Part shown: one piece after another, positions 1 through 64,000 of the stretch | Layout: each line of letters opens with the position of its first letter | Position numbering within the stretch: the stretch's first letter is position 1 | NCBI GenBank assembly: GCA_021851895.1 | Contig: JAJZQJ010000005.1 | Coordinates: 14,572-78,571, forward strand | Source: a bacterium | Lineage (GTDB): Bacteria; Patescibacteriota; Minisyncoccia; Phycocordibacterales; UBA6899 | Length of the DNA: 64,000 nt | Direction: 5' to 3' | Notes under the pieces: model-generated | Seen by the model: the letters and a program-made list of their open reading frames with translations, nothing else | Database searches by the model: none | What the model was told of the DNA's origin: nothing | Program-made: the position numbers and the translations under genes

Positions 1-180
1 CTCGTGCGCGCTCGATTGCCGCACGCGGTAGTCTATGGTGCATTACGCATAGAGATTCACTATGAAGAATCAGTGTACAAAACGCCGGAATGCTCCGTCG
101 AGCGCATGCGCAAGATCATCGATGACATCGCAAACATCGAGATGAAACCGGATGATGAGAAGCCCTTTTCGATCGAATAG
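1..180 (+). CDS. 3' end of an upstream CDS of unknown function. The protein ends ...MKPDDEKPFSIE, the gene is cut by the window edge, and the stop codon is at 178-180.
   Basis: Open frame runs from the window edge to TAG at 178-180 and is followed immediately by a hairpin terminator. Confidence 0.3.
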   Translation, partial: LVRARLPHAVVYGALRIEIHYEESVYKTPECSVERMRKIIDDIANIEMKPDDEKPFSIE

Positions 181-181
181 C

Positions 182-206
182 AAAGCCCGCTTGCGGGCTT
201 TTCTTC
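182..206 (+). terminator. Rho-independent terminator
   Basis: Hairpin aagcccgc-ttgc-gggctt followed by a T-rich tract. Confidence 0.55.
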
Positions 207-241
207 ATCCCACAAAGTGTGTTTGTGTTATACTACGAAAC

Positions 242-988
242 ATGGAAATATCCCCTCGAGACGCCCACTGGCTGCTGACAGAAAAATACTTCGGAATAAA
301 GACACCAGACTACTTTCATGACCTCGAGAGGCTTACGCGAGGCGAACCCATCGCATACGTTATCGGATGGATCCCCTTCCTTCGTGCACGTATAAAACTT
401 GACCACCGTCCGCTTATACCGAGACCGGAAACAGAATACTGGAGTGAAGTTGCATTCAAACTACTCACCCAGAAACATGGACATATCGCAAATCTATCGT
501 TTGCCGACTGCTATGCGGGAAGCGGCTGCATCGGCGTAGCAGCACTGCTCTATTTCCCTAAAGCGCGCTGCACATTCATTGATATCGGATCCGATGAATG
601 CGCACAAATCGAGGAAAACATCAAAATAAATATCACCCACGCTGAGCGTGCGACAGTACTCCTTGGTGACTCGTGCTCCATGCTCGCAGGCCCCTATGAT
701 GCGATTTTCGCAAATCCTCCATACATCGCTGAAAATGACACTACCGTTGAGAAGAGCGTGCGAGACTGGGAACCACAACGTGCACTCTTTGCATCACAAG
801 ATGGACTCGAAGAAATACGGAAGCTCCTTGGCTGTGCGAAAGACCACCTCCGACCAGGTGGTAGCCTCTTCTGTGAATTCGGGCTTGGTCAAGAAACTCA
901 CATTCGAGAACTCCCCGAAGCTGCACAATGGAACATTGAATTCCTTCCCGATCAATATGGCGTCATTCGCTGGTTCCACGCAAACTAA
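242..988 (+). CDS. prmC: Release-factor glutamine N5-methyltransferase (PrmC/HemK)
   Basis: Contains the N5-glutamine methyltransferase motif IFANPPYI and a SAM-binding fold. The start is placed at MEISPRD (242) because the 152-241 extension crosses the upstream terminator. Confidence 0.8.
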   Translation: MEISPRDAHWLLTEKYFGIKTPDYFHDLERLTRGEPIAYVIGWIPFLRARIKLDHRPLIPRPETEYWSEVAFKLLTQKHGHIANLSFADCYAGSGCIGVAALLYFPKARCTFIDIGSDECAQIEENIKINITHAERATVLLGDSCSMLAGPYDAIFANPPYIAENDTTVEKSVRDWEPQRALFASQDGLEEIRKLLGCAKDHLRPGGSLFCEFGLGQETHIRELPEAAQWNIEFLPDQYGVIRWFHAN

Positions 989-999
989 ACATCTCCCAT

Positions 1000-2295
1000 A
1001 TGAACAATAAAGTGATCACCGCAACAAGCACTGGAATCGCGCACAACGGCGCGGCGCGCTGTGATATCGGCGGAATTCCGCTCTATGTGCACGGCATGCT
1101 CCCTAATGAGACTGCGGTTATTGATATGACCCGAAAACACGGGGTCATGATCGGCGAGATCAAAGAGTTCATCGAGATATCGCCACATCGTAAAGCACCG
1201 GAAGAATTGCATTATCTCTCTTGTAGCCCCTGGCAGGTCGTGCAATATCCGACCCAAGCGGCATTGAAACAAGAGATATTGAATGACCTCTATGCTTATT
1301 ATGACGATGCACCTAAGGTCGCTTTTACACCAGCTGAACAATATTACGGATATCGTACAAAGGCGGAATTCTCCTTCACCGACAGAGACGGAATCGGCGG
1401 AGACACACCACTCGCGCTCGCATACCACATACGTAATGCAGGCAAGTCACGAGTACCCCTCCCCGAAGGTTGTGCACTGCTCTCTGACAACATGAACAGA
1501 ATAGCGCTCGCGATCTGCGGTAAATTACGCGACCTCAAGCTCACTGCATATGAACTTAAAGCGCTAACAGTAAGAGAAAGCAAGACAACGAATTCCTGTA
1601 TTGCCATCCTCTATGTGAAAGAAAAAGATATACCAAGATTCTCAATAGATGATATTCCTGGTCTCGATGGTATAGAGATATGGTATTCGACGCATCGTTC
1701 ACCCGCAGCCGTAAAGACTGAACTGCTCTTCGAAAGTGGATCGCATACGCTGACTGAGGTCATCGACGATGTTGCATTACACTACCCTTCAGATGGGTTC
1801 TTTCAGAACAACATCCCTGTGTTCAAAAAGGCTGCGCAACGTATGCTTGAGTTCTTACCCGAAGGGACCGACTTGCTCGAACTCTATTCTGGAGTCGGAA
1901 CCATAGGGCTCCTACTTGCAAAAAAAGCAAAGAAAGTTCATGGCGTAGAGATCAACGCATCTTCAGTCGCGCTTGCAGAAGAAAATGCTCAAGTGAATAA
2001 TATTACGAACTACACAGCGGAGTGCTTACCTGCAGAGAAGATAAACACCGAGCTCATCGCCGCTCACGAGACACTCCTCCTTGACCCCCCGCGCGCGGGA
2101 CTCCACCCTAAACTCATCAAGCACATAAAGGAGGCTGGCCCAGACACCATCATTTACCTCTCTTGCAATCCAGAAACGCAAGCACGCGATGTAGCAGACC
2201 TTAAGGAGTCTTATAAAATTACTCATATTGAAGGATTCGACTTCTACCCGCAAACACCACACTGTGAATCTCTGGTCGTCTTGAAAAAGCGATGA
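1000..2295 (+). CDS. RNA (uracil-5)-methyltransferase, TrmA/RlmD family
   Basis: 431 aa with SAM-binding ELYSGVGTIGL, the LLDPPRAGL motif and a C-terminal catalytic Cys region typical of m5U methyltransferases. No Fe-S Cys cluster seen. Confidence 0.7.
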   Translation: MNNKVITATSTGIAHNGAARCDIGGIPLYVHGMLPNETAVIDMTRKHGVMIGEIKEFIEISPHRKAPEELHYLSCSPWQVVQYPTQAALKQEILNDLYAYYDDAPKVAFTPAEQYYGYRTKAEFSFTDRDGIGGDTPLALAYHIRNAGKSRVPLPEGCALLSDNMNRIALAICGKLRDLKLTAYELKALTVRESKTTNSCIAILYVKEKDIPRFSIDDIPGLDGIEIWYSTHRSPAAVKTELLFESGSHTLTEVIDDVALHYPSDGFFQNNIPVFKKAAQRMLEFLPEGTDLLELYSGVGTIGLLLAKKAKKVHGVEINASSVALAEENAQVNNITNYTAECLPAEKINTELIAAHETLLLDPPRAGLHPKLIKHIKEAGPDTIIYLSCNPETQARDVADLKESYKITHIEGFDFYPQTPHCESLVVLKKR

Positions 2296-2319
2296 TCCTG
2301 TGCTAATCTACATTCAATT

Positions 2320-2400
2320 ATGGCAAACAAGAAAGAAAAGCAGGCACAGCGCCAAAAGGCAAAGCGTGCAGGCAAGACCCCAAATACACGTATGCGTTAA
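2320..2400 (+). CDS. Tiny, highly basic 26-aa ORF (MANKKEKQAQRQKAKRAGKTPNTRMR)
   Basis: ATG at 2320 to TAA at 2398, below the ORF-track threshold. It fills the gap between the methyltransferase and gmk and is followed directly by its own terminator. Confidence 0.3.
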   Translation: MANKKEKQAQRQKAKRAGKTPNTRMR

Positions 2401-2403
2401 AAT

Positions 2404-2430
2404 AAAACTCCCCTAAGGGAGTTTTATTTT
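2404..2430 (+). terminator. Rho-independent terminator
   Basis: aaaactccc-ctaa-gggagtttt followed by atttt. Confidence 0.6.
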
Positions 2431-2506
2431 AAGAAGCATTCGCTTGCATGTTTCAAGAATTGCTTTAATATCACGTTCAGAAAGCACTTCAACGAAAGGA
2501 GCCATC

Positions 2507-3088
2507 GTGGAAAAGGCCGGAAAACAACTTTACCCCCTTTTCGTCGTTTCGGGCCCGGCAGCTGCGGGAAAATCAAAATTGGTCATCGAGCATGTCCTCG
2601 CTGATTTCCCCCAGATCTCTCGCGTCGTCACCTGTACGACCCGGAAGCGCAGGATTGAAGAAAAGGATGGTATCGACTATCACTTCCTCTCGGATAAGCA
2701 ATTCAATAAGGCTCTCAAGGAGAACGAATTCATCGAGCATGCCGATGTGCATGGCAAACTCTACGGAGTTCGCGCTCAGGATATTCGCGAAGCGCATGCG
2801 AAGGGACCAGCGATCGTCATCATCGACCCTCAAGGCGTCGAAAAGCTCGTGGAGCTCTTCCGCGATGCGTACTGTATCTTCATCATGGCCCCAGACGATG
2901 ACCTGCGCATGCGCCTGACCGCACGGAGTACCAGCGATACCGACTTCGCGCGGCGCATGGAGGATGCTGAACATGAGCTTCGCCAGGCCAATCGTTGGTA
3001 TTACGGCTGCATCATCAACAATGCCAATGGCCACCTCGAACGATCACTCCGACAGCTCTATTTCTTCATCAAAGAGAACCTCGACTAG
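2507..3088 (+). CDS. gmk: Guanylate kinase
   Basis: P-loop SGPAAAGKS and GMP-binding TTRKRR...YHFLSDKQF. A GTG start at 2507 is preferred because of the aaaggag RBS 7 nt upstream; the ORF track begins at ATG 2444. Confidence 0.7.
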   Translation: MEKAGKQLYPLFVVSGPAAAGKSKLVIEHVLADFPQISRVVTCTTRKRRIEEKDGIDYHFLSDKQFNKALKENEFIEHADVHGKLYGVRAQDIREAHAKGPAIVIIDPQGVEKLVELFRDAYCIFIMAPDDDLRMRLTARSTSDTDFARRMEDAEHELRQANRWYYGCIINNANGHLERSLRQLYFFIKENLD

Positions 3089-3174
3089 ACGAACAAGCGC
3101 CCATGAGGCGCTTTTTGTTGCATGGAATGTAATACGCGCTACTATTAGGTATAGATGTACAGAAAGGAGGCCCC

Positions 3175-3735
3175 ATGCGTCACCCGCTATTCGTGGTCGC
3201 AGGACCACCTGCGTGCGGTAAGATCGAACTCGTCACACGTATCCTGGAGATCTTCCCTGAAATGAAACGGATAACGACGCACACAACGCGAAAACCGCGT
3301 AAAGGCGAAACGCCTGACCGTGCGTACACCTTCATTTCCGACGAAGAATTCACCTGCTCCAAGCAGAAGGGTCTCATCGCGGAGTACTCGCTGACACATG
3401 GACACTACCATGGAACGTTCAAAGAACAGCTCTATGGCGCACTGGAACATGGTCCATCTATCATCATCAGAGACCCCGAGGGTGCAGATAAGCTCTTTGC
3501 GCTGATTCCCGATGCGACATTCATCTTCATACTTGCTCCAGAAAACGAAATCTCGGAGCGCCTTCGTGGACGCTGTCACACCAAGGAAGAGCTGAATGCA
3601 CGCATGCAGGATGTCCGCAACGAAGCACTTTGCGCGATGCACGCGCAATACGGCTGTATCCTCAACAATGCCGAGCATCGCAAAGACAAAGCATTGCGTA
3701 CATTAGTAAGGTTCATTATGGAAATTTTAGGTTGA
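3175..3735 (+). CDS. Guanylate-kinase-like paralog with a degenerate Walker A motif
   Basis: Has TTHTTRKPRKGE...YTFISDEEF (GMP site) but the P-loop reads AGPPACGKI, with Ile where Ser/Thr is expected. Strong RBS aaaggagg. Confidence 0.6.
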   Translation: MRHPLFVVAGPPACGKIELVTRILEIFPEMKRITTHTTRKPRKGETPDRAYTFISDEEFTCSKQKGLIAEYSLTHGHYHGTFKEQLYGALEHGPSIIIRDPEGADKLFALIPDATFIFILAPENEISERLRGRCHTKEELNARMQDVRNEALCAMHAQYGCILNNAEHRKDKALRTLVRFIMEILG

Positions 3736-3778
3736 AAAAACCGCACACTGTGGCGGTTTTTCTCAACCTTAAAGAGTA

Positions 3779-3806
3779 TTGACAAAATAAATATTTATGA
3801 TATAAT
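3779..3806 (+). promoter_or_regulatory. Sigma70-like promoter TTGACA-16-TATAAT
   Basis: ttgaca at 3779-3784 and tataat at 3801-3806, upstream of the 3860 gene, which has a ggagg RBS. Confidence 0.5.
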
Positions 3807-3859
3807 ATAACCCTCAAAGATCAGTTCTTTCCTTTTCCTACATCGTCCTGGAGGACATC

Positions 3860-4168
3860 ATGCGCAAGCTCTTCATCGTCTTTGGTTTCATCATGCTCAT
3901 CGGCGTCATCTTCGTCGGGCACACCTCCGAGGGTCGTCTCGCGCTCTGTCCCGCCCCTGTCCAGCAGCTGGTCAAGAGTGAAGCCAAGCGCGCAAATGCG
4001 ACCATCGCGAACATCGAGTTCGTCAAAGAAGAGATTTCCATCACCGGCCACATCGTTCGCAAGTACTGGAACGTCACCTACCGCGTCGGAAATCGCGAGG
4101 TCACAAAGCGCGTCTGCCAGCCCATCGAGGATGGCAAGCTCTGCACGGCCTCCACGTACAACATCTAG
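3860..4168 (+). CDS. Small membrane-anchored hypothetical protein (102 aa)
   Basis: N-terminal hydrophobic helix, own promoter, RBS and terminator. Confidence 0.5.
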   Translation: MRKLFIVFGFIMLIGVIFVGHTSEGRLALCPAPVQQLVKSEAKRANATIANIEFVKEEISITGHIVRKYWNVTYRVGNREVTKRVCQPIEDGKLCTASTYNI

Positions 4169-4187
4169 CGCTCGTACTGAGCGCCCC

Positions 4188-4220
4188 AACCGCACCCACA
4201 AGGTGCGGTTAAGTTTTTTA
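4188..4220 (+). terminator. Rho-independent terminator
   Basis: aaccgcacc-caca-aggtgcggtt followed by aagtttttt. Confidence 0.6.
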
Positions 4221-4261
4221 TCTTTCGCATTTTTACGAATTTTACACAACAAAAAACCGCA

Positions 4262-4520
4262 GAATTTGGGATACAGGTTGCCATGCTGGAGGCATGCGCC
4301 GTCAGCTCACATCAATATTTTCATTCGCAAAGCTCTGAAAATATTGTGTGGCTCCTGGCCGGGCTCGTCGGTCCTCGCATGAGTACTGCTGCGGGCCTGA
4401 CTCCGCCTTGCTCAGCGGAAAATGTTACACATTTTCTTTATCGCTTCGCACTCAAACAAGGCGTACTTGAAGTACGTTGAGTGAGTCGCATGTCGAAGCA
4501 TGGCAAGATGTGCCAAAATA
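4262..4520. repeat. Structured intergenic repeat family, copy 1 (long variant, ~260 nt)
   Basis: Terminal inverted arms caggttgccatgct (4275-4288) and agcatggcaagatg (4498-4511), with outer atttgg/ccaaaat. Shares the conserved 3' core cgtac-loop-gtacg + gagtcgcatg + gaagcatgg with copies at 26.0, 26.3, 58.2 and 59.0 kb. Several internal perfect hairpins. Confidence 0.5.
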
Positions 4521-4529
4521 TGAGGTTTA

Positions 4530-4754
4530 TTAGATATCGCGCACTTCGTGATCCGGATGCTTCTTCATCATCAACATCGCCGCAAGATACAACAACACCC
4601 CCGGAATGATGCCACTAAAGATCGCAAGCACGATATACCCCACGCGAAGGATGCCAGGATTCACTTCGAGCCAATCACCGAGGCCGGCAAAGACACCACC
4701 AGCAACATGTCGTTCGCCTTTCGTATGCCTATATAGCTTTCTCATAACATACAT
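4530..4754 (-). CDS. PspC-domain protein (74 aa)
   Basis: ...RHVAGGVFAGLGDWLEVNPGILRVGYIVLAI... matches the PspC domain pattern and is followed by a TM helix. Confidence 0.55.
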   Translation of the reverse strand: MYVMRKLYRHTKGERHVAGGVFAGLGDWLEVNPGILRVGYIVLAIFSGIIPGVLLYLAAMLMMKKHPDHEVRDI

Positions 4755-4790
4755 TATAGCACAAAACGGGCATGTGCCCGTTTCTGTACG

Positions 4791-5417
4791 TTACTTCACC
4801 TCAACACCAGTAATCGTGACCGGAACGATCGGTCGATCGCCAGGTGCGGTCTGTACGTTATTGATCGCTATCGCAACATCCATACCTGCGACAACACGAC
4901 CGAATACGGTGTGCTTACCATCGAGCCATGGTGTCGATTCTGCCGTGACAATAAAGAACTGGCTACCGTTCGTATTCGGCCCTGCATTTGCCATTGCGAT
5001 CACACCTTTTACGAGCTTATTACCATTGATCTCATCATCAAACTTATAACCGGGACCGCCAGTACCCCACAAAGCACTCTTCGTATCATCCTTCGAAAGT
5101 GGATCTCCACCCTGAATCATGAAATCTTTGATCACGCGATGGAAACGCGTCCCCGTATAGAAACCCTCCTTCGCGAGCTTTACGAAGTTCTCAACGGTCT
5201 TTGGTGCGTCCTTACCAAAAAGCTCGAGCGTGATGTCCCCCATCGATGTCTTTAGGGTCACCGTATTTGTCACTTCTCTTGTAGCTTCAGTTGTTGGCAT
5301 AGTGTTATTTGTTATAGGTTTCGCCGCTTTTGGAGGCTCACCCATGAAGAATAATATGAGAGAAATCACGACGACGATCGCGCCCCCTCCGACGATCCAC
5401 AATGTTTGCTTATCCAT
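4791..5417 (-). CDS. Peptidyl-prolyl cis-trans isomerase, cyclophilin type, with N-terminal membrane anchor
   Basis: Cyclophilin signature [22 protein letters not shown] with an N-terminal TM segment. Confidence 0.8.
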
Positions 5418-5430
5418 ATGAATTCAATTG

Positions 5431-6207
5431 TTACTTTTTCTTCGCGAGAAACTTTTTGGCATGAGTCCAAACCTCTTTATCAAGAATGCTACTTGCACTA
5501 AAGTGTCCACCCTCTTCAAGGTATACAGGCTTTAGCTTTGCGCGTTTCGCGAATACCCGCAAAGGAGCGAGTGGTATTACTTTATCATCGCGAGCATGAA
5601 GTATCAACAACTTCGAGGAATCCATGCGTTCTGCACCAAGAAGGGGCTGATAGAACATACCACTCTTCAATTTCTCATAGGCATTTTTTACTGGACGGTA
5701 CGCACTCCCAAACCCTTCAACAAGCATATGGACGAAGTAACCAAAGGGCTCTGACTTTGATTCGACAGTCCAATCAATGACTGGAGCGAGCGCGATAGCC
5801 TTATCGATCTCGGGATATGTCGATGCGATCACCGCAGCAGCACCACCAAACGATGCGCCGATCACTATACACTCGCGCACATCGAGTACGTAGCGCATCC
5901 CATCATAGACATTCACAAAACCCTCACGGACACCCGTTGCCACAAGTCGAACGTCCTCAGCGGGCGAATATTTCAGAAATTGCCCTCTCGACTCCCAGCT
6001 TCCTCTATAGCGCATATGAAATACCCAATACCCCTTCTTTGCGAGTGCCTCTGCAGTACGCTTCTTGCTTGGCACTGAGGGGCATCCATCACAAAGAATA
6101 ATGACCTTTCCCGATGGCTTTGCAGGCCCCCAGAATTCAGTGAGCACGTCGCCAAACCACGATCTCCCCGAAAGCAGTCGCTGCTCAGTCTTTATACTTT
6201 TTTGCAT
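5431..6207 (-). CDS. Alpha/beta-hydrolase-fold protein (dienelactone hydrolase / S9-like)
   Basis: Nucleophile elbow GASFGG. Start moved to MQKSIK (6207) because the longer ORF would run through the terminator of the upstream gene. Confidence 0.55.
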   Translation of the reverse strand: MQKSIKTEQRLLSGRSWFGDVLTEFWGPAKPSGKVIILCDGCPSVPSKKRTAEALAKKGYWVFHMRYRGSWESRGQFLKYSPAEDVRLVATGVREGFVNVYDGMRYVLDVRECIVIGASFGGAAAVIASTYPEIDKAIALAPVIDWTVESKSEPFGYFVHMLVEGFGSAYRPVKNAYEKLKSGMFYQPLLGAERMDSSKLLILHARDDKVIPLAPLRVFAKRAKLKPVYLEEGGHFSASSILDKEVWTHAKKFLAKKK

Positions 6208-6240
6208 TCTCGCAGTATAGCAAAAAGCGATGAAAACAAA

Positions 6241-6262
6241 AACAGGCATATGCCTGTTTAGT
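6241..6262 (-). terminator. Rho-independent terminator of the DsbB-like gene
   Basis: aaacaggcatatgcctgttt hairpin overlapping the stop codon, followed by a U-run on the minus-strand transcript. Confidence 0.5.
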
Positions 6263-6821
6263 TCTTGATAGTACCATTTCGCTTCAAGACTGCGATACAG
6301 CCGACGATGATGAGCAAAAACGCATTCAGCGAAAGCATCGCGATGGTGACATAGCCGAACTCCAATGTATAGATACGATCACACGATGGCAACCCTGCCA
6401 CATATGGACACCCAAGCTTCACGAAATTGGGAGCATAGAGCGCCGCCATATCTTTGATCCACTGATAGAGCGCGACACCGCCACCAAGACTCGCAAATGA
6501 CAGTGACGTCCAAATAAGCGCCTTACTCTTCTTCCATACTGCGAAACCGAGCATAGGGACAAGTGGGTACATGAAACCGCGCTGGATCCAACAAAGTATA
6601 CATGCGGGGTAACCGACGACCTCAGAGTAGGTCAGACTCCCGACCATAGAAATGGTCGCGAGCCCGAATGCGAACAAGAGCGCATTGTCGATGAGAAACA
6701 CTCTTGCCCGAGGGAACGGATCCTTATGCATCACCCAAAAGACCATCGTCAAAACGAGGAAGATATTTCCGAGAAGTGTCGCCACCGCAAATGCGATGGT
6801 CATAAGTCCACCGAGATCCAT
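6258..6821 (-). CDS. DsbB-family disulfide oxidoreductase (membrane protein)
   Basis: Polytopic membrane protein with PACILCWIQRG (compare E. coli DsbB PCVLCIYER) and a second Cys pair CPYVAGLPSC. Lies immediately upstream of a thioredoxin-fold partner. Confidence 0.6.
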   Translation of the reverse strand: MDLGGLMTIAFAVATLLGNIFLVLTMVFWVMHKDPFPRARVFLIDNALLFAFGLATISMVGSLTYSEVVGYPACILCWIQRGFMYPLVPMLGFAVWKKSKALIWTSLSFASLGGGVALYQWIKDMAALYAPNFVKLGCPYVAGLPSCDRIYTLEFGYVTIAMLSLNAFLLIIVGCIAVLKRNGTIKN

Positions 6822-6823
6822 GG

Positions 6824-7243
6824 TTATTTCGTACTCGTCGCCATGTAACCGGCACGCTTTGCTATTTCGTCCCTGGTCATCTCACCCTCCTGGCGAGAAC
6901 CATCCTTGAATACGAATGTTGGGAACGATTCGATCTTCGCATCCTTACATACCTGAGTCTCATCTCTACCATCCGGCGTAGAACATTCGACATAAATAGG
7001 CTTCCAAACTGCCTCGCCAAGCTCTTTCTTTACACGCTGACAATGTGGACACCAAAATGCTCCATAGAAGGTGACTCCGTTATCCTTTAGGAACTGACCA
7101 AATGCCACATCCTGCGCGCTTGCGACGACCCCCTGTTCTGTCGGAGCAATTGCTTTTTTCGAAAGTGAGAAAAAGATGCCCGTAGCAGCAAGCAATCCGA
7201 CGACAATTCCGATGACCCATTTTTGTTCTTTCATATTGCTCAT
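6824..7243 (-). CDS. Thioredoxin-fold protein (DsbA/Bdb-like) with N-terminal TM anchor
   Basis: WCPHCQ active site. Separated by 2 nt from the DsbB-like gene. Confidence 0.65.
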   Translation of the reverse strand: MSNMKEQKWVIGIVVGLLAATGIFFSLSKKAIAPTEQGVVASAQDVAFGQFLKDNGVTFYGAFWCPHCQRVKKELGEAVWKPIYVECSTPDGRDETQVCKDAKIESFPTFVFKDGSRQEGEMTRDEIAKRAGYMATSTK

Positions 7244-7336
7244 TACGTATTATATGTATAGGTCATAGCATAGCACAAAACGCCCTAAAGTCTAAAAGCC
7301 TCAAAACAAGGGAATGAGGGCAAACTGTGTTATAAT

Positions 7337-7723
7337 GTGCTACATATGGAGTCTCCTAAGATACTCATTCTCGAAGACGAAGGGCCAGTGAGGGAGCTGC
7401 TGGTGAGCAAATTCTCCGCTGCGGGATTTCAAACACTCGACGCAGCAACAGGCGAACAAGCTATCGAAATAGCCCTCAAAGAAAGACCTGATGTCATCAT
7501 AACCGATATAGTCATGTATCCGATGGATGGAACGACCTTCCTCGAAAAGATCCGCGAAAGCGGCGTATGGGGAGCACACATCCCCTGCTATGTCTTTTCG
7601 AACCAGAATGACCCAGAGATCATCCGTCGCTTGAAAACGATAGGAATCCAGCGCTATATCAGCAAGTCCGAGACCCCGATGGATAAAGTCGCTGCGATGA
7701 TCAAGGAAGATCTCGCAAAATAA
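7337..7723 (+). CDS. Stand-alone response-regulator receiver (REC) domain protein
   Basis: ILILEDE...DVIITDIVMYPMDG...K: CheY-like acidic pocket and a conserved Lys. Confidence 0.7.
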   Translation: MLHMESPKILILEDEGPVRELLVSKFSAAGFQTLDAATGEQAIEIALKERPDVIITDIVMYPMDGTTFLEKIRESGVWGAHIPCYVFSNQNDPEIIRRLKTIGIQRYISKSETPMDKVAAMIKEDLAK

Positions 7724-7735
7724 CCGTTACTCTAT

Positions 7736-8119
7736 ATGGAAACACGAAAACAAAAAATACTCGTTGTCGAGGATGATCACGCGCTAAGACAGGTGCTCAC
7801 CGACCGACTCACTGAAGAGGGTTTCGAGGTGCTCGCCGCAGAAGATGGCGAAAAAGGCCTTAGCCTCGCGCAACTCCATCACCCGGCACTCATACTACTT
7901 GATATTTTTATGCCTCGCATGGATGGCATCACAATGCTCGGCAAGCTACGACAGTCCGACGAATGGGGGCAAAAAGTTTTCGTCATGGCGGTTACGAATT
8001 CCGCTGACGCAACGACCATTGCAACCATCGCGGGCTTTGGGTCAACGGAGTTCCTCATTAAGAGCGACTGGGGACTTGAAGACATCATTGCACGCATAAA
8101 AACACACCTTCGGCGTTAA
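7736..8119 (+). CDS. Second stand-alone REC domain protein
   Basis: ILVVEDD...ILLDIFMPRMDG. Tandem paralog of the preceding gene. Confidence 0.7.
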   Translation: METRKQKILVVEDDHALRQVLTDRLTEEGFEVLAAEDGEKGLSLAQLHHPALILLDIFMPRMDGITMLGKLRQSDEWGQKVFVMAVTNSADATTIATIAGFGSTEFLIKSDWGLEDIIARIKTHLRR

Positions 8120-8155
8120 TACATCTTCGGAGAAGGATCAGAATCAATAGAGCTC

Positions 8156-8839
8156 ATGTTTTCGATCGTAAAAAAACATCACAGAAAGGCAATTCTATCG
8201 GTACCAATACTTTTTCTCTTGATCTCACAAGGAGAGGTTCCTCCAGGAAACAGCCTATATCTTAAACCCGTCACCTACTTCCCTGAAGTCGGTACGCCTT
8301 TTTCTGTTGAGCTCAATTTTCGAAGTATCGCACCTGTAAATGCAACAGATGGGACGATACATTTTCCACCGCAATATCTCAGCGTCGATCGCATTGATAC
8401 AGAAAAATCTGCAATAGATCTATGGGGCGCTACACCTGAATGGAGTAATGGAAGCGGCGCAATCACGTGGAGTGGTGGGATCATTCACCCTCAACTTACT
8501 AGTGGCCACCAAGACGGAAATGTGCTTCGCGCAGTGTTCGTTGCAAAACAGGCCGTACCAATGACGCTTTCTGTTGGTGAGGCGACACTTCTTGCCAATG
8601 ATGGCAAGGGTGACAATATAATCGGTAGTATTGGTAACGTAAAGATATTCCCTCGCCCCAAGGGCTTCCCCACCCCCGACATCGATGCAGATCGTAATAT
8701 CTCTGCACGCGATGTAGCACAGGTCGTCATGGCCATAGGCAAGAAATACGACCCTCGCTTCGATCTCAATGGTGATCACATCGTAAATTTCGGCGACGTG
8801 TCATTTATGCTCGATTATTATGATGCGCTGCGATCATAA
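8156..8839 (+). CDS. Secreted protein with a C-terminal dockerin-like module
   Basis: Signal-like N-terminus and a C-terminal pair of Ca-binding dockerin repeats, DIDADRNISARDVAQVV and DLNGDHIVNFGDVSFMLDY. Confidence 0.5.
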   Translation: MFSIVKKHHRKAILSVPILFLLISQGEVPPGNSLYLKPVTYFPEVGTPFSVELNFRSIAPVNATDGTIHFPPQYLSVDRIDTEKSAIDLWGATPEWSNGSGAITWSGGIIHPQLTSGHQDGNVLRAVFVAKQAVPMTLSVGEATLLANDGKGDNIIGSIGNVKIFPRPKGFPTPDIDADRNISARDVAQVVMAIGKKYDPRFDLNGDHIVNFGDVSFMLDYYDALRS

Positions 8840-8866
8840 GCAGCAAGAATAACAAAGATAAACAAT

Positions 8867-9796
8867 ATGTCTTTTGATGAACTCAAAAACTATGTAAGCA
8901 GCCAGCGACTCAGTGGCAAAAACGATACTGAGATAAAAGCGGCACTCGACGAGAAGCACTGGCACAAAGATCTCATCGAAAAAGCACTTAAGGAGAGCGC
9001 AATTCCCCCTGAACCGAAGCTGAGTGAGGAAAGACTTGATACTCGCCTACTCTCGATGAGCGAGCTATTCAGAGCGGCATGGGAAGCACTCACAAAACAC
9101 CTCTCTCTTTACGTCCTCGCGGCAACGACCACGCTACTCGCACCAATGCTCGCACTTATCGTCTTCCTTGCTCCTATAATCTATGATATCCGCATACTCC
9201 ATTTCACCACGGCGGACTTCTTTAGCAGGAGCATGCTTCCGATCGTAGTTCTCCATGCGGCGATTGGAATCCTCACCATCGCCCTCATCGCATTCTGGAG
9301 CTCGCTCGCACTCTACACCATAGCGGTGCACGATGGCATGATCACCCTGCGACATGCTTTTGCGCGATCGTGGGAAAGACTTCCAGGATTCGCTTGGATC
9401 GGTGTGCTCTCAGGTATCATCGTCATACTCGGCCTCTTCGTCTTTATCATCCCCGGCATCATCTTCTCCATTTACCTCACCTTCGCATCTCTCGCATATG
9501 TCGTTCATGGAGCACGAGGAAGATCAGCACTTCTCCAAAGCGTAACCCTGGTCCATGGTAAATGGTGGAGAACATTCCTTATGGTGCTCCTTCCATCCTT
9601 TGTCACCGCGCTTATCATTAGCTTCGCAGGATCGATACTTCCTGGAATAGGCAACTTCATCGCACAGGTGATCGTCACCCCGTTCATGACGATCTATGCG
9701 TTGATCCTCTATAAAAACTACTTCGCATTCAAAAAAGCTCACGAAGTCGAAGCAGAAGAGGATCTCTCAGCGCTCACAAAAGCACTTGATAAATAA
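8867..9796 (+). CDS. Polytopic membrane protein, function unknown
   Basis: Soluble N-terminal ~80 aa followed by at least 6 predicted TM helices. Confidence 0.5.
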   Translation: MSFDELKNYVSSQRLSGKNDTEIKAALDEKHWHKDLIEKALKESAIPPEPKLSEERLDTRLLSMSELFRAAWEALTKHLSLYVLAATTTLLAPMLALIVFLAPIIYDIRILHFTTADFFSRSMLPIVVLHAAIGILTIALIAFWSSLALYTIAVHDGMITLRHAFARSWERLPGFAWIGVLSGIIVILGLFVFIIPGIIFSIYLTFASLAYVVHGARGRSALLQSVTLVHGKWWRTFLMVLLPSFVTALIISFAGSILPGIGNFIAQVIVTPFMTIYALILYKNYFAFKKAHEVEAEEDLSALTKALDK

Positions 9797-9826
9797 AAAA
9801 ACCGCTCATCATAAGCGGTTTTTATT
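9796..9826. terminator. Bidirectional Rho-independent terminator
   Basis: aaccgct-catcataa-gcggtt flanked by A-runs and T-runs, between convergent genes. Confidence 0.6.
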
Positions 9827-11495
9827 AACGACGACGTAAGTCGATCACTGCGCCTGGTGCTTGCACGCGAACCACTCTACGTAATTCAAGCGGTGCAGTC
9901 TGTACTGGTCGAACACTATTCGCGCGCACCTCGTTTCGATCAGCACGCGGTGGAGGTAAGGCCAGTGTCGGAGCCCCTCCTTGAGCACCTCTCATTTGAT
10001 AGGAAAGATATGACTTTCCTATGCGCCAGCCACCAATGACAAGCAATAGTATGAACAGCGGAAGCAAAGCGATCGAGAGTGCAGGATTTCTGCCGAGGAA
10101 GCCGAGTATGGATGGAGAAACCTCGACATCGACATGGACAGGAACGTCAGACGAAGCGCCATTCGACTTCGACTGAGTAACCGACAACATATAGTTTCCG
10201 GGAAGCACACTCTCGGTGAGTGTATATGTACCCTTTCCATCACTATCAAGCTGTACGTCATCGACGTGATGTACGGAACCCCCCTCAAAAACGACCTTCG
10301 CAGTCGCACCAGGGATTCCTTTGACATGCGCGACGATAGGACTTGCCTCCCTGAACTTCTCCTGATCAAGCGTAACGATAGGCTGATCAAGCGAAAGTAC
10401 TTCATATTTCACCTTCGACTCACTCCTATTCCCTGCCTTATCGACTGCCGCGATCGTCAGATCATGAGCTCCAAAAACTGTAGAGCGGAAATGATATATA
10501 CCCGAACCATCATCAGTCCAATTCGTTGGTGCCCCTTTGTCGATAGTGAACTCATAATGGTCGAGACCAGAAATCGTATCCGTTGCACTCACACTGAATG
10601 CAATATTTGGATCGTGCTTATCTATGCGTTCAACTTCAGTTGTCGTCCCCAGTAACGGAGCGCTATGATCGATCGCAATTCGAAAGTGTGCGGAGTCCTT
10701 TAATGCACCGCCCGCAGGCGTAACATGAAAGAACCATTCCCCCTCATCAAGATCAGTGATCGTGCGCGTCGTTGTACCTGACGGGATACTCTTATAACCA
10801 AGATCATCCCTATTATGGGAAAGTCCAACAAGTACGTCCTGCACTGCATGTGGGAGCGTCCAAGACATCGTCACTTCACGTAGCGGATACCACAATGATT
10901 CGTCGGGAATCTCCTTTGCGGTGACAGTTAATGCAACCGAGTCTGAAGCCCCGAGCACTTCACCAGAATTCGGTGTTGTCGTCGCATCAGTTGTCGTCGC
11001 ATCAGAATTATTTTCAAATCCTTCTTTTGGAGACACGTCAAAGCTTGCTTGGATGATGCGACCAAGTGTATTACCTCCCGTACCATCCGCCGCTACCGTC
11101 GACGCACCAGAAGTAAATCGTAACTCAGGCTTACCTGGTCGTAGTGCATGTACTTGCAACGTGAGCAGTTCGAGTGTTGATGGAGCACCGCTCTTGATCA
11201 TTCCTGAATAACGCAATACGCCATCCGCAATGCTCGGCGTCACCACCCAAGAGACATCTTGTGAAGTAGAGACGATATCAATGCTTACCAACTTTGGATC
11301 GAATTCAAGCGTCGCCTCGACCGCTGCCAACTTTTCTGGAGATTCAACCATGACACGTACAGGAATCGTCTCATCGACAGCATAACTCCCTGAGGCAGGA
11401 GAGAGCGATAAGGTACTTGATGCGAAAGCAAAGGACGGAAAAAGCGCTATTGAAAAAAGCGCTGCGAGGATCGTTTTCCGTGCACGTGTGTACAT
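9825..11495 (-). CDS. Cell-surface protein with C-terminal TM anchor and Arg-rich tail
   Basis: Signal peptide, Ig-like and Thr-rich beta-rich body, then TM LLPLFILLLVIGGW and a basic cytoplasmic tail. Confidence 0.55.
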   Translation of the reverse strand: MYTRARKTILAALFSIALFPSFAFASSTLSLSPASGSYAVDETIPVRVMVESPEKLAAVEATLEFDPKLVSIDIVSTSQDVSWVVTPSIADGVLRYSGMIKSGAPSTLELLTLQVHALRPGKPELRFTSGASTVAADGTGGNTLGRIIQASFDVSPKEGFENNSDATTTDATTTPNSGEVLGASDSVALTVTAKEIPDESLWYPLREVTMSWTLPHAVQDVLVGLSHNRDDLGYKSIPSGTTTRTITDLDEGEWFFHVTPAGGALKDSAHFRIAIDHSAPLLGTTTEVERIDKHDPNIAFSVSATDTISGLDHYEFTIDKGAPTNWTDDGSGIYHFRSTVFGAHDLTIAAVDKAGNRSESKVKYEVLSLDQPIVTLDQEKFREASPIVAHVKGIPGATAKVVFEGGSVHHVDDVQLDSDGKGTYTLTESVLPGNYMLSVTQSKSNGASSDVPVHVDVEVSPSILGFLGRNPALSIALLPLFILLLVIGGWRIGKSYLSYQMRGAQGGAPTLALPPPRADRNEVRANSVRPVQTAPLELRRVVRVQAPGAVIDLRRR

Positions 11496-11580
11496 GCTTG
11501 TATTATATCATGCTCAATCGTCACACATCGCAAGATATTCTATTTGGTGTGCATAAAAACCGCCTTATGTTGAGCGGTTT

Positions 11581-12576
11581 TTATGGCATATCAGACTCTT
11601 CGTCTTCTCGATCATGAAGTGCATCATCTCTATGATGATAATGTTTGAAACTCATGAATACAGCGATCGATGAAACGATGAGCAATATGAGTGGGAGTAT
11701 GTAGTCACTGAATGAGAACGTGTCGAGTAACGATCGATAATTTTTTGGTGGAATGATCTCCTCCTGCATGTTACCCGCATTGTCATATGCGCGAACGACG
11801 ATGCGACTACTGAGCGTCTGATCCTGGAGTAAGTAAGGACTCGTCGCCGGTGCTGGCTTCGCCTTTATGCGACTCCCAAGTCTGAAACCGAAACTATTTG
11901 GATCCTCTTCAAGTACCTCATAATGCTCGACCCCGCTTTGCTTATCCGTCGTGTCGAAGACGAGATAATACGGCGACTTCGGATTGTTCACATCCTTGAT
12001 GATCTCCGGTACGAACTCCTCAGGTGGGAAAGTATCATCGTTCACGACACCGATCCATTCATTCCGTGAAGTCGACGTAGCGGCATAAGTGACGGTCATC
12101 GGAAGCGTCGTGAGTGCAGCTCTACCGCCGTGACCATCATTGAGATCGACTTCCGTATCGGGAAGCATCGCTATCGTTGCAGGAGAACTTGCTTGATTTC
12201 CCTTGTACTGGAAAATGACCTTCGCAACGATGTTCGACTGCCCTGGATCCCCTACCGCCTTACCGCAGTAGCCTCCAGGTATACCGCCTATGAAATGTAT
12301 CTGACCAGCCGACTTGTCAATGACTTGGTCGAGCCAAAGTGAAAAGATAGATTCTCCACGGGAGACCGTTTCGAGCGAAAAGAGGTCAGCGGGATACGCG
12401 ATTCCGACGCTCACGGCATTGATGCACTCACCGGGAGACACATCGATACGCAACGTCGAAACGAACACATCTCCAGGCACCGAAGCACGGAGCGGTGGAT
12501 CGAAACGCAAAGTTGCCGCCTGAGCAAATACAGGAAGAAGGATCGATGAAAGAAATATTGGGAGTGTTTTTTTCAT
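11581..12576 (-). CDS. Cell-surface protein with C-terminal TM anchor
   Basis: Signal peptide MKKTLPIFLSSILLPVFAQA, C-terminal TM, and an acidic tail. Confidence 0.5.
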   Translation of the reverse strand: MKKTLPIFLSSILLPVFAQAATLRFDPPLRASVPGDVFVSTLRIDVSPGECINAVSVGIAYPADLFSLETVSRGESIFSLWLDQVIDKSAGQIHFIGGIPGGYCGKAVGDPGQSNIVAKVIFQYKGNQASSPATIAMLPDTEVDLNDGHGGRAALTTLPMTVTYAATSTSRNEWIGVVNDDTFPPEEFVPEIIKDVNNPKSPYYLVFDTTDKQSGVEHYEVLEEDPNSFGFRLGSRIKAKPAPATSPYLLQDQTLSSRIVVRAYDNAGNMQEEIIPPKNYRSLLDTFSFSDYILPLILLIVSSIAVFMSFKHYHHRDDALHDREDEESDMP

Positions 12577-12578
12577 GA

Positions 12579-13721
12579 TTATGAGGTCCAGTTATAAAGC
12601 ATGATCGAAAGATCGGCGATGTTCACTTTTCCATCGTGATTAAGATCACCGACGGGATCGGACTTACCGAACCGGAAGAGCAACATCGAAAAGTCTATCA
12701 TGTTCACCTTACCATCGCCGTTGATATCTCCATTACTCGTTTGATCAGTCACATTACTATTTCCGACGAAGATGTTGAGCGCGGTACCATTTCCACTCTT
12801 TTGAGGAACCGTACCAGTCGCTGCGATCAGCTCGAGATATGGGAGGATCTGATGATAGATCTCTGGCGTCATTGCTCCCGTCGAAAGCTTTGCGTCCCAA
12901 CTTCCATCATCCTTCGAAGTAGCTGTTTCGACTGGCGCACTCGACCTATCGAGAAGCAATTGCACATGCGCGCGCGGCGCGGTCGTACCATCAAGCATGA
13001 TATCGGATCCAGGTGAAACCTTCTGAAGGAGTGCTCTGATGGTCGGAGGAAGGAAGACATTACCAACATTCGTAACGGCGTTCTGAGTGACCTGAAAAGT
13101 CGTCGTATAGGTGATCGATCTTATCTTCTTTGCATCCTCTGCCCAAAATCCGAATGTCGTCGGACCAGGCGTTGCATTGGCGACGTTATAAGTGAAATCA
13201 GCATTCGAATCTGACTGTGCGATACCGAGGAGCTGTCCATCCTTCAAGATCTGCACACGTGCATTCGGATAGGCCTTTCCCGCAAAGATCACCTGCGTCT
13301 GCGCGCGCATCGGAACACCGCCCGATCCCCCACCACTACCGGAAGGTGTCGGCGGAGGCTGCGGCGGTGTTGTCGATGAAATAGGTGCTTCTTTCTGTTT
13401 ACATGCGTCTGTGCAAAAATTATTACCATCGGGGACGCACTCTTCTCCGTAATACGGTTTCAAAACGCCATCTCCGCAGTATGGTCCCCAAGAGCGACAG
13501 TTCGTCGCGCAATGACGAGAATCACTACTCGTCGCATATGCCCCATCGTTAAAACCAAGACCGAAGTCACACACCTCACCACTATCGACGATACCGTTAT
13601 TACAAATAGAAACAGCAACCGTTGATGTCGCGATCACCATATTGAGCTCAGCGGAAGCATTATACGCACTTGATAATAACACAAACACAAGTAGAGCAAC
13701 GAAAAACGCGACACGCTCCAT
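12579..13721 (-). CDS. Secreted Cys-rich protein with a Pro-rich linker and C-terminal double dockerin
   Basis: Start chosen at MERVAFFVALL (signal peptide); the ORF track starts 17 codons earlier. C-terminus has DINGDGKVNMIDFSMLL and DLNHDGKVNIADLSIMLY, classic dockerin type I repeats. Confidence 0.5.
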   Translation of the reverse strand: MERVAFFVALLVFVLLSSAYNASAELNMVIATSTVAVSICNNGIVDSGEVCDFGLGFNDGAYATSSDSRHCATNCRSWGPYCGDGVLKPYYGEECVPDGNNFCTDACKQKEAPISSTTPPQPPPTPSGSGGGSGGVPMRAQTQVIFAGKAYPNARVQILKDGQLLGIAQSDSNADFTYNVANATPGPTTFGFWAEDAKKIRSITYTTTFQVTQNAVTNVGNVFLPPTIRALLQKVSPGSDIMLDGTTAPRAHVQLLLDRSSAPVETATSKDDGSWDAKLSTGAMTPEIYHQILPYLELIAATGTVPQKSGNGTALNIFVGNSNVTDQTSNGDINGDGKVNMIDFSMLLFRFGKSDPVGDLNHDGKVNIADLSIMLYNWTS

Positions 13722-13781
13722 GGTGCGTATCAGGAAAGGAGCGTGTCGCGTTTTTGTGTTCCATCCGTACATCTTTGTCGT

Positions 13782-14873
13782 TTATCGCTTCTTGAGGTTG
13801 ACGACGTCACCACCCGAAGATGCTGCCGAGCGTCGCACGCTTGGCGCAGAAGGCGCTTGAGAGCGCATACGTGCCGTACTTGAAGTCACTCCCATGCCAC
13901 CACGTGACGGGGTCGCGGATTCAGAAGCTTCTCTGCGTGCACGTCGTGCGCGACGCTTCTTGCGTCCTAAGACTGGGGTGACGATCGCAAGACTTACCGT
14001 CACAACAGGCAAGATGAGCGTCAGCTTATCAGGCAAAGAAAGCCCTTCGAAACCATATGGCTTATAACCTGCGATCGTTCCACGTGGGAAAATCGATAGC
14101 GTCAATTCCCCGACCTGTGCCGAAGAATCCTTTTCCTTCATGACGTTATATTTCACTCTATACGAACCTGTCGGCAAGAAAGTCGGAAGGTAGGCTTCAA
14201 CACGTTGGGAGGCAAATGGCAGGATCTCTTTGATGCTATTGGTATTTTCAGAGGTTTCAAGCAACTGCCTGCCCGTGATGTCGTAAGTTTCAAAGCGGAT
14301 CTTGTATGGAGCCGCGGGGACGTTACCCGTGTTCTCGAGCTGCATCGCAAAAGTCATCTTTCCAGGATAGTTGAGCCATAACACCTTATGGCCCTCCTCG
14401 GCATCGAAGAGCTCGACACGCCGTACTTCGAAATCGAATATCTGATCACGCACGCGCAAGAAGACATCTATTTGTGCTCCGAGAACGAGTGATATTCCTG
14501 AACCTTGTTCTCCAGTTCCCGAAGTTCTTATACGAATACTTCCTCTATAATCTCCAAGCTTTGCATTGTCGGGGACGTGCACTGCGATCTTAAGTCGCAC
14601 CTGACTCTCTCCTTTAGGGAGAAGGAACTTCAGACCACGATCACTTGAGATCCAAGATTCGAACCCTGGAGTATTGATCGTGAGTTCTGCGTTCAGGTCA
14701 TCTGTGGGATCAGAACGCACGATGATGATCTCTTGTGTAAAATCACTACCTGGACGCAGTGTTTCATTATGCACATATGGTGGAGTGATACCAAAACCGG
14801 CTAACGCGACATTCGTCTGCATCAGCCAAGATAACAAAGCTCCTGCAATAAAAAAGATTGCTCGGCGTTGCAT
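13782..14873 (-). CDS. Surface protein with TM anchor and a basic Ser-rich C-terminal tail
   Basis: Signal peptide, beta-rich ectodomain, TM, then RKKRRARRARRE... Confidence 0.5.
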   Translation of the reverse strand: MQRRAIFFIAGALLSWLMQTNVALAGFGITPPYVHNETLRPGSDFTQEIIIVRSDPTDDLNAELTINTPGFESWISSDRGLKFLLPKGESQVRLKIAVHVPDNAKLGDYRGSIRIRTSGTGEQGSGISLVLGAQIDVFLRVRDQIFDFEVRRVELFDAEEGHKVLWLNYPGKMTFAMQLENTGNVPAAPYKIRFETYDITGRQLLETSENTNSIKEILPFASQRVEAYLPTFLPTGSYRVKYNVMKEKDSSAQVGELTLSIFPRGTIAGYKPYGFEGLSLPDKLTLILPVVTVSLAIVTPVLGRKKRRARRARREASESATPSRGGMGVTSSTARMRSQAPSAPSVRRSAASSGGDVVNLKKR

Positions 14874-14954
14874 GTGTGTGCTTCACTGTATTTTATCATC
14901 CTTTAGAACACGGCGCCACTCTCAGAATGTGTATAAGATGTGCTTTCAAAATAG

Positions 14955-14974
14955 CAATTACAACTGCAACTAGA
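14955..14974. promoter_or_regulatory. Conserved motif CAATTACAACTGCAACTAGA (direct repeat CAACT-G-CAACT)
   Basis: The same 15-16-mer recurs at 16938-16953, upstream of the next surface-protein gene, and at 49612-49626 between DnaA boxes. Both surface-gene copies sit 10 nt before a TA-rich hexamer on the minus strand. Confidence 0.3.
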
Positions 14975-14986
14975 GCCCGTGAACAG

Positions 14987-15008
14987 AAAAACCGCCAGAG
15001 GCGGTTTT
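14987..15008 (-). terminator. Rho-independent terminator of the 15007-16905 gene
   Basis: aaaaccgcc-agag-gcggtttt overlapping the stop codon. Confidence 0.6.
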
Positions 15009-16905
15009 ACCATGTTGCTGACGAGTTAATGACAGCATCAATTGCATTTTGACCCTTATAGTCACCCGAAACGGTAATCGTTGCCGGAACAGTGATACCC
15101 CAATAGAGTGTTCCTGTATTTGGCGTCGAGGTCGACGTAGACTTCAAGATGTTAAAATCAAAGAATTTAGGAGTCGTCGATGCGAGAGAGACGCCGGATG
15201 CATACGCGATAGTACTCGTCGCATAGTGCTCTGCACTTGCAGGAATCGTATCGGTCGGACTTCCTGAACACGAACCAGGAGTCGTACACATATCTGTTCC
15301 AGAGATGTTTGCATCGAGTGACGCATTTCCCGTAGCTTCGATTGCGAGCAATGAGCTTGTTGCCCCCTGATCGTCAACACCGATCGTCGTATTTCCTTGT
15401 CCCGGCTCCCAGCCACCGAAGCTGAACGTATTTGCAGTGAGACCAAGCGCGGAGAGGATATTCATCTCAGAGCCGGTAAGCTTAAGATTCGACGAGGTGG
15501 CACCGGCATGATCCATCGGTGTGATATTCACCTTCATCTGCTCGCTCGCCCAAGGTGATCCGAAATCAGTCGGGTCTGTCGTATACCACAGTGGGAACGT
15601 ACAAGACCAACCGACGGTCATATCCGATGGCCCAGTACAAGAATCGCTCATGTACGTAGGGTCTGGTGCGCAAACAACATTCCAACTTGCGGTCTTATCT
15701 CCGCTCGAGTAGCAGCTGTTGTAGTTTTGCTGGCCGTCCGAGAGTCCATTACATGAAGCATCTGGGTAGCCACTGCGATAGAGCGTGATGATCGTGCTTG
15801 ATGCTTGTGGTGTCCCCGCTGCAGTTGTACACGAATTATAATCAGAAACCTGGAATGAAAGCTTGAAATTTGGAGTCTCACCCTTCTCTACAACCAATTT
15901 CATCGACGTGCTTGCATATTGGTCAACGAGAGAAATTGTTCCAGGAACGATCGTTGGAGCAACATTGTTTACAGTAAACGTCGATGCAGTACCCTGCTGA
16001 GGTCCGATAGCTTGCGCACCACGACTGTCAACGATATACGGATATGTCGTTGTCGTTCCGTCGAGTGTTGGGATCGGGAATGTCCACGATGCTACAGGAT
16101 TCGTCTGTACTGCAGAAGTTGAGCTCGCCCATGTACCGCCAGATCCACAATTAGTTCCGGTGAAATCTGCGGCCTTACAGAGAAAGAGTGTTGCGAGATC
16201 AGGACCATTGATCGTATCTTGATGAGTGACCTCAGTAGAAGATGCGGTGAAAGTGATCAACTGACCTGGATCCTTTGGACCATCATTGGTTAGCGAACTG
16301 AAGGTATGCGGGTGATTGATGACAAGCGGTGATGCTTCAGGTGCACCTGGAGTACCCTGCACGAGAGGATCTGTCGTCTTCGAGCACTTTGGAAGACCAA
16401 CGACATCGTCACAGACGAATGCATACCACTGTATGGTCTCGTTCACGTTGTCGATAATAGGACTCGAAGTTGCATAAACGATCGCCGTTGCTGGGTAGAT
16501 CGGTGCTGGAGGAGTACCACTCGTTACCGCAAGCTGGTTTGAAATACCACCAGCACAGGATGGCTGTGCAGAAGTCGTAGCGGTTGGCGCTCCACCAGTC
16601 TTACAGATAAGGAGATAGATGTTATTACTCGAGCTATCGTATGCGTCTGCTGACCACACGACTACCGAACCATTTACGGTTGGCGTCGTTGTCGCTGAGA
16701 CGACGACCTCACGAGGTGCGGCGTTGAATCGCGGCGGCGTGTTGAGCACCTTCACCGTTGAAGTCGCAGCTCCGGAGCCTCCTGCAAGTGCTTGAGTACT
16801 AAAAACACCGATCGTCGACACGCCGATGAGAGTGACCAAAGCGAAAATTCCGGTCGCAACCGTAATTTTTCCTGCGGTCTTCCAATAAGTGAATTTGCCG
16901 TCCAT
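15007..16905 (-). CDS. Large Thr/Ser/Gly-rich secreted protein (633 aa)
   Basis: Start set at MDGKFTYWKTAGKITVATGIFALVTLIGV (signal or anchor). The longer ORF-track start runs through the conserved upstream motif and a TATAAT hexamer. Confidence 0.55.
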   Translation of the reverse strand: MDGKFTYWKTAGKITVATGIFALVTLIGVSTIGVFSTQALAGGSGAATSTVKVLNTPPRFNAAPREVVVSATTTPTVNGSVVVWSADAYDSSSNNIYLLICKTGGAPTATTSAQPSCAGGISNQLAVTSGTPPAPIYPATAIVYATSSPIIDNVNETIQWYAFVCDDVVGLPKCSKTTDPLVQGTPGAPEASPLVINHPHTFSSLTNDGPKDPGQLITFTASSTEVTHQDTINGPDLATLFLCKAADFTGTNCGSGGTWASSTSAVQTNPVASWTFPIPTLDGTTTTYPYIVDSRGAQAIGPQQGTASTFTVNNVAPTIVPGTISLVDQYASTSMKLVVEKGETPNFKLSFQVSDYNSCTTAAGTPQASSTIITLYRSGYPDASCNGLSDGQQNYNSCYSSGDKTASWNVVCAPDPTYMSDSCTGPSDMTVGWSCTFPLWYTTDPTDFGSPWASEQMKVNITPMDHAGATSSNLKLTGSEMNILSALGLTANTFSFGGWEPGQGNTTIGVDDQGATSSLLAIEATGNASLDANISGTDMCTTPGSCSGSPTDTIPASAEHYATSTIAYASGVSLASTTPKFFDFNILKSTSTSTPNTGTLYWGITVPATITVSGDYKGQNAIDAVINSSATW

Positions 16906-17252
16906 GGTATGCAGTTTGTTAACAATATTATACACCATACAACTGCAACTAGATTGCATCTTATCCACAGTTATAGTAAAGAAAATCCTTTTCCTTACTT
17001 GCTTTTTTCTTAGCATGCCCCCTTCCCATTTCCTATCACGCCAAAATCAACTTCTTCACACCTCTTTCATAAGCACATATCTCGATGCCCCACTACGAAC
17101 TTCGGAACCCTTCACTTCGATATATGAAACCGCGAGGAATGTTGTCTGCACCGCTCAGCTTTGGAGTCCGACAACGTACAGTGGTACGGCGAGGACGAAA
17201 AGCGAGTGATCCTCGCAAAATAACCGCAGCTCACATCACGCTGGAGTAAACA

Positions 17253-17278
17253 AAAAACGGCAGAGCCGTTTTTTTTGT
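17253..17278 (-). terminator. Rho-independent terminator of the ABC permease operon
   Basis: aaaacggc-aga-gccgtttt with flanking A-run and T-run. Confidence 0.6.
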
Positions 17279-18487
17279 TTACCCATAACGCATAGCATCC
17301 AATGGCGAGAGTTTTGAAGCACGCACTGCAGGGAAAACTCCCGTGAGGAACCCAACCACGGCGGAAAATGCCGCAATGAAGAGCAAGAACGTGATCGGGA
17401 ACGAGAAGAGTGTCATCGCTTTTCCACCGAAATTCGCCGCAGCGAGATTCACAAGACCGTTGAGTGTTCCACCGATGATGAGCCCAAAAGTGATACCCAT
17501 GACACCCCCCAGGAATCCTACGATAACAGACTCCGAAAGGAAGAGGATCTTGATATCTTGAGATGAGGCACCCAGCGTGCGCATGATACCGATCTCCTTC
17601 GTGCGTTCGAGCAATGTGACGGTCATCGTATTGAACATACCGATCGCGGACACTGCGAGCGCGATACTTCCGAAGACCGCGAGCACGACCTGTATTCCAC
17701 TAAAGATCTTATTTGCTTGATCGACGGTCTTACTGAGCGCGGTGACAATATACCCCTTCCCAATGATGAGCGCCGTATCTGGGGCGAGAAACTCACTTGC
17801 AGTCACACGCACCTGCGCTTTTTCATACTGTGTTATCTGAATGTAATTACGCAACTCCGAGAGCTGCATGAATGCGGAAATGAATGCATCGTCGTTCGAG
17901 ACTCCAATGACACGGTAATTCCTGTCTATCGGAACCTCTTGTACATCATCTTTACCTTCGACAGGCACAAGCACCCTAAATGTGACCGTCTGACCAATCG
18001 CGTCCTTCGGGTCGGCGATATCAAAGAGCTTCAATAATGCTTTCGTAAGTACAACTCCGTCAGTGGTCGTATTTTTGTTTTTCTCTGTATGTAATTCACC
18101 GGCGACAGCACTCGCTCCAATGTAACGATAATATGCGGGATCAACTCCCTGCACAAATGCATTTCCAGTCAAACCCTTCATTGTGATGAGTGTTGGAAAC
18201 TGGGCCATCGCAGCGACATCCTTCACGTTAGGCATCGCACGGAAATCCGCTATCGCGGCGTCATTGAGCTGCACTCCTCGCGTAAGTGGCGAAGACACCG
18301 AAAGCGAAAGCAGCGTCTCTCCGAAGACGATCTGCTCGAGAATGATATTCTGTAAACCGAATCCGAGCGCGACGAGCGTAACTACGGCACCGGTACCGAT
18401 GCCCATACCTGCGATGGTAAGCCAAGTACGCGCGGGGTTCGTTTTGAACATACGCGTCGAAAGTTTTCCGATATCGTGAAGTCTCAT
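17279..18487 (-). CDS. ABC transporter permease, MacB/FtsX family
   Basis: N-terminal TM, large periplasmic domain and a C-terminal FtsX-type 3-TM bundle. Confidence 0.7.
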   Translation of the reverse strand: MRLHDIGKLSTRMFKTNPARTWLTIAGMGIGTGAVVTLVALGFGLQNIILEQIVFGETLLSLSVSSPLTRGVQLNDAAIADFRAMPNVKDVAAMAQFPTLITMKGLTGNAFVQGVDPAYYRYIGASAVAGELHTEKNKNTTTDGVVLTKALLKLFDIADPKDAIGQTVTFRVLVPVEGKDDVQEVPIDRNYRVIGVSNDDAFISAFMQLSELRNYIQITQYEKAQVRVTASEFLAPDTALIIGKGYIVTALSKTVDQANKIFSGIQVVLAVFGSIALAVSAIGMFNTMTVTLLERTKEIGIMRTLGASSQDIKILFLSESVIVGFLGGVMGITFGLIIGGTLNGLVNLAAANFGGKAMTLFSFPITFLLFIAAFSAVVGFLTGVFPAVRASKLSPLDAMRYG

Positions 18488-18521
18488 GATTGTATTACTA
18501 TTCGTTCAAATATAATTCGAC

Positions 18522-19856
18522 CTAGTGATTTGCGGTACGCTGAATACCGAGTGCGATCAGTTTTTCGATCAAGCGAGTAACATCAAATGCCTGCTTTGCA
18601 TGAAGGCCGACTCCACCATCGTCACTCTTTAACTGTATCTGCTCGAGAAAATCCTCCTTGCGTGTAAAACCACCGATGCGCTGCTTAATGATATCTTCGA
18701 AAAATATCTTCTCTTTTTCTCCGAGTGTGAGCGCACACTGCGTTGAAAGGAATTCAGCAATGCGATTGACATACTCCGTATTGCGAATATACGTTTCCCC
18801 TCCCTCTTTCGCAGTCGCACGCCTATAGCGCTCGACATCATGTGCATGTTCAATGATGAGCTTCAATCGATCGACCATGATACCCGCACGCGCGACCGGA
18901 ATACCAATTCCGCCTTCGTGCTCACTGCGCATGAGAATCTGCATGTATTGAGGATAATCGATTCGGCCCTCAATGACCTGCTCAGTGAGTTTTTGCAACT
19001 TTGATATTTGATCAAACGAAAGCTCTTCGGTAAGGAAATTGATCAAACTTTTCGCCTGCAACTCCTTTGGACTGTCGTATGGATATATACGTGCGACCTG
19101 CTCGATCTCAGTGACGATCGTCGAACCCGCTTCAAGTTTGATGATCTGATCCTTTTCTGGATTCGGGACAACGCGAAGCACGCGCCCATCATTCATATAG
19201 ACGACGCGATGCGCTCGAGGAAGAAGTTTTGCATCGTGCGTGACGAGGAAGATCGTCTTCTTGTCACGCTGATTGATCTCGTCGAGGGTTGCCATGACGG
19301 CAGCTGCGGTAACTGAGTCGAGGTTTCCAACCGGCTCATCGGCGATGAGGATCTGCGGGTCATTGACGAGCGATCGCGCAGCAGAGACACGCTGCTGCTG
19401 ACCTCCAGAAAGATGCGTCGGCAGTTTCTGCACAACCTTATCAACTGAAAAACGCTTACAAAGTTCCATGGCCCTGATCTCACGCTCTCTCGGACCGATA
19501 CCATCGAAGATGAGCGGAAGCGCCACATTATCAAGCACGGTGATCGACGGTATCAGGTTGAACTGCTGGTACATGATTCCCATCGTCTTACGCTGGAAGA
19601 ACACCATGTCCATGGGAGCATAATCGTAGATCGATTCTCCATTCACATACATCTTTCCCGCTGACGGAGGGAGGACTCCAAAAATAGAGTAGAGCAAGGT
19701 CGACTTGCCGCAGCCCGATGGACCAAAGAGAATGATGTACTCCTGATCGAAAACCTCGAGCGTCGTTCCCTTGTTCGCCTTGAATTCATTCTCTTGTCCG
19801 AGATTATAAGTGATCTCGACATGATCGATGTAAACGATCGGTTTTGCCATGCGCAC
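18522..19856 (-). CDS. ABC transporter ATP-binding protein with ~200-aa C-terminal extension
   Basis: Walker A GPSGCGKST, signature LSGGQQQRVSAARSL and Walker B ILIADEP. Residues ~235-444 form an extra helical domain of unknown function. Confidence 0.75.
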   Translation of the reverse strand: MRMAKPIVYIDHVEITYNLGQENEFKANKGTTLEVFDQEYIILFGPSGCGKSTLLYSIFGVLPPSAGKMYVNGESIYDYAPMDMVFFQRKTMGIMYQQFNLIPSITVLDNVALPLIFDGIGPREREIRAMELCKRFSVDKVVQKLPTHLSGGQQQRVSAARSLVNDPQILIADEPVGNLDSVTAAAVMATLDEINQRDKKTIFLVTHDAKLLPRAHRVVYMNDGRVLRVVPNPEKDQIIKLEAGSTIVTEIEQVARIYPYDSPKELQAKSLINFLTEELSFDQISKLQKLTEQVIEGRIDYPQYMQILMRSEHEGGIGIPVARAGIMVDRLKLIIEHAHDVERYRRATAKEGGETYIRNTEYVNRIAEFLSTQCALTLGEKEKIFFEDIIKQRIGGFTRKEDFLEQIQLKSDDGGVGLHAKQAFDVTRLIEKLIALGIQRTANH

Positions 19857-19917
19857 ATTGTACCAAGAGTCTCCTTTACGGTACCAGCATGAAGTAAGTA
19901 ACTAATAGATGTTCTAC

Positions 19918-19946
19918 TTGTACCACATTCGAGAAAGACGTATAAT
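19918..19946 (+). promoter_or_regulatory. Promoter TTGTAC-17-TATAAT ending 7 nt before the ATG (leaderless configuration)
   Basis: ttgtac at 19918-23 and tataat at 19941-46, with the ATG at 19954. Confidence 0.4.
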
Positions 19947-19953
19947 ATACACA

Positions 19954-20934
19954 ATGAAACCAACGAAGCACTCCGCTTTTTCCTCATGCAAGCGCCTCAA
20001 TATCCCCTTCTATCGCTGTCCGCCGATAGCGAGCGTCTTTTTAGGCGCACTCACTGTCGCTATCATACTTGTGACTCAGCGCTTCACAGACAACATGCAC
20101 GACTCTTATGTCGCGCTTGTTGTACAGATCAGTATCGCAGCATCGCTCCTACTCATCTTCTTCCTGATCATCAATCGCCTTCAGCGCAATATTGAACGCA
20201 TCGAGGAAGAAAAGGAACATCAACATGAGATCGAAGAGATGCGAAACGAGTACACACATATCGCATCGAGAGACATCGCCGAAGCAAGCACTGCGATCAA
20301 GTGGGGCATTCGCACGCTCGAACCATCGCTTGATCAACTTGGCAAAATAGAACAACAGACGCTCATGCGTATCAGGGATCGTAATGATCACGTACTCGAC
20401 ATCGTCCGAAATCTTACACTACTCGCACGCATCGAACGAAAGGAGATCGTTATCTCTCGGGCGCAAACCGATATCAACGCTGTAGTCAATAATCTCCTCA
20501 CGATAACCGCACGTCGCACGAAAGCGCATGGCGCTCAAGTCGTCTACGTCCCACCACCAGAGCCCATCTTCGTAGACACTGACCACATCATCCTTGCAGA
20601 CATTCTTCAGTCGCTCTATACATATGCGCTTGAGCGTACTCGGGGTGTATCTGATGCGATCAGCCTACGTGCATTCACGATCAATGCAGGAGATGCTGTC
20701 ATGGCACGTATCATCATCGCTGACAACGCACCTCCGATTCCCGAATACATGCGAAAAGATATCTTTGCTCGAGTGAGTCGCGATCCAAATACCGGAGAGA
20801 TGACCAGCACGTCACTCGGACCACATGTCGCACATGCGCTCTCAGAACTCCTCGGCGTTGAATTGATCGCAACGACGACAGATGAGCAAACTTCTTTCTC
20901 GATAACTTTCCCTTCGAATACGAAGAAAAAATGA
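19954..20934 (+). CDS. Sensor histidine-kinase-like membrane protein (atypical)
   Basis: Two N-terminal TM helices, a coiled linker, an H-box-like YTHIASRDIAEASTAIKW and a C-terminal ATPase-like region (IIADNAPPIP, LGVELIATTT). Divergent from the ABC operon. Confidence 0.5.
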   Translation: MKPTKHSAFSSCKRLNIPFYRCPPIASVFLGALTVAIILVTQRFTDNMHDSYVALVVQISIAASLLLIFFLIINRLQRNIERIEEEKEHQHEIEEMRNEYTHIASRDIAEASTAIKWGIRTLEPSLDQLGKIEQQTLMRIRDRNDHVLDIVRNLTLLARIERKEIVISRAQTDINAVVNNLLTITARRTKAHGAQVVYVPPPEPIFVDTDHIILADILQSLYTYALERTRGVSDAISLRAFTINAGDAVMARIIIADNAPPIPEYMRKDIFARVSRDPNTGEMTSTSLGPHVAHALSELLGVELIATTTDEQTSFSITFPSNTKKK

Positions 20935-20965
20935 AGCCGCCATGCGTGCTTCATTTTCTATACAA

Positions 20966-20994
20966 AAAGCACGCCGAAGCGTGCGTGGTTTTTC
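20966..20994 (+). terminator. Rho-independent terminator
   Basis: gcacgc-cgaa-gcgtgc followed by gtggttttt. Confidence 0.5.
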
Positions 20995-21417
20995 ATCTGC
21001 GTCTTCCGTACGGAGAGCGCATCGGTGGTGGAGGCGGACTTTGCCTTCCCCTGCCTCCCCCTCCGGAGTAACCCGGACGGTAAGATGGTTGCCCCCCTTG
21101 CATGGACGGAGGATCGGTATGCACCGACCTGTCTGGAGGTGGACTGTATCGCCACGGAGGCGTGAGTGGACGAGGCTGGTATCTTGGATGCCGTGGCGGC
21201 GCTGGTCTCTGGTAGTAATGTCCCCCATACGGGACACCGGGATAATAGTAGGGATAATATCCATAGGAATAATATCCATACGGGTAATACGGACTGACCT
21301 GTCCAGGACAGGCCGGTCTTGCATGGTATACCGGCGGCCGGCATCCGACGAATGCGAACAGACCGATGATGACCAGCATCAGAACGAAAAGCGAAGAGCA
21401 GGCTCGGCGGAACATAG
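20993..21417 (-). CDS. Membrane-anchored Tyr/Pro/Gly-rich low-complexity protein
   Basis: Start at MFRRACSSLFVLMLVIIGLFAFVG, which is TM and preceded by a GGGGG RBS. Followed by YYPYGYYSYGYYPYYYPGVPYGGHYY and a PPPP/RGR tail. Confidence 0.45.
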
Positions 21418-21495
21418 GACCCCCTTGTCTTTGAAGAGCTTCTCTATACATGAGTATAGCACTATGGGATGCGTACGCAAGGAGCACAAAGAAAA

Positions 21496-21520
21496 CCGTA
21501 CATATCTGTACGGTTTTCTT
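21496..21520. terminator. Hairpin terminator between convergent or tandem genes
   Basis: aaaaccgtaca-tatc-tgtacggtttt. Confidence 0.4.
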
Positions 21521-21555
21521 TTCACTCCCAACCTATGGGTGCTAGATCTCTAGGA

Positions 21556-23028
21556 TCACTTTCCAATGTTCTTAACCCAACCGAATGCGCCTTGGAAGTT
21601 CTCGAGGATGATATCGATGATGCTCTTCTCCTTATTTGGAGTGAACAAGACGAATTTCTCGGACTCAGAAGCGTTACGCGACGGATCACGACAAGTCATC
21701 CAGAATTGATACACGGTCGACGGCGCGAATTCAAGAACGACCTCAACATGACTCGTTCTCGGCTCTTTCTCCTCTTCGAAATTCGTCGGCTCGATACTTG
21801 GGTTCAATCCTGCACGATAATGGAATGTACAATAAGCGGGTTCATCCGTCGACCAAGAGACAATGGTCTGCACCTTTGCCTCGGCTGTCGGATAGAGCGT
21901 TGACTCGTTCGATACCTTGGAAATTACCGGTGGCGTCGTATCCTTTATCGTCGAGAAGTACAGTGGCTCACTCGTCACCTTCTCGCCCGCGGCATTCTCT
22001 GCTTTCACAACTGCCATATAGCGAGCTCCGAGCACGAGACCTGCGATCTTCACCGCCTGCGTCGATGCGAATACCGGTGATCCCGCTGAGCGTACTTGCT
22101 TTGTACGAATATCGGTATACTCAACCACGCCCGATGCGGGCACGGATGTCTTCCAGCCAAGTGTCGCACTATCTGCTTCTGCCTTAATCACACGGAAGCT
22201 CTGCACCGTTGGTATCGGTGATTTCGTCATGAACGAAACATCGCGGGAATATCCAGTGAGATTCAATGCATTCTTTGAGCCAGCGCGCAGGTGATAATTC
22301 GTTCCCGAAACAAGTCCTACGATTCTCACCGTATGCTCTTTCACCATATCCCCTTCTTCCGTCGATGCACTATAGTTATCAGGGTTTGCGACATCATATT
22401 CACTCTCACGCGCGTACTGCACGATCGAAGAAGCTGGATCATCCGTCTCCCACACGATAATCGCATAATCCATACCGATCTCCGCTATACGTGGCGGCCC
22501 CATGATGTATGGTGGCCTACTCACCTGCTTCGTCACCTTCGTTATCGCATCTTGCACGACCTGTAGCGCTTCTGTTGTTTGGATCTGCTGTATCTGCTGA
22601 ACGGCTTTCTCAACATGTGCCTGCTCTTCAGGAGAGAGTCTCTGTTCTGTCTTCAGGGTAAGCGCACCCTTGGTGATCAATGTATAGTCTCCCGAAAGTG
22701 CCTGATTACCATAAACATCCTGCGAACCAACGCGCAAGTGATATAACGTCGACGGATCGAGATCGGTCAATGTCAACGTATGCTGCGTCTTATCAGAGCC
22801 CGGATCTCTCGCAATACCATAATCCTTCGTCAGACAATAATTTATCTGCGAATCAGACGGCTTATCCGTATCCCAAGACACGACCGCACTGGTCGCAGTG
22901 AGTCCACCGATCTGTATGTTCGAAATCTGTGGAGGGGTCGTATCTTGCGCAAACGCGTGCACCCCAAAAAATAGTGCCAAAGCACCCACAACAAAAAATA
23001 GTTTGTGGTGCGTGATGTGTGCTTTCAC
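21556..23028 (-). CDS. Secreted protein with several fibronectin-III-like domains
   Basis: GTG start giving MKAHITHHKLFFVVGALALFFGVHAFA|QDT, a signal peptide with an AFA cleavage site. Repeated FN3-like segments such as TATSAVVSWDTD. A TATAAT hexamer lies 6 nt upstream of the GTG. Confidence 0.55.
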   Translation of the reverse strand: MKAHITHHKLFFVVGALALFFGVHAFAQDTTPPQISNIQIGGLTATSAVVSWDTDKPSDSQINYCLTKDYGIARDPGSDKTQHTLTLTDLDPSTLYHLRVGSQDVYGNQALSGDYTLITKGALTLKTEQRLSPEEQAHVEKAVQQIQQIQTTEALQVVQDAITKVTKQVSRPPYIMGPPRIAEIGMDYAIIVWETDDPASSIVQYARESEYDVANPDNYSASTEEGDMVKEHTVRIVGLVSGTNYHLRAGSKNALNLTGYSRDVSFMTKSPIPTVQSFRVIKAEADSATLGWKTSVPASGVVEYTDIRTKQVRSAGSPVFASTQAVKIAGLVLGARYMAVVKAENAAGEKVTSEPLYFSTIKDTTPPVISKVSNESTLYPTAEAKVQTIVSWSTDEPAYCTFHYRAGLNPSIEPTNFEEEKEPRTSHVEVVLEFAPSTVYQFWMTCRDPSRNASESEKFVLFTPNKEKSIIDIILENFQGAFGWVKNIGK

Positions 23029-23144
23029 ATGAACATTATAACACAGGAAACACACCTGGTTTCCTCGCCTCACGGATAAAAATATCCGCAAAAAGGCACG
23101 AACGAGAGGAGTGCAAAAATGAAATGCTGTGCTAAGATGAATGC

Positions 23145-23588
23145 ATGATTCACATAGCGGGAGGTGTCGTCTATAACCCGACACATGGCGTTGCGGTCGT
23201 CAATCAAAACAACAATTCCTGGTCCCTTCCTAAGGGGCATGTTGAACATGGCGAAGAGCCCAAAGACACTGCGATCAGGGAGATCTGGGAGGAAACGGGA
23301 ATACCTATCGAGAAGCTTGACTTCATCGCACCGCTCGGTTTTTATGAGCGCATGCGCATCAAACTGAATCATGATGACCCCGATGAGCTCCGCACGATAA
23401 CCATGTATCTCTTCCGAACCGAACACGAGGTGCTCAACCCACATGACTCTACAAACCCAGAAGCACGTTGGGTTCCAATACATGAAGTGAGTGCACTGCT
23501 TACGCATCCGAAAGATCGGGAATTTTTCACGAAGAGCATTCCGACAATAGAGAAATATGCTGCACGAACGTCCGACAACGAACGCTAA
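23145..23588 (+). CDS. Nudix hydrolase
   Basis: Nudix box GHVEHGEEPKDTAIREIWEETGI. Confidence 0.75.
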   Translation: MIHIAGGVVYNPTHGVAVVNQNNNSWSLPKGHVEHGEEPKDTAIREIWEETGIPIEKLDFIAPLGFYERMRIKLNHDDPDELRTITMYLFRTEHEVLNPHDSTNPEARWVPIHEVSALLTHPKDREFFTKSIPTIEKYAARTSDNER

Positions 23589-23979
23589 TGAACGTTATCA
23601 TGGACTGCGCTCTATGATCTTCGCATCTGAGACGCGCGATCTCCGACCGGAGCACGCTGCGATGTTTTCAGCTGAGAACGATGCGAACTTCGTCCACTTC
23701 ATCGACTCGCTATCTCCGGAAATGCATGAGCAGATCATGCGTGCTGAAGGCGGCGATACAGACGCGGCACAGGCCATAGCACTCGCCTATCAGGAATTCC
23801 GTGATCTTTTTGAAAGCGGTCTCGCAGAAAGAGACCCTGAAGTATACAATGCGTTCATCGATGCGGTTGCGCGCGGAGATGCAGATACTGCCTCAATGAT
23901 CGTCGATGAATTCTACAGACAGAGCGAGCTCGTAGACCAGCCGGTCATCGACGACGAACTCGATGCACAGTTCACATAA
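23557..23979 (+). CDS. Small acidic hypothetical protein
   Basis: Open frame with codon-like composition. Start uncertain (23557 overlaps the nudix gene; alternative at 23617). Confidence 0.4.
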   Translation: MLHERPTTNANERYHGLRSMIFASETRDLRPEHAAMFSAENDANFVHFIDSLSPEMHEQIMRAEGGDTDAAQAIALAYQEFRDLFESGLAERDPEVYNAFIDAVARGDADTASMIVDEFYRQSELVDQPVIDDELDAQFT

Positions 23980-24002
23980 AAACTCCCCTTGGGGAGTTTT
24001 TA
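23978..24002. terminator. Bidirectional Rho-independent terminator
   Basis: aaaactcccc-tt-ggggagtttt. Confidence 0.6.
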
Positions 24003-25220
24003 TGTGAACATCGAAAGAATACTGACAACAAACAAGGAGATCGTTATGGTCAACAGAAATCGAAGGAATAGCGCACGCTCCTCAAGGCGCTGTGTCAGCT
24101 TCGAGCGAAGTACTTCGTCATACGCATGACGTGACGCGCTCTCCAAGATGTTTCTCTTTTTTTCGAGAACATCGATCTTATGCTCAATGTCTGAGAGTTG
24201 CTCTCCACGATATCCTTCATGGAATCGCAACGAGCGCACAATGATACGTCGCTCTCGCTCAGCGCGATATAAGACGCGTTCAACCCTCTTAAGTTCGTGC
24301 AATGGACCACCATAAACCCGCCTCGACTCCATGATGTATAGCGCCCATAACGGCACAAGGAGAAGTGTGGCAAGGAGGAAGTGATTTGAGAGAAGACCGA
24401 AGATCGCTCCGTGACGGAGATACCCAACCCAAAAGACCAGAGCAGCATTGATCAATATACTTCCAAGAATGAGCATCATCCAGCCGAGAGAAAGTCGTAT
24501 GCGCTCTTTACGCTCTGCTATCCAGGAAGATACATCATGGCCGAGTGCTGCGAAAGCCACAGCCATTAGGAGCGGCATGATGCGACCCACTCCATGCATG
24601 AGCATAAGCCCTGCACCCCATAGCGGTTCAGCCTTTACCATCGCACCACCAAAGAGCGCAAGTGTCACGGGATGCACATCGACGACAGAGAGAAGCATGC
24701 CGAGCAAAAATGCACCGAATATACTTTTACCACGAGATAACCGCTCGATGAGTATTTCTCCACCAGACTGCGTGACGATCGAGATCAAATCCACCTCAGA
24801 CAGTGCGAGCGTATAGACGATCGCACCCAGGAACAGCATCCCGAAAGCAGTCCACCCCTCGACGCTATTAGAGAAAAATTCAAAGCCCATGAATCCCGCA
24901 AATCCACCAAAGAAACCAAGTAAGGCGAGTGGAAGTAGTGTCCCCACACTAAACGCAAATGACATTCCGACGAGATTCAGGACGTTTCTCCCCCGCGCAA
25001 ACGAAACGAAAGCAAGTATCGCCGGAAAAACCGCAGTTGAACCGACCAAAAAGATTCCTGATGAGAATGAGAAGAGATACCAGCCGAAATCATATACGTG
25101 CACCACACCAGCGAAATAGGTTTGGGAGAAAATCCCCCATGAAATGATGGCGAGTGTAAATATGAAAATGAAGAGCACACTAAGCGCTGTTCCAGTGCGC
25201 ATGGAAAGATGTGATTGCAT
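24000..25220 (-). CDS. Polytopic membrane protein with C-terminal coiled-coil region
   Basis: About 8 TM helices without Cys, then a charged helical region (ELKRVERVLYRAERERR...) and a final TM. Confidence 0.5.
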   Translation of the reverse strand: MQSHLSMRTGTALSVLFIFIFTLAIISWGIFSQTYFAGVVHVYDFGWYLFSFSSGIFLVGSTAVFPAILAFVSFARGRNVLNLVGMSFAFSVGTLLPLALLGFFGGFAGFMGFEFFSNSVEGWTAFGMLFLGAIVYTLALSEVDLISIVTQSGGEILIERLSRGKSIFGAFLLGMLLSVVDVHPVTLALFGGAMVKAEPLWGAGLMLMHGVGRIMPLLMAVAFAALGHDVSSWIAERKERIRLSLGWMMLILGSILINAALVFWVGYLRHGAIFGLLSNHFLLATLLLVPLWALYIMESRRVYGGPLHELKRVERVLYRAERERRIIVRSLRFHEGYRGEQLSDIEHKIDVLEKKRNILESASRHAYDEVLRSKLTQRLEERALFLRFLLTITISLFVVSILSMFT

Positions 25221-25332
25221 GATGATGAATGTACGAGGTCCTGAAAGTCATACGGTGGTGATCATCCCATCACCCCAAATGACGTGTTGGGTATATTATA
25301 ACATCCCGAATTGAACGAGCACTAAGTTTCTA

Positions 25333-25554
25333 TTATTTATTCACGCGAACGCTCTTGGTTGGACTCGTATGACCCGATATGAGTGAAACCGCATCAATCG
25401 AAACACCGAAATGCGTAGCGAGTAGAGAACGCATGCGCGCATTTGCGAGACCACCTTTTCGATCCTCACGTACAGATACGTGAAAACGACCGTCAGGAAG
25501 GACTTCGACGGACTCTTCGCGCGCATGTGGCGTTATCTTTACCCTGATATCCAT
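25333..25554 (-). CDS. DUF167 (YggU-like) protein
   Basis: 73 aa; the pattern I.V.P.A....V......V.V...P..G.AN..L...LA..LGV matches the YggU family. Confidence 0.5.
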   Translation of the reverse strand: MDIRVKITPHAREESVEVLPDGRFHVSVREDRKGGLANARMRSLLATHFGVSIDAVSLISGHTSPTKSVRVNK

Positions 25555-25721
25555 GAACGATATTATAACAGAAACAATTCGACGAAGAATGCGCCGTGGG
25601 TTGCTATTCCTGCTGGATAGTGTACTATGGTGATGTTCGTGTAATTCTCGTGCGTATAGGATACTTATCCTATGTATCTCGGGAAGGTCGTCACGATTTT
25701 TAGTGTAAATTCCCGAGTATT

Positions 25722-26012
25722 ATGGCAATAAAGCTTTACGTCGGTGGTCTCCCATATTCTACAACAGATACGGAGCTCAAGGACGCGTTTGCTGCTGCTG
25801 GTACTGTAACGTCAGCTTCGATCGTCACTGATCGCGAGACCCGCCGCTCACGCGGATTTGGTTTCGTCGAGATGGACACCGAGGAGATGGCAAATGCAGC
25901 TATCGAGATGTTTCATGACAAGGAGTTCGGTGGTCGCCGCCTTACGGTGAACATCGCTCGCCCAAAGGAAGATCGCCCACAGCGCGAGTTCCGTCCACGT
26001 CAGCAGTGGTAA
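25722..26012 (+). CDS. RRM-type RNA-binding protein
   Basis: RNP-2 KLYVGGL and RNP-1 RGFGFVEM. Confidence 0.75.
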   Translation: MAIKLYVGGLPYSTTDTELKDAFAAAGTVTSASIVTDRETRRSRGFGFVEMDTEEMANAAIEMFHDKEFGGRRLTVNIARPKEDRPQREFRPRQQW

Positions 26013-26013
26013 T

Positions 26014-26040
26014 TAAATTTCCCCCCTCGGGGGATTTTTA
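26014..26040 (+). terminator. Rho-independent terminator
   Basis: aaatttcccccc-tc-gggggattttt. Confidence 0.6.
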
Positions 26041-26046
26041 ATTGTC

Positions 26047-26167
26047 GGTTGGTAATTTTGGCGCGGCTTGCCGCGCTTCAACATACGCCTCACTCGCCGT
26101 ATCAGCATATGGCTCATTAGAGTTCGCATGTCTCCAGCGCGACAATCGGCATCCAAAATAACCAACC
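26047..26167. repeat. Structured intergenic repeat family, copy 4
   Basis: Perfect 15-bp terminal inverted repeat ggttggtaattttgg ... ccaaaataaccaacc. The interior contains gagttcgcatgtc (compare gagtcgcatgtc in copy 1). Confidence 0.45.
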
Positions 26168-26239
26168 TCTGAGCTTTGGTTCTTGCCACGTTATTTTGTA
26201 TTTCGAAAAACTCGCCAATTTAAGTTTCCTAAAATCAAA

Positions 26240-26345
26240 AAGACTTCAGAATTTAGATGAAATCATGCCGGTTGGAACCCAGCAAACTCTAGCAAGGCGT
26301 ATAGGTTATACGGCGAACGAGTCATGTGGTGAAATAAGTCAAAGT
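26240..26345. repeat. Structured intergenic repeat family, copy 5
   Basis: gaatttagatgaaatcatgccggttgg ... caaactctagcaaggcgtataggttatacggcgaacgagtcatgtggtgaaataag. Collinear with copy 3; the hairpin cgtata/tatacg versus ccgtac/gtacgg shows compensatory change. Confidence 0.45.
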
Positions 26346-26353
26346 TCGCCAAA

Positions 26354-26878
26354 TCATGAAGTCTTGAATTGTTTCGCGATCGCAGCGCCAAAAGCAGCTG
26401 CCGATGCTGGACCATCGGCAGTGATGACCCTCCCATCGATCACGACGCTTTCGGCAACATAAGTTGCTCCATTTCCTGACAAGATATCCCCAAGCTGCCG
26501 ATCGCCGTTCCACCCCGTCGCACGCACGCCTTCGAGCACATGTGATTTTGCAAGGACTCTGGTAGAGATACAAATGGACCCGTAGGCCATATTCGGAAGT
26601 GCTTTGACCTCAGCAAGGAAACGATACATCGTTGTATTATCCAAAGACCTCAACGCACCCGGTCCTCCGATTAGATAGATGCCATCGACTGCACTCGGTG
26701 AAAGTTCATCGATACTCATATCGACGACCACATGCTCGTTGATATTTGAAATCGCTCCACCACGATGCATAGAGAGCGTGATGACCTTATGACCCGCACT
26801 CTCGAGCACGTGTTTCGTATCGTTGTATTCCTTGCTTTGAAAACCTTCCTCAGCGATGATCAATGCTATGGTTGCCAT
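26354..26878 (-). CDS. DJ-1/PfpI-family protein
   Basis: Start at MATIALIIAEEGF. Class-I glutamine amidotransferase-like fold motifs with the nucleophile-region Cys AYGSICIS. A TATACT hexamer lies just upstream of the ATG. Confidence 0.6.
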   Translation of the reverse strand: MATIALIIAEEGFQSKEYNDTKHVLESAGHKVITLSMHRGGAISNINEHVVVDMSIDELSPSAVDGIYLIGGPGALRSLDNTTMYRFLAEVKALPNMAYGSICISTRVLAKSHVLEGVRATGWNGDRQLGDILSGNGATYVAESVVIDGRVITADGPASAAAFGAAIAKQFKTS

Positions 26879-26946
26879 GAGTATAGTATAACATATGATC
26901 CAAAAGAAAAGTGCCCTCTTTTTCGGAGGGCACGGAATGAACTTCT

Positions 26947-29721
26947 TTACATCGGTTCCGGCAAAATGCTCCGGAAATCGACGTGACGATCCTTTTCGAT
27001 CTGATCCTTCAACCACGACGTAGGGCAATACGTGAGGATGGTGGGACCGTAGTCACACCCCGCCGCAGAAAGCGACGTGAAGACACCAGCATTATGCACA
27101 CGAGCGAAACCGTGGATACTGAACGGATCCTCTGTCGCTGCGGTACCCGACATCACGCCGAGATAACCCGGAGCGAAGATCGCAGCCGCTTTGTGCTTAT
27201 CGCCATAGAACTCGACGATCGATTGCACGCCACGGAAGATTCCGTTGTAATTCCCACGCTGGAGCGCATTGTTCGCGGCCTCAGCGAGACCGAAACCATT
27301 CGCTGCACCATAGCGCGCCGGGCTTCCCCGGAGCGCTATTCCGAACTCGACATCATTGCCCATATCGAGTCGAGCGAGACCGAGTGCGTCCTGGCCATGA
27401 ATCGGTGCTCCGACGAGCGGAGAGCATTCAGCAAGAAGCTCAGGACGATACGCGACGGAAACATACTGCAAAAGATGCGGCTTCATGATCTCGGAGGCAA
27501 TGAAGCCCTCGGAGATGATGCTCTCACCACGAATACCCGAATTCTTCCAGTGATTGCCGTTACCGAAAGCGATCACGGTGAGATCACGAGAATCCTTTAT
27601 GGTACCGAGCACCTCGCTCGCAGGAACGAATCTTGCCGAAGAGTTACAATACGCCTCCACAACACTACCGAGCACATCAGCGTTCGGAATGAGCGTCATG
27701 TAGAGCAACTTCTTGATCTGCTCTTCGGGACGATAGCTCGCCCCCTTCTGCACCTGATCGATGAGAAGATCCCACTGCTCCTTATTCTGCTTCCGCAACT
27801 CCCGAACACTGCTCGAAGTGGACGCCTCCTCGACCTTCTCCTTTCGGATACGCTCGAGGGCGGGCACGGAGAGCTTGTGCTCGTGCGGCTGCAAATAATA
27901 GGGATGATTTGCGCCGTGGCTCAAATCATCAGGGATGAAGTACGCATGCACACGTCCCTTCCCATGATGCTCACGCATGATGTGGAAAATAGCTCCTGTG
28001 AGGTCGAAGAGACCATACTTCGGGGAGCGCACATGCCACTCCCAAGCGTGCCCCACATGGAGGTCACTGGTCAGCATGATCGTGAAATACTTCTCACGAA
28101 TCGACTCGATCTCCTTGCGGCGGGCGCTCAGCATGCCGCCGAGATACCGGAGCGTACTGATCCGATACGACGACACGCGGACGAGACCCTCGCGCAAACT
28201 GAGCGCGAACATGCCGGGCTCAAGAAGTGACTCGCGGAAGAACTGCTCCACCGGAGTACGTTTTTCGAGCATGGCTTCTCGCTCGAGATGTGCGCGCACG
28301 TGCTGTACGTCACAAGTCGGTGGCGGAGTGCACACATAGACGAAACGCGGCTTGTCCGCACACGTGTCATTGAGCAGCGTCACCGCCCCATAGAGAGACC
28401 AGCGGTTTGCAAGGATCTCGACATCCGCAAGCTCACCAGAAAGCGTCAGCTTTTGAAGGTGATTGCGCATTTCGGAATCAAGGAGTTTCGCACTCCTCTT
28501 ATCCCAACCTGCCTCACTCACACGCCAAGTCTTCTTTTTGTGGCCGAAGACCGCCTGTCCACTCCCGACATAGAGTGCTCCGGGAATGGCATCGAGCAGT
28601 TTCTGCACGATGTAATCGTGCAGTCGCTTGTACGCCCGACGGCGATTATCCTTGGAGACGTAAGTCTGCAACGTACGTGCGATCTGATCATCGATCGCAG
28701 CCAACTGGTCCTTGAAGTCGCGGTTCTCGGGATCGGCCTTGATCAACGCGTTCTTTCGAGCACGTTCATCATTAAGACGCTTCACCTCTCGCAGTACGTT
28801 GTACCTGATCTCATAATGCGCACATCGATCGATGAGCTCGCGCTCGCCAGAGGTGAGCATGAGGTAGATCGGCGTGCTGAAACGAGGGGTGACCCCAGAC
28901 TTGCTCGTATCCCTGAAGACCTTCTTGATCCCCGAAAGGAGATTCTCGAGATCCTCGGCGAAGGTCGTGAAAATGGGCGTATCCGGCTCATCCTTCATCA
29001 GAGACTCGACGCGACGACGATAGGCCATCGGAAAGACCTGGGGGTCGATGTCGAGCGAGCTCATACGAGCGATGCTGTTTGCCGTCGCGGCACTTGCCTG
29101 ACGAACGTCCAGGTGGAGCAAGCCACCACAGATGACGACGGCGTATTTGCCGCGGCTTGCGACCTCCATCGCGCAACGCGGAACGAGCTGTGTCATTCGC
29201 GCGTCATAAGGAAGACCGAACATCAGCGACTGCAGAGGGACGATACCCTCGAGCGAGTCAGGAATGACGATCGGTTTCTCGAGCGACGACGAGAGCACGG
29301 GCACTTCAGGAACGGACTGACCGTCCGGAATGACCCGAAAAAGTCCATGCACATGTGCGGGTGGGTTCTTCGGAAGTCCCCTTCCGCGCATCCACCGCAT
29401 CTTCGCCCGAAGGAGCGACAACGGCAGAGTACTGAAATACTTCGCGATGTTCTCCTCGGGCTCTTCGTTTTTGTAGTGCGCCTCGAGCAATTTCGTGCGC
29501 TCCTTCGTCCACACGAGCGCGCCGAGGTGTTCTTGTACGGCAGACTTCGTGAAAGGAAATTCCTTCGAGAAGAGACGTACAAGATCAGGGCGACTCGCGA
29601 TGGCCGCATGCAACGCATTGGCAGGATGATCGTCCCTCAACGTACCGACCGAAATCGCACGCTGAATGAACGAGAGCAGCTTCTTCGACTTCCAGGGATC
29701 GACTGGCTTCTTCGTAGACAT
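26947..29721 (-). CDS. Large hypothetical protein (924 aa) with possible degenerate metallophosphoesterase motifs
   Basis: Long uninterrupted ORF. The C-terminal half has D-x-H (TSDLHVGH), FIPDDLSHG and GNGNHW, reminiscent of calcineurin-like phosphoesterase motifs I-III. The N-terminal ~550 aa has no recognisable family. Confidence 0.5.
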   Translation of the reverse strand: MSTKKPVDPWKSKKLLSFIQRAISVGTLRDDHPANALHAAIASRPDLVRLFSKEFPFTKSAVQEHLGALVWTKERTKLLEAHYKNEEPEENIAKYFSTLPLSLLRAKMRWMRGRGLPKNPPAHVHGLFRVIPDGQSVPEVPVLSSSLEKPIVIPDSLEGIVPLQSLMFGLPYDARMTQLVPRCAMEVASRGKYAVVICGGLLHLDVRQASAATANSIARMSSLDIDPQVFPMAYRRRVESLMKDEPDTPIFTTFAEDLENLLSGIKKVFRDTSKSGVTPRFSTPIYLMLTSGERELIDRCAHYEIRYNVLREVKRLNDERARKNALIKADPENRDFKDQLAAIDDQIARTLQTYVSKDNRRRAYKRLHDYIVQKLLDAIPGALYVGSGQAVFGHKKKTWRVSEAGWDKRSAKLLDSEMRNHLQKLTLSGELADVEILANRWSLYGAVTLLNDTCADKPRFVYVCTPPPTCDVQHVRAHLEREAMLEKRTPVEQFFRESLLEPGMFALSLREGLVRVSSYRISTLRYLGGMLSARRKEIESIREKYFTIMLTSDLHVGHAWEWHVRSPKYGLFDLTGAIFHIMREHHGKGRVHAYFIPDDLSHGANHPYYLQPHEHKLSVPALERIRKEKVEEASTSSSVRELRKQNKEQWDLLIDQVQKGASYRPEEQIKKLLYMTLIPNADVLGSVVEAYCNSSARFVPASEVLGTIKDSRDLTVIAFGNGNHWKNSGIRGESIISEGFIASEIMKPHLLQYVSVAYRPELLAECSPLVGAPIHGQDALGLARLDMGNDVEFGIALRGSPARYGAANGFGLAEAANNALQRGNYNGIFRGVQSIVEFYGDKHKAAAIFAPGYLGVMSGTAATEDPFSIHGFARVHNAGVFTSLSAAGCDYGPTILTYCPTSWLKDQIEKDRHVDFRSILPEPM

Positions 29722-29806
29722 GTTGTCCTCTCTAAAAGAACCTCATCTACAATAAGCATACACTTCCCCTCAGGGCTTGCCATGTTGACAGTGCCCATAT
29801 TTTGTA

Positions 29807-29832
29807 ACTTCCATCGAAAAAACGACACCGAT
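29807..29832. terminator. Hairpin plus T-run terminator downstream of engB
   Basis: gacaccgatggtgcc followed by gtttttt. Confidence 0.4.
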
Positions 29833-29850
29833 GGTGCCGTTTTTTCAATT

Positions 29851-30522
29851 CTACTTTTTTAGTGCGAGTCTATCAAAAAGTAAAGGAATATTATACTTCT
29901 TCTCTGCTGAAGCGGGTATGACCTCGATATCAGGATATGCATTCTTAAAATCTCGCAGTGCATGAACTGCCTCCGACTGATTCAGCTTATCCCACTTATT
30001 GAGCACTACAAGCAATGGGTGCCCCTCGTTACGAACAACGTCGATGAGCTCACGATCCTGATCGGTCACTCCAACGCGTGCATCGAGTATGAGCAAAACG
30101 ATCTTCGGACGCACCTCACCACCACCGAGATACCATAAGATATGCTTTCGAATCTTCTCAGCGATAGGAATCGGTAACTTCGCATATCCATACCCAGGAA
30201 GATCGACGACGAATAGTCGATCATCAACGGTATAGAAGTTGATCTCTTGTGTCTTTCCCGGTGTCGCTGAGACGCGCGCAAAAACACCTCCGAGCAGTGC
30301 ATTGATGATCGAAGATTTACCAACATTTGAACGTCCCACAAATGCGATCTGAGGGTACGGCATTCCAAGTATTGGATCAGAGCCGTGAATCCCACGCGTG
30401 AATTGCACACGTAATCCCTCCCTTCCTCCGCCTGCTTTCATCGAACCAGAGGGTCCGATCTTTCCAAAATTACGTGGAGCAACACTTCCTGAATTCTTCG
30501 CATGTCCGCGCTGTGCTTTCAT
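29851..30522 (-). CDS. engB: Ribosome-biogenesis GTPase EngB (YihA/YsxC)
   Basis: Start at MKAQRGHAKNSG (30522). G1 motif VGRSNVGKSSIINAL, G3 DLPGYG and G4 NKWD. Confidence 0.7.
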   Translation of the reverse strand: MKAQRGHAKNSGSVAPRNFGKIGPSGSMKAGGGREGLRVQFTRGIHGSDPILGMPYPQIAFVGRSNVGKSSIINALLGGVFARVSATPGKTQEINFYTVDDRLFVVDLPGYGYAKLPIPIAEKIRKHILWYLGGGEVRPKIVLLILDARVGVTDQDRELIDVVRNEGHPLLVVLNKWDKLNQSEAVHALRDFKNAYPDIEVIPASAEKKYNIPLLFDRLALKK

Positions 30523-30545
30523 CGCTGCACCATAACACAAGATGA

Positions 30546-30580
30546 GGGAATAGGGAATAGGGTATAGGGAATAGGGAAAT
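30546..30580. repeat. Heptamer tandem array (GGGAATA)x5, family A
   Basis: gggaata gggaata gggtata gggaata gggaaat. Exact inverted partner at 30679-30713. Confidence 0.85.
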
Positions 30581-30678
30581 TCAAAGAATGTTACAGAACT
30601 ATAATTTTTCACTAATGAACTCCAAAGAAGTCAATGATAGTGTTTCCTCACGACACCTGCACTTTCAAGCATTTTCAG

Positions 30679-30713
30679 CCCTATACCCTATTCCCTATTC
30701 CCTATTCCCTGGT
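30679..30713. repeat. Heptamer tandem array (CCCTATT)x5, complement of family A
   Basis: ccctata ccctatt ccctatt ccctatt ccctggt. Ends at a TATTAT hexamer 6 nt before the hisS ATG. Confidence 0.85.
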
Positions 30714-30724
30714 ATTATGATTGC

Positions 30725-32092
30725 ATGTCTGATTTTCCAAAAAATCTCCTCCAGAGTCCGAGCGGATTCCCTGAACTCCTCCCAAACGAGGCGATCGCAC
30801 AGCAAAAGGTCATCGACGTGATCCGTAAGCACTATGAGCGCGCCGGCTTCGTACCCATCGAAACCCCTCTCGTTGAACGAGAAGAGGTACTTACCGCGAA
30901 ATCAGAGGGTGAGATCGGTACGCAGATGTACGGCTTGCGCCTCATGAATCCGGCGAAGGACTCACCGACCGACACAAAGGATCTCGTACTTCGCTATGAC
31001 CACACCGTACCTATGGCACGATTCGTCGCAGCTCACCAAAGAGAGATCACTTTCCCATTTCGACGCTTTGCGATCGGCCCTGTATTTCGCGGAGAGCGCC
31101 CTCGAGAAGGTCGTTATCGTCAATTCATCCAAGCAGATATTGATGTCATTGGTGATGGCATCCTCGACAACCTTCACGATGCAGAGATTGTGAGTGTGAT
31201 CGCGAATATCTTCACAGAACTTTCGATCGGCGACTTCACCATCCGCATCGGCAACCGAAAACTGTTGCAAGGCATACTCTCCTCAACAGGCATCAACGAT
31301 AGCCAGATCGCCGAAGCACTTCTCGTAATCGATCACATGGAGAAAGTGAGCGCGGAAGACACCATACATGCACTTGTCCGCTGTGGCATGACCGAAACAA
31401 CCGCAAAAGATGTCATTACCACACTCTCGGACAGTAGAGACTCCGATGAACAACTTGCCTCACTGAAAGAGCGATCTCTCGATGAACTTTACAAGCAAGG
31501 AGTCGGCGAGATCGAGGCTCTCATTAATGGCCTTCGCGCACTCGGTGTGTCAGAGCGTCATTTCACTATCGACCTTTCGATAGCTCGCGGTCTCGCATAT
31601 TACACAGGAAATGTCTTTGAAACGAGACTCGATAACCATGCCGATATTGGCAGTATCGCATCGGGTGGCCGCTATGACGATCTGGCGAGTACGTTCATCG
31701 ACAAGCGACTGCCTGGAGTCGGTATCTCTATCGGCGTATCACGTATATTGCCGAGACTCATCAAAACAGGATTGCTCAGTGCAGACATTTCGACAACGGC
31801 TCCCGTCATCATTACGACTGCATTACCGCTTGAAGCGCATGGCGCTATCTACCTCAGACAAGCCGCACTATTACGAGCTGCTGAAATTTCAACCGAAGTC
31901 TACTTAACAGACAGAGCACTCGGAAAAGAGCTCGAATATGCGAACAAGCGAGGATTCATCATCGCGCTCATCACGGGTGAGCAAGAACTCGCAAAAGGAA
32001 CGATCATCGTCAGAGACCTTCGCTCGGGAAACCAAGTTGAAGTGCATGAACAAGCACTTGTCGAAACAGTGCGATCGATGATGGGTGCATGA
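30725..32092 (+). CDS. hisS: Histidyl-tRNA synthetase
   Basis: Class II aaRS motifs (RYDHTVPMARF, GGRYD) and an anticodon-binding C-terminal domain. Confidence 0.8.
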   Translation: MSDFPKNLLQSPSGFPELLPNEAIAQQKVIDVIRKHYERAGFVPIETPLVEREEVLTAKSEGEIGTQMYGLRLMNPAKDSPTDTKDLVLRYDHTVPMARFVAAHQREITFPFRRFAIGPVFRGERPREGRYRQFIQADIDVIGDGILDNLHDAEIVSVIANIFTELSIGDFTIRIGNRKLLQGILSSTGINDSQIAEALLVIDHMEKVSAEDTIHALVRCGMTETTAKDVITTLSDSRDSDEQLASLKERSLDELYKQGVGEIEALINGLRALGVSERHFTIDLSIARGLAYYTGNVFETRLDNHADIGSIASGGRYDDLASTFIDKRLPGVGISIGVSRILPRLIKTGLLSADISTTAPVIITTALPLEAHGAIYLRQAALLRAAEISTEVYLTDRALGKELEYANKRGFIIALITGEQELAKGTIIVRDLRSGNQVEVHEQALVETVRSMMGA

Positions 32093-32865
32093 TTAGAATT
32101 ATGTTATACTCACAAAATATGAATAACGAACAAAACGCGCAAAACACAGCAGCCACAACTGCAGCGAAGTCGAACCCCTTCGCAATACCTGCTGCGATCA
32201 TCATCGCAGGAGGACTTATCGCAACTGCAGTGCTCATTTCGGGTTCCAAGGGTCCTTCGCCCGCAGCAGCTGCGAACGCAGGTGCACCGCAGCCAAGTGC
32301 AACAGTGAGTGCAGCTGAGCTCGCATTGCGCCCAGATGACCACACCCTTGGCAATCCAAAAGCTGATATCGTTCTCGTGGAGTGGTCTGACCTCGAATGC
32401 CCATTCTGTAAGCGCCATCATGATACGATGAATCAGCTTGTCAAAGAGTTCAACGGAAAGGTTGAGTGGGTTTACCGCCACTACCCTCTTGATTTCCATA
32501 CCTATGCAAAGAAGGAGGCAGAAGGAGCAGAATGTGCGAATGCGATCGCAGGACCGACTGGTTTCTGGAATTTCGTTGACACCCTCTACTCAGTGACGAA
32601 CGGAAACAACTCTCTTGATCGTTCAAAGCTCGACGCGATCGCAAAGACCGCGAACATCGACGCTGCTCAGTTCTCCGCTTGTCTCGATAGCGGCAAGATG
32701 GCTGATCGCGTGAAGGAAGATATCGACAACGGCGTACGCGCTGGAGTCCAGGGTACTCCATTCACTGTCGCATACAATAGAAAGACAGGAAAGCAGACGA
32801 GCATAAATGGAGCGCTTCCACTCGAAGCAGTGAAAGCACAGCTCGCTCAGATCGGACTCGAATGA
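32089..32865 (+). CDS. DsbA-like thiol:disulfide oxidoreductase with N-terminal TM anchor
   Basis: CPFC active site in a thioredoxin fold. The ATGA start/stop overlaps hisS. Confidence 0.6.
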   Translation: MIRIMLYSQNMNNEQNAQNTAATTAAKSNPFAIPAAIIIAGGLIATAVLISGSKGPSPAAAANAGAPQPSATVSAAELALRPDDHTLGNPKADIVLVEWSDLECPFCKRHHDTMNQLVKEFNGKVEWVYRHYPLDFHTYAKKEAEGAECANAIAGPTGFWNFVDTLYSVTNGNNSLDRSKLDAIAKTANIDAAQFSACLDSGKMADRVKEDIDNGVRAGVQGTPFTVAYNRKTGKQTSINGALPLEAVKAQLAQIGLE

Positions 32866-32872
32866 TCCGATA

Positions 32873-32898
32873 TAAAAAATGGACCTAGGTCCATTTTT
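32873..32898. terminator. Bidirectional Rho-independent terminator
   Basis: aaaaatggacc-tag-ggtccatttttt. Confidence 0.6.
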
Positions 32899-33194
32899 TA
32901 TAACCCCAAGATGGCACGCAGATCTTGCGGAGGATTCCACGGTGGATCGAAGGTAACGGTAATGCAGACTGGTAATCCAGATAGCGCACCCGCTTTACGT
33001 ACTGCATCCTCGATTTCGCGAGCATACGGACAGAGGGGCGTGGTTAGTGTCATAAGTATAGATACGCCATCCTCCTCAACCCGAACGTCATATATCAATC
33101 CAAGCGTATAAATGTCGATATGCAACTCAGGGTCCTCGACATGCCGCAATGCTTCGATCACGAGTTTCTTCAGTCCCTCTTCATTCATACGCAT
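32898..33194 (-). CDS. DUF59 (MIP18/SufT-like) Fe-S assembly protein
   Basis: Start at MRMNEEG. VEDPELHIDIYTLGLIYDV...LTTPLCP matches DUF59. Last gene of the suf operon. Confidence 0.6.
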   Translation of the reverse strand: MRMNEEGLKKLVIEALRHVEDPELHIDIYTLGLIYDVRVEEDGVSILMTLTTPLCPYAREIEDAVRKAGALSGLPVCITVTFDPPWNPPQDLRAILGL

Positions 33195-33939
33195 TTTTTG
33201 ATATTCCGGAAAAACCGTTCTTTTCGATCTCATGAACCAGAGAGAGGTCTCCCCTCTCGACGATGTGACCTGATTCCATAACAAGCACACGATGAGGGGC
33301 GAGGTCTTTCACCGCCCCTATATGATGCGAGATGAGTATGATACCGACACCTCGCCCAAGGAGATGCTGGATGATGTGTCGCAACTTCCGCTGCATATCG
33401 ATATCCATCCCCGCATCGATCTCATCAAGAAAAACATAACGCGGAGACAGTGCAAGGATCTGCAGTAGCTCCGACTGCTTCCGTTCGCCACCCGAGATCC
33501 CTCTATTCACCTCACCGAGAAGCAACTCCTTTTTAAGCTCAAATTGCTCAGCAAGGACCACCATGCGCTGATGGAACTCCACAGGAGTCTCGGTGTCCTT
33601 TCCAAAGAGCTCGATACGCGCACGATAGAGCAAATTTGTGAGTGTCACACCAGGAATCTCTGGAAGCTGTTGCATCGAAAGGAAGAGACCCTTTCTCGCC
33701 TTCTCCTCCGTTTTCAATGAAGTTATATCCTCTCCGTCGAGGACGATTTCCCCACTTGTGAGTGCATAATCGGGATGCCCGAAAAGTCCATTCAAAAGCG
33801 TCGACTTCCCTGAACCATTTGCTCCAAGCAAAACAGTAAGTTCTCCTTTAGCGAACTCAATATCAATATCATGAACTACTGCCTTTCCCGCTACGGCGAT
33901 CGTGACCCCAAGAAGTCGCAATGATGCTGCCTCATTCAT
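33181..33939 (-). CDS. sufC: Fe-S cluster assembly ATPase SufC
   Basis: Walker A GANGSGKST, signature ISGGERKQ, and the SufC-specific C-terminus. Confidence 0.8.
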   Translation of the reverse strand: MNEAASLRLLGVTIAVAGKAVVHDIDIEFAKGELTVLLGANGSGKSTLLNGLFGHPDYALTSGEIVLDGEDITSLKTEEKARKGLFLSMQQLPEIPGVTLTNLLYRARIELFGKDTETPVEFHQRMVVLAEQFELKKELLLGEVNRGISGGERKQSELLQILALSPRYVFLDEIDAGMDIDMQRKLRHIIQHLLGRGVGIILISHHIGAVKDLAPHRVLVMESGHIVERGDLSLVHEIEKNGFSGISKNAYE

Positions 33940-35023
33940 ATGCTTTCAAACATTTATGTAGCCGCCCCAAAAAGCCTTTCGATAAATTTCGCGGAGAAAA
34001 GAATCCTTCAAGTGCTAATAAACGCGCTTCAGGAAGCGGTATGCCCTTTGTTTGCGCATAGAAAAGCTCTTCGTCTTTTATATGTGTGATCGACAACTCA
34101 TGTGCGACATTCGTATGTCGGTCAAGCACGTCAATAGCAGGAGTCGCTTCGACGCCTGCAGAGTCATTAAGGAGCAAGAAGCGTGCACTTTCCCTTGCGC
34201 TAACCGCGATATCTCCTTCTTTGGTTGCCGTATGCCCTGAGTATGTGATATGAGCACTTCCCGCTATGGCACCTGCGACGGAAATATTTCCTTCCGCCTC
34301 TTTGCTACGTACATCGATGCGGTCAGCGATCGTGAAGCGACCAGTAGCGTCCGCGAGCAATGCATGATCGATCACGGATCGCGACCCATCTCCAATCAAC
34401 ATACTTGCGGTCTCGATGCGACAATCAGAAGAGCTGGCTACTTCATCGAGAAAACGCACCTGTGCCATTGCACCCACAAGACCATAGCGCTGAAAGTCGA
34501 CAGACAGGCCTTTAACATCGACCACATTTGCGAGCTCCACAGAACTTCCCTCTTCAGTAAGAACGACACACAATCGCGAAAAACGCGCACCTCTGTCTCG
34601 CTCGATAACCTTATCGACAACACGAACATGCGCACCAGTCTTTGCGATAATAATGAGCAGGTCTGCACCCATATGACCAGAAACAGTAGTCTCAATAACA
34701 GCATGCTGTTCGATTGCAATGCCAGTATCATCGATCTTCGGTTGTGCATAAAAGACAAGACCACTCGAGATAGAGCTCCGTGCATGTGCAGCCGCTTCAT
34801 CCACAGGGTTTGGGAGCAATGCGCTCGAGAGCAATCCTTCGACGAGCTCTCGTATACCTTCGGTCTCGAATGCTTCTTTCAATGTATAGAGCTCAAGTTC
34901 TTTATCTATCTGTTCGATGCGATACTCTGGAAGATGGGCGACATCAGTGTTCGGTACGTATGTTTTATCCATGCTCTTCTTCCATGCAATGAACCAACTC
35001 GGCTCTCGTAAAATATTTTCCAT
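33932..35023 (-). CDS. sufD: Fe-S cluster assembly protein SufD (SufB/SufD family)
   Basis: Lies between sufB and sufC and has the beta-helix-type SufBD repeat region. Confidence 0.55.
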   Translation of the reverse strand: MENILREPSWFIAWKKSMDKTYVPNTDVAHLPEYRIEQIDKELELYTLKEAFETEGIRELVEGLLSSALLPNPVDEAAAHARSSISSGLVFYAQPKIDDTGIAIEQHAVIETTVSGHMGADLLIIIAKTGAHVRVVDKVIERDRGARFSRLCVVLTEEGSSVELANVVDVKGLSVDFQRYGLVGAMAQVRFLDEVASSSDCRIETASMLIGDGSRSVIDHALLADATGRFTIADRIDVRSKEAEGNISVAGAIAGSAHITYSGHTATKEGDIAVSARESARFLLLNDSAGVEATPAIDVLDRHTNVAHELSITHIKDEELFYAQTKGIPLPEARLLALEGFFSPRNLSKGFLGRLHKCLKAYE

Positions 35024-35034
35024 ATGTTATCTCA

Positions 35035-36450
35035 TTATGATAATGCCTTGTGCGGCGAACGTCGAGACTCGCCCTCAAGAAACTCGATATCGATGAGTCT
35101 ATTGAATTCAACTGCATATTCGAGCGGCAACTCCTTTATGATCGGATGAAGAAAGCCTCCGATGAGCACTCGCATCGCTTCACGCTCACTGAAACCGAGA
35201 TGCTTCAGATAGAACAATGCGTCATCATTCACTCTCCCAACTCGAGCCTCATGAGAGACCGAGGATGTGCTCCCGCACACGCGGGTAACAGGAAACGCAT
35301 AGGACCGAGACTCACCATCAAGTAGCAGCGTATCGCAGACCACATGCGCAAGCGCATGTCGCGCAGAACCATGCACGTCGACCAAGCCGCGATATCCCAC
35401 CACACTACCTCCGCTCGCGATCGATCTCGAAATGATCGATGCGCTTGTATCCGCACCAAGAAGTATTGCTTTCGCGCCAACATCTTGCACCTGACCATCA
35501 CCTCCAACAACGATACTCAGTGATTCGCTATGGGAACGATCACCGAGAAGTATAGAGGAAGGATAGAGCATGCTCACCTTTGCACCCATATTGCCGCTGA
35601 CCCACATCATGTTCCCATCTTCTGCAACGATAGATTTCTTCGTATTAAGATTATAGGTATTCTTTGACCAGTTCTCGATAGAGATGTAACGCATCTCCGC
35701 GGACTTACCGACGAATATCTCCACACAACCCGCATGGAGCGATGCGGCGACATACTGCGGAGCGGAACACCCCTCGATATAGGTAAGACGCGCAGCCTCT
35801 TCAACGATGATAAGCGTATGCTCAAACTGTGCAGATCGCATCTTATTCATGCGAAAATATGCCTGTAGCGGAAGTTCAACAGCAACCCCATTTGGCACAT
35901 AGATGAATGTCCCACCACTCCAACATGCCGCGTGGAGCATGGAGAACTTATGCTCCTCAATACGCACGCATGAAGTCATAAAATGCTTCCGCACGATATC
36001 GGGATATTTTTTCACTGCTACATCCATGTCTTCGAAGATGACTCCCTTTGCTTCAAGAGATGCTTTGAGACGATGATACACTGCCCCAGAGTCGAACTGG
36101 GCCCCAACACCACCAAGGTATTCTCTTTCTGCCTTCGGTATGCCAAGTGCAACGAAGGTGTCGCGAATCTCATCCGGAACTTCTCCCCAATCTTCCGAAG
36201 CTCCATGAAGTGGCTCTGAATAATATGAGATATTCGCGAGATCGAGCCCCGAGAGATCAGGGCCCCACTTTGGCATTTCAGTCTCTTGCCATAATGCAAA
36301 TGCGCGAAGCCTCAGTTCGAGCATCCATTCAGGCTCCCCCTTACTACTTGAGATTTGGCGTACAGTATCCTCAACCAAACCGATATTGTGCTCATGAGGC
36401 CGATCCATGCATCGCACTATAGCAGATGCATAAAAAAATACACCCCCCAT
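35035..36450 (-). CDS. sufB: Fe-S cluster assembly protein SufB
   Basis: 471 aa. The conserved SufB C-terminal region and operon position support the call; the start may be at M15 (36408). Confidence 0.8.
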   Translation of the reverse strand: MGGVFFYASAIVRCMDRPHEHNIGLVEDTVRQISSSKGEPEWMLELRLRAFALWQETEMPKWGPDLSGLDLANISYYSEPLHGASEDWGEVPDEIRDTFVALGIPKAEREYLGGVGAQFDSGAVYHRLKASLEAKGVIFEDMDVAVKKYPDIVRKHFMTSCVRIEEHKFSMLHAACWSGGTFIYVPNGVAVELPLQAYFRMNKMRSAQFEHTLIIVEEAARLTYIEGCSAPQYVAASLHAGCVEIFVGKSAEMRYISIENWSKNTYNLNTKKSIVAEDGNMMWVSGNMGAKVSMLYPSSILLGDRSHSESLSIVVGGDGQVQDVGAKAILLGADTSASIISRSIASGGSVVGYRGLVDVHGSARHALAHVVCDTLLLDGESRSYAFPVTRVCGSTSSVSHEARVGRVNDDALFYLKHLGFSEREAMRVLIGGFLHPIIKELPLEYAVEFNRLIDIEFLEGESRRSPHKALS

Positions 36451-36482
36451 AAAGGGATGTATTTTCTTGCTTTCTTCAGTTA

Positions 36483-37646
36483 TTAGAACGTTGGGGTTGC
36501 CACGTAAATGAGATTCGTGTGGTAATCCGTCGCTGCCTCCTGGAGTGGGCTGATCTCAGTCTTGTAGTAGACAGTTGTCGTACCAAAGCCCTGACCGATA
36601 CCCGCTGTCGAAGATGCATTTCCGAACACAGATACTGGCGTTCCGCGAACGAAATCACCGGTATAGAGCTGTCCGCCAAATGAGTAGATACCACCCTGTG
36701 GGATCGCAGCGTCATCAGATGACACACCGATATGGCCCCATGTCGTATCATCGTTCACATTAGCGAGCGGTGCTGCCCATGCAGCTGGAGCTGATGCTGA
36801 GAATCCATCGATGATCGCACCATTCTGTGACTGGAATGGCTGATCAGAGACGACCGTAACATTGAAGCCCTGACGAGCATTGGTCTTCACCTGGAGTTCC
36901 TGTGCAGCAGTTTGTGCAACATTCACTGGGAGAATACCGTAATTGATTGTCGTAGTGCTCGAGTCTGTCGTGATCGCACCATACGTCGTTGGTGTCGTAC
37001 TTGCAACACCCGAGATAGTGAAATCAAAGATTGGATCAACCTGTGCGATAACATCAACATTCTCGACCAATGCAACGCGAATACGTGTCGACTGATTCGA
37101 TGTTATGTTGAAGAGCTCGATCATGTAATTCGCAGCCGTAGGTGTCGATGGCTGTGGATTCAAGATCATGTTGCCTGCAGTGTTACCGAGAGTGACCGTA
37201 TACACCGTAGAGGATGACATGACGCCATGACCTGCACACGGAGTAAGATCAACTTGGTCTGCAACCGCGACCGCAGAGAAATCGTCGGTTCCACAAGTTG
37301 CACCTACTGTCTTTCCAGCAACCGTGATGTCCGCAGCAGTCAATGTACTTGCGTCAAAGTTTGATGCATCCGGATTCGGATAGAACTTGAAGCTGAGTGC
37401 AGTACCTTCTGGAATATCGACCTTCGGCTGGAATACGAACTTGTGCGTAGAATACTGATTCAATGCACCAGTAGTGATACGCGCGTTGTTCAACGTATCG
37501 CTAACGTTTTGGATTGCGATTGTCATCGCAGATGCAGTGTGTGCTGCAAAGATCGCAGAAACCGTACTGATAACCATGAGAACACTGAGGAAAGCAGTGA
37601 ATGCCTTCTGTTCTCTGAAGTAAGCAAACAAATTTTTGTAATTCAT
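36483..37646 (-). CDS. Secreted Ig-like surface protein, paralog A, with C-terminal ...NLIYVATPTF domain
   Basis: Start at MNYKNLFAYFREQKAF plus a signal peptide. 55-60% identical to the 38026 gene. The C-terminal ~200 aa is homologous to the C-terminus of the 1788-aa protein. Confidence 0.55.
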   Translation of the reverse strand: MNYKNLFAYFREQKAFTAFLSVLMVISTVSAIFAAHTASAMTIAIQNVSDTLNNARITTGALNQYSTHKFVFQPKVDIPEGTALSFKFYPNPDASNFDASTLTAADITVAGKTVGATCGTDDFSAVAVADQVDLTPCAGHGVMSSSTVYTVTLGNTAGNMILNPQPSTPTAANYMIELFNITSNQSTRIRVALVENVDVIAQVDPIFDFTISGVASTTPTTYGAITTDSSTTTINYGILPVNVAQTAAQELQVKTNARQGFNVTVVSDQPFQSQNGAIIDGFSASAPAAWAAPLANVNDDTTWGHIGVSSDDAAIPQGGIYSFGGQLYTGDFVRGTPVSVFGNASSTAGIGQGFGTTTVYYKTEISPLQEAATDYHTNLIYVATPTF

Positions 37647-38025
37647 AAGAACTATACAAGCAGCGTTATGGGACACTGCTTAGGCGAATAAGCGTGGGCG
37701 CAAAAGTGTAATCGCAAATGCAAATACACCAGTGCTTTGGCGTTTTTCGACGACGCCATGGAAAGTGGAAAACCCGCAAACCTATGCGCCCCAGCGGATA
37801 CATACATCTACTGGCGGAGGATTTCCTCCTACTTGTAATTATACTACATATGTGAACAACTTACTGATAAACCTGTGGACAAGTACTAAAAGTGAATGCA
37901 TAGCATGGGGATAACACCTGCTCATCTACGTTGACGATCGGAAATAAGATGAAACCTCCCCCACCTGAACGGGAAAAACGCCCCCGTAGGGACGTTTTCT
38001 CCGTTTGCTTTCTTTAGGATTATGA

Positions 38026-39210
38026 TCAGAACGTCGGTGTAGCGACGTAGATGAGATTCGTGTGATAATCGGTTGCAGCCTCCTGAAGTGGAGTGACTTC
38101 CGATCGGTAGAAGACCGTAGTCGTACCAAGACCAACACCGAAACCTGCGGTCGACGACGCATTACCGAAGACAGACACAGGGATTCCCCGGACGAAGTCT
38201 CCGGTCCAATGGTCGCCACTAAGCGCCGCAGATCCAGGAATGTCCGCGTCATCACTCGAAACTGCGATGTGCCCCCAAGTCGTATCATCGCCAAGCAATG
38301 CTGCTGGTGCTGCATATGCCGTCGGTGCCCCTACAGTTGCAGGGAAACCATCGATGATCGCGCCGTTTGAAGACTGGAATGGCTGATCCGCAACGACGGT
38401 GACATTAAAGCCCGTCTTTGCATTCGTAATGACACGAAGTTCCTGCGCAGCAGTCTCCGGTGTGTTCACTGGGAATGCACCATAGGCGATGGTCGAGGTG
38501 GATGAGTCGATCGTAATCGGCTTACCATCGATCGTCGTACTACTTGCAACCCCTGATACTGTGAAATCAAATGCGGGATCAACAGATGCAGAAACCAAGA
38601 CACTGCTCACCAGTGCGACCAGGGTCGATGTGAACTGATTCGATGGACCAGCGATGTCTACCTGATAGGTGTATGCATCATACTGAGCTCCAGGTGCCGG
38701 GTTCGCGACCAGATGACGAGTCGAACTGCCGAACGTTACCGAAAATGGCGACGTCGAAGCGATCGTATTTCCTGGGCAGACTGAAAGTGCAAGCACGGAT
38801 GCACCTGGCGTGAAAGAGTAGTTCTCGCTGCCCGTACAGCTTGCGCCAACGATCTTGCCAGGAACATTCACGTCGAGCGCATCGATACCCGATGCATCGA
38901 AATTCGTTCCCGTATTCCCTCTTCCCATGCTTGCGTCATCAGCACGGAAAGTGAACGTGAGCGACTGACCCGCAGTGACATCGACCTTTGGCGTCAAGAC
39001 AAAGGTGTGTGCAGACGAATAGGTCGTCCCCGCCGTAGATAAACGCGCATTACTCAATGTGTCCGTCACATTGCCAAATGCGAGATATGCAGCCGAAGCG
39101 ACATGCGCCTCAAACGCAGCTGCAGATGAACCTATGATCACAATAATAGACAGAAAAGCGGAAAACGCCTTCTGCTCCCTAAAGAAAGCAAGGGATTGTG
39201 AATATTTCAT
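38026..39210 (-). CDS. Secreted Ig-like surface protein, paralog B
   Basis: Start at MKYSQSLAFFREQKAF. Tandem duplicate of the 36483 gene including a ~350-nt upstream region. Confidence 0.55.
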   Translation of the reverse strand: MKYSQSLAFFREQKAFSAFLSIIVIIGSSAAAFEAHVASAAYLAFGNVTDTLSNARLSTAGTTYSSAHTFVLTPKVDVTAGQSLTFTFRADDASMGRGNTGTNFDASGIDALDVNVPGKIVGASCTGSENYSFTPGASVLALSVCPGNTIASTSPFSVTFGSSTRHLVANPAPGAQYDAYTYQVDIAGPSNQFTSTLVALVSSVLVSASVDPAFDFTVSGVASSTTIDGKPITIDSSTSTIAYGAFPVNTPETAAQELRVITNAKTGFNVTVVADQPFQSSNGAIIDGFPATVGAPTAYAAPAALLGDDTTWGHIAVSSDDADIPGSAALSGDHWTGDFVRGIPVSVFGNASSTAGFGVGLGTTTVFYRSEVTPLQEAATDYHTNLIYVATPTF

Positions 39211-39471
39211 TAAAAACAAGTTAAACAGCGTTATGGGACACTGTTTAAACGTATAAGTGGGCGCAAAAGTGTGCCGAGTGGCACGCTGCGAGGCATCGAC
39301 AGATGCCGAAAGTGGAAAACCCGCTGCTTATGCGCACAAGAAGATCATTCGATCGACTTGTGGAGGACGGCCTCCTACATGCAATTATACTACAGATGTG
39401 AATAAATATGTGTATAAATATGTGGACAACACACAAAAAAACTGCACAACCTGTGGATAGGTCGCGCAGTA

Positions 39472-40590
39472 TCATCTTGATATCTTTTGAATGCGCACAA
39501 ATGATCCATCATGGGAGCTCGAGAGTACAGAAATAAGCGTCCCTACGGTGACGATGAGCAGAAGCAGTCCTGCGATAAATGGAATGATGAGCAAACGTGC
39601 GCTCATAACTCGTAGTGCGACTTGCCCATCGAACTCCCCTCCCACTTTCTCTAAATCATCACGCAATTTCCTCACTGCATACGCAAAGAACTTGATCGCA
39701 CCGCCCAATATGATGATCATAAGCACGATGGCCCGCCAAGGCAGCACAAGAAAGAATGTGCGGTCCGCAACAAGATGTGCATTATTCTCGCCGTAATTCA
39801 ATTCAACATGGGCATTCCAAAGACCAAAGTCAAATATTCCGAGTGACCCCTTCCAGTCATACTCAACATTCCTCTTTGATCCTGGAATGATCGTTCCCGG
39901 TGCAAGCGTATTATCAAGTACATAGCGCCCACGCTCGACACCGAACATATTTCGTATGACCACTGACCCCTCTGGACGAAGGTGCGTATCTCCATCATTT
40001 TTTAATTCAAGAGAGAACGTCCCCTGTGCACCTGCAGAGATCAGCGCCTCCCTTGTGAAGGAGAGAATGGTCAACTGCTCTTTCGTCTCACCAGGCACGG
40101 TGAGAAAATTGAGCATATTCAGTCGTTCTCTCGCAGAACCGCTACTCGACTCGAGCTCAAAGACCACCGATCGTCCGCCAGGATTTGCATCACTTGGCAC
40201 TGATATCGAAAAAGGAACGCGAAGTGATTTGTGCGCGGGAACGATCAACGGACCATCAGGTAATGAGAACCAACCCGATGCTCGAACAGGGTCATCTTTA
40301 TCTGGAACGCCCTCCATTTCGCGCACACCACCCGCACCATCTACGGGAACAAAATCGGCCACAAGCACATCGAGTGCTATCGACTCTTCACCTGTATTTT
40401 TTAGTGTAAAAAATGATTTGAATTGGCCGCCACGCTCAACTGAGATACGAAGGATCGCCGGCTCAACTGAAAAGCCTTCCAAAGGCACCGCAGCCGACGC
40501 TTCGATCGACAACGGGAGAAAAAGCCAAAAGACCATTGCGATAAGCATGGTCTTCTCGTATCTCTTTAGTTGCTCGAAAATATACAGCAT
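39472..40590 (-). CDS. Secreted beta-rich protein with C-terminal TM anchors
   Basis: Signal peptide, ~250-aa ectodomain and two C-terminal TM helices. Confidence 0.45.
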   Translation of the reverse strand: MLYIFEQLKRYEKTMLIAMVFWLFLPLSIEASAAVPLEGFSVEPAILRISVERGGQFKSFFTLKNTGEESIALDVLVADFVPVDGAGGVREMEGVPDKDDPVRASGWFSLPDGPLIVPAHKSLRVPFSISVPSDANPGGRSVVFELESSSGSARERLNMLNFLTVPGETKEQLTILSFTREALISAGAQGTFSLELKNDGDTHLRPEGSVVIRNMFGVERGRYVLDNTLAPGTIIPGSKRNVEYDWKGSLGIFDFGLWNAHVELNYGENNAHLVADRTFFLVLPWRAIVLMIIILGGAIKFFAYAVRKLRDDLEKVGGEFDGQVALRVMSARLLIIPFIAGLLLLIVTVGTLISVLSSSHDGSFVRIQKISR

Positions 40591-40596
40591 GCCGAA

Positions 40597-41874
40597 TTAA
40601 CGCAATCGAATGATGTGTTCTTCGGGAACAACGCGAACCTTCTGCTCGAGTTGCACTGCATAATGAGCAGGAGGAACAGTACGCACGCGGGGAGGAATGT
40701 TCACCTCAGTCAAGCCACTGATGACACTCTCTTCAAGCACATCTTCGAGGCGGTGTCGCTTACCCCTAAATAGGTGGCCGAGTCTCTTGAACATACTCTC
40801 GTCATCCACGTCCTTTTCATCGACATGTCGTTCATGCGGTTCTTCGTCTTCTTCGGCGACTTCAGCATAAGCATACGATGGACGCGCGAGGTCACGGCCG
40901 CGAGCGAGCATCGCGAACAGCACGATAAGCACCACGAACACCGAACCGAAACCGATCATCTTTGACCATGGTATGACCCAAAAATAAACGACATCTTGCA
41001 TCGTACCGCGCTGCCCATAGCTCATATCGAGCATGGCTTTATATTTCCCGAAATGCCCCCCTGCTGCCCAAGTAGCAGCAAGCAACGCTTTCCCTTTTGG
41101 CTCGACTTCTTTGCCATCAGTGTTCACGTCGACCATACCAACTTCCTTGCCCGTATTGTCGAATATTCTTATCTTTCCATTCGGAGTCAATGCACGATTA
41201 CCTGTATTCTCTACAGAAAAACTGAAGTTCGCTTGTGGATTTATGAATATATTCTTCGCAGCAGCAAAAGAAAATAATTGCAACTTCTCGCGAATGTCTT
41301 CAGTTACCTCGATATTCATCAGCACTTCTTGTGTACATGCTGTACACTTCTGCGCGTCAAACTGCGTCGGACCAGATGCGAATTTTATGGCAACATGATA
41401 ATTCCCCGGCTTTGCCCGGGCAGGTATCTGCATCTGAAATGGAATGGTTTGTTCTTCTTTCGGAAGAAGATTAATAGAGCGAGGTATCTCGATCCAGCGT
41501 GATGGGCTTGAGTCTAATGGGTTAGCATTCAAGCCACTCATATCGCGATTCGAGAGGTCGCCTTTCATGTCATCAACATCGACAACCCAAACGAAAAGCG
41601 TCGACACACCCTGACCAGTGGTCTGTACTGTTATATTATGATGACTTATCTCACGAACTTTTCCTTTCGTATCAATGACCTTCGGAGTCACCTCAAAGTT
41701 CGCAGCATAGACAGAGAATGGTAATACAAAACACCCAAAAAACAGGGCAATAACAGGCCAAACTGCTTTGCGTGTGTGTATGTTCACTACATATATAGTA
41801 TACACTGGAAATAGTCGAATTATGCTTACTTTTCCACAGAAAATCATGATTTTCGGGCGACAAAAGAACGACAC
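40597..41874 (-). CDS. Secreted beta-rich protein with TM anchor and acidic tail
   Basis: Same architecture as the preceding gene. Start uncertain. Confidence 0.45.
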   Translation of the reverse strand: MSFFCRPKIMIFCGKVSIIRLFPVYTIYVVNIHTRKAVWPVIALFFGCFVLPFSVYAANFEVTPKVIDTKGKVREISHHNITVQTTGQGVSTLFVWVVDVDDMKGDLSNRDMSGLNANPLDSSPSRWIEIPRSINLLPKEEQTIPFQMQIPARAKPGNYHVAIKFASGPTQFDAQKCTACTQEVLMNIEVTEDIREKLQLFSFAAAKNIFINPQANFSFSVENTGNRALTPNGKIRIFDNTGKEVGMVDVNTDGKEVEPKGKALLAATWAAGGHFGKYKAMLDMSYGQRGTMQDVVYFWVIPWSKMIGFGSVFVVLIVLFAMLARGRDLARPSYAYAEVAEEDEEPHERHVDEKDVDDESMFKRLGHLFRGKRHRLEDVLEESVISGLTEVNIPPRVRTVPPAHYAVQLEQKVRVVPEEHIIRLR

Positions 41875-41908
41875 TCATTGGTGTCGCTCTTTTGATCAAA
41901 ACACTCTA

Positions 41909-44900
41909 TTAATAGACAGGGGTGATCACGTAGATAATGTTCGTACTATATGTGCCAGGCGGAGTGCCTGCATGCGGCTCTATCTTATAGACGACATCAA
42001 CAGTCTCACTCCCCGTTGTTGGGAGATCTGAATAACCAACTTCCGATGGAGTGCTCGTCGCGAATTCAGCCCAAGAATCATTCGGGGCGAATCTGTCTGG
42101 TATCCCCGTCGGACTCAACGTATGATCAGATGTGTGATAACCGATACAACCTGCACTCGCTGCAGGACACCCCGTAGACCAAGGTACCGGTGCGGAATTT
42201 GGTGCACCAATGATCGATGGCAGCTTATCTCCATAAGCGTCGAGCAAATCCCCTTCTGCCTGCATCGTCACCTGATACCCCATCATAGCATTCGTCGTTA
42301 TGTGCAATTGATGCGCAAGCACGGCGACCGAATCCATCGTGAGCATGCCAAATGGAGTTGTTGTTGCCGTTGTTGTACCTGTCGTTACTGAGCCATCGAT
42401 GGTGACGCCTGCATTTACTCCACTAACGAGGCCGTCGACAGTCGCTCCCTCCGCAACGACTGACGGATAAGACGCGGCACTCTTCTCGAGCGGTACATTC
42501 CGATTCACGTCATAGAGGCGGAAAAAATACGTCTGACCGGTGCGTTCTCGCATCGAGGTTATTGTATACTCCATTTCAGTATTACTACCCGCTGCAGGAG
42601 AGAATGTCGACGTACTCGTTGCTTCATTGTGCCTTCCCAGTGTTGTGCCTGTGAGGGTTTGAACCGAAAGATTCGTATCATCAGGTCCTACTCCATACGC
42701 ATAGCAAAACGTACTTGTCGCCATACAATCATTCTGCAGATCAGCGAAATGCACCCCTGAACTGAACGTTGGGTCCTCCGACCACTGCACTGCGAAGCGT
42801 TCATTCGATCCCGATTCATTTGCAACATCTTGAAGCGCGGCACGCAGCTTGAATATAGTCTTATTCGCCACACCTGATGGTGCAATCTCTACACCTGCCC
42901 CCAAGAATGGTTGCCAATTGACCTCATTTGCGTAATCATCAACGAAACGCCAAGATGATATCTCTGGTGTATACCCTGCAGTACGTATGACCGGATAGAA
43001 GTCGTAACCAAACAATGGTTTGCCGCCATCCTCTACTACACGAAAACAGTAATCAGAATCCTTAAGCGCATTATTTCGTTTCAATGCCCAATCATATTCG
43101 ATATAATCACCCGTCTCACTCGTATTCGCCGGATTCGGATTCAACGCGGTGAGTCCATCTTCCGAATAGAGCTCGGGAACATGCCCGATTGCGACCGCAA
43201 CGAGCGCAGAAGGAATGCTTGTTCCGCTTGATAGGCCAGCATTGTGATATCCCGACCAATCGCCACTTGCATTCACATCCATCCAGCTTGCAGATGGGAT
43301 GGCGCTACAAGAACCAGAAGTGCGTAATGCGGACTGCAATTGAAAGGCGCGATCGGCTATTGGCATCGTTGAAGTGCTTACTGCAAGTGCGATACGCAAA
43401 CGCACGCTATCACTCTTACGCACAGGGCGATTAAGCGCGGTCATCTCCTGATCATCTCCGAGTGGATTTGGCGACCCAAGATACCAAGAATCCGTAGGAG
43501 TTAGTGCGCCGTTATCGGTATAGATACGGAAACCGGCTTGCGTGAACGTCGCGCGACGCACCTGCTGATGCTCTTCGTAAGTGATCGTAAACACATTACT
43601 GAAATTGGTATAATCGACCGCGGTCGACTTTGCATTACGCACAAGCATCGAGATCGTACTGCTTGGCATCGTCCCACTCCCCCAAAGATCAGTCGCGAGC
43701 ACAGGCTGCAACATGGTTGTATTGTATGGATACGAAGTCGCAGGACCCGCCTCGGTAGTTACGGTCCCCGCACCGCCCACTGCAGAAATAAATGCACCTC
43801 TTGTGATCGTTGTTGCCGCACCGTGTGCGATATACGTCTCAAGTTCTGCGGCACGAAAAGTCGTATCGACATCACGAGCGAGATCGATCGAAAACGGATA
43901 TGTTGTTGTCGCTATCGCCGTACTCGGAGCATATTGCTGTGGTGCCACATACGAGAGACTTCTCGCTTGTGTACCCCCATGACTTCCATCCCAAACGTAC
44001 GTGATAAGTAATTCTGCGGTTGCAGGGACCGAAGCCGTGACGAAATTGATGTTCGCGCTGATCGCAGTCCCTGAGGTCGCGTAAGATCCAACAAGCGAAG
44101 AGAGATCATGGATGATATACGTCTCTCCTCCACCACGATTGGTCATCGTTCCTGTCGTGTATGTTTGACTCAAACTTGATGCCCCTACGGTTCCTCCAAT
44201 TTGTGCCGAAAGCGAACTATGCGGTGAGTAGCGCACACGCAACCACATATTCTGTACTTGCGCTGACTGCATAGGAAGTATTGGTGTAAATGTACCAATA
44301 GTTGTTGCAACTCCAACAGTAGGCGCGGTCGCGAGCTGTCCGAGCGGATAGGACAACGTCTCCGATTGCTGATTCGAACGACTTGAATACGCGTAGGTTA
44401 CGACGATCTCTCCACCCGTCTGCGCCAAAATGACTTTGTTGTTGCTCGATGATACTGCGATAGTATTCGGCGTATTGATCTGAAAATCATTCACCCCAAT
44501 GGGCATACCCCAGAACAACCGAAGACCAGTAGAATCCAATGAGGTTTCCGTTGGACTAAATGTCACACTCGAACCTGCAGTATGACCTACGGTGACCGTA
44601 TATGCACGCTGGTTCGCACTTCCCGCGGAATTTGCGAGCGTCGTGATCTCTGCATGCACATCAAGAATATTCGCAGTGTCGTTATTCAAAAGATCCGCAA
44701 TCGTCGCGTTGTAATTAAAATCACAACCCTTCACCGCACAAACCGAAGTGATCGATCCTGAGTCACCTGCGACCGTAGAATCGAGCGGAAACCGCACCGT
44801 CTTGACTCCAACCATCGGATTCAAAGAATATGAGGTCTCATACGTAACAACCAATTTCGCGGTTGTGAGTGCACGTGTTGGACCTGTCGAGGAAAGAGCG

Positions 44901-47275
44901 ACACCCACGTTCACACCATTATTGAGCGCCGCACTCGACTGACCGATGAACAAACGTGTTGCATCGATTTGCGAGTGATAATAGTTCGTGACCGTACTTC
45001 CACCACCGGCGATCTGATTCATCGGCGCAACGTAAAGTTGAATGCCTTGAGCGTCACCAGAGAGTGAACCAGTGATATCACCAGTCACGGTGAGGCCCGT
45101 AAGTGCAACGACATTTGTCGAAGAAAATGAGAGGTCGACATATGCATTAACGACCTTTGCATCATCACCGAGCAATTTCACGAGCATGCCTGCCGGCTTC
45201 GCTGTCCCCCAAGTTGCGCCAGCGTACGAATACACTCCACTCGCTGCAGTCGCTTGATAGGTTCCGCCGCCGAGCATGAACTCCGCAGTACGCATTTGCT
45301 TTGGTTTTGGCACGAATGCGACAGGCGCGGCGGCCGAATAGGTGAGCACAACGACATTCGCGAAATACGTATAGTTCGCGGACACATCGACACTCTCTTC
45401 GATCGCAAATGGATAACGTTCACCCGAAAGATCGGATGTCGCACCGATATCGCTCGGCGTAAATCTTGCATAGAAACGTTCCGCGAATGGATACGTACCG
45501 CCCGTACCACCAACTTCCGCGATCGAAAGTGCATTTGCTGTCGTCGATGTGCCGAAGCCGATGTGTACTCCAGAAGAGATGGTGATCGCTGCAGTGTTCG
45601 AATGACCGAAATGCACTTCAAGAAAACCATCTTCAAATGTTTTTTGCGCACGCTCAGGGAGAAAGAGTATCGCATGGCGCACCTTATCCACCGTACCCAC
45701 ATTTCGACCAACCGCAGGCAAAGAGGCGGCATATGTCGCGGTCTTCGTCTGTGCGCTCGTCGGAGAATAGGTCCAGGAGAACGTCGTTACCACCTCAATA
45801 GCGACAGGAGATCCCCCTGCCCCACTGAATGCGAATGTTCCCCCAACAGGAGTCGATGCTGAAAACGAGAGACTCTCTGGAGTCAAACTGTGAATGACGA
45901 CCGGTGAATTCGCTGAACGTCGCGCGGTCGACGGAGCAGGAAATTGGTAGACCTGACTTGTACCACTTGTACCGTTCACACTATGGGTCACCGTCAAATT
46001 CGTCGCTGCAGTAAACACCGGAGCAAGGCTCATACGATACCAAGCCTTCTCAACGACAGGAGCATCGTTCGCTATGGCGATATTCGTCGTTGAGATTGGA
46101 ACACTCGCACCAGCTGCAGGAGATGCGGTCTCTTGATCAGAAAAATATCTTATCGTCTCTGTTTGCGTCGTTGCTGTTGGGTTGAATTTATACGTGATCA
46201 CCACCTCACCACCAGTTGCATAAAGTGCCGCACCTCCAGCGGTGTTCACAAGATTCAGTGTATGTAGCGTGTTCGCGCGAAGGTCAGAACCACCGATAGG
46301 TAGCGCACCCCAAAGCACGCGAGTCTCATGTGTATCGGCGACCGCTTCGTTCCATGCATAAAGTGGAGAAGCGGTTCCCCCAGAGAACTGGAGGCGAAAT
46401 GTTGAATTCACCGTGCCTGCGTGATATGCATAGAACTCGATGTGTGCATCGAGGATGTTCGCATCCGCCGAAAGATCGCGGATAACATTCGTGTCGAAGG
46501 TGAAAGGACATGTTGCACCAGCAGCACAAACCGTTGTACGCGTACCAGTATTTCCTGCAACTCCAGTTGATGCGAGTGGAAGATGCACAGACTTCACGAG
46601 ATACGGCAAGGTTCGATCGATATCCACCTCATAGGTGATCGACAATTTTGCAGTAGTCAACGCCCTGTTTCCCGCGCTCAATGTTGGAGCAACTCCAACA
46701 AGCACATGAACACCCGAATTGAAGGCGGAGTCTGATTGCGTAGCAAAGAAACTCGTGACGTCATTCACCGTCCTCAAGTAACCCGTACCGCCCGCCATGA
46801 TCGCAAGAGGGATAGTACCATTTGCACCGTTCACGGGCACATCAGTACCCTGAGTGCCCGAACCTTCGACATCCATGAAAATCCTATTCTCTGTAACTGA
46901 GGCAGCTGCGGTATATGGATACTCATACGAGACATCAAGCTGTGCGCTGAGCACATGGACGCCAGTCCCAAGCAAGGTGACCACGTCGCCACCTGTTGTA
47001 AGCGTCGGCTTTGTCGTCGACCATGCAGTCGCGCCCGCATAAGCCATTACCCCACTCGCACGCACGGTATTGTCCGACCCACCGCCGAGCACGAATTCCG
47101 CCGTACGCAATTCTTTGCCGAATGCCGTCGCAGAAGCCTCTGCATGACGGACACCAAACGTTCCAAGCATGAGGAAGAAAGCATCGACGCCACCCATGCT
47201 GACCAAAAACAACGCGACGAGAAGTGTCGTCGTGAGTATTTTCATAGAAAAAGTTCTCGCGTTGTTTATGGTCAT
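41909..47275 (-). CDS. Giant (1788 aa) Thr/Ser/Gly-rich cell-surface protein
   Basis: Signal peptide (possibly from M11, 47245). Internal ~600-aa repeat (TAEFVLGGGS.../TAEFMLGGGT...). C-terminal domain shared with the 36483/38026 proteins, ending NIIYVITPVY. Confidence 0.6.
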   Translation of the reverse strand: MTINNARTFSMKILTTTLLVALFLVSMGGVDAFFLMLGTFGVRHAEASATAFGKELRTAEFVLGGGSDNTVRASGVMAYAGATAWSTTKPTLTTGGDVVTLLGTGVHVLSAQLDVSYEYPYTAAASVTENRIFMDVEGSGTQGTDVPVNGANGTIPLAIMAGGTGYLRTVNDVTSFFATQSDSAFNSGVHVLVGVAPTLSAGNRALTTAKLSITYEVDIDRTLPYLVKSVHLPLASTGVAGNTGTRTTVCAAGATCPFTFDTNVIRDLSADANILDAHIEFYAYHAGTVNSTFRLQFSGGTASPLYAWNEAVADTHETRVLWGALPIGGSDLRANTLHTLNLVNTAGGAALYATGGEVVITYKFNPTATTQTETIRYFSDQETASPAAGASVPISTTNIAIANDAPVVEKAWYRMSLAPVFTAATNLTVTHSVNGTSGTSQVYQFPAPSTARRSANSPVVIHSLTPESLSFSASTPVGGTFAFSGAGGSPVAIEVVTTFSWTYSPTSAQTKTATYAASLPAVGRNVGTVDKVRHAILFLPERAQKTFEDGFLEVHFGHSNTAAITISSGVHIGFGTSTTANALSIAEVGGTGGTYPFAERFYARFTPSDIGATSDLSGERYPFAIEESVDVSANYTYFANVVVLTYSAAAPVAFVPKPKQMRTAEFMLGGGTYQATAASGVYSYAGATWGTAKPAGMLVKLLGDDAKVVNAYVDLSFSSTNVVALTGLTVTGDITGSLSGDAQGIQLYVAPMNQIAGGGSTVTNYYHSQIDATRLFIGQSSAALNNGVNVGVALSSTGPTRALTTAKLVVTYETSYSLNPMVGVKTVRFPLDSTVAGDSGSITSVCAVKGCDFNYNATIADLLNNDTANILDVHAEITTLANSAGSANQRAYTVTVGHTAGSSVTFSPTETSLDSTGLRLFWGMPIGVNDFQINTPNTIAVSSSNNKVILAQTGGEIVVTYAYSSRSNQQSETLSYPLGQLATAPTVGVATTIGTFTPILPMQSAQVQNMWLRVRYSPHSSLSAQIGGTVGASSLSQTYTTGTMTNRGGGETYIIHDLSSLVGSYATSGTAISANINFVTASVPATAELLITYVWDGSHGGTQARSLSYVAPQQYAPSTAIATTTYPFSIDLARDVDTTFRAAELETYIAHGAATTITRGAFISAVGGAGTVTTEAGPATSYPYNTTMLQPVLATDLWGSGTMPSSTISMLVRNAKSTAVDYTNFSNVFTITYEEHQQVRRATFTQAGFRIYTDNGALTPTDSWYLGSPNPLGDDQEMTALNRPVRKSDSVRLRIALAVSTSTMPIADRAFQLQSALRTSGSCSAIPSASWMDVNASGDWSGYHNAGLSSGTSIPSALVAVAIGHVPELYSEDGLTALNPNPANTSETGDYIEYDWALKRNNALKDSDYCFRVVEDGGKPLFGYDFYPVIRTAGYTPEISSWRFVDDYANEVNWQPFLGAGVEIAPSGVANKTIFKLRAALQDVANESGSNERFAVQWSEDPTFSSGVHFADLQNDCMATSTFCYAYGVGPDDTNLSVQTLTGTTLGRHNEATSTSTFSPAAGSNTEMEYTITSMRERTGQTYFFRLYDVNRNVPLEKSAASYPSVVAEGATVDGLVSGVNAGVTIDGSVTTGTTTATTTPFGMLTMDSVAVLAHQLHITTNAMMGYQVTMQAEGDLLDAYGDKLPSIIGAPNSAPVPWSTGCPAASAGCIGYHTSDHTLSPTGIPDRFAPNDSWAEFATSTPSEVGYSDLPTTGSETVDVVYKIEPHAGTPPGTYSTNIIYVITPVY

Positions 47276-47279
47276 TTTT

Positions 47280-49472
47280 TTAATTAACTACAGGGGTCGA
47301 AGTTGCGTCAGACTCAGTGCGTATGACGGGCGGAGTTGCGACGACGATCTCAGTGTTCGATACCGGCGTCTTTGGTTGGTTACGTGTATTGTCAACGAGT
47401 CTACGCGCAAGTGCAGTGAGGTCGAAGGTTTGTGCACCATCGACGCTACTGCCCACCATACGCATTTGCCCATTGGCATCCTCTTCATTCCACACGAGTG
47501 CAACTCTTGGAGATTCGCTCTTCACTCCTGGTTTCGAAACGCGATGAGCGACACCTGTTGTGATGTCGTATGCGAAGACCTGCCACACACCATCTTCGAT
47601 CGCCTGCCACGTGATCGTATCACCAGAGACATTCGGGAACATATCCGGTGCGTTATTCGCAGTAATGCGCTTCACCAACCAGTCACCGTTCACTCCTACT
47701 GCACGATGATCAGCAGACAACGCATCATCAGGTATTTTCTCTGGAGATGGAGCAGCAGTGAATATTTCCCAATTTCCATCTACCCATGCTTGCCATGCGA
47801 TTCTTCCGCCGTACACTTTGGGATTGAAATTATTATCTCCGCTAGTGAGATACTTCACCTTTGGTACTCCAACATCATTCACGTGCGCATATGCGATTTG
47901 CCACTTACCATTCTGCATTGATTGCCATACGAGCGTATCGCCAGATGGATCAAGAACAGGGAAAACGTTGTCATCCGTTCCATGCGTAAGCTGTATGGTG
48001 CTTGCGCCACGCACAAGGAAAATCTGTTTATTTCCCGTCGACGGATCCGGCTGGACAACCACGGAAATCGAGCGCTCGTTCGCGATCACTGGCGAACCGA
48101 ACGACTGTGCATCAGGGATACAGTAATAACCCGTTCCATCGAGATTCTTACAACCCCGATAGACCTCTTGCTCCACTTCCCTACGCACCTCTTGTTTCAC
48201 CTCATCACGTACTTCATTACGTAACTCACCGCGCATCTCGTTGCGCAACCGCGCACGAATCGCATCGATGTTACCGATGACCTCATCAGGTGCGACATCG
48301 AGGATCGGCGTCTCCCCGTCGGCTGTTGTTGATGCAACAGTCTCTGTTTGCATGGTCTCATCAACGACGATCGTCGTAGATGCAGTACTTGACGATGCGG
48401 TGTCGATGATCACAGGAGGTGGCGTCTCGATAGCGCCCTCTGACGATGAGGTCGAAGAATCTGATGATGAGGTATCCGACAGTGCCGCACCGCCACCCGA
48501 TGAGACAGGTTGAGTAACCGGCGCTGGATCAGCGACTTCCTGGGTTGTACCCGAAGCGTCACTCGAAGAAGCGGGGGTCTCTGTGGTTGGCGTATCCGAA
48601 GCGAGCTTGTCTGTTGTACTTCCAGAATCTACGACCGGAAGCGAATCGGTTGCCGAGCTCGCTACTGGTGCAGGTGTCGGATCGGATTGCGTAATCGCTG
48701 CAACGTCGTTGCCACCACCCTGCGCTACCGACTGCGGAGCACCAGCATTTGCGTCTGCAGTCGGTGCAGTCTGGACATCTTGCGATGTTGGAGAATCTGC
48801 AGCATTAACGGTTTGAGTATCTTGCGCTGCCGCTGCATCAGCAGAAGATGGCGCAGCTGATTGACTTACGTCAGAGGACACAGAAGGAGCCGCAACGGCA
48901 GCAACATTCGAACTTACGTCAGATTCTGGTGCAGAAGCTGGCTGAGTGTTGTCTGCAACGGAAGTGCTCGGTGCATCACTGGATCCAACGATCGCTGCGA
49001 CATCACTTGCGACACGATCAGCAAGTGGCGCCTCATCTGCGTATGCAGGAGCGAGCGGAGCAATGAGCATTGCAGGTATGAGTAACCATGCGAAGAAACG
49101 CGCAAGAGGAGATGCGGGTTTGACTGCTGCAACACGAACATCACTACCCGAGAGAGCTGCGTCGATAACTCTTCGCAGAGCGCCTTCATCTTTTCGCGCG
49201 TGCGCGTATGCGTGCGCGCTCGCGCGCGCCTGCGCGTGCGCACGCGCGCGCGTAACAGAAAAACTTCGAACGGTCAAATCAGCGGATTTTGCATCACGCG
49301 AAAGGTTTGTCCCCCCACCTGTTACTGCAGTTACAGACGCTTTTCTTTGGGAAAGCAGAATAGCCCCACCCGTCTTCGGGGAGGAGGTGTGCTGCACAAG
49401 CCTTGTTGGTGGCGGTTTTATACCACTACGCGGCAAGTGAACAATACTGTTTTCCGGTTCGTATTTCATCAT
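47280..49472 (-). CDS. Membrane-anchored protein with a low-complexity stalk and C-terminal TolB/WD40-like beta-propeller
   Basis: Repeated DxxPxxSGDxxxWQ blades at the C-terminus; one TM after a ~130-aa cytoplasmic N-terminus. An alternating-CG tract at 49196-49260 lies inside the coding sequence. Confidence 0.55.
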   Translation of the reverse strand: MMKYEPENSIVHLPRSGIKPPPTRLVQHTSSPKTGGAILLSQRKASVTAVTGGGTNLSRDAKSADLTVRSFSVTRARAHAQARASAHAYAHARKDEGALRRVIDAALSGSDVRVAAVKPASPLARFFAWLLIPAMLIAPLAPAYADEAPLADRVASDVAAIVGSSDAPSTSVADNTQPASAPESDVSSNVAAVAAPSVSSDVSQSAAPSSADAAAAQDTQTVNAADSPTSQDVQTAPTADANAGAPQSVAQGGGNDVAAITQSDPTPAPVASSATDSLPVVDSGSTTDKLASDTPTTETPASSSDASGTTQEVADPAPVTQPVSSGGGAALSDTSSSDSSTSSSEGAIETPPPVIIDTASSSTASTTIVVDETMQTETVASTTADGETPILDVAPDEVIGNIDAIRARLRNEMRGELRNEVRDEVKQEVRREVEQEVYRGCKNLDGTGYYCIPDAQSFGSPVIANERSISVVVQPDPSTGNKQIFLVRGASTIQLTHGTDDNVFPVLDPSGDTLVWQSMQNGKWQIAYAHVNDVGVPKVKYLTSGDNNFNPKVYGGRIAWQAWVDGNWEIFTAAPSPEKIPDDALSADHRAVGVNGDWLVKRITANNAPDMFPNVSGDTITWQAIEDGVWQVFAYDITTGVAHRVSKPGVKSESPRVALVWNEEDANGQMRMVGSSVDGAQTFDLTALARRLVDNTRNQPKTPVSNTEIVVATPPVIRTESDATSTPVVN

Positions 49473-49531
49473 TACGGACCACGATGGGCAGCCACCCATC
49501 AATGATCACCATAAGGACGATTGCATATGGG

Positions 49532-49638
49532 TGTGGATAACTCCTGCAAACGTCTTAACTATATTTTACCGCGGAACAGAGCGCTTTTTTGGTTTTTATC
49601 CACATGTTATTCAATTACAACTGCAAAAGTTATCCACA
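49532..49638. promoter_or_regulatory. Cluster of three perfect DnaA boxes (TTATCCACA) with an adjacent AT-rich tract: candidate oriC or DnaA-regulated site
   Basis: tgtggataa at 49532-40 (reverse), ttatccaca at 49596-604 and 49630-38, AT-rich DUE-like tract at 49696-49740. Located next to gyrB. Confidence 0.5.
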
Positions 49639-49873
49639 GTTTTTCACCAGAACACCTTGTCATTGGTACTAACATATTTGATGGCTCAACAAACAAATAT
49701 ATATATTTATATAGTATACTTAGTGTGATATTGACGAGCTTACAAATGAGTGTCATGAAAAATTCCTCACCACTCATTGAGATACCCGTGCGAGGCAAAA
49801 ACGTTCAACTATACAAGCACTGATTACACCCCCATATGCTTGCAATTTTCAAGAAACATGTATGGAAATTCAA

Positions 49874-49904
49874 CAAAAAAAACAACTGACCTTGTCAGTT
49901 GTTT

Positions 49905-49906
<2 letters not shown>
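49874..49906 (-). terminator. Rho-independent terminator of gyrB
   Basis: aacaactgac-ctt-gtcagttgtt with a U-run on the minus transcript. Confidence 0.6.
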
Positions 49907-52169
<2,263 letters not shown>

Positions 52170-52173
52170 TCAT

Positions 52174-52494
52174 ATGCGACCAGAGAATGCCACCGGCTGG
52201 GTCGGCAGGAAATTCCTGTTCGTCGCCCTCCTGCACAATGTTCCAGGGCAGATGCCCAAAGAGATTCCCAAAATATTGATCGAAGGGACGATCACCGGAG
52301 TGCTTGTTGATGACAAGACTGGTGCGACACACATCGAGGTGTCAAATCGCTTCGTCTACATACACAACCGTTCATTCCCAATCGTGCGACAAGTGATCGT
52401 CATGGAAAAAAACAAGAAGCCGTATCTCCACTTCGATGCACAGCGGGACACGGGAAGCGAACGCTTCACTGGCGAGTTTATGCTCGCTGAATGA
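52174..52494 (+). CDS. Hypothetical protein (106 aa)
   Basis: Strong RBS aaaaggag...ggaggtcatATG and its own terminator. Confidence 0.45.
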   Translation: MRPENATGWVGRKFLFVALLHNVPGQMPKEIPKILIEGTITGVLVDDKTGATHIEVSNRFVYIHNRSFPIVRQVIVMEKNKKPYLHFDAQRDTGSERFTGEFMLAE

Positions 52495-52495
52495 C

Positions 52496-52519
52496 AAAAC
52501 CAGCCAAGGGCTGGTTTTT
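52496..52519. terminator. Bidirectional Rho-independent terminator
   Basis: aaaaccagcc-aag-ggctggtttt. Confidence 0.6.
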
Positions 52520-52525
52520 CACTTA

Positions 52526-54487
52526 CTACGAACGCACATCAAATCGAGCATCTGCTGCGCGAAGCGCTGCGACCACCTTCTCAGCTACGGTATTCGCCTC
52601 ATCATCAGAAAGTGTTCTCTCATTACTTTGCAGCGTCATACGAAATGCAAAGCTCTTCTTCCCCTCCTCAGGTTTCTCGAAAACATCAAAGAGTGCAAGA
52701 TCGATGACAAGCGGCCCCATAACAGAGCGAATGATCTCATCGATAGCTCCGACACGAATCTCCATCGGAACCCAGAGGGCAACATCGCGCACTACCTTTG
52801 GATACTTGCTTGGAGCCACATAGCGATACTGCTCCTCTTTGGAGACAAGCTGCACTAGTACATCAAAGTCGATCTCAAAACCCTGCACGTGGAGCACACC
52901 GATCAAAGTTTTGCCTACGTAGATCTCTGCTGCAACATCACCGCCGCATTCCTTATACGTGAACCCCTTGAGGCCACATGCTCTTGCGAGCGCGTCGAGT
53001 ACACCTTTAAGTTGCACGAAATCATTCTTCACTTCTGCTTGCTTGCGCTTTTGGAATCCGATAGCGGCCGCGAATGAACGATTCTCGGAAACCTTTCCAT
53101 CGTTCTTGCCAAAGACCGATCCAAATTCAAAGATGCGTACTACATCCTTGTATTTTAAATTCTCTGCCAACGATTCACGAAGTCCATGCGATAGATTATT
53201 GCGGAGAGCCTTGCGATCCGAGGCCATCGGATTGCGGAGCTCCACTTCCCCGAGATTGTTGAACGAATAAGTATACACCTCAGAAAATCCTGAAGCGAGC
53301 ATGACCTCGCGAGCTTTATCACGAAGTGTCCAAAAAAGATTCTGCGTAGGAGCAATAAGTGGCTCCAAAGGAAGTGTACCAACAAGTCCTTCAAGACCGA
53401 CAAGACGACAGACTTCCTCGGCGAGATCTTCCTTGATTGTGATATCCAAACGCTCATGCGGAACAACGATCGTCCAAACACTGTCCTCCCCCTTGCCCTT
53501 CACCTTCGAAGAGAATCCGAGACGCTTCCAGATACGAGATACCTCTGCAGCATCATAATGTGCACCGACGATACGTTCGATCTGTGCGAGTGAAACCGAG
53601 ACCGTACGCTGCTTTGGAAGCGCAGCCCCTTTTATCACAGGAATACCAGGAATGACTTCTTTACCTCCTGCGATGTCGATGATGATACCTGCAACCATAG
53701 CGAGCGCCTCATCGACGTAATATGGCGTCATGCCCTGCTCAAAGCGCTTCGCTGCATCGGTGCGGAGGTTGTAGCGCTGCGCAGCTTTACGCACCGTCGC
53801 ACCATCGAAGTTTGCAGACTCAAGGACTATAGTCTTTGTATCTTTATTGACCTCTGCTATCGTTCCCCCTTTCACACCTGCGACCGCAAGCGGTGACTGC
53901 TTATCTGCAATGACAAGCGTGCCAACATCGAGAGCTATCTGCTTCCCGTCAAGCGTTGTGATCTGCTCGCCCTCCTTTGATGCGCGGACGACGATCTTCT
54001 TTCCGGAGATCTTCGCATAGTCAAATGCGTGCAGCGGTTGCCCCATCATGTAAAGCACATAATTGGTCGCGTCAACGACATTATTGATCGAGCGCGCCCC
54101 AAGTGTCTCCAAAGCATCCTTTAACCATTTTGGTGAAGGACCTACAGAGATATTATCGAGAACGAGTGCAGCATAGCGTACAGCTCGTTTGTCTGCAATT
54201 TGTACATCGATCTTATGAGCTTTTGCGCTACCCTTTTGGAGCTTTACGGCAGGAGTCTTCTTAAGCGGGATATTTAGCACAGCGGAAACCTCCTTCGCCA
54301 CACCCCGATGTGAAAGACAATCATGTGCACGGTTGGGAAGCACTTTCACATCAATGAGCGTATCGCCCTTTTTCGCTTCGATCCCTTCAATTTCAAAACT
54401 ATGCGCCGTAAGCTTCGCCGCAATGATGTCCGCCTTTGGAAGCGGCTTATCGAAATATGTTTGGAGTAATTTTCGAGAGATAAGCAT
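52526..54487 (-). CDS. pheT: Phenylalanyl-tRNA synthetase beta subunit (short form)
   Basis: B3/B4, FDX-ACB and C-terminal anticodon-binding-like domains. 653 aa, shorter than the canonical ~800 aa. Confidence 0.85.
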   Translation of the reverse strand: MLISRKLLQTYFDKPLPKADIIAAKLTAHSFEIEGIEAKKGDTLIDVKVLPNRAHDCLSHRGVAKEVSAVLNIPLKKTPAVKLQKGSAKAHKIDVQIADKRAVRYAALVLDNISVGPSPKWLKDALETLGARSINNVVDATNYVLYMMGQPLHAFDYAKISGKKIVVRASKEGEQITTLDGKQIALDVGTLVIADKQSPLAVAGVKGGTIAEVNKDTKTIVLESANFDGATVRKAAQRYNLRTDAAKRFEQGMTPYYVDEALAMVAGIIIDIAGGKEVIPGIPVIKGAALPKQRTVSVSLAQIERIVGAHYDAAEVSRIWKRLGFSSKVKGKGEDSVWTIVVPHERLDITIKEDLAEEVCRLVGLEGLVGTLPLEPLIAPTQNLFWTLRDKAREVMLASGFSEVYTYSFNNLGEVELRNPMASDRKALRNNLSHGLRESLAENLKYKDVVRIFEFGSVFGKNDGKVSENRSFAAAIGFQKRKQAEVKNDFVQLKGVLDALARACGLKGFTYKECGGDVAAEIYVGKTLIGVLHVQGFEIDFDVLVQLVSKEEQYRYVAPSKYPKVVRDVALWVPMEIRVGAIDEIIRSVMGPLVIDLALFDVFEKPEEGKKSFAFRMTLQSNERTLSDDEANTVAEKVVAALRAADARFDVRS

Positions 54488-54489
54488 AA

Positions 54490-54517
54490 GTAAGAAGTAA
54501 GAAGTAAGAAGTAAGAA
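54490..54517. repeat. Heptamer tandem array (GTAAGAA)x4, family B, abutting the pheT ATG
   Basis: cat-aa-gtaagaa gtaagaa gtaagaa gtaagaa ggttgaa. Inverted partner at 54926-54957. Confidence 0.85.
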
Positions 54518-54537
54518 GGTTGAAATACCTATCTTTC

Positions 54538-54888
54538 TTACTCATTCGGATAAGTTCCACAAAGCGAATAAAGCATTTTGGCGAGCTCGCCAAGAAGGGA
54601 TTCTAGTTCTGAAATATTCTCAACATAGCCTAGGCGATGGGCAATCTCGAGCTGAGTTTCAACTTCAGCCACCGACCCAAGCGCAATCGAATAAAATCTC
54701 TGTCTATCTTTTTGAGTATTTCGCCTATAGCCTTCTGCAATATTTGATGGCGCTGAAATCGCAGCTCTCTGAATTTGAGAACTCAAAGCATATTGCTCAT
54801 TTTTTGGAAATGTACTTGTCAGTTTATACACAAGCACAACCATATTCATGGACTTCTGCCACACGATCAAATCTTTATAACCATTCAT
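54538..54888 (-). CDS. Four-helix-bundle protein of the 23S rRNA intervening-sequence protein family (PF05635/TIGR02436-like)
   Basis: DLIVWQKSMNMVVLVYKLTSTFPKNEQYALSSQIQRAAISAPSNIAEGYRR...FYSIALGSVAEVETQLEIAHRLGY matches the hallmark pattern of this family. Flanked by inverted heptamer arrays. Confidence 0.75.
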   Translation of the reverse strand: MNGYKDLIVWQKSMNMVVLVYKLTSTFPKNEQYALSSQIQRAAISAPSNIAEGYRRNTQKDRQRFYSIALGSVAEVETQLEIAHRLGYVENISELESLLGELAKMLYSLCGTYPNE

Positions 54889-54902
54889 AATATTGCTTTT
54901 GA

Positions 54903-54957
54903 GAGTGAAGTAGTTGTGAGAATTTCCTTCCCACTTCTCACTTCTTACTTCTCACTA
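54903..54957. repeat. Heptamer array (ACTTCTC/ACTTCTT)x3-4 plus inward GTGAGAA units, complement of family B, beginning at the pheS stop codon
   Basis: gtgaagtagttgtgagaa-tttccttccc-acttctc acttctt acttctc act. On the minus transcript this reads TAG-TGAGAAG-TAAGAAG-TGAGAAG-TGGGAAG. Confidence 0.8.
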
Positions 54958-55773
54958 TATTGTATCGAACTGATCCACGAGGCGAAGGTCGCCATTGTAA
55001 AGTGTGCGAATGTCGGGAATTCCCCACTTCAACATGACGAAACGATCGACACCGCCACCGAAAGCAAAGCCCTGGTACTTATTCGGATCAATACCGCCAG
55101 CGCGAAGCACGTCAGGATGCACCATACCCGCACCCATCACTTCGATCCACTTTTCCACCTTTCCCTTATCATCTGTCCAGCCGATGTCGATTTCAACTGA
55201 TGGCTCGGTGAATGGGAAATATGATGGGCGAAAACGCACCATCATCGGTCGTCCGAAGAGGCGTGCAAAAAAGAGTTCGAGCATACCTTTCAAGTTCGCA
55301 AGCGAAACATCTTTACCGATCATGAGACCTTCGAACTGATGGAATTGCGCCTCGTGGGTGGCATCTGTTGCTTCATAGCGAAACACCTTACCCGGTGCAA
55401 TGATGCGGATCGGCGCACCCTGCTTCTCCATATGACGTATCTGGACCGGTGATGTATGCGTACGCAAAAGAAGACGCTCGAGTCCGCGAGTATCTTTCAA
55501 CCAGAACGTATCCCACATATCACGTGCGGGGTGATCTTTCGGAATATTGAGCGCATCAAAGTTGTAGTGTTCGGTCTCGATCTCTGGGCCATCTGCGATA
55601 CTGAAGCCCATAGAGCCGAATATGCTGTTGATGTCGCGCATCATGATCGAGACAGGATGCATATGCCCGCGCTCTCCCCCCTTTCCAGGGAGCGTTGCGT
55701 CAAGGCCAATTTGCTCTCGTGAATACATAGTGAATTCATCATAGCACACGGAGAAACATGCGTAAAATGGCAT
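54955..55773 (-). CDS. pheS: Phenylalanyl-tRNA synthetase alpha subunit (short form, 272 aa)
   Basis: Class II core (FRPSYFPFTEPS, GAGMVHP) is present. Start set at MPFYACF (55773) because the upstream extension overlaps a conserved plus-strand paralog gene. The N-terminal coiled-coil extension is absent. Confidence 0.75.
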   Translation of the reverse strand: MPFYACFSVCYDEFTMYSREQIGLDATLPGKGGERGHMHPVSIMMRDINSIFGSMGFSIADGPEIETEHYNFDALNIPKDHPARDMWDTFWLKDTRGLERLLLRTHTSPVQIRHMEKQGAPIRIIAPGKVFRYEATDATHEAQFHQFEGLMIGKDVSLANLKGMLELFFARLFGRPMMVRFRPSYFPFTEPSVEIDIGWTDDKGKVEKWIEVMGAGMVHPDVLRAGGIDPNKYQGFAFGGGVDRFVMLKWGIPDIRTLYNGDLRLVDQFDTI

Positions 55774-55848
55774 TTTTTCAACGTTTCCTTGATGTGCAAG
55801 ACTTACCATGCTAGCCTGACTGTAGAGAAAGTTCACCAGAAAGGACCC

Positions 55849-56403
55849 ATGATCAGCACCCCTTCCCCGCGCCGCATTGTCAAAGTCTCCCTCGACTCGA
55901 TCGTCAGTTTCGACAACGAGGCAATACTCGCTGCGAAGAATAGCGACGAAGCGTGTCGCATCGCGGAACACCTCCTCGCTCGCCTCGAAAAGATACGAGC
56001 ACCAAGACGTTACTTCGAGCTCGCACTCAAGAACAGCCTGATGAAGAGACCGGAAATGCAGAAGCGCCACTACTTCATCATGCATGACCGAAGCGTACTC
56101 AAGGTCGCAGTCCGGTTCGGGAGGCACGCCACCACGAAAACGCGCGAGAAGCTGATCACTATCGCAGGCTACTTCGGGATGTATCGTCTTCTTAAAGAGG
56201 TCATCTCTGATTTGCGTAATACCGTGATGACGAAGCAGGAATTCCTTGCAATGACCGTCCATTTCAGCGTGTCGAGCGAAACGATGGATGAGCACGCGCT
56301 CGGAATGATTCGCGATGCTGAAATCGCACACGGTGAAGCATTCGCTAAAACGATCGAGGACGCTCTCGCTACTCGATACCAAGAATGGAACGAACTTCCA
56401 TGA
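55849..56403 (+). CDS. Hypothetical helical protein, paralog 1 of a tandem pair
   Basis: RBS agaaagga. 184 aa, alignable with the next gene (GRHATTKTREKLITIAGYFGMYRLLKEV versus GKHANMEIKERIVLVARRFRDYKLLKLTV). Confidence 0.45.
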   Translation: MISTPSPRRIVKVSLDSIVSFDNEAILAAKNSDEACRIAEHLLARLEKIRAPRRYFELALKNSLMKRPEMQKRHYFIMHDRSVLKVAVRFGRHATTKTREKLITIAGYFGMYRLLKEVISDLRNTVMTKQEFLAMTVHFSVSSETMDEHALGMIRDAEIAHGEAFAKTIEDALATRYQEWNELP

Positions 56404-56413
56404 CATGTCCTTG

Positions 56414-56436
56414 CCGCACGATCGTGCGGTTTTTTC
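56414..56436 (+). terminator. Rho-independent terminator
   Basis: ccgcacgatcgtgcgg followed by tttttt. A TTGCAA-17-TATGGT promoter follows. Confidence 0.55.
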
Positions 56437-56509
56437 TTGCAAAGTTTTATGTCTCATGTTATGGTATCCCTCCCGAGATAGTTCTTTAACCACCACAAGG
56501 AGCCCATAC

Positions 56510-57079
56510 ATGGGAAGCTCTCTTCGCGCCAATAGAAGCGGCCTTATGCCGCTACGCACACACCTCGACTTCGACATGAAGTCGATTCTCGAGATGAGTC
56601 CGAGGATCGGACTCGCCCTCGCTCAGCACACCATGCGAAAGCTCGAGATCATGGAGGCGCCCGACTGGGCCTTCGAACGATTCGCAGAGCACTGCCTCCT
56701 TGAGCTCCCGGAGTTCCAATCCGGCTGGATCATGCAGGCACAATCCAAGGACTTCTTCATGCTTCTCCTTTCGTGTGGAAAACATGCGAATATGGAGATC
56801 AAGGAGAGGATCGTCCTCGTCGCGCGCAGGTTCCGAGACTACAAGCTGCTCAAGCTGACCGTGGGAACACTGCTCGTAAGGCCGCTCTCCCCTTTCGAAT
56901 TCGAAGAGGCGGCTGAGCTTCTCCATATCACGAGCCGTGATTTCAGTGAGACCGCGAGCCTCATCACGATCGATGCGTTCAAGACACATGGCCTTGAGCT
57001 CCGATCGAAGATCAAGGAGATCCTCAAGAAAAAGGCCGACGTCGAACTCCTCGAGGAAACCGCCATTGCGGCGGTGTGA
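56510..57079 (+). CDS. Hypothetical helical protein, paralog 2
   Basis: Perfect RBS aaggag 7 nt upstream, own promoter and terminator. Confidence 0.5.
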   Translation: MGSSLRANRSGLMPLRTHLDFDMKSILEMSPRIGLALAQHTMRKLEIMEAPDWAFERFAEHCLLELPEFQSGWIMQAQSKDFFMLLLSCGKHANMEIKERIVLVARRFRDYKLLKLTVGTLLVRPLSPFEFEEAAELLHITSRDFSETASLITIDAFKTHGLELRSKIKEILKKKADVELLEETAIAAV

Positions 57080-57083
57080 AATG

Positions 57084-57108
57084 CAGCACCCTAAGGGGTG
57101 CTTTTTGT
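57084..57108 (+). terminator. Rho-independent terminator
   Basis: agcaccc-taa-ggggtgct followed by ttttg. Confidence 0.55.
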
Positions 57109-57141
57109 TATTAGGTGAGATAAGGTGTCGCATTCCGAGAT

Positions 57142-57163
57142 GAGCCACCTGCAGGACTTGAAC
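57142..57163 (-). repeat. Partial copy of the tRNA-Thr 3' end (att-like scar)
   Basis: gagccacctgcaggacttgaac versus the tRNA gagccacctgtcaggcttgaac. Confidence 0.5.
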
Positions 57164-57192
57164 AAAACTCGGCTCGCGCACCTGGGGGGGTG

Positions 57193-57209
57193 TGGAGCCA
57201 CCTGTAGGC
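57193..57209 (-). repeat. Second partial copy of the tRNA-Thr 3' end (CCA + acceptor, 17 nt)
   Basis: tggagccacctgtaggc, identical to the tRNA 3' terminus over 13 nt. Confidence 0.5.
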
Positions 57210-57467
57210 TTTCATGTCGCGATGCCGCGCACCCCAGAGGGGCCCCGCACGGCCCTGCTCCTCGATCTCCTTACAGGAGCTGTACACCTTTTGGATCTTT
57301 TGTTTCGAAGACTCACAAAAGTTCTCAAAAGGTCTTGCGCTCTCGCTCCCATAAGAATAGGGCCCATGAGCGAGAGCTCACCCACAGTGCTCGACGGAAT
57401 CCTTTTGCGGCAAAAGGATTCCTGCTCTCCTAGACGGGGAAGGTACCCCTTCCCCGACCCCCTTCCA

Positions 57468-57486
57468 TTCAAGCCTGACAGGTGGC
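57468..57486 (+). repeat. Inverted 19-nt copy of the tRNA-Thr T-arm and acceptor 3' strand
   Basis: ttcaagcctgacaggtggc is the exact reverse complement of 57529-57547. The two copies flank the tRNA terminator hairpin. Confidence 0.6.
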
Positions 57487-57493
57487 CCAAAAA

Positions 57494-57523
57494 CAAAAAC
57501 CCCCTTGCGGGGGTTTTATGTTT
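57494..57523 (-). terminator. Rho-independent terminator of tRNA-Thr
   Basis: aaaaccccc-ttgc-gggggtttt followed by atgttttt. The hairpin is symmetric. Confidence 0.6.
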
Positions 57524-57524
57524 T

Positions 57525-57600
57525 TGGAGCCACCTGTCAGGCTTGAACTGACGACCTACGGTTTACAAAACCGTTGCTCTACCAACTGAGCTAAGGTGGC
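57525..57600 (-). tRNA. tRNA-Thr (anticodon UGU), CCA encoded
   Basis: Reverse complement reads GCCACCTTAGCTCAGTTGGTAGAGCAACGGTTTTGTAAACCGTAGGTCGTCAGTTCAAGCCTGACAGGTGGCTCCA. 7-bp acceptor, D-arm GCTC/GAGC, anticodon loop TTTGTAA, T-loop TTCAAGC. Confidence 0.85.
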
Positions 57601-57649
57601 AGGTGTACGAGCAATCATTCGATTGCCCGTACAATATAACCGAAAATGA

Positions 57650-58111
57650 TTACATTGTCGATCCATCCTCGATCTTGTGATCGGGGCGTAATTCCGCAAA
57701 AGATGCCCTTTGCTTCTTCTCGACGAGTGGTTCATGGACTGCTCGACGGTGTGCAACCTTCTGACGAAATTCCTCTTTGTGCTCTACGATACGCTTGAGG
57801 AAAAACGACACTGCACCACCATGCGGAACCGCCGGATAACCGAAGAGTCGCGCATACGTCCTATCTCGCATAGCGAGCATTCGAGCGAGGACATGCGTCG
57901 TTGCGTTATGGACATAAGGCATGAAATCATGCCACAGGTCTACAAGCGCGTGGATGATATCCTGATAGGTCAAGATATAGAGATCCCACCAAGATGCAGG
58001 AATTCCACGCGAAGATGACACGCGTGACGAGCGTACTCCGAAAAGCGCCGCAACGAGAGTGCTGAGCACAAGGAGCAAGCCGACGACCCAAATTGTGATG
58101 AGAGATGTCAT
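57650..58111 (-). CDS. Membrane-anchored hypothetical protein (153 aa)
   Basis: N-terminal TM helix then a soluble domain. Preceded by structured-repeat copy 2. Confidence 0.45.
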   Translation of the reverse strand: MTSLITIWVVGLLLVLSTLVAALFGVRSSRVSSSRGIPASWWDLYILTYQDIIHALVDLWHDFMPYVHNATTHVLARMLAMRDRTYARLFGYPAVPHGGAVSFFLKRIVEHKEEFRQKVAHRRAVHEPLVEKKQRASFAELRPDHKIEDGSTM

Positions 58112-58152
58112 ATTTTTTTCCCCTCTTAGATGTGCAACACACTAAGAATGAG

Positions 58153-58262
58153 GATTTTTGGACGCAGGTTGCCATGCTAGAGACTCACGAACGCTAGCGA
58201 GATGGGCTCGGTGCCCATTGAGCGAGTCGTGAGTTGAAGCATGGTAAGATGCACCAAAAAGA
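58153..58262. repeat. Structured intergenic repeat family, copy 2
   Basis: ttttggacgc-caggttgccatgct ... agcatggtaagatg-gcaccaaaaa, with core cgaacgctagcgag-[atgggc..gcccat]-tgagcgagtcgtgag. A G.U wobble only makes sense on the plus strand. Confidence 0.5.
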
Positions 58263-58270
58263 CCATTCAG

Positions 58271-58870
58271 TTACTTGCCAACGACGAAGCGAGAAAAACG
58301 TGCGAGCTCAGTCTTTTCTCCGAACTTCTGTACTGCACCCTCGATGAGCTGCGCGATCGTAATGTCCGGATTTTTTACATAAGGCTGCTTCATAAGCACC
58401 TGCTCTGCAAAGTATGCTGAGATCTTTCCATCGAGAGCCTTCTGCTTGATCTCCTCTGGCTTCCCTGCCATCTGCTTATCTACCTCCTCCTTGAAGAATT
58501 CGATAGCCTTTGCGCGCTCTACCTCCTGGATATCTTCCTCAACGCGGTACTTCGGAGCGACTGCTGCGACATGCATAGCAATATCATATGCGAGCTGCTT
58601 GAAATCCTCGTTCTTCGCGACGAAATCCGTCTCACAATTGAGCTCTACCATCGCACCGACGGTGGAATTGCCGTGAATATATGCTGCGACGACACCTGAA
58701 CCAAGCGTACGGTCCGCCTTCTTCGTAGCGATCTCCGCAGACTTCTTGCGAAGTGCGATGCGTGCCTTCTCCATATCACCGCCCGCGTCCTCAAGTGCCT
58801 TCTTGCACTGCATGATCGCGACATTCGTCTCGTCACGCAACTGCTTCACCATGTCCATGCTGATTTCCAT
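58271..58870 (-). CDS. tsf: Elongation factor Ts
   Basis: N-terminal UBA-like MVKQLRDETNVAIMQCKKALEDAGGDMEKA plus the dimerisation core. Confidence 0.85.
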   Translation of the reverse strand: MEISMDMVKQLRDETNVAIMQCKKALEDAGGDMEKARIALRKKSAEIATKKADRTLGSGVVAAYIHGNSTVGAMVELNCETDFVAKNEDFKQLAYDIAMHVAAVAPKYRVEEDIQEVERAKAIEFFKEEVDKQMAGKPEEIKQKALDGKISAYFAEQVLMKQPYVKNPDITIAQLIEGAVQKFGEKTELARFSRFVVGK

Positions 58871-58924
58871 AGAAATTTAATTTAATGGCAAAAACGGCAA
58901 CGCCATTTTCACCGAAGATCTAAT

Positions 58925-59074
58925 TTTTTGGAGTTACTCTTTGCAACTCTTTTTTAGCGAGGATTTCGGGATGAGATTTGCCGTGCCGGAGGTGTGCGAA
59001 CTCTAGTGAGCCGTACGGGTTGTACGGTGAACGAGTCGCATGCCGAAGCACGGTAAAGATCGCCCGAAATAACG
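58925..59074. repeat. Structured intergenic repeat family, copy 3 (in the rpsB-tsf spacer)
   Basis: gatttcggg-atgagatttgccgtgcc ... gcacggtaaagatc-gcccgaaat. The arm gccgtgc/gcacggt carries compensatory changes relative to gccatgc/gcatggc in copies 1 and 2. Core gcgaactctagtgagc-[ccgtac..gtacgg]-tgaacgagtcgcatg. Confidence 0.5.
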
Positions 59075-59081
59075 CTAAAAA

Positions 59082-59774
59082 CTACTTCTGGGCGATACCA
59101 GCCTTCAACGATGTGGCTACAGTATCAAGGAAATACTTCACGCTCTCACGTGCTGAATCATTTGCAAGCACTGGGAATGCGATCTTTGAGATATCGTTAT
59201 CTGTGTTCGCGAGTGCGATCACTGGGATGCGAAGCTTTATCGCCTCAGTGACAGCGATCTCCTCTGCACGTGCGTCAACGACGACAACAGCTGCAGGAAG
59301 AGACTCGAGTGCTGCGATGCCACCGAAGTCTGCTTTCAGGCGAGTAAGCTCGCGCTCAAGCATGAGTCGCTCTTTCTTCGTATACTTTTGCACGAGATCA
59401 CCCTTAGCAAACTGCTCAGTGAGATTCTTCATGCGTGCGATACGCTTCTTGATCTCTACGAAATTCGTAAGCGTACCTCCGAGCCAACGGCTTGCGACGT
59501 ATGGCATCGAGACGATCGTTGCTGCATCGACAACGAGATCTGCGATCTCCTTCTTTGCACCTACGAAGAGCACGGTCTTGCCCTGCTTTCCGAGTTCACG
59601 AACGGCTGCGCTCGCAGCTTCGAGCTGCTTTGCGGTCTTTGTAAGATCGATGATGTCTACGCCATTCTTTGCGCCAAACAATTGTGAGCGCACAGAGGCA
59701 TGGCGGCGAGGGCGCCCATATCCAATGTGCGCACCGGCATTAAACAAAGCATCAATTACGGTATTTTCTGACAT
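59082..59774 (-). CDS. rpsB: 30S ribosomal protein S2
   Basis: Start at MSENTVIDALFNAGAHIGY with RBS agaggaaag. S2 family throughout. Confidence 0.85.
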   Translation of the reverse strand: MSENTVIDALFNAGAHIGYGRPRRHASVRSQLFGAKNGVDIIDLTKTAKQLEAASAAVRELGKQGKTVLFVGAKKEIADLVVDAATIVSMPYVASRWLGGTLTNFVEIKKRIARMKNLTEQFAKGDLVQKYTKKERLMLERELTRLKADFGGIAALESLPAAVVVVDARAEEIAVTEAIKLRIPVIALANTDNDISKIAFPVLANDSARESVKYFLDTVATSLKAGIAQK

Positions 59775-59905
59775 ATTCTTTCCTCTATTGTTTTTTTGAT
59801 AATGGAGTAAGACTAACACATTTATCCAGACTTTGCAACATTTTTTGACCAACAGCCAAAGACGAAAAAGCGCTCGAATGAGCGCTTTTTCCGAGTGACA
59901 CCCAA

Positions 59906-61087
59906 TTAAAGATTCGAGACGCGTTCCCCGAATTTAAGACTGTATTTCTTGTTTTGGGACTGTTTCTTGAGCAATTTATCCATCGCCCACGTCAGCGTGA
60001 ACAATATAAGGAAATATATCGCTCCCGAGCGGCTGATTGAGGGCAACTTATTCGCAGAAAGGTAACCAAGAACACCTGAGATCACACCAATACTCGTGAT
60101 CGTCTGCAGTGACTTGAGATTATTGCTCGTACTCTGACTCTTGATCTCAACGAGGTTGCCGATCGCTGAAGACAGGTAGTCCTTGGTCATCTTCCAGATC
60201 TCTTTGATATACGCGAGCGTATCCGTAAGTGTCTCAAACTTGTACTCAAAGAGAGAAACGAGGTCTTTCTCTATATCGAGGTGTTTTGCGATCGACGACC
60301 GTGTATTCACATATGAACCCATCTGATTGATACGATTCTCGATGAGGCTAATGGTCTTCTGATACCCATCAAGCCTCCCACGAATCCCCTCGACGTCCTT
60401 CCCTTTTACCGTCTGTGCCTCTTTGACCTCAGAGATCTCCTCCCAAATAGAGCGATGGATCGCGAGGTACTTTTCGAGTTGATCCTTGAACTCCCTGAAG
60501 AAGATCTGCGTTTCGATCAGATTGGTCATTGACTCGTTCTTTTTACCTCCCACGCTAACGAAGATATATTTCGGAGTCTTGAAGACAGTGATACTACTGC
60601 TCGAGAACTTTGCATACACTTTACCGAATATGGACTCGTCAGGCGCAAACTGCTTTATTTTATTCTCATAAGTACTTACCACAATAGGATGGATGGTCTT
60701 GATGTTTGCCAACACCTTCGGAGTCGGAGCGCCCAAAGAGAAAATATAAGATATTGCTGGATTGAACTTCAGATCGAGATAATCTTTGAGCTCATGTTCT
60801 GTTTCCGCGATATCATCTGTACTTTTCTCCAAAATATAGAGCCCATCCTCATAGTAACGGATCTCGATACCCGTAGATGTTATCGCCTTTACGTATTCAA
60901 GAGAGCTCGATTCCCTCGTCACCTGTACGAGATCGAGATCGGTTTGCAACCGCTTCAACTCATCTTTCGACAGTTCAAGGTGCGAATATCCGTTTGCGAA
61001 AAGATTATAGACCTCGCTCATGTGCAACGTCGTACGCTGGTACCACCCCCCATAAGTGATTGTGTATTTATTTTCTGGAATTGACAT
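59906..61087 (-). CDS. Hypothetical protein, AT-rich gene with two C-terminal TM helices
   Basis: 393 aa. Markedly lower GC than its neighbours. Helical N-terminal region and a C-terminal TM hairpin. No family recognised. Confidence 0.5.
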   Translation of the reverse strand: MSIPENKYTITYGGWYQRTTLHMSEVYNLFANGYSHLELSKDELKRLQTDLDLVQVTRESSSLEYVKAITSTGIEIRYYEDGLYILEKSTDDIAETEHELKDYLDLKFNPAISYIFSLGAPTPKVLANIKTIHPIVVSTYENKIKQFAPDESIFGKVYAKFSSSSITVFKTPKYIFVSVGGKKNESMTNLIETQIFFREFKDQLEKYLAIHRSIWEEISEVKEAQTVKGKDVEGIRGRLDGYQKTISLIENRINQMGSYVNTRSSIAKHLDIEKDLVSLFEYKFETLTDTLAYIKEIWKMTKDYLSSAIGNLVEIKSQSTSNNLKSLQTITSIGVISGVLGYLSANKLPSISRSGAIYFLILFTLTWAMDKLLKKQSQNKKYSLKFGERVSNL

Positions 61088-61214
61088 TTAAATCAATTAT
61101 ATGACAGAAAGAACTAAATGCAATTTTTTTTCATTTACATCTGAGTACCAAAAAATCAGAAATGAAGAATGTCATTCTGCCTAAGGTGCTCCATAAGAGC
61201 GAGTGCTTCTCATC

Positions 61215-61460
61215 TCAAGCTCTATTCGCCCTTCTTCTCTCGCTGATGATGGCATAGGCGTAAAGATCCTCTACCTTTTGACGCGCCCAAGGGGTCCTCC
61301 GAAGAAAAGTAAGGCTTGATTTGACGCTCGGATCATTCGCGAAACAGTTGATACGAATACGTTTTGCGAGCTCTTCCCACCCATAGCGTGCCACCAAAAA
61401 CTCCAGGACATCCTGGAGTGTGACACCTTGAAATATGTCGTTTTGGTTTTTTCTGCTCAT
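61215..61460 (-). CDS. DUF2132 (VF530-like) small protein
   Basis: GVTLQDVLEFLVARYGWEELAKRIRINCFANDPSVKSSLTFLRRTPWARQKVEDLY resembles the VF530/DUF2132 family. Confidence 0.45.
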   Translation of the reverse strand: MSRKNQNDIFQGVTLQDVLEFLVARYGWEELAKRIRINCFANDPSVKSSLTFLRRTPWARQKVEDLYAYAIISERRRANRA

Positions 61461-61463
61461 AGA

Positions 61464-62450
61464 TCAATCCCCATCATCATCAGCACTCCCAAGGTTTCCC
61501 GAAAGAGCACGATCGCGAACGGTTTCGGCGATACGGCCGAAATCGCCCGCAAGAATGGACTCGATTCCATGCCATGATTCCTTAATGCGATGATCAGTGA
61601 CACGATCCTGGAGAACATTATACGTACGGATCTTTTCCGAACGATCTCCAGTACCTACCGCGGAGCGAATCTCTGCATTCTTCGCAGCATTCTTCTCCTC
61701 TTCGAGCTGCTCCACCTTCGCAGCGAGAATCGTGAATGCCTTCTCGCGATTCTTGAGCTGTGAGCGCTCCACTGCACAGTGGACATGTATACCCGTCGGC
61801 TTATGGAAGAGGTGCACTGCAGTCTCAACCTTATTCACATTCTGACCTCCTGCACCGCCCGCACGTGCGAACTGCATCTCGACGTCAGCGGGATTGATGA
61901 CGACCTTCGCCTTTTTGCGAATAGGCAAGACGAGCACAGAAGCCGTTGAAGTATGCACCCTACCCTGCTTCTCTGTTGCTGGTATGCGCTGCACACGATG
62001 CACACCCGTCTCGTAACGAAGGAGATCGAATGCATCACTTCCCGTGATCTCAAAGCTTGCCTCCTTATATCCGCCCATCTCTGCCCTACTCTCATCGACG
62101 ACCTCAAAACGCCATCCGCGCTGTTTTGCAAATGCTTGATACATGAGTGCGAGATCCTCCGCGAAGATCGCAGCCTCTTCGCCGCCAACGCCTGCACGAA
62201 CCTCAAGCACAAGCTCTCGAGGCTTTTCTTCTTCTGCTTCTGCGTCCTTTTGTATCTTTACAAGCCTCTCATAGAGCTCAGACATCGCAGCATCGAGCGC
62301 ACTCGCATCCTCTCGGGCCATATCAGCCATCTCGGGATCAGAAAGCAACGCATCGAGTTCGGTGCGCTCCTTCTGCATGCGCTCAAAGTCCTCTGCGAGA
62401 TACTTCGTGCGGTAATCGTCTTTGAATGGGGTGAGGTCGTAGTCTTGCAT
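61464..62450 (-). CDS. prfA: Peptide chain release factor 1
   Basis: GGQ motif ([12 protein letters not shown]) and RF1-type PAT tripeptide. Start at MQDYDL; the longer ORF only reads through the heptamer array. Confidence 0.85.
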
Positions 62451-62451
62451 A

Positions 62452-62493
62452 GTGAGAAGTGAGAAGTGAGAAGTGAGAAGTGAGAAGTAAGCC
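62452..62493. repeat. Heptamer tandem array (GTGAGAA)x5 + GTAAGCC, family B, abutting the prfA ATG
   Basis: On the minus transcript this reads (TTCTCAC)x5 followed by T and the ATG. Confidence 0.85.
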
Positions 62494-62562
62494 CACACCG
62501 CACTTATCACTTTATTCTGTCACAATTGAGTGAAAAATAAAAAGGAACAGAAAATAAGTTCC

Positions 62563-62621
62563 GGGTATTGGGTATTTCCCTATTCCCTATTCCCTATTCC
62601 CTATTCCCTTCTTATTACTTC
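62563..62621. repeat. Composite heptamer array (GGGTATT)x2 + (TATTCCC)x5 + TTCTTAT-TACTTCT, covering the rpmE stop codon
   Basis: On the minus transcript: AAG-AAG-TAA-TAAGAAG-(GGAATAG)x4-GGAAATACCCAATACCC. A-family and B-family units are adjacent. Confidence 0.8.
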
Positions 62622-62854
62622 TTTGCTGTCTTCTTTGCTGCAGTCTTTGCTGCGGTAGCGGCAACACGTGCCTTGAACTTCTCCATGCGGCCTGCGGTGT
62701 CCATCACCTTCTCCTGGCCGGTGAAAAGTGGATGGCACTGCGAACAGATCTCAATGTTGAGCTCCTGTGAAGGAGAACCAACGGTGAACTCTGCACCACA
62801 AGCACAAGTTACCTTTGCCTGCTCGAAGTACTTTGGGTGGATATCCGTCTTCAT
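62615..62854 (-). CDS. rpmE: 50S ribosomal protein L31 (Zn-ribbon type)
   Basis: MKTDIHPKY...CACGAEF...CSQCHPLFTG. Confidence 0.8.
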   Translation of the reverse strand: MKTDIHPKYFEQAKVTCACGAEFTVGSPSQELNIEICSQCHPLFTGQEKVMDTAGRMEKFKARVAATAAKTAAKKTAKK

Positions 62855-62923
62855 AGTGTGGCTACTTTAACATAATGCTCATAAAATAGCAAGAAGTGGC
62901 ATACCCAAAAGGAGTAGAAAGTA

Positions 62924-62954
62924 TTGACATTTCAATAAAATATTGTATTATAAT
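62924..62954 (+). promoter_or_regulatory. Sigma70-like promoter (TTGACA ... extended -10 tgtATTATAAT)
   Basis: ttgaca at 62924-29 and attataat at 62947-54. The downstream gene has a ggagg RBS. Confidence 0.45.
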
Positions 62955-62985
62955 TACAGTTGCACTTTCGCAACATGGAGGTTCC

Positions 62986-63720
62986 ATGCGTCTCGTTCTG
63001 CTTCTGCTTTTCGTCGTGCCAACCCTGCTCCACGCGGATGACCACGACCTCAACATCACCACAAGTGGTGCCAAGACCAAGGTGACCACGATCGACGGCC
63101 CCGCGACCGAAGCGCAGTCCTCATCGAACTTCAGCATCTCCTACAAGGGCTTCTCCGCGAAATACGAGAAGACACTCTTCGAGCGGAACTACGCCGAGAT
63201 CGGCCTCGTACATGAGTACGGGTTCAGCATTTCGGGGTATTCCTACACCGAGCTGCGCACGAACGGCGTGCGCATCGGCTACAAGTACGATGATGGGCAG
63301 ACCCAATGGTCACCGTTCATCATCGCCTCCGTGCAGCGCGCGAGCAGCGAATACGTGAGCGGCATCCAGCCGCGCAATGACTTCGGCGGCACGATCGGTC
63401 TCGCGTTCTCGTTCACCCACGAGAACGTGCTCACCCTCTCCCTCTTCCGGGAGTTCGTGAAGAATCCCGTCTCGCTGACAACACTCGAATATACGTTCGA
63501 GAGCTCGCAAATCTACGGTGAGGCAAAAGTCGGCCTCGCCGTCGGAAACGCGGCCCGAAGTCAGCAGGACACGCGCCGATACGTCAACTGGAAGGGGTTG
63601 ATCGGATACCATCTGAACGACCACTTCTCCGCGTTCGCCTATTCGGAGTCGACCCGCTACCGAGACTTCCTGCTCCTCGAACAGGAACAAACGGGGATCG
63701 GCGTCAAAACGACCTTCTAA
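62986..63720 (+). CDS. Secreted hypothetical protein, GC-rich gene
   Basis: Signal peptide MRLVLLLLFVVPTLLHA. Beta-rich, with noticeably higher GC than its neighbours. Confidence 0.5.
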   Translation: MRLVLLLLFVVPTLLHADDHDLNITTSGAKTKVTTIDGPATEAQSSSNFSISYKGFSAKYEKTLFERNYAEIGLVHEYGFSISGYSYTELRTNGVRIGYKYDDGQTQWSPFIIASVQRASSEYVSGIQPRNDFGGTIGLAFSFTHENVLTLSLFREFVKNPVSLTTLEYTFESSQIYGEAKVGLAVGNAARSQQDTRRYVNWKGLIGYHLNDHFSAFAYSESTRYRDFLLLEQEQTGIGVKTTF

Positions 63721-63754
63721 ATCCCCCGCCACAATAGTGGCGGGTTTTCATATA

Positions 63755-63781
63755 AAAAAACGACCATTGGTCGTTTTTTTA
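63755..63781. terminator. Bidirectional Rho-independent terminator
   Basis: aaaaacgacc-att-ggtcgttttt. Confidence 0.6.
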
Positions 63782-64000
63782 TTCAAGTATTGCCTTGATG
63801 CGGCGAATACCACTCGACGAAGCTTCTTCCTTCGTGATCTTGAAATGCCCAAGGACTCCGGTGTGCTCCACGTGTGGACCGCCACAGAATTCTATAGAGA
63901 AACGCTCATCGCCCTTCCCTATTTCATACACGCGCACGATGTCGCCATATTTATCCCCAAAGAGACCACGTGCGCCACGCGCCTCTGCCTCTTCCTTCGG
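63779..64000 (-). CDS. C-terminal part of an AlaX/AlaRS editing-domain-like protein (5' end outside window)
   Basis: Minus-strand translation ...[37 protein letters not shown] has the CGG(T/P)HV Zn motif and SGIRRI(E/K)A of the alanyl-tRNA editing and second additional domain. Confidence 0.45.

Follow-up and report, generated by a model that had tools for sequence, protein, structure and literature searches.

Integrative elements and CIMEs that target tRNA genes insert between the T-loop and the 3' end of the gene, provide it with a replacement tail and leave the original tail behind as a direct repeat. Successive units are added in tandem, empty sites are present in related genomes, and in CIMEs no recombinase lies between the repeats. 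The stretch from the T-loop to the 3' end is reportedly the classical sublocation for tyrosine integrases, as described by Williams in 2002. With integron attC sites and the attP(+) hairpin of the CTX phage, one end of a unit has an imperfect palindrome and the opposite end repeats the site directly; integron cassettes are arrayed head to tail. Repeats such as BOX, Correia/NEMIS, ERIC, RUP and the Rickettsia RPE are short, modular, protein-less, multi-copy, highly base-paired and co-transcribed with their neighbours; their terminal inverted repeats are fixed, short duplications of the target accompany them, and each kind is confined to a species or genus. GOLLD, ROOL and LOOT are structured RNAs without an assigned function, known mainly from metagenomes, and the first two are often found beside tRNA genes, with which they are possibly co-transcribed (PMC5737381). 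The R2 5' ribozyme and the guide pairings of group I and group II introns combine insertion into structural RNA genes with a fold that pairs with the flanking target.

In this study we examined an element of about 390 nt, devoid of proteins, which lies behind a tRNA-Thr(UGU) gene in a window of 64,000 nucleotides (the whole stretch of DNA that was analysed). The original prediction, made from the letters of this DNA, had offered two alternatives: a decayed integrative element or a structured RNA gene. We propose that positions 57141-57524 of the minus strand hold one intact copy and an older stub of a small, protein-less, RNA-structured insertion element of Patescibacteria, inserted via the tRNA tail, a reading to which we give a somewhat better than even chance. 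The element family is apparently new, in that we could not find it described in the literature searched.

Results

Organization of the element

The gene order on the minus strand is rpsB, tsf, a 153-aa membrane ORF and tRNA-Thr(UGU), then pheS and pheT. The MAG GCA_027330905.1 comes from the same organism as the window, a member of the Patescibacteria (Paceibacterota), and the related loci are all found in MAGs of Patescibacteria. The predicted tRNA-Thr(UGU) was borne out at 57525-57600 of the minus strand, with its CCA encoded (ARAGORN; Rfam RF00005, 71.1 bits). Upstream of it lies a sigma-70-like promoter match, TCGACA-17-TATATT (57633-57661, minus strand), which is a consensus match only and the sole promoter-like site in the region 56500-58300. 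The part of the tRNA that recurs in the element, segment S, runs from the T-loop to the 3' end (57529-57547, minus strand). It is followed by an intrinsic terminator hairpin (57487-57527), whose core stem-loop at 57496-57517 scores as a terminator on both strands, and then by the 5' arm S' (ttcaagcctgacaggtggc; 57468-57486, minus strand). As the original prediction had it, S' is an exact 19-nt inverted copy of S, complementary to the T-loop, the T-stem and the 3' strand of the acceptor, and the terminator sits between the two arms. Together S, the terminator and S' form an imperfect palindrome (57468-57547) with 37-nt arms, of which the terminator hairpin is the loop.

All further parts of the element are given on the minus strand. 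Beyond S' lie a perfect 8-bp hairpin, GGGGAAGG-GUAC-CUUCCCC (57436-57455), and a perfect 12-bp hairpin, GGAAUCCUUUUG-CCG-CAAAAGGAUUCC (57396-57422). Both are variable modules, for which BLAST returned no homologue in other copies. The 5' part of the conserved core domain, GGGUGAG - hairpin Pa - CGCAAGA, occupies 57333-57383. The conserved core proper (57264-57339) is made of the long hairpin P2 with a bulged A (57287-57332), the junction UGUACAG (57280-57286) and P3, a 4-bp stem capped by a UGUAA loop (CUCC-UGUAA-GGAG, 57267-57279). A 3' module (57216-57266) includes a small hairpin, GCGCG-GCAU-CGCGAC, just before the distal arm; judged by eye, this module may correspond to the 'GAG..-hairpin-..CGUGACC' motif of the short element type described below, and it was also set beside locus L217. 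The distal arm, S*1 (CAUGAAAGCCU-ACAGGUGGCUCCA, 57193-57216), is a direct copy of the tRNA tail that aligns over 57195-57216 with a 1-nt deletion and keeps its UCCA end. A remnant (57141-57192) ends in the second direct tail copy, S*2 (GUUCAAGUCCUGCAGGUGGCUCA; 57142-57163, 82% identity to the tRNA tail). The two partial tail copies that had been predicted are thus real, and a degenerate tail pattern with up to 3 mismatches found 3 sites in the window, with 0.05 expected.

The three hairpins named in the original prediction were also present (57337-48/57368-78, 57396-57422 and 57436-57455), and the region folds much better than shuffled sequence (z = -6.8 for the plus strand and -8.0 for the minus strand). 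The statement that the region, at about 60% GC, stands out from its surroundings did not hold: its GC content is 0.53-0.58, compared to 0.55-0.59 in the 600 nt to its left. The alternative pairing suggested for the 3' half of the tRNA was reproduced in silico. When the inverted copy is part of a read-through RNA, the predicted fold has -82.3 kcal/mol with the tRNA unfolded, compared to -59.6 kcal/mol when the acceptor stem is forced. S' is also predicted to pair with S*1. The element would then be closed by 7 acceptor-type pairs and 8 more, with a free UCCA end, so that the distal copy may neutralise S'.

On the plus strand, two orphan ORFs (55789-56403 and about 56513-57079) with a terminator of their own (57085-57102) lie outside the tail copies. 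The one beside the element had no homologue except itself.

About 1.7 kb that the closest relative lacks

L005 is the closest relative that the genome collection offers, with an EF-Ts (Tsf) 85% identical to that of the window organism. There, tRNA-Thr is followed by a terminator, and pheS starts 120 nt on. When the window was aligned to L005, homology did not restart until about 60 nt upstream of the true start of pheS (55728), which leaves about 1.7 kb (roughly 55790-57524) as extra DNA in the window: the structured element 57141-57524, the two plus-strand orphan ORFs and their terminator. Judged by this alignment, the extra DNA is an insertion with respect to L005. In the comparison of related tRNA-Thr loci that the original prediction had called for, the tsf/tRNA-Thr arrangement was kept in about 40-45 related MAG loci, roughly half of which carry nothing behind the tRNA, while the others carry an element of variable type and length. 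An empty site, in which the tRNA is directly followed by the next gene, was seen in L005 and in about 20 other loci. Patchiness among the relatives could reflect loss rather than gain.

The T-loop of S*2 (57141-63) reads AAGTC as in L005, and that of the present tRNA reads AAGCC. Since it carries the L005 variant, S*2 has the look expected of a displaced original 3' end. We infer that it is probably this displaced end of the tRNA, or else the end of an older unit. We found no empty/filled pair with identical flanks from one population, no circular form and no genome with identical copies at two sites.

A conserved, RNA-like core

A degenerate 26-nt pattern derived from the core was used to scan metagenomes and retrieved at least 120 contigs, with at least 124 distinct copies of the core. 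The same pattern had no match in viral contigs (IMG/VR). The short-type motif gave 56 matches there, which we attribute to chance, as they fell in coding DNA and had no inverted arm. By BLAST, only 57264-57385 of the approximately 390 nt has detectable homologues, the hairpins at 57396-57455 and the 3' part being variable modules. A covariance model, R1, gave one strong match in the window, at 88.6 bits (E = 2e-15, R1 E-values being rough), where the family maximum is 89.3 bits. R1 also matched 101 times in the metagenome loci, with several of these matches in tandem or multi-copy on one contig. The core is kept across lineages whose EF-Ts proteins are only 55-65% identical.

Covariation was assessed in an alignment of 64 trimmed cores. 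Standard pairs filled 95.8% of the pair cells, compared to 86.3% in shuffles, and cells with a double change numbered 68, compared to 17 in shuffles, with none of 500 shuffles reaching 68. When pairing partners were slid as a control, pairing fell to 34-62%. The search pattern fixes most of the 3' half of the core, which inflates the apparent conservation there, and with copies gathered in this way the covariation evidence rests on the 5' strand of P2 and on one pair of P3. The 5' strand of P2 lies outside the search pattern, and its compensatory changes (CCUUUUG/CAAAAGG, CUUGUUG/CAACAAG and UUUUC/GAAAA) therefore count as independent evidence. The same applies to a Y:R pair in P3 (C-G 39, U-A 22 and U-G 3), since the pattern permitted all four combinations. 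Among core pairs, G.U or U.G occurred 11 times and A.C or C.A twice, and this excess, taken with the covariation, assigns the structure to the strand in the sense of the tRNA. The junction before P2 is GNRA-like (GCAA, GAAA or GUAA).

Two related element types are found behind tRNA-Thr in the relatives, and one behind tRNA-Ile in L042. The window has the long type, in which GGGUGAG-hairpin Pa-CGCAAGA, P2, a junction that reads UGUACNG family-wide, and P3 follow each other. Its Pa subtype, ...GGGNCCC.UUCUUAUGGGAG..., is common to the window, L177, L180 and L209. The short type has the order S' - GAAAGnCGnAG - hairpin - GAGnCGGGGUCGAGA - hairpin - UCGUGACC - S*, and its hairpin has one invariant G.U pair.

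An alignment of the 95-nt upstream flanks with MAFFT and RNAalifold gave no usable consensus. Rfam 15, at gathering and at permissive thresholds (E up to 10), returned nothing relevant for the region in the window, for L039 or for 20 other core loci. The families searched include tmRNA, RNase P, SRP, 6S, group I and group II introns, self-cleaving ribozymes, HEARO and GOLLD/ROOL/LOOT. The Rfam scan proposed in the original prediction thus recovered the tRNA and no other catalogued RNA family; the structured domain itself is supported by covariation. Elsewhere, Rfam detected one LOOT RNA, 130 nt from the core copy in L150. No description of the motif was found in the open-access literature searched. 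On this comparative evidence, the structured core belongs to an uncatalogued family and is not random debris. Several known RNAs had been considered and set aside. ARAGORN detected no tmRNA, and the distal copy has no 5' strand of the T-stem, its T-loop being replaced by the body, which does not suit a tmRNA or tRNA-like molecule. Resemblances seen by eye to SRP, RNase P, hammerhead and group I RNAs were not supported by Rfam.

Arms that follow the neighbouring gene

Among the copies listed, 39 of 124 lie within 350 nt of a tRNA gene, compared to 9% of random positions in the same loci, and 36 of these 39 are on the same strand as the tRNA. At least 29 anticodon types are represented. About two thirds of the copies are not beside a detected tRNA. 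Many of those are on short metagenome contigs, so that the proximity to tRNA genes is underestimated. We examined the 32 copies that lie up to 400 nt downstream of a tRNA, counting an arm when its score exceeded those of all 30 shuffles. By this measure S' is present in 23 of the 32 and S* in 18, and the inverted copy first noticed in the window is thus a defining feature of the family and not an oddity of the locus. Most of these copies share the layout of the window: the gene tail, its exact complement, the core, and the gene tail again. The layout is not confined to tRNA genes. It is found at the 3' end of rplK (L205 and L214), and the core recurs in the rplK-rplA spacer (5 loci).

A G.U pair or a mismatch in the tRNA stem shows which strand S' follows: in 12 of 13 informative cases it complements the 3' strand. 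This indicates a true complement and not a decayed copy of the 5' half of the tRNA, and a decayed duplicate of the tRNA gene was set aside on the same grounds. In L045 and L029 the complementarity extends into the trailer of the gene and not into the CCA, which argues against S' being a binding site for the mature tRNA. For the same reason, and with no reverse transcriptase nearby, we rejected a retroelement primer-binding site. In L152, as in many copies, S* is short or absent, and S' can pair only with the real tRNA. A tRNA-minihelix end serving as a general processing device would fit the window, but not such minimal copies with a truncated distal arm.

Other arrangements are found as well. 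In L141, L163 and L191 the core lies upstream of an intact tRNA, within a disrupted partial tRNA copy, and in L161 and L186 copies in inverted orientation flank islands of accessory genes. Arrays occur in L162, L151, L040 and L020; in L162, three or more units follow one another, each delimited by a tail copy and a terminator. A further comparison is that of L162, behind tRNA-Arg(GCG), and L167, behind tRNA-Pro(UGG). Their bodies are identical at 153 of 167 positions (92%) without gaps, and their arms are unrelated except for T-loop bases. The arms always match the gene beside them, and the body can be near-identical between different targets.

No linked enzyme

Pfam and PHROG scans of the ORFs in and around the element, small overlapping ones included, gave no match. 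The original prediction was right that no integrase remains: among the genes called within roughly 10-15 kb on either side in this organism, there is no integrase, transposase or reverse transcriptase. A missing integrase is typical of all the copies examined and not a loss peculiar to this locus. We clustered 571 ORFs within 3 kb of other copies and obtained housekeeping families only, the recurring ones being L11 (five loci), NusG, ribosomal proteins and MiaA. A Pfam scan of 148 neighbour ORFs found no family in more than three. No recurrent recombinase was found near 120 other copies listed, and no autonomous partner element was seen in 1.4 Mb of related loci. The partners of retrons, IS110 bridge RNAs and IS605 omega-RNAs (a reverse transcriptase, a DEDD recombinase, and TnpB or IscB, respectively) do not recur among the neighbours either. 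TIGR-Tas arrays are unrelated (PMC12045711). BLAST against a phage database gave matches to the tRNA-Thr only. In none of these searches was a recombinase, reverse transcriptase or transposase seen to accompany the element.

Discussion

A candidate mobile unit built around the tail of its target

According to the reading we prefer, a unit would have four parts: a tail that replaces that of the host gene and brings a terminator of its own; the 5' arm S', an exact complement of the replacement tail; a body around the RNA fold GGGUGAG-hairpin-CGCAAGA, bulged-A hairpin, UGUACNG and UGUAA-capped 4-bp stem; and the displaced original tail, S*. The unit would enter between the T-loop and the 3' end of the tRNA gene, through recombination in the tail sequence that the two have in common, as with tRNA-targeted integrative elements, and the enzyme would presumably be supplied in trans. 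The palindrome formed by tail, terminator and complement (57468-57547) may act as the recombination site, folded by analogy with integron attC or CTX-phage attP. The order of hybrid site, loop, inverted arm, body and direct repeat would be that left by integration of a folded single-strand site. New units would stack beside the gene and push older ones outward. The core may be selected at the RNA level, produced by read-through from the host gene, in which case S' would pair with S* and leave the tRNA itself folded. A good terminator between the tRNA and the element, and the lack of any promoter-like site inside the element, speak against a function at the RNA level.

A recombinase of fixed specificity cannot account for 29 or more targets, which counts against the reading we prefer. 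It is tempting to speculate that the protein-less mobile unit picks its site by base pairing, with the 5' arm as guide and the conserved three- or four-way junction as a catalytic or recombinase-recruiting module of RNA or single-stranded DNA. This would explain how one type of body is found precisely behind at least 29 tRNA species and rplK, with arms that match. We regard such guiding as rather improbable; if true, ultra-small bacteria would have a programmable insertion element of a new, guide-directed class, or else a new ribozyme.

Each of the two alternatives in the original prediction is partly supported and about half right, and neither is sufficient alone. Insertion at a tRNA agrees with the empty site in L005 and with the T-loop of S*2, but decay does not agree with a core that scores 88.6 bits in a family with a maximum of 89.3. 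A structured RNA gene is supported for 57264-57385, by covariation among 64 homologues, but it leaves the target-derived arms, the empty sites and the tandem arrays unexplained. In its strongest form, the RNA-gene alternative holds that a non-mobile, trans- or cis-acting ncRNA gene was inherited vertically and became patchy by loss, its core being a functional RNA produced from tRNA and ribosomal-protein operons. Its closing helix would borrow the tail of the neighbour, and the RNA would be cut by tRNA-processing enzymes or would protect the 3' end. Such a gene would account for the covariation, the G.U bias, the GNRA-like junction and the invariant loops, for the shared strand in 36 of the 39 copies near a tRNA, and for the recurrent position between rplK and rplA in five loci; the predicted S'..S*1 closure with its 3' UCCA tail would suit it, and GOLLD and ROOL RNAs, too, are often near tRNAs (PMC5737381). 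However, direct duplication of the host tail cannot come from point mutation, the site is empty in the closest relative, one and the same locus carries different types of element depending on the species, different units form tandem arrays, and bodies that are 92% identical have unrelated arms. Moreover, many copies have a short or absent S*, so that S' pairs only with the tRNA (L152) and is predicted to unfold it. We therefore consider a vertically inherited ncRNA gene unlikely, though it is the rival we take most seriously. The other alternative, a decayed tRNA-targeted island or prophage with the tail copies as att scars and the structured stretch as functionless leftovers of attP arms, has on its side the direct repeats running from T-loop to 3' end, the extra DNA relative to L005, the orphan ORFs that adjoin the element and the breaks of assemblies at this place. 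It is already largely refuted, and in our estimation quite improbable, since more than 100 unrelated loci share the sequence and pairing of the stretch between the repeats, the core in the window scores near the family maximum, viral contigs yielded no match to the core pattern, separate deletion events would not join S' and the core at one and the same nucleotide each time, and the orphan ORFs lie outside the repeats.

Two further explanations were considered. An accessory signal at gene 3' ends (an extended terminator, a processing site or an insulator) might have spread by local duplication and gene conversion. The elements are always found after highly expressed genes and usually with intrinsic terminators, the S/S' palindrome lengthens the terminator stem to 37 bp, and in L035 a terminator stem reaches 8 nt into the tRNA in the absence of any element. 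This explanation has difficulty with the many copies that lie upstream of tRNAs inside disrupted pseudo-tRNA copies (L141, L163, L191), with the inverted copies at the flanks of accessory-gene islands (L161, L186), with near-identical bodies at different genes, and with the canonical terminators that are present too and would make such a signal redundant; we rate its chances as poor. The layout might finally be an assembly artefact, a chimeric or fold-back join at the palindrome. In the MAG of the same organism, one contig stops at 57488 and another at 57539, with just 52 nt of overlap, and Logan contigs end at 57555 and 57286. However, where the Logan contigs break, the k-mers (from the tRNA and from the conserved core) also occur in other organisms. 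Contig 7 continues across S' and the terminator for 15 nt into the tRNA, and the palindrome is imperfect, with its mismatched positions identical in both overlapping contigs. With a palindrome shared base for base, and the same layout in dozens of independent assemblies, we consider misassembly very improbable. The frequent contig breaks and N runs at arrays do show these elements to be hard to assemble.

Patescibacteria, whose tiny genomes have little spare DNA, keep many copies of the element, highly conserved as it is, against their most essential genes. If the element is mobile, it would target conserved gene ends without a protein of its own and would be re-aimable, which would be of interest for the biology of mobile elements and might be so for genome engineering. 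As a functional RNA, it would represent an abundant class that Rfam does not include, linked to the tRNA operons of a phylum that is still poorly understood. In practical terms, the element breaks assemblies, gives rise to pseudo-tRNA calls and over-extended ORF calls, and accounts for att-like pieces of tRNA that one would otherwise take for dead prophages.

Comparison with known systems

The R2 ribozyme and self-splicing-type guide pairings resemble the present family in being inserted at structural RNA genes with a fold that pairs with the flanking target. Our element differs from them in that no reverse transcriptase accompanies it and no intron or ribozyme model matches it, and the host gene stays intact upstream of it, so that no splicing is needed. 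GOLLD, ROOL and LOOT share the metagenomic origin and the lack of an assigned function. The core described here has neither sequence nor model similarity to them and is much smaller (about 75-120 nt), and its target-derived arms have not been reported for those RNAs. The family has the size, modularity, copy number and base pairing of BOX-type repeats and presumably their co-transcription with neighbours; it differs from them in arms derived from the target, a core shared across lineages, and a strong bias to tRNA genes and to one strand.

The imperfect palindrome of 60-100 nt (tail, loop and complement) at one unit end, the direct copy of the site at the other and the head-to-tail arrays recall attC and attP(+), and integration of the CTX type leaves the same order of parts. 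In contrast to these sites, the stem is formed by the local sequence of the target gene and not by a conserved R/L box. Inspection of the palindrome arms by eye, which are tRNA sequence, revealed no GTTRRRY boxes, no integrase is nearby, and no link to IntI or Xer emerged. The cargo is a structured, RNA-like domain and not an ORF as in attC cassettes. Single-strand involvement may be supposed purely by analogy with these systems.

The family also shares traits with the tRNA-targeted integrative elements. The direct repeats (S 57529-47, S*1 57193-57216 and S*2 57141-63) and the empty site in related genomes (L005 and about 20 loci) are those of an integrative element, and so are the insertion at the T-loop-to-3' end, the replacement tail and the tandem accretion of units. 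Pfam and PHROG scans gave no match for any ORF between the repeats, and the genes called within about 10-15 kb include no integrase, which recalls a CIME, where no recombinase lies between the repeats. The family departs from integrative elements in its units of only 100-390 nt, which carry an exact complement of the target tail, and in its conserved core of RNA type with covariation. Finally, one type of body serves at least 29 tRNA types and rplK, a range that no single site-specific integrase explains.

Neighbourhood of the element

Two forward-strand orphan ORFs, convergent with the tRNA-Thr gene, lie beside the element at 55789-56403 and about 56513-57079. This pair, followed by its terminator at 57085-57102 (+), makes up the remainder of the DNA that is absent from the closest relative (L005). 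For the ORF at about 56513-57079, homologues outside this organism were not found, and the sole match of the other was a weak one to a PHROG partition ATPase (E = 0.012). The annotation of GCA_027330905.1, a public MAG of the same organism, places an antisense ORF at 56552-57133 instead.

The pheS ORF, as called on the reverse strand at 54955-56577, is over-extended. The true start is at 55728, giving a protein of 257 aa with the N-terminus MYSREQIGLD, the same as in L005, which implies that the usual N-terminal domain is missing from PheS of this lineage. The PheS product in the MAG annotation is 518 aa long. Between pheS and pheT lies a gene for a 23S rRNA intervening-sequence protein (54538-54888, -; four-helix bundle, PF05635).

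Assembly breaks or runs of N fall precisely at the tRNA-tail arrays or within the conserved core. They are found in relatives at L036 7193-7437 and L048 7210-7308, and contigs of the MAG end at window positions 57488 and 57539, those of the Logan collection at 57555 and 57286.

Variation among relatives

The orientation of the tRNA-Thr unit with respect to tsf is flipped in three relatives (L006 7223-7298, L007 7243-7318 and L029 1446-1519), and in L007 and L029 the inversion takes in the element too. At a further locus, L027 7185-7400, tRNA-Thr is followed by two tRNA-like pseudo-repeats of about 112 nt, both ending with the tRNA-Thr tail; ARAGORN called one of them as a 93-nt 'tRNA-Asn(att)'.

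The 5' arm, complementary to the tRNA tail, is often interrupted by a hairpin with the conserved loop AAACUGCUUUG, which separates the acceptor part from the T-stem part (among many examples, L045 7170-7192, L040 9627-9662, L007, L154, L164 and L162). The window copy is without this hairpin. A conserved long hairpin of a different kind, of about 110 nt and containing GGGGUCGCGAG, is intergenic and distant from any tRNA (L014 ~4160-4260, L026 ~4240-4340 and L030 ~4170-4270, all -), and may be another relative of the short-type module.

At L153 8700-8960, the P2 hairpin of one core copy harbours an opposite-strand tRNA-Ile(GAT) gene, which is flanked on either side by partial copies of itself. 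In the window, the core model gave a weak match at 49538-49636 (-; 20 bits, E = 0.32), which is probably noise. Two contigs carry identical core copies in inverted orientation, one per contig end (L161 204-262 and 9553-9604; L186 277-354 and 4854-4931), enclosing accessory or defence-like genes: IrrE/HTH, PF14350 Beta_protein, a trypsin-like protease and a LexA-methyltransferase fusion. The flanking sequence of L161 is similar to that of L150, where a core copy is followed, 130 nt downstream, by a LOOT RNA at 1418-1539 (RF03000; 54.7 bits, which exceeds the gathering score of that family). At these two loci, several structured RNA modules may be arrayed together.

Follow-up and report, generated by a model that had tools for sequence, protein, structure and literature searches.

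The two spacers that flank tsf in the 64,000-nucleotide stretch of DNA analysed here (the window) are each occupied by a long imperfect hairpin, and these hairpins, which we call rods, are members of an undescribed family of ~120-base repeats belonging to a narrow Paceibacterota clade. The family combines covariation of a grade expected of RNA, confined to one strand, with a strict placement rule at stop codons and with turnover between near-identical strains. We favour, with a probability of roughly 0.45, a reading in which the rods are non-autonomous mobile palindromic repeats of a REP- or attC-like kind, recognised as a folded single strand and occupying the position of a terminator. Several alternatives in which the rods act as RNA, in mRNA, or as recombination sites are weighed below against the same observations.

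Three minus-strand genes frame the two hairpins: rpsB (ribosomal protein S2, 230 aa; 59082-59774), tsf (elongation factor Ts in a short 199-aa form; 58271-58870), and a 153-aa gene (57650-58111) that has no Pfam family and is conserved in relatives, followed by a tRNA-Thr (57525-57600). The window rpsB matches S2 loci in 24 genomes by tblastn, and PF00318 is present in its homologues in L040 and L043 (L numbers denote fetched loci of relatives); PF00889 occurs in 6123 homologues of tsf, several of them named elongation factor Ts, while a look-up of the exact window Tsf protein returned no record. The rpsB-tsf spacer is 211 nt long and the spacer between tsf and the 153-aa gene 159 nt, and there is one rod copy in each. 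Copy c3 (hairpin 58955-59080, plus strand; copy delimited as 58957-59072) fills the former with a covariance-model score of 115.2 bits (E=6e-29), and 1-9 nt separate its 3' end from the rpsB stop codon (59082-59084, minus strand). Copy c2 (58148-58266, plus strand; copy delimited as 58148-58263, hairpin 58152-58264) fills the latter with a score of 116.4 bits, with 4-7 nt between its 3' end and the stop codon of tsf (58271-58273, minus strand). Folded as plus-strand RNA, c3 reaches a minimum free energy of -69.0 kcal/mol (z=-8.9) and c2 (58150-58268) one of -58.6 kcal/mol (z=-8.2), with 0 of 200 shuffles as good in either case, and the corresponding minus-strand RNAs reach -49.9 and -49.2 kcal/mol, respectively. 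Each of the two copies has 4-5 G.U pairs on the plus strand versus 1 on the minus strand.

These results bear out much of the original prediction, which had placed copies of a structured repeat in both intercistronic spacers around tsf, at coordinates that agree with ours, and had noted a plus-strand G.U bias antisense to the operon: the family models recover both copies, their folds far exceed those of shuffled sequences, and the plus strand folds better in each. The predicted closing helix of ~25 bp is present, but its length was understated, the whole element being a rod of ~45-50 bp with fixed internal loops. The accompanying idea of an operon-linked feature holds for the presence of structured repeats in both spacers and for their plus-strand pairing, but not for conservation within the rpsB-tsf operon, as comparison with L040, L041, and L001 reveals (see below).

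The window holds exactly five copies, identified with a covariance model built from window copies (R1) and recovered identically with a 28-copy model (R2). Besides c2 and c3, these are a long form, c1 (4256-4526, plus strand), which abuts the stop codon of a minus-strand PspC-domain gene (4530-4754), and a pair near 26 kb, between two convergent genes. The first member of the pair, c26- (26048-26165, minus strand; 74.8 bits with R1 and 92.8 bits with R2), is antisense to a plus-strand RRM-protein gene (25722-26012) and is placed beyond the terminator of that gene (26015-26037), with an orthologue at positions 29-147 of L033. The second, c26+ (26244-26362, plus strand; 92.5 bits), overlaps the final codons and stop codon of a minus-strand DJ-1/PfpI gene (26354-27028); its outer helix is partly decayed, its minimum free energy is only -29.9 kcal/mol, and L033 carries both an orthologue (388-506) and an extra tandem copy (262-378).

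Beyond the five window copies, about 35 more were found in related Paceibacterota metagenome contigs, the window itself coming from a Candidatus Paceibacterota bacterium within the Patescibacteria. A degenerate core pattern drawn from four copies, which gave 0 chance matches in 100 shuffles of the window, led to 15 metagenome contigs, 10 of which hold 13 strong copies, while contigs of relatives reached via Tsf, cyclophilin, and EF-P homologues added ~20 copies; covariance-model matches of 74-124 bits came from 12 additional loci of metagenomes or relatives. Within a single genome, copies share only 62-75% identity. Neither model matched any of 24 rpsB loci of other Patescibacteria, including L001 (S2 83% identical), which indicates that the family is narrow in range. 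The element was not found in two scans of viral contigs, and its sequence contains no ORF of note. In Rfam (release 15), the tRNA-Thr alone reached the gathering score across the whole window, and a relaxed search (E<=10) over 58050-59150 and 4180-4560 returned nothing relevant.

Each unit consists of an A-rich leader followed by the ~120-nt rod, and the leader, on the folding strand, travels with the rod; read in the gene-sense direction, it becomes a T-rich tail. The rod ends read CAGATTTTGG...CCAAAATATG, and the core motifs GAACTCTAGCGAG and TGAGCGAGTCG are conserved across copies. Structure statistics were computed from a 28-copy alignment (42 pairs, 1173 pair cells), in which 94.6% of the cells are paired, compared with 75% in column shuffles and 32-43% in slid-partner controls, and changes on both sides occur in 35 of the 42 pairs. 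The middle helix alone exists in more than 12 distinct paired versions. Part of the covariation represents a few alleles counted repeatedly, the apical hairpin having two main versions (CCGTAC/GTACGG and ATGGGC/GCCCAT). The unpaired positions, by comparison with the helices, are almost invariant in this alignment and are all described as purines on the folding strand; the fixed unpaired parts comprise a bulged A, a GGA/GA internal loop, a second bulged A, a UA bulge, and a tandem GA/GA beside a near-fixed G.U. Known motifs were compared with this architecture, and none was assigned. The arrangement CUAGCGAG-stem-UGAGCGAGUC recalls the hammerhead core (CUGAUGA-stem-GAAA...GUC), but G and A are swapped, the element is a two-way rod and not a three-way junction, and Rfam is silent. 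A bulged G with tandem G.A, and a UA bulge two pairs from tandem G.A, bring K-turns and loop E to mind, but neither has the three-nucleotide-bulge geometry of a K-turn. Finally, a TTGCCA in the stem might mimic a promoter, but there is no -10 box 17 nt on.

The pairs themselves are unevenly distributed between strands. Among the pair cells, 997 are Watson-Crick, 113 are G.U, and 14 are A.C, an A.C here being a G.U on the opposite strand, and the imbalance persists (65 G.U versus 13 A.C) when two near-fixed G.U columns are excluded; hence, the strand antisense to the neighbouring gene appears to be the one whose fold is selected. In 17 of 18 copies, this folding strand is more stable than its complement by 9-22 kcal/mol. 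Mutation would be expected to act in the other direction: on the usual explanation of strand compositional skew, deamination of cytosines in the more exposed strand should enrich G.U on the gene-sense strand. Since the observed bias is opposite to that expectation, selection for one strand in its folded form is the best reading. The asymmetry between strands amounts to 10-19 kcal/mol with RNA parameters versus 4-5 kcal/mol with DNA parameters, and with a DNA value of that size, the energetics do not separate RNA from single-stranded DNA as the selected molecule.

These same features argue for a functional RNA made from the folding strand, an explanation that we regard as unlikely overall although it deserves serious weight. 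The rod would then be either the 5' handle of a small cis-antisense RNA running into the 3' end of its neighbour or a guard terminator that stops antisense transcripts, arising from convergent read-through or from a bidirectional promoter of the next gene, just short of the coding region; either way, a candidate RNA-binding protein would read the invariant purine loops. The excess of G.U over A.C, the invariant purine-only loops on the antisense strand, and the much stronger strand asymmetry with RNA than with DNA energy parameters all favour such an RNA, and the larger RNA-parameter asymmetry combined with ~10% G.U gives the rods more the look of a functional RNA than of a DNA site, which counts against mobile DNA. 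It counts against this explanation that invariant internal loops are not needed in a terminator hairpin.

Placement of the rods follows the orientation of neighbouring genes. Of 19 independent sites, 17 have a rod whose 3' end points at the stop codon of a gene to which the folding strand is antisense (two-sided binomial for 17 versus 2 sites, ~7e-4). The genes at antisense sites encode S2, L31, S13, L6, S6, Tsf, RF1, EF-P, SSB, GyrB, RecA (a weak-scoring copy), a sigma-70-family factor, the PspC-domain, DJ-1/PfpI, and RRM proteins, and two unnamed products. Between stop codon and rod, the gap is 0-13 nt at most sites, and the base of the hairpin may include the stop codon; the final codons of the DJ-1 gene come from the element itself. 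Four sites (c26-/L033, gyrB in L040, and efp and recA in L049) have a canonical terminator or another repeat between stop codon and rod. The two intact sense-oriented copies are each located just upstream of the next start codon. One (L044 13066-13184) separates a tRNA methyltransferase gene from a conserved 26-aa ORF, at a site that is empty in the window, and the other (L050 3955-4073) lies in the S6-SSB spacer, where L049 and L027 carry antisense copies. In the S6-SSB spacers of L049 and L050, rods of opposite orientation have the same leader, AATAAT(A)TTAAGG, in front of them. Across 29 aligned leaders, a consensus scan found no sigma-70-type promoter and there was no common motif at a fixed distance, only A-richness being common to them. 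Replication direction was also considered as what sets orientation: judging from GC skew, the plus strand is lagging across the window and four of the five copies fold on it, but c26- and one of two neighbouring L050 copies that face opposite ways break such a rule, which is no better than the gene rule and is inseparable from it in these data.

The antisense orientation at the great majority of sites suits a functional RNA well, as does the 3' end of the rod at the stop codon, followed by a U-rich stretch that is the complement of the stop and C-terminal Lys codons. At the convergent gene pair near 26 kb, each rod meets transcription coming from the other gene, and most of the flanked genes serve translation or replication and are highly expressed. 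Against these points stand the lack, among the aligned leaders, of a conserved upstream promoter or fixed-distance motif and, for a cis-antisense RNA, of a conserved terminator, as well as the two intact copies in sense orientation. Moreover, the rods are patchy among near-identical relatives and their copies decay, which is unexpected for a needed regulator.

If the rods were instead to act in the mRNA of the gene they follow, the complementary strand would be the relevant one. Read in sense orientation, many copies are followed by three to six T, e.g., TTTTTGTT (at least five in about a third), and the flanking runs of A and T are able to pair with each other; a terminator scanner did not call the rods as terminators. 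A role as an intrinsic terminator or attenuator, as a block to 3' exonucleases, or as an RNase III site that segments polycistronic transcripts, the last having been the main idea of the original prediction, accords with these T runs and with the position of the rod where relatives have small terminator hairpins (tsf in L040, L31 in L043). As sense RNA, the rods are still predicted to fold at -38 to -61 kcal/mol, and stems that are long and largely double-stranded occur on both strands. Such a role is plausible for co-transcribed copies such as c2 and c3, and hairpins of Correia and ERIC repeats in mRNA can be cut by RNase III or alter transcript stability. RNase III cleavage of this operon transcript is thus possible, the weaker complement being predicted to reach -40 to -50 kcal/mol. 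Nevertheless, we consider a gene-sense role doubtful as an account of the family. Structural selection is on the other strand, the sense RNA has A.C mismatches and pyrimidine-pyrimidine loops, and mutational bias would probably favour sense-strand G.U, the opposite of what is seen. Furthermore, a canonical terminator precedes the rod in several cases (c26-, L033, gyrB in L040, efp in L049), so that a role at the mRNA level does not explain all copies; the T-tails of c2 and c3 are poor (fewer than five T after the hairpin in gene-sense orientation), and close relatives have no rod in the same operon.

This last point emerges from the occupancy of individual sites, which we compared among contigs whose Tsf is 96-97% identical to that of the window. 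After L31, a rod is present in L040 and L042 and absent from L043 and from the window, which holds a GGGAATA heptamer repeat there instead. After prfA, it is present in L040, L043, and L037 and absent from L042 and the window. The site after S2 is filled in the window and by orthologues of c3 in L042 and L043 and is empty in L040, while that after Tsf is filled in the window, by 97% identical orthologues of c2 in L042 and L043, and by a copy in L030, and is empty in L040 and L041. A relative whose Tsf is 97% identical (L040/L041) has a different rpsB-tsf spacer of 166 nt and a spacer of 51 nt downstream of tsf, neither with a rod, and the nearest GTDB representative, L001, is likewise without one; these rod-free loci rule out a conserved feature of the rpsB-tsf operon. 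Such patchy presence among close relatives gives the rods the look of a mobile repeat and not of a built-in operon signal.

Other traces of turnover accompany this pattern. Tandem copies in the same orientation occur in L033, L042, and L039, and in the L042 tandem, decay has affected the copy lying farther from the stop codon (28 bits), a pattern that the arrival of new copies beside the stop codon would produce. Remnants of rods are found in L037 and L044, and the prfA site holds different subtypes in L037 and L040. A comparison of the S2-site orthologues of the window and L042 reveals three double compensatory changes, located in the outer stem. In L043, the inner helices of the S2-site copy are those of the adjacent Tsf-site copy, suggesting conversion between copies. 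Where the rod is missing, L040 has a second, unrelated repeat family. Gain and loss need not have come about by transposition, however: at rod-free sites, the entire spacer differs, usually with a small terminator hairpin directly after the stop codon (e.g., tsf in L040 and L31 in L043), and homologous replacement of whole spacers could therefore generate the same patchwork. Comparison of filled with empty sites defined no clean junction or target sequence, and the 62-75% identity of copies within a genome indicates that there was no recent burst.

From this distribution and the one-strand structure, we infer mobility as the cause of the pattern, together with the nature of the intermediate, the enzyme involved, and a sensing of gene direction. 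A candidate transposase or recombinase, encoded elsewhere, would read the rod as a folded single strand of DNA or RNA, in the way that REP hairpins are recognised by RAYT nucleases or the bottom strand of attC by integron integrases, and would copy or move it to a position just behind stop codons, the usual place of terminator hairpins in this lineage, where the folding strand would nearly always end up opposite the coding strand. The host mRNA would then carry the weaker complementary hairpin with its T-rich tail, which may terminate transcription, may stabilise the 3' end, or may be merely tolerated. Pfam scans detected no transposase, integrase, reverse transcriptase, or RAYT among ~40 ORFs of the window or in precomputed Pfam annotation covering ~150 kb of related loci, and no direct repeat or target-site duplication surrounds any of 29 copies. 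A search of all fetched loci for isolated rod ends, as an autonomous partner might have, returned nothing but the repeats and, at L037 446-461, a fragment. The terminal inverted repeats and target-site duplication that mark a miniature element (MITE) of a DDE transposon are not seen in the rods, which have end repeats only because the whole unit is a hairpin and have no target-site duplication.

Close parallels to the favoured mobile repeat are REP and REPIN sequences, which are also short, multi-copy extragenic palindromes often found just after stop codons or inside operons, are read as folded single strands (by RAYT, an IS200/IS605-like Y1 enzyme), are inherited vertically with slow turnover, and can affect mRNA 3' ends. 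The rods are nevertheless not members of that class: the 28-copy alignment contains no conserved GTAG/CGTC, the halves do not fold alone, and one continuous rod of ~120 nt takes the place of the REPIN doublet of 20-40-nt hairpins. No RAYT gene was found in the loci examined, either. To our knowledge, strict orientation relative to the neighbouring gene is not a described property of REP sequences.

Integron attC sites resemble the rods in a different way, as imperfect palindromes of ~60-140 nt in which structure and unpaired bases are conserved and one (bottom) strand folds productively. The rods likewise conserve structure over helix sequence, have unpaired bases fixed on one strand, and lie directly 3' of an ORF stop with the folding strand complementary to the coding strand, and they form cassette-like runs of genes and elements (L31-element-prfA-element and S2-element-Tsf-element). 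Integron- or Xer-like recombination sites, on whose folded bottom strand a tyrosine recombinase would act, might therefore be envisaged, but we hold this to be very improbable. No RYYYAAC/GTTRRRY boxes occur at the rod ends in the 28-copy alignment, no integrase is encoded in any fetched locus, and what the rods adjoin is a set of core housekeeping genes whose order is conserved, so that the elements vary and the genes do not. Membership of the attC class is rejected on similar grounds, there being no AAC/GTT boxes, no integrase in any locus, and no variable cassettes; in addition, no attI was found, and the core motifs GAACTCTAGCGAG and TGAGCGAGTCG are much more conserved than attC sequence. 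The likeness to attC is thus a resemblance that concerns a possible way of working and not membership.

Two further comparisons concern hairpins that are transcribed. Correia/NEMIS elements of Neisseria and ERIC/IRU elements of enterobacteria are 100-150 bp long, form long hairpins, are intergenic or intercistronic, are co-transcribed with genes, and are known or proposed RNase III targets, terminators, or mRNA stability elements. The rods differ in that they have no sequence relationship to these elements and no visible TA target duplication, in that their better-folding strand is absent from the mRNA, and in the strong covariation of their helices about purine loops that are invariant. Intrinsic (bidirectional) terminators share with the rods a hairpin after the stop codon, A-rich on one side and T-rich on the other, in what is the terminator position of relatives, but a rod is ten times the typical stem length, has a family sequence with fixed internal loops, and sometimes adjoins a separate canonical terminator. 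We regard the element as an interspersed palindromic repeat of a CPR lineage whose strand specificity and link to stop codons are unusual.

Patescibacteria (CPR) have tiny, tightly packed genomes with very few described mobile elements or regulatory RNAs, and a family of this kind offers a handle either on how selfish DNA persists in minimal genomes or on how transcription units are delimited there. A bolder possibility, which we rate as improbable, is that the rods represent an unrecognised class of single-strand-specific element in CPR bacteria: either structured RNAs that a dedicated protein would read via the tandem G.A and bulged purines, guarding the 3' ends of highly expressed genes from antisense transcription, or folded-DNA sites for a new recombinase or transposase that would target positions behind stop codons in a direction-aware manner, with the 151-nt domain nested in some copies, such as c1, as the active or master form. 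On the practical side, rods adjoin ribosomal-protein and translation-factor marker genes used in phylogeny and could contribute to breaks in MAG assemblies.

The 151-nt domain is an insertion (4298-4448) at the P2/P3 junction of c1, which is non-coding and adds three hairpins. At the orthologous site, L044 and L047 have the short form, and no other long-form copy was present in the fetched loci besides a fragment in L039. There, at the contig end (6280-6325), the sequence matches the final 46 nt of the insert at 98% identity, and the rod around it shows clearly lower conservation in that pairwise alignment; the EF-P of L039 is only 76-82% identical to its nearest relatives on record, the genome of L040 among these. 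Two readings of the insert follow: a mobile piece nested in the rod, or a domain under strong conservation. Contigs L039 and L047 both end within a rod copy.

A nested insert of 151 nt (window 4298-4448) lies inside c1, the long-form copy of the rod (an imperfect-hairpin repeat) that abuts the stop codon of a PspC-domain gene, and folding showed that this insert forms three additional hairpins; the orthologous c1 site in two related loci, L044 and L047, is without it. The final 46 nt of the insert share 98% identity with a contig-end fragment (L039 6280-6325) from a more distant Paceibacterota genome, and, between the window and that genome, conservation is clearly lower in the rod around the insert than in this 46-nt end.

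A second repeat family, unrelated to the rods and absent from the window, consists of two hairpins with GTAG inside (GAACGCCCCTTCGGGGACCAGGCGTTCTTGCCCGTAGATG...; L040 9835-9905, L041 1-59, L049 10577-10616, and L028 1029-1092); in the genome whose S2 and Tsf sites have no rods, it too begins immediately 3′ of the S2 and EF-P stop codons. In L001, the nearest GTDB representative, a different compound hairpin of ~70 nt (10700-10770) directly follows the rpsB stop codon, with a promoter-like stretch, TTGCTATAAT, between it and tsf; across the group, hairpin elements seem to be drawn to the site behind the stop codon. At the L31 site, relatives carry a rod copy, whereas the window carries a tandem heptamer repeat just 3′ of the stop codon (minus-strand unit GGGAATA, plus-strand unit CCCTATT; 62578-62623), a second copy of which is found at ~30.7 kb (30679-30710).

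A Lys/Arg-rich ORF of 26 aa (MANKKEKQAQRQKAKRAGKTPNTRMR; window 2320-2400, plus strand) keeps 23 of its 26 residues in the relative L044 (12972-13052, minus strand) and is followed by a terminator at its 3′ side; it probably represents a genuine small gene. In L044, a rod copy in sense orientation, one of two such copies, lies immediately upstream of this ORF. The gene for a single-RRM RNA-binding protein of 96 aa (25722-26012, plus strand) immediately adjoins the inverted rod pair at 26 kb, a proximity that is possibly coincidental.

Between tRNA-Thr and pheS, gene content differs between the window and L040. Fragments resembling the 3′ end of the adjacent tRNA-Thr gene (GAGCCACCTG...) recur twice upstream, and an inverted copy creates a ~95-nt palindrome enclosing a terminator-like hairpin beside the tRNA (fragments and palindrome at 57143-57215 and 57461-57555). 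This layout looks like remnant attachment sites of an element once integrated at tRNA-Thr. The mechanically called pheS ORF (54955-56577, minus strand) spans 540 aa, with the class II synthetase core domain confined to residues 292-537, and the homologue in L040 has a called length of 257 aa; the extended N-terminal portion, which overlaps a region without an L040 counterpart, is probably non-coding.

The minus-strand gene of 393 aa (59906-61087) between the VF530 gene and rpsB, which matches no Pfam family, is a lineage-specific insertion, because the VF530 gene and rpsB are direct neighbors in L040 and L042. Its 3′ side bears a bidirectional terminator-like hairpin (~59870-59895). Also without a Pfam family are two tandem minus-strand paralogues of 397 aa (36483-37676 and 38026-39219), which share ~70-76% identity at the DNA level and whose flanking segments are repeated too, at a spacing of ~1543 nt, with the repeats extending to 39405.

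Follow-up and report, generated by a model that had tools for sequence, protein, structure and literature searches.

What are two different tandem heptamer arrays doing between rpmE and prfA, one just past the stop codon of the upstream gene and the other just before the start codon of the downstream gene? The junction lies on the minus strand of a 64-kb stretch of DNA from a CPR (candidate phyla radiation) bacterium; we refer to this whole stretch as “the window”. A sequence-only reading of it proposed that a stop-rich array orientation follows upstream genes and a stop-free orientation precedes downstream genes, and that the arrays either bind protein or pair in trans between transcripts of translation genes. 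The junction has the following features.

62615..62854, minus strand: rpmE coding sequence (ribosomal protein L31), an ORF matching Pfam PF01197 Ribosomal_L31 (E 1.7e-26)
62617-62615 and 62614-62612, minus strand: rpmE stop codon TAA and a second in-frame TAA, read from the sequence
62576..62610, minus strand: A array, which reads (GGGAATA)x4.9 in the direction of the operon (Tandem Repeats Finder: 62576-62609, period 7, 100% match)
62539..62612, minus strand: HP1, a long imperfect hairpin in the predicted fold, with the A array as its 5' arm
62533..62543, minus strand: U-rich tract UUUUUAUUUUU, read from the sequence
62464..62512, minus strand: HP2, a predicted hairpin between a degenerate purine arm, AGUGAUAAGUGCGGUGUGGG, and the first ~three units of the B array
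62451..62488, minus strand: B array, (TTCTCAC)x5.4 on the operon strand (Tandem Repeats Finder, period 7, 100% match)
61464..62450, minus strand: prfA coding sequence (release factor 1), with Pfam matches to PCRF (E 2e-49) and RF-1 (E 1e-37)

On the operon strand, the double stop and GAAG (TAA-TAA-GAAG) are followed by four full GGAATAG units and then by GGAAATACCCAATACCC. The A array begins 5 nt past the double stop and has five GGG tracts at 7-nt spacing, fitting the G3N4 G-quadruplex motif. The tip of HP1 is GGG.AU.GGG/CCC.AU.CCC (62563-62587), and its 3' arm is the C/U-rich sequence CUUAUUUUCUGUUCCUUUUU. The U-rich tract has the form U5-A-U5, with the first U5 closing the HP1 stem and the second lying beyond it, a terminator-like arrangement. 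The B array is C/U-rich and G-free, and a single T separates its end at 62452 from the prfA ATG (62450-62448), a start shared with an identical protein on record. Both arrays are as first described, including the distance of the B array from the ATG, as is the lack of a Shine-Dalgarno sequence for prfA: the 20 nt upstream of the ATG contain no purine run. The interval between the arrays, given as seventy nucleotides, is about 75 nt when measured from A-related sequence to the B array. The 83-nt spacer contains no ORF, and a consensus scan of the junction for sigma-70 promoters found none for prfA; transcription of prfA would be either by read-through or from an unrecognised promoter. Searches with Rfam 15 at the gathering score matched only a tRNA in the window, and at E<=1 the junction gave only sub-threshold matches to plant miRNA-precursor hairpins (E 0.1-0.6). 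CRISPR, MITE or transposon ends were rejected, there being no spacers, target-site duplication or transposase. The predicted fold of the junction as a whole has an energy of -60.6 kcal/mol (z -5.8) for the operon strand vs -44.3 kcal/mol (z -2.7) for the opposite strand.

The two arrays are part of a larger set. The window contains six period-7 arrays of at least three copies, vs 0.0 in 40 first-order Markov surrogates, and perfect arrays are absent from it at periods 4-6 and 8-12. Each of the six is intergenic, with a single one overlapping a stop codon. They form three loci, all of which flank translation genes as judged by Pfam; the other two loci are as follows.

30545..30578, plus strand: A-family array (AGGGAAT)x4.9, 22 nt upstream of the start of an EngB-like GTPase gene, on the antisense strand of that gene
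30679..30711, plus strand: A-family array (CCCTATT)x4.6, 13 nt before the hisS ATG
54926..54956, minus strand: B-family purine array of four GTGAGAA-like units that extends over the stop codon of pheS and supplies the 5' arm of a 30-bp stem
54538..54888, minus strand: PF05635 four-helix-bundle (“23S rRNA IVS protein”) gene (Pfam E 1.3e-38), between two B-family arrays
54486..54519, minus strand: B-family pyrimidine array (CTTCTTA)x4.4, abutting the pheT ATG; 3' arm of the 30-bp stem

The related arrays that had been named at hisS (A family) and pheS (B family) are those at 30679-30711 and 54926-54956. The hisS array is the exact reverse complement of the engB array over 24 nt, variant unit included. 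An element, TGGTATTAT, 6 nt ahead of the hisS ATG suggests a leaderless promoter; the hisS and engB arrays probably lie upstream of leaderless promoters and so may be absent from RNA. At pheS-pheT, the sense RNA of the insertion folds as a 30-bp stem with four G·U pairs and no mismatch; trans pairing by the pheS-side array had been suggested, and the array is instead taken up in this cis stem. The PF05635 gene is missing from the pheS-TT-pheT junction of the relative L006. With this insertion counted in, PF05635 genes are bracketed by inverted heptamer arrays in 10/10 non-viral and 6/7 viral-contig cases examined, the exception being one unclear viral case.

Arrays such as those at the junction belong to a widespread, already described class of intergenic heptamer repeats. 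Like the STRR and other long heptanucleotide repeats, they comprise several tandem heptamer families per genome, are intergenic and have no accepted function. The cyanobacterial STRR sequences were reportedly presented by Mazel in 1990. Strict STRRs differ from the arrays described here in lineage and in unit, the cyanobacterial units being CCCCAGT, TTGGTCA and CAACAGT. In many prokaryotes, no repeat period is more abundant than that of heptamers (Mrazek 2007, cited in PMC4679880; Mori 2018, PMC6344855). The TAACTGA direct repeats of Beggiatoaceae, cyanobacteria and Bacteroidetes (MacGregor 2015, PMC4679880) are similar in that arrays end a few nucleotides from starts without a Shine-Dalgarno sequence, including those of translation-apparatus genes; they show 7-nt-step indels between strains, and a post-transcriptional role has been proposed for them (PMC4679880). 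The prfA and pheT arrays share this start-proximal position, being 1 nt from one ATG and abutting the other. By contrast, the units here are TTCTCAC and GGGAATA, and ahead of start codons the TAACTGA repeats read stop-rich, which runs counter to the rule in the sequence-only reading; no paired post-stop array or hairpin was described for them (PMC4679880).

Rehm et al. (2015, PMC4692102) described GGGAATC and GGGGA(C/T)T repeats in Xanthomonas and Nostoc that, like the A array, are intergenic and have ~4-5 copies of a 7-nt G3N4-type unit. In that study, the G-rich strand is coding up to 50 bp after a stop codon, or non-coding up to 50 bp before a start codon; flanking genes are kept in close relatives while repeat length and sequence vary; and inverted pairs able to form stem-loops were noted (PMC4692102). 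The orientation rule for G-rich heptamers is therefore prior art. The present locus differs in its GGGAATA unit and its CPR host, in that the array is one arm of a conserved, sense-specific predicted hairpin with a U-run, in that a family without G tracts (GTGAGAA/TTCTCAC) also follows the rule, and in that one pair separates two divergently oriented genes, an arrangement that is under-represented in PMC4692102.

How far does the orientation rule extend? In the window, both post-stop arrays (2/2) have a purine-rich sense strand, and every pre-start array (4/4) has a pyrimidine-rich one; all three A arrays have their G-rich strand coding after a stop codon or non-coding before a start codon. 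Across 120 unrelated metagenome contigs, post-stop arrays read purine-rich in 79 cases vs pyrimidine-rich in 16, and closely spaced pairs of opposite skew are purine-then-pyrimidine in 17 cases and the reverse in none. Random orientation, part of what would have counted against the rule, is not seen in these counts. The start-side half of the rule did not carry over from the window: pre-start arrays in the same metagenome sample show no bias (19 vs 15). Nor is stop content the determinant. GGGAACA arrays, which contain no stop triplet, also take the post-stop orientation, as do the stop-free GGGAATC repeats (PMC4692102), and units containing stop codons precede prfA in relatives; we rejected stop codons in all three frames as a selected property on both counts. 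We also rejected UAG-specific autoregulation by RF1, even though UAG appears in every frame of the A array, ahead of the gene for RF1, because rpmE ends in UAA-UAA and the units of relatives carry UGA or UAA.

The array position at rpmE-prfA is kept in relatives, as the sequence-only reading would have it, while unit and copy number differ. A hairpin followed by a T-run lies 3' of the rpmE stop codon in 9/9 genomes examined, window included, and in seven of these the 5' arm of the hairpin is a heptamer array, with differing units: G3N4 units in the window, L002, L003 and L206, and TCATRAG units in L005, L006 and L208. These last three have units free of G tracts (TCATAAG, AGTCATG) and the same hairpin architecture. 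The outgroup L209 (prfA identity 67%) has a plain GC hairpin and T6 at this site. HP1 itself has a sense-strand energy of -32.7 kcal/mol (z -4.6) vs -14.8 kcal/mol (z +0.1) for the antisense strand. The sense strand is much more stable in all six genomes folded both ways; the sense/antisense minimum free energies of the other five are -37.0/-24.7 kcal/mol (L002), -34.7/-16.2 (L003), -41.3/-17.5 (L006), -34.8/-21.2 (L206) and -43.4/-32.8 (L208), with the L005 hairpin folded whole on the sense strand only. A consensus fold of four orthologues has 26 pairs, with many GC<->GU changes and three pairs with compensatory changes. The GGG tracts have no substitutions in L003 and L206 (0/30), vs 14/40 in the 4-nt spacers (p 1.5e-4), and G alone pairs with both the C and the U of a decaying 3' arm.

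We conclude from the predicted folds that the A array supplies the 5' arm of a terminator-like RNA hairpin that is conserved and specific to the sense strand. HP1 has a stem of ~20 bp plus the tip, built from tandem repeats and containing many G·U pairs. A consensus terminator scan of the junction called no canonical terminator, because the stem is long and interrupted, with a loop of >8 nt and few GC pairs, and because the U-run sits partly within the 3' arm. As with intrinsic terminators and REP/BIME hairpins, HP1 is a hairpin past a stop codon with a U-run, at a site where the outgroup has a plain terminator, and it could similarly shield the mRNA on its 5' side and dampen expression of the gene on its 3' side. 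It lacks a REP consensus and a RAYT gene, and its G·U-rich, repeat-built stem is unlike theirs. HP1 would either terminate transcription or stabilize the rpmE 3' end.

The B array behaves differently. HP2 is about equally stable on the two strands (sense -21.2 kcal/mol, z -3.4; antisense -19.6 kcal/mol, z -3.5), and it is not kept in relatives, whose prfA leaders are essentially unstructured (z -0.3 to -1.8); we rejected a conserved prfA leader hairpin on this basis. Relatives have CTAATGA or CTCATGA units, containing TAA, TGA and ATG, directly 5' of prfA. The last ~13 nt of the B array are unpaired in the predicted fold. The B array is a C/U-rich prfA leader, folded in part in this genome according to prediction, with a fold that is not conserved; the leader may support initiation without a Shine-Dalgarno sequence. 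The presence of two array families that cannot pair with each other had been taken as a feature of the junction. In fact, an A/B duplex of -24 kcal/mol is possible, and it is in the minimum-energy fold that local partners win. Moreover, the use of different families is not conserved: L005, L006 and L208 have families at rpmE-prfA that are complementary in cis. Nor need one choose between protein binding and trans pairing, because a degenerate complement lies next to each array.

The explanation that we favor, with about even confidence, is that the arrays are local copies of the widespread heptamer class that work in cis at this junction. Such arrays would occupy intergenic edges in a Patescibacteria (Paceibacteria-like) clade and turn over rapidly, probably by 7-nt slippage. 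What we infer for function is that both arrays would act in cis as parts of an rpmE-prfA transcript. (GGGAAUA)5 would make up the 5' side of a long hairpin that is rich in G·U pairs and ends in a U-run, serving as an rpmE terminator or 3'-end stabilizer that probably passes only part of transcription on into prfA. (UUCUCAC)5 would provide a G-free, C/U-rich prfA leader, with its upstream units folded on the degenerate purine arm and its last ~13 nt single-stranded ahead of the ATG. We rejected use as a hairpin arm as general to the class: of 70 post-stop arrays in the metagenome sample, only 20 can pair significantly with sequence downstream (z<-2), and few have T-runs. The hisS/engB pair also counts against the explanation, since its flanking genes diverge and a terminator would not be expected there.

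A first alternative is slippage alone. The arrays could be functionless by-products of 7-nt replication slippage, with purifying selection on neighboring genes filtering only their position and orientation, e.g., by excluding G-rich, Shine-Dalgarno-like or structured sequence just 5' of starts. Units are replaced between close relatives at the same junction, one of the arrays is missing in L002, L206 and L207, and copy number varies between assemblies; in another lineage, L213 and L215 encode the same PF05635 protein with arrays that differ by two units. The sole same-species contig (L001, identical prfA protein) is identical in sequence over 6.5 kb and is uninformative about copy number. Slippage has been proposed as the cause of heptamers being the commonest long simple repeats in many prokaryotes (Mrazek 2007, cited in PMC4679880; PMC6344855), and the missing start-side bias in the wide sample fits as well. 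We nevertheless consider an absence of function unlikely, since expansion is restricted to period 7, GGG tracts are invariant while spacers drift, a sense-specific hairpin is retained despite unit turnover, the orientation asymmetry is strong (79:16 and 17:0), and the GGGAATA unit recurs in contigs of 32-72% GC. Slippage probably does drive the turnover of the arrays.

A second alternative draws on the PF05635 gene. 23S rRNA intervening sequences (IVSs) with a PF05635 ORF are known from Leptospira and Coxiella, and known IVSs, both with and without an ORF, are RNase III substrates. The arrays could be stems of IVS-like hairpin cassettes at gene boundaries, and the rpmE-prfA hairpins ORF-less or decayed copies whose cleavage by RNase III would uncouple the fates of rpmE and prfA mRNA. 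The pheS-pheT insertion resembles such an IVS: relative to L006, it is a precise array-PF05635-array insertion between the pheS stop codon and the pheT ATG, its inverted arms form the mismatch-free stem described above, a long dsRNA predicted to suit RNase III, and arrays adjoin coding sequence boundaries, as element ends would. The bracketing of the PF05635 genes examined points the same way. Unlike the rRNA elements, the cases in the window lie in mRNA operons, and the paired enclosing arms found at pheS-pheT are not found at rpmE-prfA, where the A and B arrays each enter a hairpin of their own, shorter and interrupted, rather than one joint stem, and where none of the nine genomes has a PF05635 gene. 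Comparison of the window with L006 at pheS-pheT revealed no target-site duplication or other mobility signature, and the sense-strand mismatches in the L213 arms are A·C, not G·U. For the rpmE-prfA arrays, we regard a cassette origin as quite improbable.

The A array might instead act as a G-quadruplex, in the rpmE 3' UTR RNA or in non-template-strand DNA, with the B array unrelated. Its five G3 tracts with 4-nt loops are a canonical motif; the unit count is 4.6-4.9 in each of the three A arrays, in line with the published preference for at least four units and with the same orientation rule (PMC4692102); the loops vary while GGG is invariant, with L002 keeping its G tracts at loop lengths of 3-5 nt; and the array alone is predicted to fold as a quadruplex at -10.4 kcal/mol. 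A quadruplex would explain the conserved GGG tracts as well as hairpin pairing does. Still, the full hairpin is predicted to be far more stable and wins even with quadruplex folding enabled, the arrays of L005, L006 and L208 retain position and hairpin architecture without G tracts, and the B family, which has no G tract and cannot form a quadruplex, follows the same orientation rule. A quadruplex role for the A array therefore seems very unlikely.

UAG every 7 nt in the A array resembles the HutP motif, UAG-N4-UAG, and the arrays could be multivalent sites for a DNA-binding factor or, on RNA, for S1, Csp, CsrA or a HutP/TRAP-like oligomer, or could pair in trans with complementary arrays of other translation-gene transcripts. 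S1, Csp and CsrA are candidates in the literature (PMC4679880), the hisS/engB arrays lie in probable promoter DNA, all three loci flank translation genes, and between free RNAs the trans duplexes would be stable, at -59 kcal/mol for A with A and -49 kcal/mol for B with B. We nevertheless give these readings almost no credence. A binder that recognizes a specific sequence would need a conserved unit, and the unit is not conserved at the orthologous site; each array has a partner in cis, and these partners prevail in the fold; and transcription of the hisS/engB arrays is improbable. Because so many genes of any CPR genome serve translation, the association with such genes is weak, and no candidate binder was identified in the window. 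The VF530 DNA-binding protein encoded downstream of prfA was rejected as a binder, being absent within 21 kb around prfA in the array-bearing L006.

Beyond this junction, the bracketing of PF05635 genes links two unexplained features and can be checked genome-wide by computation alone. It is conceivable, if doubtful, that purine/pyrimidine array pairs are stems of widespread, unrecognized IVS-like cassettes, with PF05635-bearing full copies precisely inserted between operon genes (at pheS/pheT here, at purE/purM and upstream of prfB) and excised from mRNA by RNase III, and with ORF-less or decayed derivatives, such as the two hairpins at rpmE-prfA, in intergenic regions. If so, the cassettes would account for part of the unexplained global period-7 excess in prokaryotes, and PF05635 proteins would gain a role tied to heptamer repeats. 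For the reading that we prefer, in which the arrays have cis roles, the rpmE-prfA locus is a compact, comparable case: at one CPR junction, the unit has been replaced several times while the sense hairpin and U-run have been preserved throughout, with L209 as a clean outgroup that has an ordinary terminator. This points to a testable role for heptamer arrays as register-tolerant arms of RNA hairpins at gene ends.

The L31 and RF1 identities of the genes flanking the rpmE–prfA junction are confirmed by Pfam. On the minus strand of 62440–62860, the 3′ end of rpmE reads AAG TAA TAA GAAG, followed by (GGAATAG)x4 and then GGAAATACCCAATACCC. The middle of the junction reads GGAAC-TTATTTTCT-GTTCC-TTTTTATTTTT-CACTCAATTGTGACAGAATAAAGTGATAAGTGCGGTGTGGGCTTAC, and on the prfA side (TTCTCAC)x5 and a single T lead into the prfA ATG, with no purine-rich Shine-Dalgarno sequence ahead of it. 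Sequence, Tandem Repeats Finder and Pfam together bear out the sequence-only reading of two heptamer arrays, here called A and B, and of a prfA start without a Shine-Dalgarno sequence. There are exactly six period-7 arrays in the window (0.0 in first-order Markov surrogates), and comparable arrays of other periods are absent from the 64 kb. The six fall into three loci, each consisting of a purine-rich array, a spacer and a pyrimidine-rich array, whichever strand is read.

Period-7 array pairs in the window
30545–30578 and 30679–30711: EngB-like GTPase gene/hisS
54926–54956 and 54486–54519: pheS/pheT
62576–62609 and 62451–62488, minus strand: rpmE/prfA; A array (perfect period 7, 4.9 copies) and B array (perfect period 7, 5.4 copies), respectively

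An alternating GC-rich, Z-DNA-like tract (GCGCGT-like; reported periods 6, 10, 22 and 24) lies at 49195–49252, within a long minus-strand ORF.

Among the intergenic repeats of prokaryotes, tandem heptamers rank first in abundance, and Mori et al. 2018 (PMC6344855) saw “no clear clue” to their function. TAACTGA repeats adjoin start codons that lack a Shine-Dalgarno sequence (MacGregor 2015, PMC4679880); for the predominance of heptanucleotides and a hypothesis of slippage, that paper cites Mrazek 2007. The GGGNATC repeats of Xanthomonas and Nostoc favor four units, form a G-quadruplex in vitro, and lie on the coding strand ≤50 bp after stops and on the non-coding strand ≤50 bp before starts; relatives keep the same flanking genes while the repeats vary (Rehm et al. 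2015, PMC4692102). The window arrays share this orientation rule and belong to this already known class of heptamer repeats. Heptamer arrays are also present in unrelated prfA control loci: in Oscillospiraceae, (AATTGTC)n immediately 3′ of prfA (L028–L032, ~10940–11050), and in Bacteroidota, (GTTGACA)x7, (AACTGTM)x9 and (TGGTAAT)x7, several including the −35 hexamer TTGACA (L083, 1214–1263 and 20147–20209; L065, 1963–2017).

By its RF1 homologues the window belongs to Patescibacteria/CPR and is Paceibacteria-like, with Ca. Lloydbacteria and Paceibacterota as the nearest named matches. One ENA contig (L001) is identical to the window for 6.5 kb and therefore carries no strain information. The junction was compared in eight additional genomes, with prfA identities of 67–85%.

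The rpmE–prfA junction in eight relatives
L002: ATAGGGT-type array, C-rich arm and T7 on the rpmE side; prfA ATG 3 nt past T7
L003, L206: degenerate GGGAATA/GGGGTTA/GGGTTTA arrays, ACACCCA(A/C)TACC, C/T-rich arm and T-run on the rpmE side; in L003, extra CTCATGA-CTAATGA-CTTATGA on the prfA side
L005: (TCATAAG)x5, complementary arm and T6; CTAATGA units on the prfA side
L006, L208: (AGTCATG)x3–4, complementary arm and T-run; CTCATGA/CTGATGA units on the prfA side
L207: long hairpin between A6 and T5, without an array; ATGACT units on the prfA side
L209 (outgroup, 67%): 49-nt spacer with a plain GC hairpin and T6, without arrays; nothing on the prfA side

Since close relatives carry arrays of differing units, and more distant Paceibacteria (50–60% identity) have no junction arrays, array position and periodicity are conserved within the clade while the unit is replaced. 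Several repeat families can be stacked in intergenic regions of this clade: in L006, the closest genome, the spacer after pheT (16564–16700) has a small hairpin followed by (ATGATTT)x3 and then an array of the GGGTAT type. A gene for the small DNA-binding protein VF530 (PF09905) lies directly 3′ of prfA in the window (61215–61460) and in the closest relatives only (L002, L003, L206–L208); it was not found in 21 kb around prfA of L006, nor in more distant Paceibacteria.

A search for (GGGAATA)x3 in metagenome contigs from JGI matched at least 120 of them (32–72% GC); those listed span 781 kb and contain 236 heptamer arrays, which belong to many families. Among these listed matches, orientation was non-random directly after stops of ORFs of at least 100 codons (79 arrays purine-rich vs. 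16 pyrimidine-rich) and unbiased ahead of starts (19 vs. 15). Opposite-skew arrays <150 nt apart were purine-then-pyrimidine in 17 cases and the reverse in none; such pairs were frequently of two different families, making a mixed-family junction ordinary in this class. The orientation rule proposed from sequence is thus real, though already published, but its rationale of stop-rich versus stop-free units fails: stop triplets are missing from both GGGAATC and GGGAACA, and relatives have CTAATGA units ahead of prfA. Among the same matches, only 20 of 70 post-stop arrays had a significant downstream partner, and 51 of 70 were more stable on the sense strand than on the antisense strand.

The whole-junction RNA folds to a predicted −60.6 kcal/mol on the operon strand (z −5.8) and −44.3 on the opposite strand (z −2.7), a fold explained by two local hairpins. 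In the first, HP1 (62539–62612), the A array supplies the 5′ arm, the tip is GGG.AU.GGG/CCC.AU.CCC, and a C/U-rich 3′ arm runs into U5-A-U5.

Predicted stability of HP1 and its counterparts (kcal/mol)
Window: sense −32.7, antisense −14.8
L003: sense −34.7, antisense −16.2
L206: sense −34.8, antisense −21.2
L208: sense −43.4, antisense −32.8
L002: sense −37.0, antisense −24.7
L006: sense −41.3, antisense −17.5

The sense strand is more stable because its G·U pairs correspond to A·C mismatches in the complementary strand. For L005, the complete hairpin was folded for the sense strand only. A consensus fold of the four G3N4-type orthologues comprises 26 pairs, of which three are compensatory and many show GC↔GU changes. 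In the second hairpin, HP2 (62464–62512; −21.2 kcal/mol, no strand asymmetry), a degenerate purine arm, AGUGAUAAGUGCGGUGUGGG, pairs with B units one to three, so that ~13 nt of the C/U leader stay unpaired ahead of the AUG. HP2 is not conserved in relatives, whose prfA leaders are weakly structured, and neither hairpin has an Rfam family.

We judge it an even call that the A array forms the 5′ arm of a terminator or 3′-stabilizer hairpin of rpmE and the B array a C/U leader, both renewed by slippage. The weightiest of four rivals is that the arrays are simply neutral slippage products.

Next comes the possibility that they are IVS-like RNase III elements. The arrays at pheS and pheT enclose an ORF for a PF05635 “23S rRNA IVS protein”. 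Because the L006 pheS/pheT gap is merely TAG-TT-ATG (14590–14610), 54486–54956 of the window is a precise insertion of array, PF05635 gene and array from pheS stop to pheT ATG. The same insertion occurs in L210 (820–1290), which comes from the sample that also yielded L005, and no target-site duplication was seen (window vs. L006, L210). Five more PF05635 genes in array-selected contigs all lie within purine-then-pyrimidine array pairs. Three homologues picked irrespective of repeats (L211/212, L213–215, L216) have inverted period-7 arms on both sides, as in L210 (arms of 31–61 nt, 78–89% complementary, 350–400 nt apart in these four), as do six of seven homologues on viral contigs. Bracketing by inverted heptamer arrays thus holds for 10/10 non-viral cases and 6/7 on viral contigs, although hosts and repeat units differ widely (window 54486–54956; L103, L109, L130, L184, L204, L210–L223); no paper connecting PF05635 with heptamer repeats was found in the literature searched. 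The arrangement resembles that of rRNA IVSs, in which the loop of an RNase III stem carries an ORF, and this likeness motivates an IVS-like reading of array pairs, but the rpmE–prfA arrays form no single IVS-type stem.

Other features of these loci were noted. The gene 3′ of the L213 cassette (2470–2545) is prfB, with a programmed +1 frameshift site (GGAGG..CTTTGAC), and a heptamer array stops 10 nt before its ATG, which adds another release-factor gene with an array close to its start. For the same PF05635 protein, the 3′ arrays of L213 (2381–2460) and L215 (1838–1900) differ by two 7-nt units, and the 5′ array of L215 (1290–1389) is interrupted by a scaffold gap (N run); either copy-number polymorphism or the limits of assembly may be the cause. 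The window pheS ORF (54955–56577) has 540 aa vs. 352 in L006, with the class-II core domain at residues 292–537, implying either a long N-terminal extension or an internal true start.

Third, the A array may be a G-quadruplex. The degenerate L003 and L206 arrays have substitutions at 0/30 GGG positions vs. 14/40 spacer positions (p 1.5e-4). Invariant GGG would fit pairing of G with C or U of a drifting 3′ arm, and fits a G-quadruplex equally.

Protein binding or trans pairing, once proposed as the sole options, ranks last, and neither is needed. Given free RNA partners, duplexes formed in trans would be stable (A with A, −59 kcal/mol; B with B, −49), but in the sense RNA the pheS-side B array is part of a 30-bp cis stem (four G·U pairs, no mismatches), and the arrays at hisS and engB, which immediately precede TGnTATTAT-type −10 elements 6 nt ahead of ATG, are probably untranscribed promoter DNA, this placement being shared by many apparently leaderless genes in the lineage. 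That the unit differs at orthologous sites counts against a sequence-specific binder.

At the hisS/engB locus (30545–30711), the reverse complement of one A-family array matches the other exactly for 24 nt, the single variant unit (GGGTATA/TATACCC) included, which suggests that one array was recently copied in inverted form or that pairing is under strong selection. The divergent engB-like gene and hisS look leaderless, from their TGnTAT-type −10 elements. Many gene starts in L001 and L003 (e.g., L001 1315, 2223, 6876 and 11364) have TATAAT-like hexamers 6–8 nt 5′ of ATG and no Shine-Dalgarno sequence, which suggests that leaderless mRNAs are widespread in the lineage; other genes have clear GGAGG sites.

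For the rpmE–prfA operon, the favored reading would make the A array part of the predicted hairpin that terminates or stabilizes rpmE mRNA, and the B array an unstructured C/U leader from which prfA would be translated without a Shine-Dalgarno sequence; 7-nt slippage would both produce and renew the two arrays.
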